Shown here: positions 1-36,965 of the stretch, piece by piece
Position numbering within the stretch: the first letter of the stretch is position 1
Layout of the letters: every line of letters starts with the position of its first letter
Virus record (IMG/VR): IMGVR_UViG_3300032277_000030
Span: 1 to 36,965 of that record
Source of the DNA: a virus
Lineage: Duplodnaviria; Caudoviricetes
Length of the DNA: 36,965 bases
Direction: 5' to 3' (one strand)
The notes under the pieces: model-generated
The model's input: only the letters and a program-made list of their open reading frames with translations
What the model was told of the DNA's origin: nothing
The model's database searches: none
Program-made: the position numbers and the translations under genes

Positions 1-2
1 AA

Positions 3-161
3 GAGAAGCCTCTTTATCTGCAATATGGTGAAGCAAAAGGTGATATTTTTAAAGCCCTTAAAGAATTGAATATTTTTGAAGGAAATTCATCAAAAACAGT
101 ACTACCAGAAGAGTTTTTAAATAATACAGGATATAACACACTTACTTTAGAGGAAGAATAA
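3..161 (+). CDS. 3' end of an upstream gene (5'-truncated), probably a virion/ejection protein
   Basis: Open frame from the window edge (EKPLYLQYGEAKGDIF...TLEEE) to TAA at 159-161, 4 nt before the next ATG. Confidence 0.7.
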   Translation, partial: EKPLYLQYGEAKGDIFKALKELNIFEGNSSKTVLPEEFLNNTGYNTLTLEEE

Positions 162-165
162 ATAA

Positions 166-3100
166 ATGGCCAATCCTTTTTTAGAAGATTTTTTAAAAGA
201 CCTCCAAGATATGGAACAAGAAAAAACATCTTTTGGTGGCACTGAGCAGGCATCTTTATTTTTACCAAGCCCTGAACAACCACAAGAAGAAAAGAATGTA
301 TTGTATGATATAATTGGCAGCTCTGCATGGGCGTTTGCTGATGAAGCTGCGTTTGGTGGACTCAGCTTAGGTGCATATGCATTAGATCAAGATGTATCTC
401 AGTTTGCACCACAAACATTGCCTGGGAAAATAGGTGCAGGTGTTGGTGCTTTAGGTGGCTTTGCATTAGGTGCTCCTTTAAAAGTAGGTAGTAAAATTCT
501 TACAACTGCAGCTAGGCCATTTTTGCAAAAAGCTGCTGCTGAGTTAGGTGAAGACATTGTAGTTAGCAGTGCTAAAACTATAGCTAAGAAAGCATCTAAA
601 GAAGCTGTTGATACAGGTTTAAGAAAAGAAATAGCAGATGATTTTACTAATCAGTATTTAAATTTATCTAATAGGTCTACATTTAATAAGGATATAGCTA
701 AAGACTTTGTGCTTAGGTCTAGCAAGTCAGTAGATGATTTAGCTGAGTCTTATGTTAAGTCTGGAAAGATGACAGCTGCTGAAGCTGATATAGCTAGGAA
801 TGTGTTTCAAAGAGACTTAACTAAGCGCCCTATACAAAACTTTAAAGATTTATGGGGTGCTCAAGGTCGTAACCCTTGGGTAGGCAATTTATTAGATGAA
901 GCGATTATGTTTACAGCTATTGATGCAATCAGGGAAGTTCCTGCAAGTATATCTCAAGAAAGACCTTACGACTTTATGATGCCTGTTATTGGTACTGTAG
1001 TTGGTGCAGGTTTTGGTGGAATTAAATTCTTAAATCCTGTAGGCAAGAGCTCAAACTTTAGAGTAGAAATGGCTGATGGTATTAGATCTGCATTTGGTAG
1101 AAATATATATGCAAATAAAAAGCCTAAAGAGCTAAAGAAACATGCTACATGGTTAGCTGGTCAAATGCAAGATAATGCTGATGAAATGCTTAAAACATCT
1201 AAGAGAGTTAATTTAAATGGTAAAGAGTATAAGTTAGATTTAATGATGCCTGATCAAGTATTTAGTGACTATGGTGATAAAATTGGTACAGCAGTATTAA
1301 GAAAAGGATTAGATCAGTACAGCAAGTCTTATGGTAAAGAATTATTAAAATGGTCTCTTAAAGAAGAATGGGGATCATTAACAGAGAATTGGTTTAGGAT
1401 GTTTGCTGGTGGTATGGTTATGAATGCACATGCATTATATCAAGTAGCAGTAAATGATGTTGAGTTATCAGCAGAAGATATGATACCTGGTATGCTTATT
1501 GGTGCATGGATGAATAGAAATGGTACACCTAGAGCTTTTGATTTAAATACAAGAACTAATAGAGTTAGAAAAAATCTACACATGCTTGGACATGATGTTA
1601 GAAACATGGTAGACATCCCTAGTTTTAGTCCCTATAATGCAGCGTATATGAACCCAATTAGTCAGAATGAAGCCTTACTTAAGGTTAGGAATAAAGCTGA
1701 AGAATTAGGCATAATAACGGACTCATATGAGCAATCTATAGCTAACATTGAAGACGGATCTACAAGTGTATTGTTTGAGCATCAATCAAGAGGCAATTAT
1801 GATGTATTTAATAGCTTTTATCATTTACTTGGAGGTCAAAAGAAGTTTATTAAAGGCCTAGATCAAATTAGCGTAGATGAAGCAAACTTATTGCAAAACT
1901 CTATTAAAGAGTTAAAATGGGATGCATTGAACAATAGATCTGTAGAAAATGCACAAGATTTATATCATGTAGTAGAAAGTATATCAGAAGGTGCTGCAGG
2001 TGTATTTGAAAAATCATTACTTAATACTTTAGTGGATATGAAGATAGATTTACCTGGATTGATTGCAGAGCTTGACCCTTCTATAGGCAGTGCAGGGTCT
2101 TTTCCAAAGAAATTTGGTATTCCCGAGGTAAGCCTAGATACAGGTTTGCCTACTTTATCTGAAATGGCAGAATCAGGAAGGCTTATATCTGGATTAGAAG
2201 GTGACGCTGCTATAAGAAGATTAAAAAATGTGGCATTAAAAGCTAATAGAATTATTGATGCATTAGAAACAACTAATAGAATTGAAAAAACAGACAAAGA
2301 ATTTAAGCTTACAAATAAAGATCAATTTGAAGCATTAAGCAATATAATTGATGGCTTTGAGTCAAAAGTTAATCAGTCTGTAGGTAGCAAAGAAGGCCTT
2401 GAATTTGACATATTGAAAAATATGGAAGATATGGAAACTGTAATGGTTGCTAATAGTGCAAAAACTTCTGCTAAAAATATCTCTACATTATTTGCACAGG
2501 GCTCTAAAAGCCATATTGAATTACAAACAGCATTAAAAAATGCAGGTATATTACATGGAGATAACCTAGTTGAGGGTGGATTAGTATCAATACCAGATTT
2601 AAGTTTACAGAGCATAGAAATTACTGGGGGCAGTGAAACTAAAATAGCTGAATCTAGAAGATCATTAGGTCAAGTATTAAGTATAATAAAAGCAAAAGCA
2701 CAATATACTAAAAGTGTTCCTGCTGAGCCTCTAAAGATAGATGTATCTCAAGTTGACAACCTTATGAGTTTCTTAGGCAAAACCGGCATGAAAACTAAAC
2801 CTTGGATTATGGATCAATGGAATGGTTATACATTAAGATATATAATGAATGAAAATATAGAAGGCTCAAATATAACTATGCAAGATATGAGTACTTTTAT
2901 GGATATTAGTTCTATAGAGGGATTAGATTTAGCTAAAGTTAGCCCTAAAGGTAGAGGCTTTGAAGCTAGAAGAATAGAAATGCCACCTTCTGATAATGAA
3001 GTACTTATAGCGCAAGTTGATCGATACAATACATTTATAGATAAGATAGTAAAAGATGGAAAAAGTGTTAAAGGGGGCTTAATATCTGAGGGAGACCCTC

Positions 3101-6100
3101 TTACTGTTGTTGGTCCTGATATGATGCATATAATAGACCAGAAGCTAGACTATTCTCATGCTGATGCGTTTACTTCTGCTAAGCAAGCTATTACAGATTT
3201 TACAAATTCAGTAAGTATAAATCAGCCAGCTTTTATAGAACAGATGAGAAGTTTCTCTAGCATGAATGCTGATTATGCTAAAAGGTTAGAAGGATGGTTA
3301 ATATCTTCTAAGGTTATAAGTAGAGAGAGGCCTGATGGATATATTAAATATAGGTTTAATGAGGACGGATTAACAGATGAAGTTATCGATTTATTAAAAG
3401 GCAAGATGAATTTATATGGAGTATCATATGACCATATAGACGCGCAGTATAAACAAAATAGAGAAGAGTATATGGAAATTATGGAAGAAACATATGCTCA
3501 GCCTCACGCAGATGGTAGCTTAACTCAAGATCAATTTTTTAATAAGTACTACGTAGATGAGGGAGGCAACTCTATACATCCTGATAAAATGAGCCAGGAT
3601 AATATATTAAGCCTAGTTAACCAGGTTAACCTTGACTTAGCAGCAAAAGGAATGGCTAAAAAGCTTAATGTAAGAGAATATGTAAGAGAAAACTTTAGAT
3701 TCCCAGTAAAAACAAATAAAGGAATAGAGTATAAGCTTGGCTCAGATTTAGATTTAAGAAGTGTAAAAAACAAAAATATGATTAGCGAAGCAATGGATCA
3801 TTTCTCTTCTATTATAAGCGCTAAAACTAATGCTACCGAAGGCCATTTAGTTATGTGGGATGGCGGAGCCTCTACTTTTAAAAAGATGCCAATGCAAAAA
3901 ACTAAGTTTACAGATGCTATGGAAAAGTATAACTTGCCTTTAATATTTATTAGTGGCAGTGGTGAAAATTTTGGTGGCTGGGGAACTAAAAGACAAAGGC
4001 GTAGAGTTAGTTTATTTGAAACTGATTCTAAATATTTAACTGATAAAGATAAGCAGATTATAAGAGCTAACAGATTAAACTTTGAAAAAGAGCTATCGGC
4101 TATTACAGATGTATATGGAAGAGTTTCTAAAGACCAATATGAAGAAGGCAGACTATCTTTATCTAGTACAGACAATCCTGGAGTAGATATATTTGTTATT
4201 GCAGACAAGATACAGCCTGTTGGTATTGGAAGGTCTAATTTACCATTATTAACAGAAGCATATGAAAGTTTATTTAAGAAGGTAAAAAGTAGCCTTGGTG
4301 ATAGTAAAGCAAAAGAGATGCAAGATAATATAGACTCTATGAAACGTTCCCCAAATATGAAAACAGGAGCTCATGAACAAGCATTAAGGCAGTTGTTATT
4401 TTCTGAGATTAGCATAGAGGGTAATGATTATTCTGGATTTGCTAGCCTAATGAATGATGTAGATTTTGGCGATAATGGCAACATAGGCAAGATATCTAAG
4501 CGCTTATCACTATTTCATACTCCTAATTTTAAAAAGTTAAATACTATTATAACTGAAGGTGCAGCAAGAAATTCTAATGATACTAGGATTATAGAAAAAT
4601 ACACTAAAAGATTAGATAATAAAGTTAGAGTTGCTATACTTGATGATGACAAGAATAATTCTAATTTTTCTATTAAGCAAAGACTTAAAAAGCAGTTTGA
4701 AGATAAGTATGGAGATAAAGAAGGAGCAACTAGATTTGATAATTTCTGGGCTAATGAGTTGCATGGTAGAAGTGATGAGACTAGATTAGACAGTGTAAGT
4801 TTCTTATCTAGGGATATGATGCGTTATTTTTCTTTAGGCACAGGTAGAGCTGCTGCAGATGAAACTCAGCTGTTTAAGCCTGTTATATCATCTACAGGAG
4901 ATGTTTTACTTTTAGGCAAAACTGTATTCGTTCATGACCCTGATCTAGAGTCTTTCTTTAAAACTCAAGGATTAGACATATTAACTACAGGATCAGCATC
5001 AAAGGTTGTTGGTGCAGGCTGGAATAAATTACAATCTGATCAACTGACAGACAGAAGTGCTGATATATCTAGCTCTATAAGACAGATTGATATGGATAAT
5101 ATAAGAATTAAGCAAGACAGGGTACATACGGAAGACACTGCAAAGCAATCGCAATCTGCATTTAACTATATGTCTAGTGCAGAAGCAGAAGTAATGTTCA
5201 ATGAAGGCTATGCTACTCAGTTAAATAATAACTTAGAAGCTATGAATCAAGTTTTTAATAATCCTGACATGAGAAAGATGTTTTTTGATCAAACAGCATT
5301 TGAAGACCAGTCTATACAATCTATGTTTGAAGGCGGAGAAGGTGGAGCTGTGCTTGGAAGTGCTAAGTTTGCAGCCTCTAACGGCATGGACCCTTTAGAG
5401 CTGGGAGAAAGGCTATTTGCAAGTCAGCTATACAGAAAGTTTGTTGACCCTATTGTGAATAAAAAGGCAGAAATTAACGGAAGTAGGTATGGTGGTAAAG
5501 CAGTATTAATGCAGTCTTTAACAGGGGATACTAATCTTAGAGCTACTATAGTAGAAGATGGAACACTTACACAATACGGTCAAGTTGTGCTGCCTGAATA
5601 TGAAATAGATTCTAAGCTTTCTGCTATAAAAGAGCAAACAGGTATGAGCATTAAAGTGATCAGAACTTCAGATCAAAAAGTATTAGATATTTCAGAGTTG
5701 CCTTTAATAAGAGGCTCAAAAAATGTTGGTACTAAAAATCCTTTAAGCAAAGAAGAGTTATCTGAAATGACTTTAGGGCACTTGCATAAATTAGTTAATA
5801 CAGGTGGTGAATATGAAGTTGCTATTGTTACTAATAGATACCCTCGCACAAGGCCAAATGACATGGCTGTTTTAGGCTTAAAAGGCTTTTTAACTAAAGA
5901 CCATGGTAATGCTATGATTGTCAATGAAATGGACGTATTAAACATATTTGAAGGTGATTATGATGTAGATAAAAATGATTACTATTTTATGCAATCAGAT
6001 CAAATGTTTAAGCATATAGAAAATAGAATGCCTTCATGGGCTCAAGGAATTGATGTTGATCAGTTTGCAGGTAATATAGAAAACTTATCTTTATCTGGAA

Positions 6101-8562
6101 CAGCAAGAACTAGTAATATGGCATGGAGTCAACAATTAGGTAATGCTAGTACTCTTAAAAAAGGTATTGGAGTAACACAAAAACTACACAGAACTTTAAA
6201 CTGGATAAGAGATTTAGCCGAACAGAAGGTAATTAATAAAGATACAGGAGAAACTGAATACGTTTTACTCCAAAAAGAAGATGGTAGCCGTATAGTTATG
6301 GACTATGACAATAAAGATTGGTGGCATAGGGCTGTTTTAGAAACTCAAGCTATCATTGATGCAGGTACATCTACTAGCTCTAATCTTATTAATGAAAACA
6401 TGAGAGATTATAGAGATGATTTCTTATTTCCATTAAGAGAAGAAAGTCATTCTTATTTAGAAAAGTTATCTTCTGATACAAATAGAATAGGTTTCTTAAG
6501 AGATGTTGCTAAGCAAACTCCTGGAACAAAAAGAATTAGATTGTTTAGAAAGCTAAATGCAGACGGAACGGAAACTAGTGATTTATCTGGAGTTGATAAA
6601 GATATAATAAAAACATTACTTGACCAATATTCTAAGTTTATTAGTATTGGCTCTACTATATTTGATAAAACAGGGAATGGCAAAAAACCAGGATACCATG
6701 ATGTTATGGATATATCTGAAGAATATTTTACCTTTATGCAAAACTATGGAAAAGGTGGAGATATGAGTAGAAGGATGTTTTATAAATTGTTAGGAACTCA
6801 TGGTAATAATGCTGAGTTTGCACAATACTTTGGTAAAGATAAAACAGACGCCTACAATAAGGACGATAAAGAAATTCCTTCTTATCCTATTAATACTAGA
6901 AGTCCTTTTCCTGAAGCTATGCTTAATAAAGCTGATAAAATTGCTAGAGGGAAGCATGGCAATGTATTAGATAGAATGATGAATAAAGTTAGAGCAAGAG
7001 ATCCTTTAGGGATAAATGAATACAAAGCATTTAATCAAGCTGATTTAATATTTATGGATGAAGCTAGTAATAGGTTTATGGAAAATCCAGAACATAAGCA
7101 GCAATTTAACGAAGACGTATTAGCATATACTCAAGATGTAAATAAAAAGATTAGCCAGATAAGATACTTAAAAAGAAGGTTTGGGTTTATTAATAATATG
7201 AAAGTTAGTGCTGGTAGAAAGCAAGAGCTTAAAAATGACTTAAACGAAACAATAAGAAGTATAGAAGCTACAATAGCTGATGCTCTTCCTGATAAGTATA
7301 AAAAAACATTTAAAGGTGAAGATCTAAAAGCAGGGTATATAAAGATTGTTGACTTGCAAAGTAATAAAGAAATGCAAAATGCTGCTGTTCAATTATATGC
7401 AATGGATGCGATTGCACGAATTAATGACTCTACTCCTGCAATGAAATCTAAGATTCAAGACCTACACCATCTTGAGAGAAGAATGTTTGGGGATATGAAT
7501 GATCTTTCTCATACTCAAGAATATGGAGATGCTACAGTAGTTAGTGACAGAATTAATCAGTATTTAAAGTCTGCTAAGCTAGATTACAATAACATAGAAT
7601 CAGTAATTAGCGATATGATACGATCTGGTGTAAGAGAGCATGGACTGCACTTTTTATGGCATTATGCTAATCCCAAAAAGAATGCTTCTGCGGTAGGTGT
7701 ATTTAACAATCAAGTAATCCCTGTACCTTATTCTGGAAATGGAAGAATGAAAAGGGTGATAAGACACTTAGCTGACATGGCGCAAAACCCCCAAGCAGGA
7801 TCAGATCCTGATGCTTTAAATGCGTTTAGAGCACTAGGCTCTGTTGTAGGACATTATAGAAATTACTTTAATAAAAATTGGGAATACTTATCTCAAGACC
7901 CTATTATTAATGATCAGATATCTTATCTTAGTAAGCCTTCTCAAAACAGTCCTGACGGCTTAACATATGAGCACTTAAAGTTTCCTAGCTTTAGTAGTAG
8001 ATTTGAGTCAGGATTAGATGGATTTAAAGCATATAAATGGAAAAAACATGCAGATGTAGATGACCCATTTAAAACGCAAGTAGATATGCCTGTCATGTCT
8101 TTTTATAAGCAATTTTTCGAATTACACGGAAAGGGTGCAGAGTTTGATCAGTATGTAAATCAAAAATCTGTATTACATAAAGAACTTGAATCTAATAGGA
8201 TTATTGACCCTATGAGATATCTAGCTATGGTTTCTAATCTAGATACAGAATTGCATAATTTTGCTAAGAATAAATATGCAGGAGCTGTAGTTGATGAGGG
8301 AGGACAGGCTAAAGTATGGAGTATGGATCAGATAAAAGATAAAGATGCTATGAGAGGAAATATAATATATGCATTAATGGGTGGTAATAAACACTTTAAA
8401 ACACTTACATTAGCACCTGAGTCTAAGCGTACAAAACGTGACTTATCTTCTGCAGCTGAGTTTGGAAAGTTTGGACAAACAGTTATAGAAAAGGTTCCAG
8501 AAGGTACTATGGATAATTTAAAAAGTAGCTTTATGCATTGCACTGTAAAGGGAAATAAATAA
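166..8562 (+). CDS. Giant virion protein with a two-barrel (DPBB) RNA polymerase catalytic core; probable virion-packaged RNA polymerase
   Basis: 2798 aa. NRYPR (aa 1890-1894) is followed about 40 aa later by GDYDVDK (DxDxD, aa 1931-1935), as in RxP...DFDID/DFDGD polymerases. Upstream LDSVSFLS...FKP...GKT...SASK resembles second-barrel motifs. Gly-rich hydrophobic N-terminal segments are typical of ejected proteins. Confidence 0.8.
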   Translation: MANPFLEDFLKDLQDMEQEKTSFGGTEQASLFLPSPEQPQEEKNVLYDIIGSSAWAFADEAAFGGLSLGAYALDQDVSQFAPQTLPGKIGAGVGALGGFALGAPLKVGSKILTTAARPFLQKAAAELGEDIVVSSAKTIAKKASKEAVDTGLRKEIADDFTNQYLNLSNRSTFNKDIAKDFVLRSSKSVDDLAESYVKSGKMTAAEADIARNVFQRDLTKRPIQNFKDLWGAQGRNPWVGNLLDEAIMFTAIDAIREVPASISQERPYDFMMPVIGTVVGAGFGGIKFLNPVGKSSNFRVEMADGIRSAFGRNIYANKKPKELKKHATWLAGQMQDNADEMLKTSKRVNLNGKEYKLDLMMPDQVFSDYGDKIGTAVLRKGLDQYSKSYGKELLKWSLKEEWGSLTENWFRMFAGGMVMNAHALYQVAVNDVELSAEDMIPGMLIGAWMNRNGTPRAFDLNTRTNRVRKNLHMLGHDVRNMVDIPSFSPYNAAYMNPISQNEALLKVRNKAEELGIITDSYEQSIANIEDGSTSVLFEHQSRGNYDVFNSFYHLLGGQKKFIKGLDQISVDEANLLQNSIKELKWDALNNRSVENAQDLYHVVESISEGAAGVFEKSLLNTLVDMKIDLPGLIAELDPSIGSAGSFPKKFGIPEVSLDTGLPTLSEMAESGRLISGLEGDAAIRRLKNVALKANRIIDALETTNRIEKTDKEFKLTNKDQFEALSNIIDGFESKVNQSVGSKEGLEFDILKNMEDMETVMVANSAKTSAKNISTLFAQGSKSHIELQTALKNAGILHGDNLVEGGLVSIPDLSLQSIEITGGSETKIAESRRSLGQVLSIIKAKAQYTKSVPAEPLKIDVSQVDNLMSFLGKTGMKTKPWIMDQWNGYTLRYIMNENIEGSNITMQDMSTFMDISSIEGLDLAKVSPKGRGFEARRIEMPPSDNEVLIAQVDRYNTFIDKIVKDGKSVKGGLISEGDPLTVVGPDMMHIIDQKLDYSHADAFTSAKQAITDFTNSVSINQPAFIEQMRSFSSMNADYAKRLEGWLISSKVISRERPDGYIKYRFNEDGLTDEVIDLLKGKMNLYGVSYDHIDAQYKQNREEYMEIMEETYAQPHADGSLTQDQFFNKYYVDEGGNSIHPDKMSQDNILSLVNQVNLDLAAKGMAKKLNVREYVRENFRFPVKTNKGIEYKLGSDLDLRSVKNKNMISEAMDHFSSIISAKTNATEGHLVMWDGGASTFKKMPMQKTKFTDAMEKYNLPLIFISGSGENFGGWGTKRQRRRVSLFETDSKYLTDKDKQIIRANRLNFEKELSAITDVYGRVSKDQYEEGRLSLSSTDNPGVDIFVIADKIQPVGIGRSNLPLLTEAYESLFKKVKSSLGDSKAKEMQDNIDSMKRSPNMKTGAHEQALRQLLFSEISIEGNDYSGFASLMNDVDFGDNGNIGKISKRLSLFHTPNFKKLNTIITEGAARNSNDTRIIEKYTKRLDNKVRVAILDDDKNNSNFSIKQRLKKQFEDKYGDKEGATRFDNFWANELHGRSDETRLDSVSFLSRDMMRYFSLGTGRAAADETQLFKPVISSTGDVLLLGKTVFVHDPDLESFFKTQGLDILTTGSASKVVGAGWNKLQSDQLTDRSADISSSIRQIDMDNIRIKQDRVHTEDTAKQSQSAFNYMSSAEAEVMFNEGYATQLNNNLEAMNQVFNNPDMRKMFFDQTAFEDQSIQSMFEGGEGGAVLGSAKFAASNGMDPLELGERLFASQLYRKFVDPIVNKKAEINGSRYGGKAVLMQSLTGDTNLRATIVEDGTLTQYGQVVLPEYEIDSKLSAIKEQTGMSIKVIRTSDQKVLDISELPLIRGSKNVGTKNPLSKEELSEMTLGHLHKLVNTGGEYEVAIVTNRYPRTRPNDMAVLGLKGFLTKDHGNAMIVNEMDVLNIFEGDYDVDKNDYYFMQSDQMFKHIENRMPSWAQGIDVDQFAGNIENLSLSGTARTSNMAWSQQLGNASTLKKGIGVTQKLHRTLNWIRDLAEQKVINKDTGETEYVLLQKEDGSRIVMDYDNKDWWHRAVLETQAIIDAGTSTSSNLINENMRDYRDDFLFPLREESHSYLEKLSSDTNRIGFLRDVAKQTPGTKRIRLFRKLNADGTETSDLSGVDKDIIKTLLDQYSKFISIGSTIFDKTGNGKKPGYHDVMDISEEYFTFMQNYGKGGDMSRRMFYKLLGTHGNNAEFAQYFGKDKTDAYNKDDKEIPSYPINTRSPFPEAMLNKADKIARGKHGNVLDRMMNKVRARDPLGINEYKAFNQADLIFMDEASNRFMENPEHKQQFNEDVLAYTQDVNKKISQIRYLKRRFGFINNMKVSAGRKQELKNDLNETIRSIEATIADALPDKYKKTFKGEDLKAGYIKIVDLQSNKEMQNAAVQLYAMDAIARINDSTPAMKSKIQDLHHLERRMFGDMNDLSHTQEYGDATVVSDRINQYLKSAKLDYNNIESVISDMIRSGVREHGLHFLWHYANPKKNASAVGVFNNQVIPVPYSGNGRMKRVIRHLADMAQNPQAGSDPDALNAFRALGSVVGHYRNYFNKNWEYLSQDPIINDQISYLSKPSQNSPDGLTYEHLKFPSFSSRFESGLDGFKAYKWKKHADVDDPFKTQVDMPVMSFYKQFFELHGKGAEFDQYVNQKSVLHKELESNRIIDPMRYLAMVSNLDTELHNFAKNKYAGAVVDEGGQAKVWSMDQIKDKDAMRGNIIYALMGGNKHFKTLTLAPESKRTKRDLSSAAEFGKFGQTVIEKVPEGTMDNLKSSFMHCTVKGNK

Positions 8563-11294
8563 TGAGAGCTAATTGCGATTTTTCAGAACATGTATCACTA
8601 GTATTTGAAGCATGGGATAAATTTAAAGGTAATAAAAAAGTAAAAGAATACTTTAAAGATCCGGATGAAGCATTTGTAAGTTTGTTGCAAAATGAATTTA
8701 AAATGAGCCCTGAAAACCTAATGTATCAAAATACTGTAAGTAAAGGTAGGATGAGAGGATTTCAAAAAAGACTAGACACTCTTGTAAGGAATGTAGAAAA
8801 AGGTAAGGTTTCTAGTAAAATGGCTGAAATGTTTTATACGCCTAGCTCTTTTGCAAATACAGACCCTACAATAAGCAAGTTATTAAATGATTACATACAT
8901 ACATCTCATACATATCAGGGTACACAAAAAAGAAATACAGACTTTCAAGCAAAGATTAAAAGAGAAATAATTAAAGAAGCTTCTGCCAGAGGTTTAATGT
9001 CTAATGGTTTAGTAGAGTTTGGTAAAAAGATTACATTTAGAACTGCAGAAGACAAAATACGTCGCAATGAAGAAACAATGAATAAGCTTGCAGTTGAAGC
9101 TCAAAATGGAAATCAAGATTCAGAAGCTAAGTTTAGAGAGTTGGTAAAAAAAGAAGATCGACTAATAGCAGATACAGAGGCAGGAGTTTATGCTGAACTT
9201 ATAGGATACATAGAAGGCCCAGAAGGTGTATCTAGGCTAGTAGATGATAGGTTGCTAAAAGAAGATAAAAAATTATATACAAAAAATAGAAGAACAGGGA
9301 ATGATAAATATCTTTTAAAGCGTGAAGACTTTACAAAACTCTTAGATAAAAATGGCAAGCCTATATCTAGTAGAATGGCTAATGCGCTTAATGATTATAC
9401 AATGCTTACAGAAGATTTATATTGGGATCTTAAAAATGGTGTAGACTCTTATGTAGAAACTATTATAGAGGGGCAAAGAGGCAAGACTAAAGATCAAATT
9501 AATAGCATGAGAGAAAGACTTTATGAAAAACTAATGCCTAGCCCACAAAAAGGTTTTTATCCTCACTTTAGAAGAGGATTGAATATTGACTTTATGGATG
9601 GATTAATGGGCAAGTTAGAAGATTTAGTGTTAGCATCTAACAAGCATTTTAATACAGAAATGTCAATGCAGTCAGCAATAGATAACGTTAATGGGTTTAT
9701 AACAGGACACGCTAGAGCTAGAGAAACAGATATATCTCCTAATGATTATTCATACAATTTTAATAGAGTTATTAGTTCGTATTCATCTAATGTAGCCAGG
9801 TTTAACTATATAAATAGAATAAACTACAATACTAAAAAAACAATGACGCAGCTAGAAAATCTATATAAAGATGGTAATTATGAAGGTGGATATGGTGAGT
9901 CTGTTATGGAGTTTATACAAGATTTACACAAGTCTGCTACTGGCTATGATCAAATTAAAAATCCAGCTATAAATAATATGCTAAGAACTGTGTTGGGCTT
10001 TGAGTTTATAAGTAAGATTGGGTTTAATCCTAGATCCGCTATTAGAAATATGTCTCAGTCTTTAATGAATTTAGTTGAGTGGAGTCCTATACAGATAAAA
10101 GAATCTAATGCATTTTTTAAAGATGCAGCAAGAATGGCAGATGTAAATGAGCAAATGGAATCTATTGGTATTTTATTTAAAGATGATGCTCCAGAACTAC
10201 AAGAGTCTATGGGAAGAACTCCAGGAGGCTTTTCTTCTGTTAGATACAACGATCAGACAGGTAAGCTAGAGCATATACCTATTACAACATTAGAAAAAAC
10301 TTCAGGTATCGCTAATTCTATTGCTGGCACTGCTGGTAAAATGACAGGAGCTATAGAAAACTTTAACAGGAAGACTACATTTAAAATAGCGTATGCACAA
10401 ATGTACAAGTCTCTTGACAACAATAACTTCTATGAAATGCAAAAAGATTTATATTTAAAGAAGCTTAAAAATCCTGAAAATGCTAGTGGGTCAAAAATTG
10501 ATGCTGCTGTAGAGTCTGCTAAAACAGATGCCGCTAAAAAATACGCTATTAACATGACTGTAGGAATGCATTTTGATTACAATGCTTTTTCTAAGTCTAA
10601 AGTATTAAGAACTAAAGTAGGCAGTGTAGTAGGCCAGTTTCAACACTATTCATTTAAGTTTTTTGAAAAGAACGCAGAAGTACTTAGAAATGCAAAAAAT
10701 GATATCATGGTTGGTGATGTTAACGGTAATGATGCATGGAAGCTTTATAGATTAGGTATAGTATACTTTATGGCTCCAGCTATTGCAAGTGCCATAACAG
10801 GTATTGATATAGGTAATATAGTAGAGCATGATCCTGCATCTAAATTAAAAAAACTAGCATTAGGGTTTACTGGCGATCCTAGCTCAGAAGAATATAAAAG
10901 AGCATTCTTTAATAAAGGCCCTGTAATGGGTACTATAGGTGCTCCTGCTTTAAGTACACTATTAAACTTTGGCATGATGACTGAGCTTATCAATATGGAT
11001 GAAGATAATATTCTATCCTTAATGGCTGGTTATGATGATGCATATGCTAATGAGCTAAGTAATCAATATAAAAAAGATAAGCTTTATGCTGTATCTAAGT
11101 TGTTAAATACTGGATTAAATAGAATTGCATATAGACATTTACCTCAGTTAGCTAAAGGTAATATTGGTTGGGTTGCTCAGAGTGAGCTTGGCTTATATCC
11201 TACTGCTGAAGCCAAAAAGAAACAAAATTTAGTTAAAGGCCTAAGCCCAGAAATGTTTAAAGCATTAGAAGCGTTAGAAAAGAAGGGGCGTTAA
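8562..11294 (+). CDS. Large internal virion/ejection protein
   Basis: 910 aa, translationally coupled (TAATG) to the RNAP gene. Helical composition. Motifs GFYPH, GFNPRSAIRNMSQ, ENFNR and HFDY...QFQHY resemble podovirus internal/polyvalent virion proteins. Confidence 0.6.
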   Translation: MRANCDFSEHVSLVFEAWDKFKGNKKVKEYFKDPDEAFVSLLQNEFKMSPENLMYQNTVSKGRMRGFQKRLDTLVRNVEKGKVSSKMAEMFYTPSSFANTDPTISKLLNDYIHTSHTYQGTQKRNTDFQAKIKREIIKEASARGLMSNGLVEFGKKITFRTAEDKIRRNEETMNKLAVEAQNGNQDSEAKFRELVKKEDRLIADTEAGVYAELIGYIEGPEGVSRLVDDRLLKEDKKLYTKNRRTGNDKYLLKREDFTKLLDKNGKPISSRMANALNDYTMLTEDLYWDLKNGVDSYVETIIEGQRGKTKDQINSMRERLYEKLMPSPQKGFYPHFRRGLNIDFMDGLMGKLEDLVLASNKHFNTEMSMQSAIDNVNGFITGHARARETDISPNDYSYNFNRVISSYSSNVARFNYINRINYNTKKTMTQLENLYKDGNYEGGYGESVMEFIQDLHKSATGYDQIKNPAINNMLRTVLGFEFISKIGFNPRSAIRNMSQSLMNLVEWSPIQIKESNAFFKDAARMADVNEQMESIGILFKDDAPELQESMGRTPGGFSSVRYNDQTGKLEHIPITTLEKTSGIANSIAGTAGKMTGAIENFNRKTTFKIAYAQMYKSLDNNNFYEMQKDLYLKKLKNPENASGSKIDAAVESAKTDAAKKYAINMTVGMHFDYNAFSKSKVLRTKVGSVVGQFQHYSFKFFEKNAEVLRNAKNDIMVGDVNGNDAWKLYRLGIVYFMAPAIASAITGIDIGNIVEHDPASKLKKLALGFTGDPSSEEYKRAFFNKGPVMGTIGAPALSTLLNFGMMTELINMDEDNILSLMAGYDDAYANELSNQYKKDKLYAVSKLLNTGLNRIAYRHLPQLAKGNIGWVAQSELGLYPTAEAKKKQNLVKGLSPEMFKALEALEKKGR

Positions 11295-11299
11295 CCCCT
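11284..11299. terminator. Hairpin at the convergence of the two transcription blocks
   Basis: AGGGG-CGTTAA-CCCCT overlapping the stop of the 910-aa gene. CTTTTTC follows closely on the minus strand. Confidence 0.45.
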
Positions 11300-11325
11300 C
11301 CTATTCCGTAGTTAGCTTTCATTTA

Positions 11326-11535
11326 TTAGTTAGGATTGCTCTTCCCTAATTCGTAGATCATTTTATTGTTAATATCATCTTTAGTCAATTGCATTTTTTC
11401 AATTAAAGAATCGAGTAAAGACTCTTGTAATACATAGGTTTCTAGAGAGTCAGGCTTAGAAGACGCATTTTTAATTAAAAGTGTAGTTATATCTAAGTAT
11501 TGTTCTAGTACTTTCATTGGTTTCTTGTTAAACAT
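11326..11535 (-). CDS. Hypothetical protein (69 aa)
   Basis: ORF with an AAGGA RBS, overlapping the resolvase stop. Confidence 0.65.
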   Translation of the reverse strand: MFNKKPMKVLEQYLDITTLLIKNASSKPDSLETYVLQESLLDSLIEKMQLTKDDINNKMIYELGKSNPN

Positions 11536-11872
11536 TTTCTTCCTTTATTAAGTTTATAAACGTATCTAGCTCAACGATAGCATAGGTTTTACTTTGATTT
11601 CTTTTCATTACCAAAACAGGATCTCTATCTGAACTGTTTTCTTCGGCTTGAGCTAAAGACTTCCATAAATCTAGTCTCTCTACATTTTTACATTCGAAGC
11701 TGTACTTAATAATCTTGCGAGCAGCAGGAGAAAGTACTATATCTTCCCCACACATACCCATAGTTTGCGACTTAATATCATCTTCCTCTAGCTGAGGAAA
11801 TGTTTCTCTGAGAATATCTCTTAACATATTTTGTAATCTTCTGCCTTTAGCTTTTGCACTTTTTGCAGACAT
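11528..11872 (-). CDS. Holliday junction resolvase (Hjc-like PD-(D/E)XK nuclease)
   Basis: SAKAKGRRLQ...GEDI...FECKN...W..L.QA motif set. Start moved to MSAKSAK. Confidence 0.85.
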   Translation of the reverse strand: MSAKSAKAKGRRLQNMLRDILRETFPQLEEDDIKSQTMGMCGEDIVLSPAARKIIKYSFECKNVERLDLWKSLAQAEENSSDRDPVLVMKRNQSKTYAIVELDTFINLIKEENV

Positions 11873-12086
11873 ATTCATCCCCTTCATGTTTACTTGTTAA
11901 CCATTCATCTACTAACCTGGCATCTAATTCAATGGCTCCTTTACTCATCTCAGGCGTTGCATTGTTGTGGTGCGTAGAGAAGACCGTCACGTATGCTATC
12001 ATTCGAGCTATCGACATCATGATCTTTTCGTCCAAAACCAAAATCTTCGGCAAGTCTTTTATTCGCCCGTTTAATTGTGTCATCAT
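11847..12086 (-). CDS. Hypothetical protein (79 aa)
   Basis: Good AAGGAG RBS before ATGATG. Overlaps the upstream ORF by 137 nt. Confidence 0.55.
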   Translation of the reverse strand: MMTQLNGRIKDLPKILVLDEKIMMSIARMIAYVTVFSTHHNNATPEMSKGAIELDARLVDEWLTSKHEGDEYVCKKCKS

Positions 12087-12270
12087 TTGCTCCTTTTGTT
12101 AATGCGTTTATTTTATTCTCCTTATCTCTTTCTTCAGGATCATATCCAGAGCAGCACTCTAAGCATTCTGGACAGAAATCCCAAGGCTCATAACCAATTG
12201 ATTTATTTTCCATTTCCCAGATATGATAAAGCAAAGGAGTATCACAACACTCACTTATTTGATTCATCAT
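11950..12270 (-). CDS. Cys-rich (Zn-ribbon-like) hypothetical protein
   Basis: SECC...FCPECLECC pattern. GAGGA RBS before MMNQ. Confidence 0.6.
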   Translation of the reverse strand: MMNQISECCDTPLLYHIWEMENKSIGYEPWDFCPECLECCSGYDPEERDKENKINALTKGANDDTIKRANKRLAEDFGFGRKDHDVDSSNDSIRDGLLYAPQQCNA

Positions 12271-12445
12271 ATTCCTCCGCTGGAATGAAATCTTCTCCAA
12301 CTTTTATATTGCCTAAAACCCATTCTAATGCTTCTATCCAGCCTCCATTATTAGCCCATTCCATCTCTGTCATAGCATGATTTTTATCATAAAACATATC
12401 TCTTTCAGTTAACAATACTTTTTCTATCTGCTCTTTACTCTTCAT
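12251..12445 (-). CDS. Small hypothetical phage protein
   Basis: Start MKSKEQ with an AAGAGG RBS. Carries a GWIEALEWVL motif of the kind seen in small phage proteins. Confidence 0.65.
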   Translation of the reverse strand: MKSKEQIEKVLLTERDMFYDKNHAMTEMEWANNGGWIEALEWVLGNIKVGEDFIPAEEYDESNK

Positions 12446-12674
12446 TAAAAAACCTCTTTCTTCGTTTATTTTTAGCTCCAAACTCTCTAACTGCACATCT
12501 TTTGCATATTTCCTTTTCATACTCAGGAACTAATGCAGTAATTGCACGATGTGGGTGACGCAGGAAATAGTTTACAGGCTTTTTCCATACGCCACCACAA
12601 TCTTCACAGTGAAAGTTAACTCTTTTTCTTTGCGGATTCGAGATAGTCCCGAATGTTTTGTATGCTTTCTTCAA
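12435..12674 (-). CDS. Zn-finger protein
   Basis: CEDC...CKRC pairs and a basic C-terminus. Confidence 0.65.
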   Translation of the reverse strand: MKKAYKTFGTISNPQRKRVNFHCEDCGGVWKKPVNYFLRHPHRAITALVPEYEKEICKRCAVREFGAKNKRRKRFFNEE

Positions 12675-12843
12675 GACTTAACTCCAGTTCATTCATTCTA
12701 CTGTTAAGATCAATCATTCTATCTTTTGTTTCTTCTCTGAATGAATTTACACTATCCATCCAATCTCTTTGTTCAGTGAGCCTATCTTTATACCGTTCTC
12801 CGATATTATCCATATTCCCATTTTTTCTTTCATCTGAGTTCAT
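12616..12843 (-). CDS. Small coiled-coil protein
   Basis: ATGA overlap with the upstream gene; heptad-like helix. Confidence 0.6.
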   Translation of the reverse strand: MNSDERKNGNMDNIGERYKDRLTEQRDWMDSVNSFREETKDRMIDLNSRMNELELSLEESIQNIRDYLESAKKKS

Positions 12844-13289
12844 ACTGTTTCATCTCCTATGGCTTGATAGGTTACTTCACCTGTATCAGGATTAAAAATG
12901 CTTCCATTAGGAGTTCTTGAAGGCTTAACAAATCCACCCTCTTCATTAAAGAATGCATCTATTTCTTCTTCCTCATTAGCGGTTCCTGATTCTTCTATTG
13001 ACATTCCCCACAATAAGCATAGATATACAATGGCATCTTTTATTCTGCCAGTGACATCTTCTCTTTGTGATTTATGACCTTTAATCCATGCATTAATACC
13101 ATCCATATGCTTCATAAGATAAACCATTAATGACTGCTCTCTAGATATATCTAAACTATTGGCAACACGTTCAAAGTTAGCGAAGACATTGCTCTCTGAG
13201 TGAGCATATTCTTTTTGCCCAGAATCACGAGTTCTTTTAACTTCATTTATCATTAATTTAAACCAATTGTCAAATTCACTTTTCTTCAT
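12840..13289 (-). CDS. All-alpha nucleotide-modification-associated / NTP-pyrophosphatase-like protein (DUF1599/Nmad1-like)
   Basis: KEYA...FANFE...YLMKH...EDVTGRIKDAIVYL pattern. Coupled to the primase-helicase by ATGA. Confidence 0.55.
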   Translation of the reverse strand: MKKSEFDNWFKLMINEVKRTRDSGQKEYAHSESNVFANFERVANSLDISREQSLMVYLMKHMDGINAWIKGHKSQREDVTGRIKDAIVYLCLLWGMSIEESGTANEEEEIDAFFNEEGGFVKPSRTPNGSIFNPDTGEVTYQAIGDETV

Positions 13290-15058
13290 GAATATACTTC
13301 CTTTTTGATTTGATTGTTATGTACGACTAACTTAACATCTAGGTGTTCTCTTTCCCTATTTGCTTCACAGCGTACTTGTAATTGCTCTATTAGTCCAGTT
13401 GTTCTACTCTTAGATGGAATCACTGACAATAACTTATTAGTATTGTAAGCGGTTCTAAATGAGCCTTTAGCTGATGCTATATTCATATTACCCTCATGAA
13501 ATGCAGATTTAGTTATCTCACTAACAGCAAACACAATGATATTATGCTTCACTGCAAGTTCCATCATAGCTTGAGATGCTTCTTCTGTCTTCATATTAGG
13601 GTCACGTTGCTTAGATTTAAATAAGCCCATATGATCAACAACAACTATCTCTGGTTTAACAGATAGCATGGCTATACGTTTGTCTAACTCTGCTGCATAT
13701 GGAGATGAGTAATCTACAGTAAGCCATTGGAATTTCTTATCCATTCCATTCTTCATCTGTTGATAATGATCTCTTAGATCATCTTCTGACCAATTCATCT
13801 CTATTTGTACAAATCTAGACCATATTTGCCGTGGTGACATTTCCATTTCTATAAAGTATGTAGGTCTCTTTAACCCATTAACTATATTTTGCAATAGCAT
13901 AGTCTTCATAGATTTAGGTGGTGCCTGTATTACAACTACTTCACCTGGGTATATAGGAAAGTTTTCACCTTCAAATATACTTCCTAGATTGATAGGCTTA
14001 ATATCACTTCTCAAGAAATTAATCAAACTATCTTCCATGGATTTAGAATCCATAACAGACTGACTTTTCTTGCTTTTATACAACTTGCATGTTTGACCGC
14101 AATGCTTGTCCATAATAGAGTCATTACACCCATACCTGTTACCCTGTCCACCATGAGACTCATAAGAGCTTTTAACTATACTCTCCATCTCCTTAGCGGT
14201 AAAGGGACTTCTTTCATCATCTACTTGCTGTCTCCATTGTTCCATGACAATACGAACAACTGACTCAGGGTAGAGCCAACGAAACCAAGCAGAGAGACGT
14301 AAAGCAGTTGCGTGACGTTCACCTTGTGCGTTACTAGCAAGCATACTAGATATGCAGGGATAGTTAACTGGATCAGGATTCCTGCCTTGACTAATAAATT
14401 CAGGAGTTTTGACTTCTTCACTTTTATTCCTTTCTAGGACATCAAATACTGGTTCACACTCTAACTCAAAGCTAGGTATATCACCAGGTTTATATGCTAC
14501 TTTCTTTAATGCTTCTAATACATTTTCTTCATGCAGTATACTTATCGGAATTATACTTTTCCACAGCCCTGCCTTTAAATTCTTTGTATTATTGACCCGT
14601 ATTAACCTTGTTTTATCAGTTACTGATGGATCAGCATAATCAAATATACCACCATTAGTTAAAGCATCTTTTACCTTTAAGTGTAAATTAACATCAGGCT
14701 TCCATCTAAATGCTGTACCAGGTATACCAAAATGAAAACCTTTATTACCACTAAAGTATAAACGAAAAGGTATTCCTAAATCTTCTAATAATACACTTAA
14801 TCCTACTGCTTTAGTTCTTGCCTCCTCTAAATTATCATCATCTCTTCCATCTACATCTAATATAAACTCATCAGGTATATATACAAGTCCATCAAATCCA
14901 GATAATGTATTGTTTTTACTAAAGTAATCTGTAATACTATCATCAAAGTCATATAAAGACATGTATGTATCTTTGTCTATATTCATCCAGTCACATACGC
15001 TATCAGCATCTTGGAAATAATGCCTATTGGCTAATCCAAATGCAAATTCTTTTATCAT
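13286..15058 (-). CDS. Primase-helicase fusion: AEP primase + Cys4 PriL/PriCT-like domain + RecA-fold (DnaB/RepA-like) helicase
   Basis: AEP motifs ILDVD, FSGNKGFH and D...RLIR. YPCI...GCNDSIMDKHCGQTC. Walker A variant APPKSMKT and Walker B VVVDH. TAAGGAG RBS. Confidence 0.85.
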   Translation of the reverse strand: MIKEFAFGLANRHYFQDADSVCDWMNIDKDTYMSLYDFDDSITDYFSKNNTLSGFDGLVYIPDEFILDVDGRDDDNLEEARTKAVGLSVLLEDLGIPFRLYFSGNKGFHFGIPGTAFRWKPDVNLHLKVKDALTNGGIFDYADPSVTDKTRLIRVNNTKNLKAGLWKSIIPISILHEENVLEALKKVAYKPGDIPSFELECEPVFDVLERNKSEEVKTPEFISQGRNPDPVNYPCISSMLASNAQGERHATALRLSAWFRWLYPESVVRIVMEQWRQQVDDERSPFTAKEMESIVKSSYESHGGQGNRYGCNDSIMDKHCGQTCKLYKSKKSQSVMDSKSMEDSLINFLRSDIKPINLGSIFEGENFPIYPGEVVVIQAPPKSMKTMLLQNIVNGLKRPTYFIEMEMSPRQIWSRFVQIEMNWSEDDLRDHYQQMKNGMDKKFQWLTVDYSSPYAAELDKRIAMLSVKPEIVVVDHMGLFKSKQRDPNMKTEEASQAMMELAVKHNIIVFAVSEITKSAFHEGNMNIASAKGSFRTAYNTNKLLSVIPSKSRTTGLIEQLQVRCEANREREHLDVKLVVHNNQIKKEVYS

Positions 15059-15077
15059 TACGTCTCCTTATTTAAAT

Positions 15078-15113
15078 ACAAAAGCCCACTATCCTTATAT
15101 AGCGGGCTATTGT
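15078..15113 (-). terminator. Rho-independent terminator-like hairpin after SSB
   Basis: Minus strand AGCCCGCUAU-AUAAGG-AUAGUGGGCU followed by UUUG. Confidence 0.6.
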
Positions 15114-15134
15114 ATTATCGGTTTACACTATTAT

Positions 15135-15662
15135 TTAGAAGGGGACATCACTGGTTTCAGTAGATGCTACTTCTGCAGGTTCATCTTTTAGCTTGGGTTC
15201 TACCCATTTAGAAAAGAATGCTTCAGATCTACCTTTGAAGTATGTAACATCCTTCTCAGTAAACTCTTCAACTATATTCTTAAAGGGAACAGGTGCTACT
15301 TGACCTAGTATACGAGTAAACTTACCATCTTTATAAAAGTATGTGTTTACTGTTTTTCCAACTAGCTCTGCAACATCATCATTCATTTTAATTACAGTTT
15401 CACCAGTTGCACTTTCTAAGGCATCAGTAATACCAGCATTAGCAAACCTAAATAGGTTACCAACAGCAAATTCTTGACCGTCTTTACCTATCTTTTCATA
15501 AATACGCATATTAAAGTTATCAGGATATCCTTCAAACCATGTATCTACATATTTAGATCCATTATCTAATGCTCCAGCTTCAGCTTTAGTAATTTTAACT
15601 GTATGCCAGCCTTCATTCCATAATCCAGTACCCTTTTTAGGTAACGTGAATGTTCTTGCCAT
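15135..15662 (-). CDS. Phage single-stranded DNA-binding protein (OB-fold, DUF669-like)
   Basis: EGWHTVKITKAE N-terminal strand, acidic tail ending SDVPF, position between ERF and primase. Confidence 0.7.
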   Translation of the reverse strand: MARTFTLPKKGTGLWNEGWHTVKITKAEAGALDNGSKYVDTWFEGYPDNFNMRIYEKIGKDGQEFAVGNLFRFANAGITDALESATGETVIKMNDDVAELVGKTVNTYFYKDGKFTRILGQVAPVPFKNIVEEFTEKDVTYFKGRSEAFFSKWVEPKLKDEPAEVASTETSDVPF

Positions 15663-15673
15663 CTATCTCTCCT

Positions 15674-16171
15674 TTACTTTCTGGGTGCTTTTTGTATTGC
15701 ACCATTACCATCATCATCTGCTTGTGCTACACCTACCATAGAAGACAACAAGTATCTACGGCCATATGTAGTAGCAGCTCCAATACCATGAGCGTCTTTC
15801 TTTGCTATAGGCATTCTTATTTCACTCTTAATCCACTCACCAGATGAATGCATTAACATGCTTGTAATATAGAACCCATTATTAGTGGTATCCCATCTAT
15901 TACCTTGGACTAATGCAATCTCATTAGCATTTAATGCAGGCATTGCTACTTCTAATACAGCAGCTAGACTAGCATATTTACTATTAAAGAATGGATTAGT
16001 ACTTTTACCTTCAACCATAGTCATTTGTGATTGTGCTTTAGCTAATGCTCCAGCTAATCTACCAATTGAGCTTGACCAAGTAGGCTTTACTTCTTCTACA
16101 GTATATTCACCTTCATTATCTACAGGGGGCAAGTAATCTTCCACGGTAGTGGTTCCTTCTTCTTTAGACAT
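15674..16171 (-). CDS. erf: ERF family single-strand annealing recombinase
   Basis: NPFFNSKYASL and GAATTYGRRYLLSSMVGVAQADDDG are the ERF signature. Confidence 0.92.
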   Translation of the reverse strand: MSKEEGTTTVEDYLPPVDNEGEYTVEEVKPTWSSSIGRLAGALAKAQSQMTMVEGKSTNPFFNSKYASLAAVLEVAMPALNANEIALVQGNRWDTTNNGFYITSMLMHSSGEWIKSEIRMPIAKKDAHGIGAATTYGRRYLLSSMVGVAQADDDGNGAIQKAPRK

Positions 16172-16193
16172 ATTATGTCTCCTTTTAGGGGGT

Positions 16194-16223
16194 TAAAAAA
16201 GGGCCAGAGTTAACCAGCCCTTT
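16194..16223 (-). terminator. Rho-independent terminator after the E1 gene
   Basis: Minus strand GGGCUGG-UUAACU-CUGGCCC-UUUUUU. Confidence 0.75.
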
Positions 16224-16264
16224 CTATTACAAATAAGGATTTGCGTTCGAAATGCGTATGTAAT

Positions 16265-16924
16265 TTACGCTTTCATAGGGGACTTTTCCAATAACATTGT
16301 TGGGAAATTGAAAGAGAATGATCTGTTAAATGGTTGTCCTGTAACGAGTTTCCGTATTGTATTTGCAATCATGCTACCTGATAGATTAGAGCAATAACTT
16401 GTTGCCTTTGCGTTGCAAGGCTCTGGGCTACCACTTTCATCTGAATACCAGGTCTTCTTGTACTTACTGACAGTAGGTTTATCAAACACATATTGTTGAT
16501 AATGTTCAGCTCCCATACGACCATCAATTATATATAATGGTTTCACCCCTGGTATGCCAAACAATGCCTCTACTGCTTGTAATCTTGACGACATAGAATC
16601 AAACCCAAGTATAGCAATGTCATTCTCTCCTTGTGGATAAAACTCTGAGAATCTCTCATTGTATGTATTCACTTTGAAAACACCTAATTCTATTAGATGA
16701 TTATGCAATGCTTCTACTTTAGGTTTGTCTACATCGTTAAAGGTATATTGAGATACACCTATATTTACTTCTTCTACTTTATCCATATCATATAGACAGA
16801 ATTGATCAGCACCCATTCTAGCTATTTGTAAGGCTGCAGAGCTACCTATAGCCCCGCAACCCAATATGTGAAAAGTAAAATCTTCTAAGTTATTCACTAA
16901 CTCTGATGATCTTGTATTTATCAT
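16265..16924 (-). CDS. E1-like ubiquitin-activating enzyme (ThiF/MoeB superfamily)
   Basis: GCGAIGS nucleotide loop, YDMDKVEEVN...Q...KVEAL, GFDSMSSR, IDGRMG and candidate catalytic Cys170 (EPCNAK). The ThiF/MoeB CxxC Zn pairs are absent. Confidence 0.9.
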   Translation of the reverse strand: MINTRSSELVNNLEDFTFHILGCGAIGSSAALQIARMGADQFCLYDMDKVEEVNIGVSQYTFNDVDKPKVEALHNHLIELGVFKVNTYNERFSEFYPQGENDIAILGFDSMSSRLQAVEALFGIPGVKPLYIIDGRMGAEHYQQYVFDKPTVSKYKKTWYSDESGSPEPCNAKATSYCSNLSGSMIANTIRKLVTGQPFNRSFSFNFPTMLLEKSPMKA

Positions 16925-17859
16925 TAGTCTACTCCATATGATGCGTTATAAGATTTATAATCTATCCAATCGTCCCATTCAGCTTCAACTTGCGCTTCAT
17001 CTGTAAGGTCAATTGCTATATACTCATGAGGTGTTGCTAACATGACTTGAGATTCTAATACAGGCTCAGTTACTAACTCTATTCTATAAATACTATCATA
17101 AGTATTCTTTAGTAAGTGGTTAATGTCTTTAGCCATAGTTATCCATCCTTCATATGTCAGTCTACCATCACAGTACTTTTTATTCATCTCATCTACCATG
17201 CTATAAGCATAGATGTAATCAGGAGAATCACCAGATAACTCTTGATTATACTTTGGACAACCAGCTTTGGTATCCTTGGTATCCATTAGAGTCATCTGAT
17301 TCGACTTTCCCGCAGTATATTTCCCTTTATTATAGGAAGTATATTGAGGGATAATACGAGAACATTTGTCAGCAACCTCATCTTGTATTCTTTGAGGAAC
17401 TTTCTTTTCCTTAGTCATAATGACAAGATCCACATCTTCATGTACCTCAAATGGTTTCCATACAGACACCCTTAACTTATATTCTTCATCAAGATTTACA
17501 ACTAAAGCAAAGCTAAAGTCACCATCTGAATATTCTTTAATAGCAGTTAGGTCTGTACCCGACCAGAAAGCCTTCATTGTGTGATGACTATGCCACCATA
17601 CAAAGCGAAAGTTTTTCTTTTTGAGTTTAGTTCCCACTTTAGTATAATATAGCGCTAGATCATCTTTATCTAACACACAATTACCTGCACTTATTTGTTG
17701 CTTTAAGATAACTGGATCTTTCAGTTCCCAATCACCATCCTCATCTTCAATAGCTACTAACATACCACCTATCTCAGATTTCTCAGTACTATATGCTTCT
17801 TGAGCATAATTCTGGATTTTGTTCCAGTCTTTCTCACTTATATAAAAGTCTTGATCCAT
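16924..17859 (-). CDS. JAB/JAMM (MPN+) metallopeptidase with C-terminal extension
   Basis: EIGG...WWHSHHTMKAFWSGTD matches E-x(n)-HSH-x7-S-x2-D. TAATG coupling to E1. Confidence 0.9.
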   Translation of the reverse strand: MDQDFYISEKDWNKIQNYAQEAYSTEKSEIGGMLVAIEDEDGDWELKDPVILKQQISAGNCVLDKDDLALYYTKVGTKLKKKNFRFVWWHSHHTMKAFWSGTDLTAIKEYSDGDFSFALVVNLDEEYKLRVSVWKPFEVHEDVDLVIMTKEKKVPQRIQDEVADKCSRIIPQYTSYNKGKYTAGKSNQMTLMDTKDTKAGCPKYNQELSGDSPDYIYAYSMVDEMNKKYCDGRLTYEGWITMAKDINHLLKNTYDSIYRIELVTEPVLESQVMLATPHEYIAIDLTDEAQVEAEWDDWIDYKSYNASYGVD

Positions 17860-17860
17860 C

Positions 17861-19183
17861 TTATCTCCTTATGTCTACTGTGTTTACGCCTTGATACATT
17901 TCTAATATCTCAGCTTCTGTTAACCTATTTAACTCTTGCCCCAATGAAGTTTCACCATCTTGATCAGCTAGTTCACCACCATCATCTATTTCCTCTGTAG
18001 GTAGATATAAATCTCTATATGAAGGACAACTGTTGCGAAGAACACAATTATATCTTTCACAATAAGATGTTTCCATATCTGGTTGCTCTTGATTTAATAC
18101 ATTTGCATACCTACAATCAGTCATTCTACTTGTATTACTCATGTTTCCGGTTGATTCCCATACTTCTGTCTGCATCTCAGGCCATATACCATGAAACATT
18201 CTAGTATAGCTATTTAGTGGACCTGTAGTTCCAACATTAAAGTTCTTTGTCCAGCCATTTAGATATGTAAATAAGGCTAATATATCACCTTGCCAAGCAG
18301 CTTGTCTTATGTCTGTATCAAAACTACCAAAGCATACATTGCTAAATCTAGATCCTGTATTTTGGCCTTCAGCAAATGTAACTTCAAGCTGATCTCTGTT
18401 CCACTGTTCTTGAGATATATATGGAAATAATGTCTCAGGTTCTTGTGGGTGAAATATAGCACCATTCCAAGGGTTAGTATGACCACCGCCAGAATATCCT
18501 TCTGATATACTACGAGCGCCTCTAATCCTATTCATAATATTCTTAACTAAATCTACAGAAATCATTATATCTAGATCACCCATTGGTACTTCAACAGTCT
18601 CTCCACCTATATTTATATTAGTATTTACTCCTTCAATATAAACATGAAATGAAACTGCATGATTTGTACTAGATCGAGCTCTATGTACTCTATCGTTTAC
18701 ATGCAAGCCATGATATACAGATATATTCATATGTGGATATAACTGCATTGCACTTGACATAGTAGACTCTATGTTATCTTTATACTCATTAAGTACACGG
18801 TTAACTTCATCTGTATTGTCTTGAAATACTATTCCGCCATTCCTCAAGAAATATAACTTTTGATCTATCTCATCTACCTTGGTTAAGAATTGATCTATAG
18901 CCCATCTGGCATTATTGATTTGATTCTTATATGTAGACACTTTATTCTTTTGTCTATTAACATTGGATATCTTACCTGCCTCTTCTGTTAACTTCTTATA
19001 GAATCCAGGCTGCCATCTAAATGTTGGTGTACATCTAAAGTCAGTATTCCATCTGAAATTTAAATTTTGTATTAAATTCAAGACTTCTTCCTGTGGTCCT
19101 AATGCTATTCTTTCTATAATATCATCAATATTATTCATTCCGCTAAGAAAGTTGTTTGTTGCGTTAAGCGTTGCTGAGCTCAT
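17861..19183 (-). CDS. E2-like (UBC-fold) conjugating enzyme with N-terminal coiled coil and C-terminal Cys4 cluster
   Basis: FHP...LFPYIS...SNVCFGSF followed by helices and W..NFN resembles the prokaryotic E2 HP...xClG signature. GAGGAGG RBS before MSSAT. Adjacent to JAB and E1. Confidence 0.65.
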   Translation of the reverse strand: MSSATLNATNNFLSGMNNIDDIIERIALGPQEEVLNLIQNLNFRWNTDFRCTPTFRWQPGFYKKLTEEAGKISNVNRQKNKVSTYKNQINNARWAIDQFLTKVDEIDQKLYFLRNGGIVFQDNTDEVNRVLNEYKDNIESTMSSAMQLYPHMNISVYHGLHVNDRVHRARSSTNHAVSFHVYIEGVNTNINIGGETVEVPMGDLDIMISVDLVKNIMNRIRGARSISEGYSGGGHTNPWNGAIFHPQEPETLFPYISQEQWNRDQLEVTFAEGQNTGSRFSNVCFGSFDTDIRQAAWQGDILALFTYLNGWTKNFNVGTTGPLNSYTRMFHGIWPEMQTEVWESTGNMSNTSRMTDCRYANVLNQEQPDMETSYCERYNCVLRNSCPSYRDLYLPTEEIDDGGELADQDGETSLGQELNRLTEAEILEMYQGVNTVDIRR

Positions 19184-19364
19184 ACTTTGCCTCCTCACAA
19201 TTTGGGCATTCTTTCTTTTCTAATCCATAATGAGGAAAGTCATAATAATAACTATATCCTCCTTTTTTATACATTTCAACTAATACAGTTGACTTATGCC
19301 ATACGGCTCTGCATGTATTGCAGCTTTTTAGTGGATCTGCATGTCCATCCTTATGTTTTTTCAT
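19164..19364 (-). CDS. Small Zn-finger protein
   Basis: CNTC...CPNC, AAGGAG RBS, overlaps the E2 start. Confidence 0.7.
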   Translation of the reverse strand: MKKHKDGHADPLKSCNTCRAVWHKSTVLVEMYKKGGYSYYYDFPHYGLEKKECPNCEEAKYELSNA

Positions 19365-19560
19365 TTGTCTCCTTTAAATAATATGAAAACATTGTTCCGC
19401 AATCTGGATCAAAGTCTTCCAACTCTTGAAATATTTCTTCTAATCCATCTTCCAAGAAGAACTTATCATAATATCCTACTCTAAAATATAACTCATTAGA
19501 GCCAAGACATTCTTTCCATGTAAACTCAGTAATCCCTTTGTCTTGGAATATCTGTGTCAT
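19351..19560 (-). CDS. Hypothetical acidic protein (start uncertain)
   Basis: Fills the gap between neighbouring genes. Start placed at MTQIF to minimise overlap. Confidence 0.5.
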   Translation of the reverse strand: MTQIFQDKGITEFTWKECLGSNELYFRVGYYDKFFLEDGLEEIFQELEDFDPDCGTMFSYYLKETNEKT

Positions 19561-19864
19561 TAATATCTGTACGTACTTGCGTAGCAAATTGCCAGGCATG
19601 TGTTTTCTTTCCATACTTGCCTTCCCGTAACTCATCGGTTTTAGTTAAGTTACCACGTTTAGTTAAAGTAGATATAGCTCTACGTATACTAGTAATTGGC
19701 CAATGTCTATCACATACTTCACACATATGATGTATATCATCTGGTGTAAATAATTGATTTGGATTGTCAATAAAGAATTGTAATATCAATTCATCTTGAT
19801 TTGCCGTTTGTGTCCAAGACTCTCTTAAGTCTTCACCACTTTCATTATTTGTATTGTAATACAT
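19526..19864 (-). CDS. Winged helix-turn-helix DNA-binding protein
   Basis: ILQFF...FTPDDI...TSIRRAISTLTKRGNL followed by a beta-wing. AAGGAG RBS. Confidence 0.75.
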   Translation of the reverse strand: MYYNTNNESGEDLRESWTQTANQDELILQFFIDNPNQLFTPDDIHHMCEVCDRHWPITSIRRAISTLTKRGNLTKTDELREGKYGKKTHAWQFATQVRTDINDTDIPRQRDY

Positions 19865-20034
19865 TAAATGTCTCCTTTTGCTTTTTTATACTCTTTACAC
19901 ATATGTCTTTTGCCACTCTTATTATACAATAACCATCCATATTCAGTAGATGCCCAATGTACTTTATTTGATTTGCAAAACTTACACTTTGCTACTGTCT
20001 TACTTTCTTTGAACTTTTTGCTTCTTGTATACAT
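19864..20034 (-). CDS. 56-aa Zn-finger protein (not in the ORF track)
   Basis: MYTRSKKFKESKTVAKCKFCKSNKVHWASTEYGWLLYNKSGKRHMCKEYKKAKGDI; CxxC...HxC; TAATG coupling to the wHTH gene. Confidence 0.75.
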   Translation of the reverse strand: MYTRSKKFKESKTVAKCKFCKSNKVHWASTEYGWLLYNKSGKRHMCKEYKKAKGDI

Positions 20035-20047
20035 ATTTATCCAATCA

Positions 20048-20243
20048 AATTTAGTCCCCTACTCTCTGTCAATTCGCAATCAACAGATAGCAAATTAAAA
20101 TAATGCAAGGTGCGCTAGCTGTCTTAGTAGGATTTCGTTCATGGCAAGGAATCTTTAAGATTCAATCAGTACCATGCAAACACCATACCTTGCATTAATT
20201 TAGTCCCCTACTCTCTGTTAATTCGTGGTCAACAGATAGCAAA
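20048..20243. repeat. Two 47-nt imperfect direct repeats (20048-20094, 20197-20243), each with an internal hairpin
   Basis: aatttagtcccctactctctgtYaattcgYRRtcaacagatagcaaa, 43/47 identical. Confidence 0.9.
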
Positions 20244-20445
20244 AATCACTTGATATTAACTAGTAGGGGAATAGGAATGCACTCTGGAACCGAGCTTAAG
20301 AAGGGTTACTTAAGGTTGATTCTCAGCTTTATGCCAGAGTGCGGTAAGTTTACCATAGCAACAAATTATACAGTATGTCTCATAGACTGAGTCGGTACAC
20401 ATCTCACCTGTTATGTTTAAGTCTAAGACCAGGCAGCTATGCTAT
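20048..20445 (-). ncRNA. Candidate structured non-coding RNA cluster
   Basis: Interval without a credible ORF, containing nested stems taatgcaaggt/accttgcatta, gcactctgg/ccagagtgc and catagc/gctatg. G-U pairs favour the minus strand. Confidence 0.45.
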
Positions 20446-20491
20446 TCTACACTATCAGTAGATTTGGCTCACTATATCTTAGAAACTATGG

Positions 20492-21352
20492 TTAAAATAT
20501 ATATCGTATCTTTTGCCAAGGAAGAATACTGTTATGCAATCTTTTAAATGCAGTAACATACTCATTCTTTAGCCAATACTTATATCTTATATTTTTGCCT
20601 CCATAAATAGAGGTCTTTTCTTGTTGATTATGTGGTGTCCATAGTAAATCTTCTCCCATAACGTTGTTTTCTACATTATAATCATGTAATTTTTCATTAT
20701 GTGTAAGAAATATACACTCTGCCATCACATCTTCCTTAATATCATCTCTAATATTGTCATTTACCAAATTAAATAGCTCAGTATATCCTGCTTTTGAGTT
20801 TTTATAGACAACAATTGGTGAATAATTAAGGTGAATATCATAACCAGCATCATAAAATCTATTAACAGCTTGTATTCTGTCAATAATCTTACTAGTGTTT
20901 GGCTCTAGCACACTAGATATTTCTTGTGGCATTAAGCTAAAACGTATTCGTATCTTTTTATCAGCATTATATGTCAATATTTTATCATTAACATATTTTG
21001 TAGCTGCTGTACCCATCAGTCTATCATGATCTCTAAAGAAATCAAAGATATATTCCCAGTCATAGAATCTAGTATGCAATATAAAATCCTCATTGCAACT
21101 AAAATCATAGGTCCAATAGTCATTACTAGTCTGATTAGGTGGTTTAGGCCATAACAAATCATTAGCATGTGCATCAATAGATGTTAATATATCATCAATA
21201 TTCTCTGCTACTGATAATCCATAAGGTACATTACGTCGCATATAGCAATATGTACACTTATATAAACAGCCATAACCAAAGCTAGGAGTAATATAGTCAC
21301 TACTCCTGCCTGACTTTCTTATTTTAAAGGTTTTTCTTTGTATGTATTTCAT
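20492..21352 (-). CDS. splB: Spore photoproduct lyase-like radical SAM enzyme
   Basis: GCLYKCTYCY (CxxxCxxC), DFSCNED (equivalent of the SPL H-donor Cys), ATKY, RIRFSLMP...LEPNTS...RIQA, SPI and a C-terminal RY...IRYIF, all SPL-family features. Confidence 0.85.
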   Translation of the reverse strand: MKYIQRKTFKIRKSGRSSDYITPSFGYGCLYKCTYCYMRRNVPYGLSVAENIDDILTSIDAHANDLLWPKPPNQTSNDYWTYDFSCNEDFILHTRFYDWEYIFDFFRDHDRLMGTAATKYVNDKILTYNADKKIRIRFSLMPQEISSVLEPNTSKIIDRIQAVNRFYDAGYDIHLNYSPIVVYKNSKAGYTELFNLVNDNIRDDIKEDVMAECIFLTHNEKLHDYNVENNVMGEDLLWTPHNQQEKTSIYGGKNIRYKYWLKNEYVTAFKRLHNSILPWQKIRYIF

Positions 21353-21409
21353 AGCAATCCTTTATATAAATTTTGGGTAGTTTAACCCCTACCCCGGGCG
21401 AGACAATAG

Positions 21410-21793
21410 TTATACTATTGATTCCTGTAGCCTGTATACACTAAGTATATTTTCAAGCTTAGTACAAAGAGCATCTTCAAATTCTACTCCAGTATGAGTT
21501 GATCCTATGTTTTCTTTAACATAGCTATTCAACACTGTGTATAGGACTGATAACTCTTCTTTATCAAGGCTAACATCAACAGTTAGTTCTGTGCCACCAG
21601 TTTTATCATTGTTTACAAACGCAACGATATCACCTTCTTGTAATTGATATGAATTGTTTACATTCACACCACCTACAGCTGCAGAAGCATTGGATGATAT
21701 ACCCATTTCTTCACGCAGTTCACACATAGTTTCAGATCGTGTTTCTTGTGTTACGAATCCACCACCTGATAGTACTTTGATTGTTCTAGACAT
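21410..21793 (-). CDS. Ubiquitin-like (beta-grasp, ThiS/MoaD/SAMP-like) protein with internal Gly-Gly and a 60-aa C-terminal extension
   Basis: True start MSRTIKV after TAAGGAG. T..EL...V.G......YQLQEGDIVAF...KTGG (aa 64-67) is the standard beta-grasp C-terminal pattern. Confidence 0.8.
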   Translation of the reverse strand: MSRTIKVLSGGGFVTQETRSETMCELREEMGISSNASAAVGGVNVNNSYQLQEGDIVAFVNNDKTGGTELTVDVSLDKEELSVLYTVLNSYVKENIGSTHTGVEFEDALCTKLENILSVYRLQESIV

Positions 21794-22052
21794 TTTCTGT
21801 CTCCTTATTTGTTGAGGAATCACCCTCATTATTGTTAACAACGTCACCAGCTACATTTCGAATTGAAAACTGGCCTCTTACTTTAGCTTCATCAGCTTCA
21901 CCGGTATGGTTGACTATAGCATCCACATATCCAGTAATATAAGTTTTTGCTGCATCTTCGTATAAAAATGGTCTCAATGGAAAGTCATCTAGTTTACCAT
22001 CTTTATCTTTTACAGACATGTATACTACATGATGATACTCATTTAACTCCAT
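21786..22052 (-). CDS. Hypothetical protein (88 aa)
   Basis: Overlapping chain of minus-strand ORFs. Confidence 0.7.
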   Translation of the reverse strand: MELNEYHHVVYMSVKDKDGKLDDFPLRPFLYEDAAKTYITGYVDAIVNHTGEADEAKVRGQFSIRNVAGDVVNNNEGDSSTNKETENV

Positions 22053-22269
22053 TTTTGCTTACCCTTGCTTTATGTATTAATGTATCTCTTTTACTTTGAA
22101 GCTCTTTTAGTCTCCTAAGAGTAGCATCTAATAATCTATCGGTAACAACTGTATTAAATTTAGTCTTATTACCAATACCTATTTTATAAAAGCGTGATAA
22201 TTGTTGCTTGTAGAAATATATAATATCACTTATAGTAGTCCTACTTCGGCTTTTTGCTTCATCTTTCAT
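22039..22269 (-). CDS. Basic hypothetical protein (76 aa)
   Basis: AAGGAG RBS. Confidence 0.7.
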   Translation of the reverse strand: MKDEAKSRSRTTISDIIYFYKQQLSRFYKIGIGNKTKFNTVVTDRLLDATLRRLKELQSKRDTLIHKARVSKNGVK

Positions 22270-22300
22270 CGTGTCTCCTTTAAATTAAATTTATTTAGCA

Positions 22301-23041
22301 TTATACTGCTTCCTCATATTTGTTTACAGTTCCACAAAATATATCATCTTGATGTATGATTGCAATTTCTTCAGTAGTTATTTCATATTGATGTTTAGGG
22401 TCTATTCTTTCGGTAGTAAAATAATTAGGAATAATTTCACCATCTTTATCAGATTTAACATATTTTTGAAACAATTCACAAAGACTATCAACAGTGCATT
22501 TATATGGATTTGGATCATCATTCATATGCATATATGATATTTCATTTAAAGCATTATACATTGAAGTGATATCTTTAATTGATATCATAATACCAGTATG
22601 TTCTTTTTTAATGATATATTGTTTGACAATTGGCTGTATTACATCAGGTTCAGAAGCATCATTAATGGTCAGTGTTTTTTTAGTTGGTATACTAAACTCT
22701 GGTTCTTGATCTTGATACTCCATATCTCTTTTTGGACCTATTGCCTGAGAGCCTTTTTTAGCCTCTCTCATGATTGGAGTATAGGCCTTTAATAATACAT
22801 CCCCATTAGTAGACTTACATTCTTTATAAGCTTGTACTATTCTTCTTACTGTAGTATCACTCATCCCTAATAATGTAGCAATATGCTTATATTTATGAGT
22901 TCCTTCATTTAAGCCATTATTCCTATTTACTATAAATTCATTATAAGCTTTAACTACTTCTTCACATACTTTAGTTGTAACGTTTATTTTGGTTGGCGGC
23001 GCTGCAGTAGCTCTGCTTTTACGTTTTTTTCTCTTACTCAT
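22301..23041 (-). CDS. HTH-containing regulatory protein
   Basis: YKHIATLLGMSDTTVRRIV HTH, basic N-terminus, AAGGAG RBS. Confidence 0.7.
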   Translation of the reverse strand: MSKRKKRKSRATAAPPTKINVTTKVCEEVVKAYNEFIVNRNNGLNEGTHKYKHIATLLGMSDTTVRRIVQAYKECKSTNGDVLLKAYTPIMREAKKGSQAIGPKRDMEYQDQEPEFSIPTKKTLTINDASEPDVIQPIVKQYIIKKEHTGIMISIKDITSMYNALNEISYMHMNDDPNPYKCTVDSLCELFQKYVKSDKDGEIIPNYFTTERIDPKHQYEITTEEIAIIHQDDIFCGTVNKYEEAV

Positions 23042-23084
23042 TATCTCTCCTTGTTATTAAAGGGGTAGTTTCCCACCCCTAATA

Positions 23085-23159
23085 TTAATCTGTAAATGCA
23101 TAAGTAATAAACAAACATACAAGTGCAATCCAGAATGCAAATAGTAGCCATGCTACCAT
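23085..23159 (-). CDS. 24-aa hydrophobic peptide (not in the ORF track)
   Basis: MVAWLLFAFWIALVCLFITYAFTD; overlaps the stop of the upstream peptide. Confidence 0.4.
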   Translation of the reverse strand: MVAWLLFAFWIALVCLFITYAFTD

Positions 23160-23260
23160 AATATGATACTCTTTACTAGATATACAATACCAAGCCACAT
23201 TCCTATGTTTAATGATATTAGTAATCCAAGCTCTAAGTAGTCCTTGATTGGTCTGAACAT
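23153..23260 (-). CDS. 35-aa single-TM membrane peptide (not in the ORF track)
   Basis: MFRPIKDYLELGLLISLNIGMWLGIVYLVKSIILW; AAGGAG RBS. Confidence 0.55.
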   Translation of the reverse strand: MFRPIKDYLELGLLISLNIGMWLGIVYLVKSIILW

Positions 23261-23403
23261 CGGTTCATCTCCTTTATTAGTGGTATTAGTGAGTCTATAA
23301 AGTCAGTATGTTTTGACTCATATAGTATTAAATCTTTATCACAACAGCGTCTCTCTGTTATATGTCCACAATCAGGGCATAAAGCTATGTTAGTGTATTT
23401 CAT
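23233..23403 (-). CDS. Small Zn-ribbon protein
   Basis: Start MKYTN after AAGGAG; CPDC...RCC. Confidence 0.65.
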   Translation of the reverse strand: MKYTNIALCPDCGHITERRCCDKDLILYESKHTDFIDSLIPLIKEMNRCSDQSRTT

Positions 23404-23765
23404 TGTGTCTCCTTTGTTGTTTAATAGTATCCCAGTGTGTAACCGCCTGCATAGCATATATTGGCTAGATTATGCATCTAGTTACTATATGTGCGCGTCT
23501 ATCAGGTTCTCTTTATCTTATGTTTCTTGTCCACTGGGAATAATAGAAAAGCATGTCCTAATCTCCCCCTCTCAGACCTTTGGGTTGTAAAGATGTACAA
23601 GGTATAAGGGCGCGACCCCTATTTCGATCACTGCTTTTTTCAGCTTAACATTGGGATAATCACCACATTGCTGTTGAGTTCACTTATTCGGTACCTTTGT
23701 CAGACATGCTACGATATCCCTGCAAATGGTCTTGCCATCAATGGTCTTGGGATATACTTTTATTG

Positions 23766-23837
23766 TTGCGGGAGAGGGATTCGAACCCCCAATCTCTTGG
23801 TTATGAGCCAAGTGAGTTGCCATTTCTCCATCCCGCT
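23766..23837 (-). tRNA. tRNA-Met(CAT), initiator-like
   Basis: AGCGGGA-TG-GAGAAATGGCAACTC-A-CTTGG-CTCATAA-CCAAG-AGATT-GGGGG-TTCGAAT-CCCTC-TCCCGCA-A. Unpaired 1:72 and A11:U24. CCA is not encoded. Confidence 0.93.
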
Positions 23838-24128
23838 ATATAATTTGGGAGATAACGCTCCCCCAATGCGTAAGATTTTATACTCCATCTTAGTTATGCT
23901 TTAATATGACTGCGAACAGACTAATCAGGATCGTCCCTTTCATCTGTTCTATCTCACAATGTGGCCTGATTAAAGTATCAGGTACTATCAGTCATGACTA
24001 TTAATTATTGTGGCAGTTTATACCGGTGCCAGGTCTATCCCAGGTTATCCCCAAGTAGACTGCCCTCGCTCACATTACCACAGGAGCTGCGTTAGGATCC
24101 TTTGTCTAAGTTACCACACTCAGAAAGG

Positions 24129-24290
24129 TTAGATCTTATCCTTTGGTTTCTGTTCCCATATTAACATTGATACACCAACACATAATAACCAATAGAATAG
24201 AATACTTCCATGATATCCTACCATTTGATAGTGCATATAACATTGCAAAGTTGTTACCAATAATACAGTTACTGCAAAGATTCTTAACAT
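24129..24290 (-). CDS. Small two-TM membrane protein
   Basis: MLRIFAVTVLLV...ILFYWLLCVGVSMLIW; GAGG RBS. Confidence 0.55.
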   Translation of the reverse strand: MLRIFAVTVLLVTTLQCYMHYQMVGYHGSILFYWLLCVGVSMLIWEQKPKDKI

Positions 24291-24414
24291 TACATTCCTC
24301 TCATAGTTTGGTATAAGTCCATTTATATACTCACACACATACACATGTAGGGGCAGCATAGTTACACCACCCTTACATATACACGATCACACCACTTCAA
24401 GTTAAAGCTAAGAG

Positions 24415-24693
24415 TTATTTCTTAGCTTGGGATTTAAGGAACTGTTCATCATCATCATTATCATCAAACATGCCTAGTATCATGGACTCAACTTCTGTCG
24501 CATGTAACTGATTAGCAAGCTCAAGGAATGATCTCATTTGCTGGGTGTATTGTCTACGTGCATCCGACACTGTTGAAGTACGTTGACCAAATACATATTG
24601 CGCTTTCGTAGGTCTAGTTGAAATAGCATTCATGTACTTAGATATAGCACCTTCTACCTTAGACTTCAGTCTTTCTATTAGTATATTACTCAT
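24415..24693 (-). CDS. First gene of the minus-strand module, hypothetical (92 aa)
   Basis: AGGAGG RBS. Confidence 0.75.
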   Translation of the reverse strand: MSNILIERLKSKVEGAISKYMNAISTRPTKAQYVFGQRTSTVSDARRQYTQQMRSFLELANQLHATEVESMILGMFDDNDDDEQFLKSQAKK

Positions 24694-24905
24694 GGGCTGT
24701 GCCCTCCTATTATTGTTATTAAATTAAAACTAACTATAAAATATATATATATAAAATCATTTATAACGTAATTCGCTTTGCGAAAACCCCACGCTAGTGG
24801 GGTACCTATATATATAAGACCACACATAGAAATTCTACAATTTTTGAAACCTCTTTGAAAGTTAACGAAAAGGTATTAGATTACCGTCAATAAAAGGGGG
24901 CCTTT
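24694..24905. promoter_or_regulatory. Divergent control region with (TA)n tracts, two perfect hairpins and a sigma70-like promoter
   Basis: Strand switch; TTCGC-TTT-GCGAA; ACCCCAC-GCTA-GTGGGGT; TTGAAA-N16-TAGATT at 24855-24882. Confidence 0.55.
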
Positions 24906-25112
24906 ATGACATGGGCGGATTTAATTATAATTTTGGTGGCTGTGAGTCTAATTACGGTCATGAAGCATTTGGACACTATGCCTGGTTACAGCTGCCCTCA
25001 ATATTGCGCGACAGATCACGAACATTTCCCTTTGGATTTGCAATCCGATCCAAAAGAAAACCTAGACGAAAATGTTAAGTCCAATAAAATCAAAGAGTTA
25101 GCATCTAAATAA
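24906..25112 (+). CDS. Small membrane-anchored protein
   Basis: N-terminal TM helix, CxxxC-xx-DHxH, AAGGGGG RBS. Confidence 0.6.
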   Translation: MTWADLIIILVAVSLITVMKHLDTMPGYSCPQYCATDHEHFPLDLQSDPKENLDENVKSNKIKELASK

Positions 25113-25117
25113 AACTA

Positions 25118-25146
25118 TTGCATATTTAATATAGACTTAGTAATAT
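25118..25146 (+). promoter_or_regulatory. Putative sigma70-type promoter
   Basis: TTGCAT-N17-TAATAT upstream of an AAGGAGGT RBS. Confidence 0.45.
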
Positions 25147-25180
25147 AGTGGGTATTCAATCTAACTTAAAGGAGGTGTTT

Positions 25181-25369
25181 ATGGCTGCTGTAAAGAAGTA
25201 TATCTTAACAATAGAATATAACACTGAGACTGAGGAGATAGAATATATTCAAGAGGAGATTGTAGATGATGAAGAAGTCTTTGAGTATAATGATATTGTA
25301 CTTAATGACTACTTTGATGAAGAGGCTCTAGAGCTAATCTCTGAAGCATATATAATAGGAATTTCATAA
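25181..25369 (+). CDS. Small very acidic protein
   Basis: AAGGAGGT RBS before MAAVKK; Glu/Asp-rich. Confidence 0.7.
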   Translation: MAAVKKYILTIEYNTETEEIEYIQEEIVDDEEVFEYNDIVLNDYFDEEALELISEAYIIGIS

Positions 25370-25439
25370 TTCTTTCTTAACGCAAACAAGCGTTTGCTAA
25401 AAGAATTGTGTAGGGCGTGGTTTAAAAAAAGGATACAAC

Positions 25440-25586
25440 ATGGATCAATATGAAGTAGACAATGCCATAGCATCCTTGAGTAAGGCGATAGATGATCTTG
25501 CTTATAGGTTATATACGTTAGAAGATAGTATGGCACAACTTAATGCATATGTAGAAGAAGAAAAAGGAGAGCACATAGATGGCTAG
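25440..25586 (+). CDS. 48-aa coiled-coil protein (not in the ORF track)
   Basis: MDQYEVDNAIASLSKAIDDLAYRLYTLEDSMAQLNAYVEEEKGEHIDG; AAGGA RBS. Confidence 0.6.
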   Translation: MDQYEVDNAIASLSKAIDDLAYRLYTLEDSMAQLNAYVEEEKGEHIDG

Positions 25587-25782
25587 ACACGCATCGCTAG
25601 ACCCACATTCACTTAATCAAAAGATAGAGAATGTAAAAAATCAAATAACAGCTGAATTAGATGAGTTAGAATCAAGATTTGAAGATCTATATAATATGAT
25701 GCATGAGATGAAAGAAGGCGCAAAGACTAAGACAGTTAAGACTACTAAGAAGAAGAAAAAGGTGGCGGTTGAAAAAGTATAA
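25579..25782 (+). CDS. Coiled-coil protein with Lys-rich tail
   Basis: AAGGAG RBS; heptads followed by KTTKKKKK. Confidence 0.7.
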   Translation: MARHASLDPHSLNQKIENVKNQITAELDELESRFEDLYNMMHEMKEGAKTKTVKTTKKKKKVAVEKV

Positions 25783-26497
25783 GGTCAATGGGGGTTGGCA
25801 CAACGTATACGAGCCAGAAGATGAGCTTCCAGAAGATATAGAGATTGCAACTAACTGGAGAGATGCTCAGGTAGGAGACTGGGTTCGTGCAGATGACGAT
25901 AACGTCATACAAGTCCTGAGGAGAGGGAGTATGCTGAGAGCTAAAGGAAAGCATAAAGAATCTGCCTATATAGGAACATGCACAGGTACTTTCCCCGCTA
26001 CCTCTTCTTCTAAGATGGATACATCTAGAAGGCAGAACATATATAGCTTTGGCGGCAAGTCAGAGGCAGAAAGTGTTTTAACGAGAGATAATATTACAAA
26101 AAATGAAATAGTATTCGTACAGTATATAACAGCTGGCATGAATCCTAAAGACGCATATCTTAAAGCATTCAACACTAAGAACCCAGGATATGCTAATATT
26201 AAAGCAGGACAATTATTAAAGACTGAGAGGATTAATACTCATATGAAAAAAGAATTAGAACCCGTAATGGAAGCCTTGGGTTTAGATGAAAGTTTCGTAC
26301 TTAAGAATATCAAGGAGGTTATTCTCTCTTCCGACAAGGATGATACTAGACTCAAGGCCCTATTTAAACTATCAGATATTATGGATATGGAAGATAAACA
26401 AAAGACTAGCGTTACACAGATCTCTGGAGCAGTATTTCAGGGATTTTCTGATAATGTATTAGAAGAAGTTAAAAGGCCAGAGGAATTAGGTGAGTAA
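25769..26497 (+). CDS. terS: Terminase small subunit with an extra N-terminal domain
   Basis: FVQYI..GMN..DAY.KAF...A..LLK..RI HTH and RLKAL.KL helix; upstream of TerL. Confidence 0.7.
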   Translation: MKKYKVNGGWHNVYEPEDELPEDIEIATNWRDAQVGDWVRADDDNVIQVLRRGSMLRAKGKHKESAYIGTCTGTFPATSSSKMDTSRRQNIYSFGGKSEAESVLTRDNITKNEIVFVQYITAGMNPKDAYLKAFNTKNPGYANIKAGQLLKTERINTHMKKELEPVMEALGLDESFVLKNIKEVILSSDKDDTRLKALFKLSDIMDMEDKQKTSVTQISGAVFQGFSDNVLEEVKRPEELGE

Positions 26498-27265
26498 GTG
26501 GTAGACTATATAAAATCATTATTTGAGTCTTTAAATGAAGTAGACACTATAGCATTAGGTGAACAAGTTAATCCTAGGATAGGATCTATTGCATCTGCAC
26601 ATGAATTTATGGATGATAATTGGTTAGCATTTGGTAGAAATCAAAGTACAGCTAGCAAGAAGCGAACTAATGAGTTATTAAAGATGATGGATGAAACTGA
26701 CTGGCCATACATACAACAGCATGATAATCCTATAAGGGCAAGCTATGTTCGTAGCGAAAACTATCCTCTTGAACCAGATACATTAAATGTGCAAAGAGGT
26801 GATGAAAGCGATATTTTAGCGGAATTAGCACATGGCTACCAATATGCCTTTCAGTCTGATGCAGTAAGAGATAGCTTAGGGTCTAGCTCTGGCTTTCAAA
26901 AAGCTTTATATGGAGAAGGAACTTATGGGGGGAGAGATTTTTTAGCAGATGAGAATGATAGGTTCTCTGGATTTGAGTATTATTATCCTTCTATAGGTGA
27001 ATTTTCAGACACTGGAGAGAGCTTTCAGAAACTAACATCATATGATACGCATCCAGGTTCTGAATATGTTCTTGACTCAGACAATCTAGAAGAGTCTCTT
27101 ATGCTAGTAAAAAAAGCTCCATGGAGAAAAGCAGGGGACCCATTAACTACAGAGTTTGAAGCTCATAGTATACTTGAACCATGGCTTTATAATAGGTTTC
27201 ATGACGGAGGGGGAGATAGAGCCAAGTATCATGAAATACTTTCAGGCGATATACACGATCATTAA
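26498..27265 (+). CDS. Hypothetical protein inserted between TerS and TerL, with a zincin-like AELAH motif
   Basis: 255 aa; ILAELAHGYQ...EFEAH; coupled to both neighbours. Confidence 0.55.
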   Translation: MVDYIKSLFESLNEVDTIALGEQVNPRIGSIASAHEFMDDNWLAFGRNQSTASKKRTNELLKMMDETDWPYIQQHDNPIRASYVRSENYPLEPDTLNVQRGDESDILAELAHGYQYAFQSDAVRDSLGSSSGFQKALYGEGTYGGRDFLADENDRFSGFEYYYPSIGEFSDTGESFQKLTSYDTHPGSEYVLDSDNLEESLMLVKKAPWRKAGDPLTTEFEAHSILEPWLYNRFHDGGGDRAKYHEILSGDIHDH

Positions 27266-28818
27266 TGGCTAACATCAATTTAAATAATATATCTAAGATG
27301 GAAGATGAACTTAGATTAGCTTATTCAGATCTTATAGCATTCGGTAAGCTATTTTTACCAGACGATTTTATGAGGAGTGAAACTCCTTTTTTTCATTATG
27401 AAGTAGCGGACGCCTTGATGGATAAGGACCACAGGCAATTAGGAGTAATATTACCACGTGGTCATGGCAAGACAGTTCTTACAAAATGCAATATCGTGCA
27501 TGATTTTGTTTTTGCACAAGATCCATTATTTTATGGATGGGTTGCTGCATCTTCTAAGATATCTGTCCCAAATTTGGATTATGTAAAATATCACTTGGAA
27601 TATAACGAAAAGATTAAGTATTATTTCGGTGATGTTAAGGGAAGAAAATGGACAGAAGATGACATTGAACTTAAGAATGGCAGCAAACTTATCTCGAAAT
27701 CAAACCTTTCAGGTATACGTGGCGGGGCTAAGTTGCATAAAAGATACGATCTTATTATCCTCGACGATTTTGAAGACGAGAATAATACCTGCACGCCTGA
27801 GTCTCGTGCTAAAATCGCAAATCTTGTTACAGCGGTGGTCTTCCCTGCTTTGGAACCTGCTGACGGGCGGTTGCGTATTAATGGTACGCCTGTGCATTTC
27901 GATGCGTTTACTACGAATATTCTTAACGGTCACCTTAAAGCTAAGGCGCAGAATGAAGATTATTCTTGGAAGGTAATTACCTACAAGGCATTGCAGGACG
28001 ATGGGACTCCTTTATGGCCAGGATGGTTTGGTCACAAGGAAATGGAGCGAAAGAAAAAGTTTTACTCAGATTCTGGACAACCTCAGAAATTCTATCAAGA
28101 GTATATGATGGAGGTTCAGAGCGCAGAAGATTCTATGTTCCGAAGGGAGCATATAAAGTATTGGGATGGTCAGTTTATTCATGATGATGAGGCAGGAATG
28201 TCATTCATTGTCCCAGACGGAGATGATCCTAAGCCGTGTGACATATATGTTGGAGTGGATCCAGCTACCGACAGTGCTCGTAGGGATAGTGATTTTAGTG
28301 TGCTACTCACTCTTGCTGTTGATTGCGACAACAATATCTATGTCCTTGATTATATACGCAATAGGTCGCTGCCTGTACTCGCGATACCTGGAGAGAACAA
28401 GAAGGGTATAGTTGATCATATGTTTGATCTAGCTAGCTTTTATAAACCATTGCTTTTTACTGTTGAGGACACTACTATGTCTAAGCCTATATTTCAGGCT
28501 ATACAGGCAGAGATGAGAAGAAGGAATGATTTCTCCGTCAGATTTAAAGCAGAGAAGCCAGGTAACAGATTGTCGAAGAGAGATAGGATTCAAGAAATTT
28601 TAGCCCAACGCTTTGCGATTGGGCAGATTCATATTAAGAAGCATCATTATGATCTTGATCGTGAGATCACTACATTTGGCCCTCGTATGGCACATGATGA
28701 TACTATAGATGCTTTAGCATATGCATGTAAGTATGCACATCCTCCTATGAATGCTAAGAAAGATAAGGATGGATGGCATAAAGAAACGCCAAAGGCACGA
28801 TCATGGATTACAGCATAA
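27265..28818 (+). CDS. terL: Terminase large subunit
   Basis: PRGHGKT Walker A, LIILDDFE Walker B, GTP coupling motif, GVDPA...DFS and HDDTIDAL RNase H-like nuclease motifs. Confidence 0.95.
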   Translation: MANINLNNISKMEDELRLAYSDLIAFGKLFLPDDFMRSETPFFHYEVADALMDKDHRQLGVILPRGHGKTVLTKCNIVHDFVFAQDPLFYGWVAASSKISVPNLDYVKYHLEYNEKIKYYFGDVKGRKWTEDDIELKNGSKLISKSNLSGIRGGAKLHKRYDLIILDDFEDENNTCTPESRAKIANLVTAVVFPALEPADGRLRINGTPVHFDAFTTNILNGHLKAKAQNEDYSWKVITYKALQDDGTPLWPGWFGHKEMERKKKFYSDSGQPQKFYQEYMMEVQSAEDSMFRREHIKYWDGQFIHDDEAGMSFIVPDGDDPKPCDIYVGVDPATDSARRDSDFSVLLTLAVDCDNNIYVLDYIRNRSLPVLAIPGENKKGIVDHMFDLASFYKPLLFTVEDTTMSKPIFQAIQAEMRRRNDFSVRFKAEKPGNRLSKRDRIQEILAQRFAIGQIHIKKHHYDLDREITTFGPRMAHDDTIDALAYACKYAHPPMNAKKDKDGWHKETPKARSWITA

Positions 28819-28841
28819 TAATTAATGTATAGAGGATAAGT

Positions 28842-31136
28842 ATGCCTAAGAAGAAAGCTTCGGACAGAGTTAGAGAAATATATAAGTTAGCAAACAATCC
28901 TGTTAGAACTCAATGGGAATATGTTAATCAGCGTGGATATGAATTTGCACATGATGAGCAATTGAGCAATGGTGAGAAATCATCCCTAGAATCTCAGGGC
29001 ATGCCAACATTTACTATTAATCGTATCTCCCCTGTGGTAGAAATGCTTAATTTTTATGCTACGGCAAATAATCCAAGGTGGCAAGCTATTGGAGTAGAAG
29101 GGAGCGATGTTGATGTTGCTGCTGTTTTTTCTGATTTAGCTGATTTCGTATGGTCTAATTCTAATGGTGATACCCTATATGCTAATGCAGTTAATGACTG
29201 TATTACTAAGTCAGTAGGCTATATACATGTAGCAGTAGATGCTAATCAAGATAATGGTATGGGTGAAGTTGTTGTACATCAGCCAGAGCCATTTGATATA
29301 TATGTAGATCCAAAGTCTAGAGATTTATTATTTAAAGATGCAGCATTTATTATGGTTAGGAAGGTTCTTCCAAAGAACCACTTAAAGGCGCTATACCCAG
29401 AGATGAAAGCAAAAATATCTAAGGCTGGAGTAAATGAGGGATCTAATTCATCATTAACCTCTAGAGCATTAGGTGATAGAGATCAGAAATTATTTATGCG
29501 TGAAGATCCTACAGGAGATTCTTATGGAGTAGATGCTGAAGGAGAAGTTGATCAATTAATAGAATTTTTTGAAGTGTATGAAAAGGTACAGACTTCTTTT
29601 GTTAATGTATTTTATCGCATACCTCCAAGCAAAGAAGAGTTAGCTCAAATTAAAGAACAGCATCAAGTGCAGATGCAAGAGATGCAGCAAGAGATGCAAG
29701 TTCAGCTACTTGAACAGCAAAAACAAATGGAAGAAGCTATGGCTAAGGGTGAGATGCTTCCAGATAGATATAAACTTGAAATAGAAAAGGCTCAAAAGAT
29801 GATGCAGGCCCAGCTAGAAGGGTTCTCTCAAGAACTTATGAGTAAACTTCAAGCGGCTAATTCTAGAATAGAAAGTCAAGTTGTTCCAGAAAAAGATTTT
29901 AAATTAATGCAAAAAGATAAGAGCTTTGCAAAGAATATTGTAGATAGTGTTCAGTTTTATTCTCCAAGGATTAAACAGACATGTGTAGCGGGAGATCAAT
30001 TATTATACGAGAAGCTATTACCAGATACTGTTGTAGATTATCCAATTATACCAATACACTTTAAGTGGACTGGAACTCCTTATTCTATGAGTGCAGTTTC
30101 CCCTTTGGTTGGTAAACAGCAGGAGATTAATAAATCCCATCAAATCATGGTACATAATGCATCATTAGGTTCAAGCTTAAGATGGATGTATGAAGAGGGT
30201 TCTATCGATAATGATACATGGGAAAAGTATTCATCTTCCCCAGGAGCCTTACTTCCTATACGTCCAGGAGTAGAAAGACCAACTCCAGTTATGCCTGCCC
30301 CATTATCAAATGCGTTTTTCAGCGTAGTTCAACAAGGGAAGTCAGATATGGAGTATTTAGCTGGAATATATTCTTCTATGATGGGAGACGCTCAAAGCTC
30401 TAGTGAAACATTTAGAGGTATGTTAGCATCTGATGAATATGGGACTAGAAGGATTAAACAATGGATGAAGAGTTCTATTGAACCTGCATTAAAGCAAGTA
30501 GGAGAAGTAGTTAAGCAATTTTCTCAATCTACATATACAGCAAATAAAAGATTTAGAATTGTTCAGCCTAGTGCTATAATGGAAAGCCGTGAGCAAGAAA
30601 TTAACATTCCTATCTATAATGATATGGGCCAAGCTATAGGAAAGTCCATGGATTTATCTGCTGCTAGGTTTGATGTTAAGATTGTATCTGGATCTACATT
30701 GCCAGTAAACAGATGGGCATATCTAGAGGAATTAAAACAGTTGATGCAATTAGGAGTTGTAGATGATATTGCAGTTCTGGCAGAAACAGATATTAGGAAT
30801 AAAGAAAAAATTGCAAAACGTAAGAGCATCTATTCTCAGCTTCAGGGTCAGGTAAGTCAAATGTCTGAATCCTTAAAAGATAAAGAGGGTACTATTGAAA
30901 CTCTTGAGAGACAGCTTGTACAAGCAGGTATTAAGAATAAGGTTATGCAAGCTTCTGTTGAGATTGATAAAAAGAAACAAGAAGTTAAAGGCGATATGGA
31001 AGGTGCATATGTTAAAACCGAAGGAGAACAGAAGTTATTACGCGATTCAATGAACACAGAAGCCAATGCTAGAAAGAAAGAAATGGCTATGGCTGTAGAT
31101 AATTTCAAAAAAAGCTTGGAAAGTAACGAGGAATAG
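28842..31136 (+). CDS. Portal protein (P22-like, long C-terminal barrel)
   Basis: Follows TerL. TINRI, PFDIYVDP, YPIIP and Q.EINK motifs; C-terminal coiled coil; 764 aa. Confidence 0.88.
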   Translation: MPKKKASDRVREIYKLANNPVRTQWEYVNQRGYEFAHDEQLSNGEKSSLESQGMPTFTINRISPVVEMLNFYATANNPRWQAIGVEGSDVDVAAVFSDLADFVWSNSNGDTLYANAVNDCITKSVGYIHVAVDANQDNGMGEVVVHQPEPFDIYVDPKSRDLLFKDAAFIMVRKVLPKNHLKALYPEMKAKISKAGVNEGSNSSLTSRALGDRDQKLFMREDPTGDSYGVDAEGEVDQLIEFFEVYEKVQTSFVNVFYRIPPSKEELAQIKEQHQVQMQEMQQEMQVQLLEQQKQMEEAMAKGEMLPDRYKLEIEKAQKMMQAQLEGFSQELMSKLQAANSRIESQVVPEKDFKLMQKDKSFAKNIVDSVQFYSPRIKQTCVAGDQLLYEKLLPDTVVDYPIIPIHFKWTGTPYSMSAVSPLVGKQQEINKSHQIMVHNASLGSSLRWMYEEGSIDNDTWEKYSSSPGALLPIRPGVERPTPVMPAPLSNAFFSVVQQGKSDMEYLAGIYSSMMGDAQSSSETFRGMLASDEYGTRRIKQWMKSSIEPALKQVGEVVKQFSQSTYTANKRFRIVQPSAIMESREQEINIPIYNDMGQAIGKSMDLSAARFDVKIVSGSTLPVNRWAYLEELKQLMQLGVVDDIAVLAETDIRNKEKIAKRKSIYSQLQGQVSQMSESLKDKEGTIETLERQLVQAGIKNKVMQASVEIDKKKQEVKGDMEGAYVKTEGEQKLLRDSMNTEANARKKEMAMAVDNFKKSLESNEE

Positions 31137-31177
31137 CCTTAACTTTCCCCGATTTTTATTAATTAAAAGGAGAAGAA

Positions 31178-32095
31178 ATGTCAGAAAACACAGAAAGCAG
31201 TAACTCTGCAATAGGAATGTCAGGAGATTCTCTTCCAGAGGATCCAGTTGATGCAGCTATGAATGCAGACTCTGTAGGAAATTTTTTTGATGGCCTTGAC
31301 CAAGATGTCAATGGTGCAATATTAGATGATAACCACGAGGTAACCCAAAGTCAGACAAGCGGCTCCACACCGGTAACCCGCACTCAAAATGACACTGGCT
31401 CCAATACGGTGGACTGGGAAGATGATAGCAACCCATATAAAAAGCGCTATCGTGATAGTAGTAGAGAGGCTGTAAGCAAGGCTGAGACACTAAGTGATCT
31501 TAAACCCTTTATTCCAGTTCTTGAAGCTATGAAGAAAGATAGTGGTCTAGTAGATCACGTACGTGGATATTTGCAAAACGGTGGGAAACCATCAACAACT
31601 ATCACAGAACAGTTGGGTATTGGAGAAGATTTTGTCTTTGACCAAGGTGAAGCAATGCAAAATCCTGACTCTGACTCTGCTAAAGTAATGTCTGCATATG
31701 TAGATAATATGGTGCAAGGTCGAGTAGGACAAATGCTTCAACAGGAAAAGCAAAATGCAGTACAGGTGCAAAAGCAGATAGCTCGAAAGCAAGAAGAGCA
31801 AGCATTTCGTGAAAAAACAGGTATGACTAATGAGGAATTTGCTGGATTCGTTGATCAAGCTAAGACTCATAAGATGACACTTGAAGATGTGCACTATCTA
31901 GTTAATCGAGATAAAGCTAATGCTAATGTAGCCAATTCCACTAAACAAGATATGTTGAACCAAATGAAAAGCGTACGTAATATGCCTACTAGTGCCGCTG
32001 GAGCAAATAGCCAAGGAGATAGTAATAATCCTGATAGTAATTTATTTGATGGACTCCTTGGACTTGATAACAGTGTAGATAAACTGTTTGAGTAA
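31178..32095 (+). CDS. Capsid scaffolding protein
   Basis: Acidic low-complexity N-terminus, YKKRY.DSSREA helix, position between portal and MCP. Confidence 0.7.
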   Translation: MSENTESSNSAIGMSGDSLPEDPVDAAMNADSVGNFFDGLDQDVNGAILDDNHEVTQSQTSGSTPVTRTQNDTGSNTVDWEDDSNPYKKRYRDSSREAVSKAETLSDLKPFIPVLEAMKKDSGLVDHVRGYLQNGGKPSTTITEQLGIGEDFVFDQGEAMQNPDSDSAKVMSAYVDNMVQGRVGQMLQQEKQNAVQVQKQIARKQEEQAFREKTGMTNEEFAGFVDQAKTHKMTLEDVHYLVNRDKANANVANSTKQDMLNQMKSVRNMPTSAAGANSQGDSNNPDSNLFDGLLGLDNSVDKLFE

Positions 32096-32126
32096 TAAAC
32101 AGTAAAGGTTACTGCTTACTCAAACA
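32085..32126 (+). promoter_or_regulatory. Long hairpin immediately 5' of the major capsid RBS
   Basis: TGTTTGAGTAA/TTACTCAAACA (11 bp) plus CAGTAA/TTACTG (6 bp). Confidence 0.6.
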
Positions 32127-32144
32127 AAACTAAAGGAGTAAGAC

Positions 32145-33611
32145 ATGTCTGATATATTAGATATTAGTACGTATAGTGGCGTTGCGGCTCCTGGTTCGGT
32201 TGGGAATCCTGTAACAGATACACCTACTGGTGATCTGCGTAGAAAGTTTAACTTTGGAGATAGAGTCTCTGAGTTATCTTTATCACAAGATCCTTTTTTC
32301 CGAATCTTAAGTATGGTTTCTAAAAAACCTACTGATGATCCGCAATTCAAATTCACAGAGCGAAGAGGCTCATTCCATAAACGTTATGCTTATATTAATG
32401 GTGTAACTTCAACCTTTGCTGTTGATGGTGGCGGAAATGCAATCGAAAATACAACTGGAAATACAGCTTATTTCCAAATGTATACAGATTGGAATGCAGC
32501 TGGTAATGTTTCAAATATTACTGGCCAAGCATCAACAACTTTTGCTGGTACAAACTCACAACCTGAGTTTTTAATGCCAGGTCAAGTAATCAAAGTAAAT
32601 ACTAACACCACTGCAGATTCAACATCTTCAAACGGATACCAGTTAGTTAAGATTACTGATGTTGACTTAAACACTCCTGGTTATGCTAAAGTTACAGGTG
32701 TAGTAATTAAGCCATCTGGAACATCTGGTGATAGTGTTTTCTTGTTAGATAATGATATCGCAGGTATTTCTGCAACAGGAACAAACAACCTATCTCAAGA
32801 AGCATTAGCTCCATATAAAGCTTATGTGATTGGAACTGCTTTTGCTGAAGGCTCTGGTTACCCTGAAACTTGGGATGATCAGCCTTTCTCAACCAACTAT
32901 GGACGAACTCAAATCTTCAAAACTACATGCGCAATGAACAATACTGATCGTGCAACTGTACTTAAGTATGAAGGCAATGAGTGGGCTCGTATCTGGAAAG
33001 AAAAGCTAATCGAACACAAATTCGATATAGAGCAATCATTACTATTTGGACGTCAAGACAATACATACCGCACTACTCAAGGTGCAGTTGATTGGATTGG
33101 CCAATATGGTAATGGTTTTTCTTTAGATATAGCAACTAAAACTCAAGATGATTTTCTTGATGATCTTTCATCTTACCTAGATCCACGTTACAACGATGGT
33201 ATGGCTACTGTATTCTTTGTGAGCACAGCAGTATACAATTGGTTGCATAAACTTGGTGGATACTTCAATAACAACTTATCAATCGGATCTAACTTCCGTG
33301 CTGATTTTGCTGTTATGGGTAAAAAGAAGGTTATGGGCTTAGACGCTACTACTATTTCAACCGTATATGGTGATATGAACGTAGTTAGGAACATCCACTT
33401 AGATGGAACTAACGTTAAAATGCTTGGTATTAATATGAAGTATTGTGCATATCGTCCACTAGTTGGTAATGGTATTAACCGAGACACATCTATTTATGTT
33501 GGTGTTCAAACTCTAGAAAACTCAGGCGTTGATCGTCGAGTAGATCAGATCTTGACAGAAGCTGGCATGGAATGGTGTTGTCCTGAAACTCATGCTGTAT
33601 GGACAGCTTAA
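32145..33611 (+). CDS. Major capsid protein (HK97 fold, DUF5309-like)
   Basis: PFF.IL, TQIFKT, EHK.DIEQSLLFG, TQG and ILTEAG.E motifs; position after the scaffold; AAGGAG RBS. Confidence 0.88.
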   Translation: MSDILDISTYSGVAAPGSVGNPVTDTPTGDLRRKFNFGDRVSELSLSQDPFFRILSMVSKKPTDDPQFKFTERRGSFHKRYAYINGVTSTFAVDGGGNAIENTTGNTAYFQMYTDWNAAGNVSNITGQASTTFAGTNSQPEFLMPGQVIKVNTNTTADSTSSNGYQLVKITDVDLNTPGYAKVTGVVIKPSGTSGDSVFLLDNDIAGISATGTNNLSQEALAPYKAYVIGTAFAEGSGYPETWDDQPFSTNYGRTQIFKTTCAMNNTDRATVLKYEGNEWARIWKEKLIEHKFDIEQSLLFGRQDNTYRTTQGAVDWIGQYGNGFSLDIATKTQDDFLDDLSSYLDPRYNDGMATVFFVSTAVYNWLHKLGGYFNNNLSIGSNFRADFAVMGKKKVMGLDATTISTVYGDMNVVRNIHLDGTNVKMLGINMKYCAYRPLVGNGINRDTSIYVGVQTLENSGVDRRVDQILTEAGMEWCCPETHAVWTA

Positions 33612-33625
33612 AGGAGGATGTATAG

Positions 33626-34093
33626 ATGAGTATACCAATGTATGGACAAAATAAAGATGGTGACGCACTAGATGCCGCTGCAAGCGGTCTTACACGTGGC
33701 CATGAAGTAATGCCATTAGCTGCAGATGCAACATTAACTGCTTCAGATAGTGGGAAAGTAATTATGGCTGACGCAACAGGTGCAGGTGCCGAAGTGGATA
33801 TTGCACTTCCAGCTCCATCTGCAGGCCTTAACTATAAGTTCATCGTCAAGGAAGATACCCCATCACAAGACATTAAGATTGTTGCTACAGGCGCAATTGT
33901 CTATGGTGTGATTATGGTGCATTTTATTGAAGCAGGTACTACTGTAGATACTACAGTTCTTGCGGCTGGTTCAACTAATGTTTTAATTGACACAACAGCT
34001 AAAAAAGGTGACTGGCTAGACTTCTACTGTGACGGAACTAATTGGTTCGTCAGAGGCGGTGGTTCTGTTACAGGCGCCTTCACAGTATCCTAA
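33626..34093 (+). CDS. Auxiliary capsid/decoration protein 1
   Basis: LTASDSGKVI...LPAPSAGLNYKFIV...CDGTNW beta-rich fold directly after the MCP. Confidence 0.6.
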   Translation: MSIPMYGQNKDGDALDAAASGLTRGHEVMPLAADATLTASDSGKVIMADATGAGAEVDIALPAPSAGLNYKFIVKEDTPSQDIKIVATGAIVYGVIMVHFIEAGTTVDTTVLAAGSTNVLIDTTAKKGDWLDFYCDGTNWFVRGGGSVTGAFTVS

Positions 34094-34104
34094 GGAGGTG
34101 ACTA

Positions 34105-34545
34105 ATGGCTAATGCATGGAAAGGATCTTCAGCATCATTTGGTGGATCTAGGATTTATGAAATCCAAGATGCAACATATGCCGTATCTCCTAATGATTCA
34201 GGAACAGTATTTTTATTAAATTCAGCTCTTGATATCGCTGTTAGTTTACCAGCAATATCAAAATTAGAGCCTGGATTTAATGTAAAGTTCGTTCTAAAAT
34301 CAGTCGTTGCTAGTGCTAAAAACTTCACTATAACTCAAGGTCATGCTGATGATGAATTAGTTGGGCATGTTAGAGATGGTAGTGCTGATGGTACTGGTGA
34401 TGTAGCAGATGCTGCAAACAATACAAAAGTGCAATTTGCTGCAACTGCTCCGGCAGGCAGTTTTATTGACATGATATGTGATGATACATCATGGTATTGT
34501 TTTGGAGCTGAATCAACAATCGCTAAATTAACCTTCGAAGATTAA
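34105..34545 (+). CDS. Auxiliary capsid/decoration protein 2 (paralog of the preceding gene)
   Basis: DSGTVF...LPA...GFNVKFV...CDDTSW shares motifs with the upstream gene. Confidence 0.6.
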   Translation: MANAWKGSSASFGGSRIYEIQDATYAVSPNDSGTVFLLNSALDIAVSLPAISKLEPGFNVKFVLKSVVASAKNFTITQGHADDELVGHVRDGSADGTGDVADAANNTKVQFAATAPAGSFIDMICDDTSWYCFGAESTIAKLTFED

Positions 34546-34568
34546 GGTTAGTTAAAACAAAATGGCCG

Positions 34569-34607
34569 GTCCGCCTTCTGGGTAGTTCTTCTCTCCAGGG
34601 GGTGGAC
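34569..34607 (+). terminator. GC-rich hairpin after the capsid genes (terminator/attenuator)
   Basis: GUCCGCCUUCUGG/CCAGGGGGUGGAC 13-bp stem; weak U tract. Confidence 0.55.
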
Positions 34608-34629
34608 ATGGTCTTTGTAAAGGAATAAT

Positions 34630-35817
34630 ATGGCATTTATAGATCAAGTACAAGATTTAACAAGCTTAACGGTTGCTGATAACGATGAGCTATCTCAGTT
34701 TTTAAAAGACGGAGTTCTTGATGTTACTCATAGAATCCTAAGGCTTGATCCTACTAGTGCTGAAGGATTCATTAGAGCTACTGCCGAACAAACCTCTAAT
34801 GGAGATTATATAAATGGTGCCACTATAGTATCGGTAGTGAGAGAATCAGGTACTAATAATGACTGGAGAGAGTGTAGAAAAATTAATATAGGGCTTCAAT
34901 CTAAGGTCACAGACTCTTCTAGCCTTGAATATGCCTCTAAGTTTAATCCTGCTTATATAGTAGAGGAAAACGGAAAGGTAAATGTTTATCCTGCACCAGG
35001 AGTTAATCCTGATGCTTATATAATTTACTATATCAATAATGTACCTGTTAATAAAGATTTAGCTGCATTATCGCACAGTGATACTGAAATAGGATATTTC
35101 CCTGATGATAAAATTTATTTAGTAATAATGTATGCTGGTATAAAATTATTACATACTGCTATGGCAGCATTACATAGTAACTCAGATGTAACTACAGCCT
35201 TAACAGCGGCCAATACAGAAATGGATGAAACACAAGCTATATGTGATCTAATAAATACCCAGGTAGACGCTGCTGTAGCTGAATTAGCTGAAGCAGTTAC
35301 AAATGTAGATAGCAGTGTAGATACAGCTCTTGCAGCAATAACAACAGCATTAGGTAGAGTAAATACTGCAGTTGCGCTTGGAAATACTGAATTTGATTTA
35401 GTTAATGCTGAGGTTGACTTAGCAAATGCTCAGGTTGATGATGAAGATGTAGAGCTAGCTCAAGGATACATGGCAACTGCTCAAGGATATTCTCAAGCTG
35501 GATCTAATTATATATCCGAGGCACAGGCTTCATTGGCTGAAGCTCAAGGATATGCAGCAGAAGTAAGTGCAAGAACCAATCATACTAATGCTCAAATATC
35601 AGTTTCTCAAGGATATCTAGCTGCTGCTCAATCTTATGCTGCTGAAATTCAGTCTAAGGCAGGTATAGCCTCTGGATACTTACAAGAAGCTCAAGGTAGA
35701 TTTTCTATATTATCACAAGAGTATCAATGGTATAATGAGAGATACCAGCAATTAAAAAGCGAATATAATGAAGCATTTGGTGTTATGGCTTCCACCCAAA
35801 AAGATGGAGCTAAATAG
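34630..35817 (+). CDS. Head-tail adaptor/ring-type virion protein with a long inserted coiled coil
   Basis: NPAY...KVNVYPAP...LVIMYA adaptor-like core, then Ala-rich heptads (AQGY repeats) before a C-terminal Y..L..EY helix. Confidence 0.55.
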   Translation: MAFIDQVQDLTSLTVADNDELSQFLKDGVLDVTHRILRLDPTSAEGFIRATAEQTSNGDYINGATIVSVVRESGTNNDWRECRKINIGLQSKVTDSSSLEYASKFNPAYIVEENGKVNVYPAPGVNPDAYIIYYINNVPVNKDLAALSHSDTEIGYFPDDKIYLVIMYAGIKLLHTAMAALHSNSDVTTALTAANTEMDETQAICDLINTQVDAAVAELAEAVTNVDSSVDTALAAITTALGRVNTAVALGNTEFDLVNAEVDLANAQVDDEDVELAQGYMATAQGYSQAGSNYISEAQASLAEAQGYAAEVSARTNHTNAQISVSQGYLAAAQSYAAEIQSKAGIASGYLQEAQGRFSILSQEYQWYNERYQQLKSEYNEAFGVMASTQKDGAK

Positions 35818-35839
35818 ATAAAACAAGCAAGGAGAGAAT

Positions 35840-36001
35840 ATGTCAAAGAAAGAAGAAACAGTAGAGAAAGAAAAGTCACTTGAAAAAACAATCAAGGAAA
35901 CAACTAAAGCATTAAAAGAACAAATCAGTCAAAATAATGCTATGATATTAAAGGCTCAAGGAGCATTAGAGGTATTGCTTCAAATAACTAAGGGGGGTTA
36001 A
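35840..36001 (+). CDS. 53-aa coiled-coil protein (not in the ORF track)
   Basis: AAGGAG RBS; MSKKEETVE...KAQGALEVLLQITKGG; TAATG coupling to the next gene. Confidence 0.7.
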   Translation: MSKKEETVEKEKSLEKTIKETTKALKEQISQNNAMILKAQGALEVLLQITKGG

Positions 36002-36282
36002 TGAAGGTTCAAGAATTAATGGAGCGGGTAGGTGTAACCCAGACTGGTAGAGCTATTGCATATATTAAAGATGGTTTAGAAGAGATAAATATGTTAGCTG
36101 AAACGCATATTACCACATCCAGAATTGACATTGTAAAGGATCAACGTTTTTATGATCTTCCTAAGGATATGATTAAAATGCTTGACCTTAGATGCAAAAA
36201 TCAATTAAATGGAGATGACGAATATAGAAGTCTTCCTAGGGCTGTAGGTAAACCAACAAGTAAGGATTCAGATGGCAACTAG
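36001..36282 (+). CDS. Tail/adaptor-like virion protein (N-terminal-half-like, 93 aa)
   Basis: MKVQELMERV...YIKDGLEEI...DQRFYDLPKD resembles podovirus ring/adaptor N-termini. Confidence 0.55.
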   Translation: MKVQELMERVGVTQTGRAIAYIKDGLEEINMLAETHITTSRIDIVKDQRFYDLPKDMIKMLDLRCKNQLNGDDEYRSLPRAVGKPTSKDSDGN

Positions 36283-36965
36283 AAAATCATATGCATATCA
36301 AATCAAAGGAAATAAAATATCTTTATTAGAGAATCAATTTGGATATGGTTCTGGCCAAGATGTAATTACTGTTAATGGATCAAGCATTAATCATAAACAG
36401 CACACATTAGATGAAATTGGACCAACAGGTAAACCTTCATGGGTTAGCCCTGATTCTGACGTTACAAATGGTATAGAAGTAGAATACGCATATAGTCCTA
36501 CATATTCAACGCCAACTAAAAGAATTGATTCTGGTACTGCAGATACTTACCATCTTTATAATGGATGGTTTGTCGTTGATGGATATCTTACTATTGGCCA
36601 ATATCTTAAAGACTGGGTAAATGATGCAAGCATAGCTGTAGACTCTTATATCTTAATTGAAGGATCAGATAGATGGAATGGTATTCATAAAGTTAAGGCT
36701 GTTCAAGATATTGCTGCTGGAGGATCTCATGGTGGTATTCAGACTTATACAAAAGTAGAAGATTCTACTAAATATTTTACTGACGATTCAGTCTCATGGG
36801 TTACAACAGCGAATACTATAACTGGAGTAAGCTCTAGCTTTTCTACTATTTTTAGTGCTAGCCCATCATCTAGTGAATATATATGGATTGCTGGTAGCGA
36901 TGCTAGTAGTGGTATAAATAATGGCTTGGTTTCAGGTTGGAGTTATAGTACAGGTAGTGGTGGCA
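36272..36965 (+). CDS. Tail-associated virion protein, 3'-truncated (not in the ORF track)
   Basis: AAGGA RBS; MATRKSYAYQIKGNKISLLE...GIEVEY..., open to the window end. Confidence 0.7.
   Translation, partial: MATRKSYAYQIKGNKISLLENQFGYGSGQDVITVNGSSINHKQHTLDEIGPTGKPSWVSPDSDVTNGIEVEYAYSPTYSTPTKRIDSGTADTYHLYNGWFVVDGYLTIGQYLKDWVNDASIAVDSYILIEGSDRWNGIHKVKAVQDIAAGGSHGGIQTYTKVEDSTKYFTDDSVSWVTTANTITGVSSSFSTIFSASPSSSEYIWIAGSDASSGINNGLVSGWSYSTGSGG

Follow-up and report, generated by a model that had tools for sequence, protein, structure and literature searches.

The DNA analysed here (the window, 36,965 nucleotides) is part of the genome of an uncultured marine tailed phage that also holds terminase, portal and capsid genes. 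Four of its genes resemble the parts of a ubiquitin-like conjugation pathway: a ubiquitin-like protein (Ubl), an E2, a JAB peptidase and an E1. They raise the question of whether the phage owns such a pathway, and of which proteins it would then modify. The features of the locus are the following.

21593..21793, minus strand: Ubl domain, 67 aa, ThiS/MoaD-like, ending in Lys-Thr-Gly-Gly, the predicted mature tag (KxGG and weak profile matches)
21410..21592, minus strand: 60-aa tail beyond the Gly-Gly, polymorphic, predicted to be removed by the JAB (comparison of loci)
19164..19364, minus strand: 66-aa CxxC..CxxC zinc-ribbon-like ORF overlapping the E2 start (sequence)
17861..19183, minus strand: E2-like protein, 440 aa (core model, VIA-align, conservation)
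16924..17859, minus strand: JAB/JAMM metallopeptidase, 311 aa (Prok-JAB, PADLOC JAB, active-site residues)
16265..16924, minus strand: minimal single-domain E1 of the ThiF fold, 219 aa (Pfam ThiF, motifs)
16196..16225, minus strand: terminator-like hairpin and U-run 3' of E1 (folding z -2.8)

Gene layout and protein families

All four ORFs were unbroken and co-oriented on the minus strand, at the positions given in an earlier note on this DNA. Each has a purine-rich, Shine-Dalgarno-like stretch 5' of its ATG. Also the close packing of E2, JAB and E1 was confirmed, with a gap of 1 nt between the first two and an overlap of 1 nt between the last two. The Ubl gene lies 2.2 kb upstream of E2, separated from it by an SPL-like radical-SAM gene and small ORFs. 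The cassette is situated on the replication arm, on the strand opposite to the structural genes, and is followed downstream by an ERF or AAA_24-family protein, a 175-aa acidic-tailed protein, which we take to be SSB-like, and a primase-helicase. The terminator proposed for the operon end was found as a hairpin of 12 bp running into U6 (0/200 shuffles), but was absent from the list of the consensus terminator scan. Relatives of the zinc-ribbon-like ORF were present in 19 of 81 loci, sometimes away from E2, and by this distribution it is no obligatory part of the cassette.

The E1 matched Pfam ThiF with an E-value of 1.2e-15. The candidate catalytic Cys170 (codon 16415-16417), already named in the earlier note, was kept in 67/67 relatives, and from ThiF/MoeB/UBA5 alignments we presume that it lies in the crossover loop. 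Further invariant features were R5, GCGAIG and a second cysteine, C178; C23, C170 and C178 were the only conserved cysteines, and no CxxC zinc pairs were present. The best NCBIfam match was ThiF, with 58.6 bits far below the cut-off of 159, and sequence matches in the PDB were restricted to the N-terminal part of E1 and to UBA5 and MccB (E 1e-4 to 9e-4). The PADLOC CBASS E1-E2 models matched weakly, covering only E1 residues 3-103. Among 185,579 prokaryote genomes there was one full-length relative, on a 3.9-kb MAG contig.

The JAB matched Pfam Prok-JAB (E 2.2e-4; 21.5 bits, slightly below the cut-off of 25) and PADLOC JAB (E 1.6e-6). Its proposed JAMM site, E..HxH-x7-S-x2-D (E29, H90, H92, S100, D103), was complete in 60/60 distinct full-length relatives.

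For the Ubl, the KTGG motif was present as claimed, but it is internal: it occupies residues 64-67 of a 127-aa ORF with 60 residues beyond, and the protein thus needs trimming. KxGG was found in all 39 distinct Ubls, followed by variable tails of 0-60 aa. Profile matches were weak (Pfam ThiS, E 0.029; MoaD in the PDB, E 0.096-0.23; also NCBIfam ThiS/MoaD), and in the ESM atlas the protein fell in a ThiS-family viral cluster (score 0.93, 209/256 features in common). These matches lean towards a candidate beta-grasp protein of the ThiS/MoaD type.

The E2-like protein consists of an N-terminal helical part (residues 1-120), a probable UBC core (121-345) containing Cys284, a cysteine cluster (C357, C375, C380, C386) and an acidic tail. 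Of the E2-type HP...NVCFG motif reported earlier, the cysteine stood (Cys284, codon 18332-18334, in 214/215 family members), but H245-P246 is no family motif, P246 being proline in only 70/215. The conserved pair is at positions 253-254, with His in 126/215 and Pro in 208/215, and the window protein has Phe at 253. Conserved after C284 were G286, W311 (209/215), P322 (213/215), N324 (201/215) and G332, and no histidine.

The predicted core structure (pLDDT 85.7) gave E2s as the top four VIA-align matches (Z 5.1-5.5, rmsd 3.6-4.2, 123-129 aligned), and 44 of the best 50 rows were UBC/UEV/RWD proteins, 33 by title and 11 more by their papers or known identity. The best Z, 5.5, exceeds that of the highest unrelated row (4.4) by about 1 and stays below the tool's caution level of 8, and Foldseek against the PDB returned nothing significant. 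The next structural matches, by Foldseek (E 2e-3 to 5e-3), were crAss-like proteins of about the same length. Sequence searches gave no match to known E2 families, including no Prok-E2 match among 39 members, and profile comparisons with Prok-E2_D, Prok-E2_B and the crAss candidate E2 scored about as shuffled controls, the profiles being shallow (4-8 rows). The core model makes a UBC fold likely, short of proof. The family is new and large, with 369 clusters at 50% identity. In this analysis it occurred almost only in viral records, and it has no name in Pfam, NCBIfam, PHROGs or PADLOC.

Conservation and inheritance of the cassette

Among 80 viral loci anchored on E1, 44 contained all four genes, in the order Ubl-E2-JAB-E1 in 44/44; the other 36 had less than 5 kb upstream of E1, and some loci were near-identical copies. 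In 32 of the 44 complete loci the Ubl was at most 256 nt from E2. When loci were anchored on the Ubl, a set overlapping the former, all 35 with at least 6 kb downstream had E2, JAB and E1, and 34 had the same order, the exception being L132 with E2 before the Ubl. The association of the four genes is thus beyond chance.

The pN/pS values against four near relatives (E1 0.10-0.15, JAB 0.16-0.29, Ubl 0.13-0.32, E2 0.33-0.46) indicate that the cassette genes are under purifying selection. E2 diverges fastest, as would suit the component in contact with a host target. Pairwise similarities of the cassette genes tracked those of the primase (Spearman 0.59-0.79), which suggests mostly vertical inheritance and no free swapping.

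Of 22 primase-anchored loci that extended at least 6.5 kb upstream, 19 carried the cassette. It was absent from the close relatives L231, L241 and L242, which keep ERF, the 175-aa gene and the primase, and neither E1 nor Ubl was found in G427, a close relative of 53.5 kb that is 100% complete and has a primase of 79% identity. The cassette is accessory, its four genes staying or going as a set, and its scattered occurrence in close relatives is in keeping with a role in conflict with the host.

Comparison with known systems

The cassette shares with the bacterial Bil system the gene set and the order Ubl-E2-JAB-E1, a conserved Gly with a variable tail, trimmed in Bil by the JAB-type BilC, and the lack of an E3, according to the accessible part of the source (PMC10557695). 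In the accessible descriptions of Bil the E2 cysteine is also preceded by a long variable loop, as in the phage protein, and the structures that matched the E2 core included BilB (8tyz_C; Z 3.9, rmsd 4.0, 100 aligned). The Bil signature recognized earlier therefore stood for gene set and order but not for membership, which was rejected on the single-domain E1 without zinc pairs and the new E2 family. In the same partial descriptions the Bil E1 (type II) is multidomain, with IAD, AAD and CYS domains and four zinc cysteines, whereas the phage E1 is one 219-aa ThiF domain without these. The Bil E2 has a conserved His 13 residues past the catalytic Cys, which the phage E2 lacks, and the phage family (430-690 aa, with extra domains) is without the CEHH histidines of Bil. 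BilA is described as nearer to ubiquitin (PMC10557695, accessible part), in contrast to the ThiS/MoaD-like phage Ubl. The PADLOC Bil models matched neither the phage E2 nor the Ubl. Bil is host-encoded and anti-phage, whereas the cassette is phage-encoded.

The UBA5-UFC1-UFM1 pathway likewise has a small E1 with its cysteine in the crossover-loop region (PMC12355090, as far as accessible), and UFC1 also appeared among the structures that matched the E2 core. By the same source, the phage E1 differs in having no C-terminal UFM1-/UFC1-binding extension, and the cassette belongs to a prokaryotic virus and has no E3. The PRTRC or type 6d operons resemble the cassette in that Ubl, JAB, E1 and E2 are each encoded by a gene of their own, on mobile DNA (PMC1779556, accessible part); they were rejected on TIGR03736 (23.6 against a cut-off of 144.75 bits), PRTRC_A (13.5 against 101.8) and the lack of a Prok-E2_D match. 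Bub operons also combine E1, E2, peptidase and Ubl, but in the part of the source at hand (PMC11601596) they are without catalytic cysteines and form Tyr/Ser oxyesters instead; they were rejected on the conservation of C170 and C284. The TAPI (Ubl) and TAPK (JAB) proteins of lambdoid phages pair a phage-encoded beta-grasp protein with a JAB peptidase, but are tail genes with no E1 or E2 in the accessible text of PMC1779556, whereas the window cassette is on the replication arm. Type II CBASS Cap2/Cap3, with an E2-E1 fusion acting on a CD-NTase, was rejected on the separate E1 and E2, the small Ubl and the lack of any named nucleotidyltransferase in the window.

Clusters of the same order were found in the cultured phage crAss001 (gp79-gp76) and in Flavobacterium phage Fpv3 (gp55-gp52), annotated as 'thiamine biosynthesis ThiF', metalloprotease and hypothetical. 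Their E1 is homologous to the phage E1 over 185 columns (hhalign 99.6%) and keeps C170, not C178 (gp76 and gp52). A Prok-JAB gene lies directly upstream of E1, preceded by a cysteine-containing gene of 420-444 aa and a putative Ubl gene. The clusters lie in the replication module, where their neighbours include genes for Sak4, primase and uracil-DNA glycosylase. In sequence, neither the candidate E2 (HSH..C) nor the candidate Ubl (Lys-Ser-Gly and a long tail) is similar to the window family, and their putative identities are drawn from position and motifs only. No paper describing a phage-encoded cassette of E1, E2, JAB and Ubl was found.

Possible functions of the cassette

The earlier reading of the four genes as a conjugation pathway was upheld by their constant order, the invariant E1 and E2 cysteines, KxGG in all Ubls, the likely UBC fold and the absence of sulfur-relay genes (below). 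The word 'complete' exceeded the evidence: the four genes are there, but the best Z of the E2 is 5.5 and no E3 was seen with the cassette. On balance, and by a narrow preference, we read the genes as a phage-owned accessory module that would conjugate the Ubl to host proteins during infection. The JAB would cut after Gly67 and free a 67-aa Ubl; the E1, likely a homodimer like UBA5/ThiF, would adenylate Gly67 and form a thioester on Cys170, from which the Ubl would be handed to Cys284 of E2. As no E3 was seen, E2 itself is proposed to choose the target, by means of the variable loop that precedes Cys284 and of its additional N-terminal and Cys-rich parts. The tag would be joined to a lysine of a host protein, probably one limiting phage DNA replication or recombination, and would disable that protein; the JAB perhaps also removes the tag. 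That the targets are host defence or transcription proteins, as suggested earlier, stays a proposal.

The fixed site beside the annealing, SSB-like and primase genes means that a phage target fits equally well. In that case the cascade would act as a SUMO-like switch on the annealing protein, the SSB-like protein or the primase-helicase, and the replication genes around the crAss001 and Fpv3 clusters point the same way. We nevertheless regard it as rather unlikely, since the three relatives named above keep the neighbouring genes without the cassette. A sulfur-carrier pathway of the ThiS/MoaD/URM1 type, in which host sulfur enzymes would convert the Ubl to a thiocarboxylate that serves nucleic-acid or small-molecule chemistry, while the large protein would be no conjugating enzyme, would agree with the nearest look-alikes of Ubl and E1, the two invariant Cys of E1 and the statistically not firm E2 fold. 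However, genes for rhodanese (PF00581), PP-loop ATPase (PF01171) and cysteine desulfurase (PF00266) were each found in 0/21 related records (completeness at least 90% in 19; controls 13-14/14), although the host may supply such enzymes. The Ubl and E1 also have an obligatory partner whose likely UBC fold contains an invariant Cys, whereas ThiF/MoeB pathways are without E2 in the accessible part of PMC10557695. Membership was rejected on the lack of linked sulfur enzymes in these records and the constant E2-like gene, and the reading is improbable.

Equally doubtful is a Bil-like weapon against co-infecting phages that would tag a competitor's virion or replication protein. It would agree with the Bil gene order and with the tagging of a phage tail fibre by Bil (10.1101/2023.09.04.556158, accessible part), but no integrase was named among the 37 window ORFs or 120 ORFs of four relatives, so that a prophage stage is not indicated; the place on the replication arm and the single full-length E1 relative in prokaryote genomes also speak against it. 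Least probable of all is a decoy or eraser that mainly jams a host Ubl/CBASS pathway, in which the JAB would remove tags made by the host and the Ubl would keep the host's E1 and E2 occupied. The invariant JAB site and the weak PADLOC matches of E1 and JAB would suit it, yet such a kit would not need its own E1 and E2, and the four genes stay or go as a set.

The ubiquitination systems shown in bacteria are on the host side (Bil, CBASS Cap2, Bub) and have been tested mainly as anti-phage defence. A cascade owned by the phage would turn this conflict around and give phages a weapon that acts post-translationally. A thioester relay with an E1 of 219 aa and a separate E2 would be very small and could help to trace the path from ThiF/ThiS sulfur chemistry to protein conjugation. 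In addition, phage 'ThiF/thiamine' annotations may be wrong. The natural relatives with and without the cassette and the same-order cluster of cultured crAss001 make the question testable.

A broader and more tentative reading, which we hold to be somewhat more doubtful than not, is a widespread counter-defence extending from marine 50-kb phages to crAss001, where it would be mis-annotated as thiamine synthesis: a minimal E1 and a multidomain E2 doubling as E3 would tag host proteins, and the Ubl would be a cleavable fusion releasing a 60-aa passenger. Among the loci compared, the window shared its 60-aa tail with just one other contig, a near-identical one, and the nearest other Ubl relatives had tails of 1-3 aa. 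The tail region was read through unbroken in runs X6 and X10, and one X10 contig skipped 174 nt of it, with a weak short side of 28 nt.

The four genes and their conservation

Reading of the open reading frames in the window sequence found four intact genes at the places where the earlier note had claimed a phage-encoded ubiquitin-like conjugation system:

21410–21793, minus strand, ubiquitin-like protein (Ubl)
17861–19183, minus strand, E2-like protein (440 aa)
16924–17859, minus strand, JAB peptidase
16265–16924, minus strand, E1 enzyme (219 aa)

The 219-aa product was a member of the ThiF family (E 1.2e-15), in agreement with the proposed E1/ThiF identity, and Cys170, put forward as its catalytic cysteine, was invariant among 67 distinct full-length relatives. 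These relatives likewise share R5, GCGAIG and C178 without exception, and have no CxxC pairs. Because the distant E1 homologues of the cultured phages crAss001 and Fpv3 keep C170 and not C178, C170 is the better catalytic candidate. The active site of the proposed JAMM peptidase was invariant in 60 of 60 JAB relatives; a JAB protein search against 50,697 phage records gave no match.

A KxGG motif, reported as KTGG for the window, was present in all 39 distinct Ubl sequences, of which 17 end directly at the motif and 22 carry tails of 1–60 aa. The tail is 60 aa long in the window and 1–3 aa in the nearest other relatives, so the window Ubl would have to be trimmed after the GG before use. The long-tail form was found in one seawater run, together with a weakly supported form skipping 174 nt. 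Homologues of the tail as a separate gene were absent among proteins of 33–105 aa and in the related loci examined.

The synteny survey proposed in the earlier note bore out the linkage of the genes. The E1 scan of IMG/VR gave 226 stretches, of which 80 were kept; all four genes were present in 44 of these, in the order Ubl-E2-JAB-E1 in 44/44, and the remaining 36 had less than 5 kb upstream of E1. Among Ubl-anchored loci, a set overlapping the former and like it including near-identical contigs, E2, JAB and E1 were found in 35/35 of those with at least 6 kb downstream (usual order in 34), while among 12 with 3.5–6 kb all three were found in nine and none in one (L114). All four genes were under purifying selection (pN/pS 0.10–0.46 against four relatives). 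A search of 185,579 cellular genomes gave a single full-length E1 relative, whose 3.9-kb MAG contig carries the cassette only. The cassette is a real, conserved and phage-owned four-gene module.

Some loci deviate in arrangement. One clade (L045/L049, 5748–9063) has a 3.3-kb insertion between E2 and JAB, and in locus L132 the Ubl lies downstream of E2, which comes first. The distance from Ubl to E2 is 2.2 kb in the window and at most 256 nt in 32 of the 44 complete loci. Between the two genes the window has a radical-SAM gene of the spore-photoproduct-lyase family (20492–21352, minus strand; TIGR03886 293 bits, below cut-off), relatives of which occur at varying positions in 5 of 81 loci. A 47-nt direct repeat (20048–20094 and 20197–20243; 91% identical, 149 nt apart, hairpin inside) sits in a 400-nt non-coding stretch with this gene on one side and small ORFs on the other. 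It occurs as single copies in close relatives and had no Rfam match.

Identity of the E2-like protein

The 440-aa protein was not named by any family library searched. With the whole model, Foldseek gave nothing significant (TSG101 UEV, E 0.43) and in VIA the N-terminal helices occupied the rows (best Z 6.5); the core, residues 121–345, was therefore folded alone and gave a confident model (pLDDT 85.7). The four top VIA matches of the core were E2 enzymes (Z 5.1–5.5, and thus below 8; rmsd 3.6–4.2; 123–129 aligned). Among the best 50 rows, 33 named an E2, UEV or RWD domain, six were not of these kinds, and 10 further rows we take to be domains of the same types; BilB was row 42. The E2 part of Cap2 also counts as an E2-type row, following PMC12355090.

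Foldseek with the core gave no match below E 0.2. In hhalign, the 215-row E2 core scored 17.9, 10.2 and 15.5 against Prok-E2_D, Prok-E2_B and crAss gp78, with shuffled maxima of 16.5, 16.0 and 19.4, which lends no support. The Z values below 8 and the empty Foldseek and profile comparisons count against the claimed E2 identity; the modelled core very probably has a UBC fold. The family conserves (H/F)PYI, followed by a variable loop, C284, W311 and P-x-N, an arrangement reminiscent of HPN..C..W..PLN in E2 enzymes. The HP motif noted earlier (residues 245–246) is not the conserved pair of the family.

TetR was rejected as a relative of the core, the two PDB-sequence profile matches being at E 0.5, and Gad2 (PF26128) was regarded as a weak look-alike (ESM atlas 0.92, only 133–137 of 256 features common). 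Outside the core lie a helical N-terminal section and a cluster of cysteines; C-x(3-5)-C-x(4-6)-C was present in 107 of the 161 family members examined that reach 400 aa.

Protein conjugation, sulfur relay and possible targets

Genes, motifs, order, selection and unit-wise loss are direct observations on the cassette. The module is likely a Ubl conjugation system, and it is quite probable that it does conjugate proteins. JAB would trim the Ubl after Gly67, and an E1 dimer would adenylate the Ubl and then carry it on Cys170, from which it would be passed to Cys284 of the E2. The E2 would pick the target and transfer the Ubl without an E3, as PMC10557695 proposes for the BilB loop. Since Lys64 stands ahead of the TGG end, digestion of conjugates with trypsin would yield Thr-Gly-Gly as the remnant.

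The Ubl of the window resembles ThiS/MoaD, and a sulfur-carrier role is therefore conceivable, but such a relay appears quite improbable: none of 21 related records had a member of the rhodanese, PP-loop ATPase or desulfurase families, in searches that were positive in 13–14 of 14 controls. A Pfam scan of four complete relatives, covering 120 of their 198 listed ORFs, named no sulfur enzyme either; the ORFs passed over were for the most part genes of the cassette, of replication and of the head whose window counterparts had been scanned, probable shadow ORFs and six ORFs above 1,300 aa.

The primase scan gave 525 relatives, of which 80 were kept. Where 6.5 kb or more lay upstream (22 loci), the whole cassette was present in 19 and no part of it in three, and E1 was seen in 11 of the 18 with 3–6.5 kb, shares that may be inflated because the primase alignment was built from cassette-bearing loci. 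The 53.5-kb close relative G427 (100% complete), whose primase shares 79% identity, lacks both E1 and Ubl. These relatives indicate that the cassette is retained or lost whole and that replication in this lineage does not depend on it, which together would favour a host-dependent role. The balance tips slightly towards host proteins as targets; conjugation of the phage's own replication proteins is unlikely, competing phages are still less probable targets, and a decoy role is the least probable.

In L241 and L242 the place of the cassette is taken by DUF932 and two further genes without a name. The three-gene block of the cassette-free loci (L241:5717–8174, L242:4681–7071, L231:1–1741) encodes DUF932, a protein of 130 aa in which GHxH and HEEH motifs occur, and an unnamed protein of 330–340 aa, and is possibly an alternative host-interaction module. 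No paper giving DUF932 an anti-defence role was found.

Related systems and genome setting

The cassette would work like Bil but is not a member of it, since the architecture of the E1, the motif of the E2 and the owner genome differ; it belongs neither to PRTRC nor to Bub or Cap2. Its E1 had matches in 75 of 50,697 phage records. These were chiefly from Flavobacterium and crAss-like phages, and many were annotated as thiamine synthesis. Two cultured phages have candidate Ubl, E2, JAB and E1 genes in the same order, for which the annotations read hypothetical, metalloprotease and thiamine ThiF:

L081:3241–7651, crAss001 gp79–gp76
L082:3619–7630, Fpv3 gp55–gp52

Upstream of E1 both have a Prok-JAB gene, a gene of 420–444 aa containing HSH..C, and a candidate Ubl in which Lys-Ser-Gly occurs, and the cluster is placed among replication genes. 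Their E2 and Ubl candidates showed no sequence relation to the window family; crAss-like proteins of this 420–444 aa size came next among the structures matching the E2 core. By eye, a Bacteroidia MAG locus (L084:6145–10228) has nucleotidyltransferase-like, E2-E1-like, JAB-like and second nucleotidyltransferase-like genes; it was rejected as a relative, being CBASS-like and unrelated.

No description of a phage E1-E2-JAB-Ubl cascade was found, in line with the earlier note, which knew of no characterised example, in a literature search that left subscription papers mostly outside; the supplementary material of crAss papers may also be relevant. The main text of PMC7886860, on crAss-like phages, had no match to the search terms. 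A passage of a 2026 preprint (10.64898/2026.03.05.709809) names a lone gut-phage family matching UBA5 as possibly homologous to ubiquitination proteins of bacteria, and mentions no cassette.

The window record is 68% complete according to CheckV, and near-complete relatives are 46–58 kb. Sequencing runs with the window sequence bear the labels marine, seawater or microbial mat. The terminase is about 25% identical to its matches in cultured phages, and the primase matched, over partial length, only Bacillus, Moorella and Thermus phages among cultured ones. The Nisaea MAG contig L083, being 3.9 kb long and cassette-only, was not taken to indicate the host. Two metatranscriptome runs of one study contained short contigs that match E2, E1 and JAB with full identity, but none for the Ubl; with DNA carry-over possible, these were not counted as evidence of expression. 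A sigma-70 promoter scan gave 50 sites against 51 expected.

The plus strand carries terminase, P22-like portal and SU10 capsid genes, and the minus strand ERF, primase-helicase and RusA-like nuclease genes. Two plus-strand proteins of 2,798 aa (166–8562) and 910 aa (8562–11294) had no confident family and no DxDGD polymerase motif. One tRNA gene was listed:

23765–23837, minus strand, tRNA-Met (CAT)
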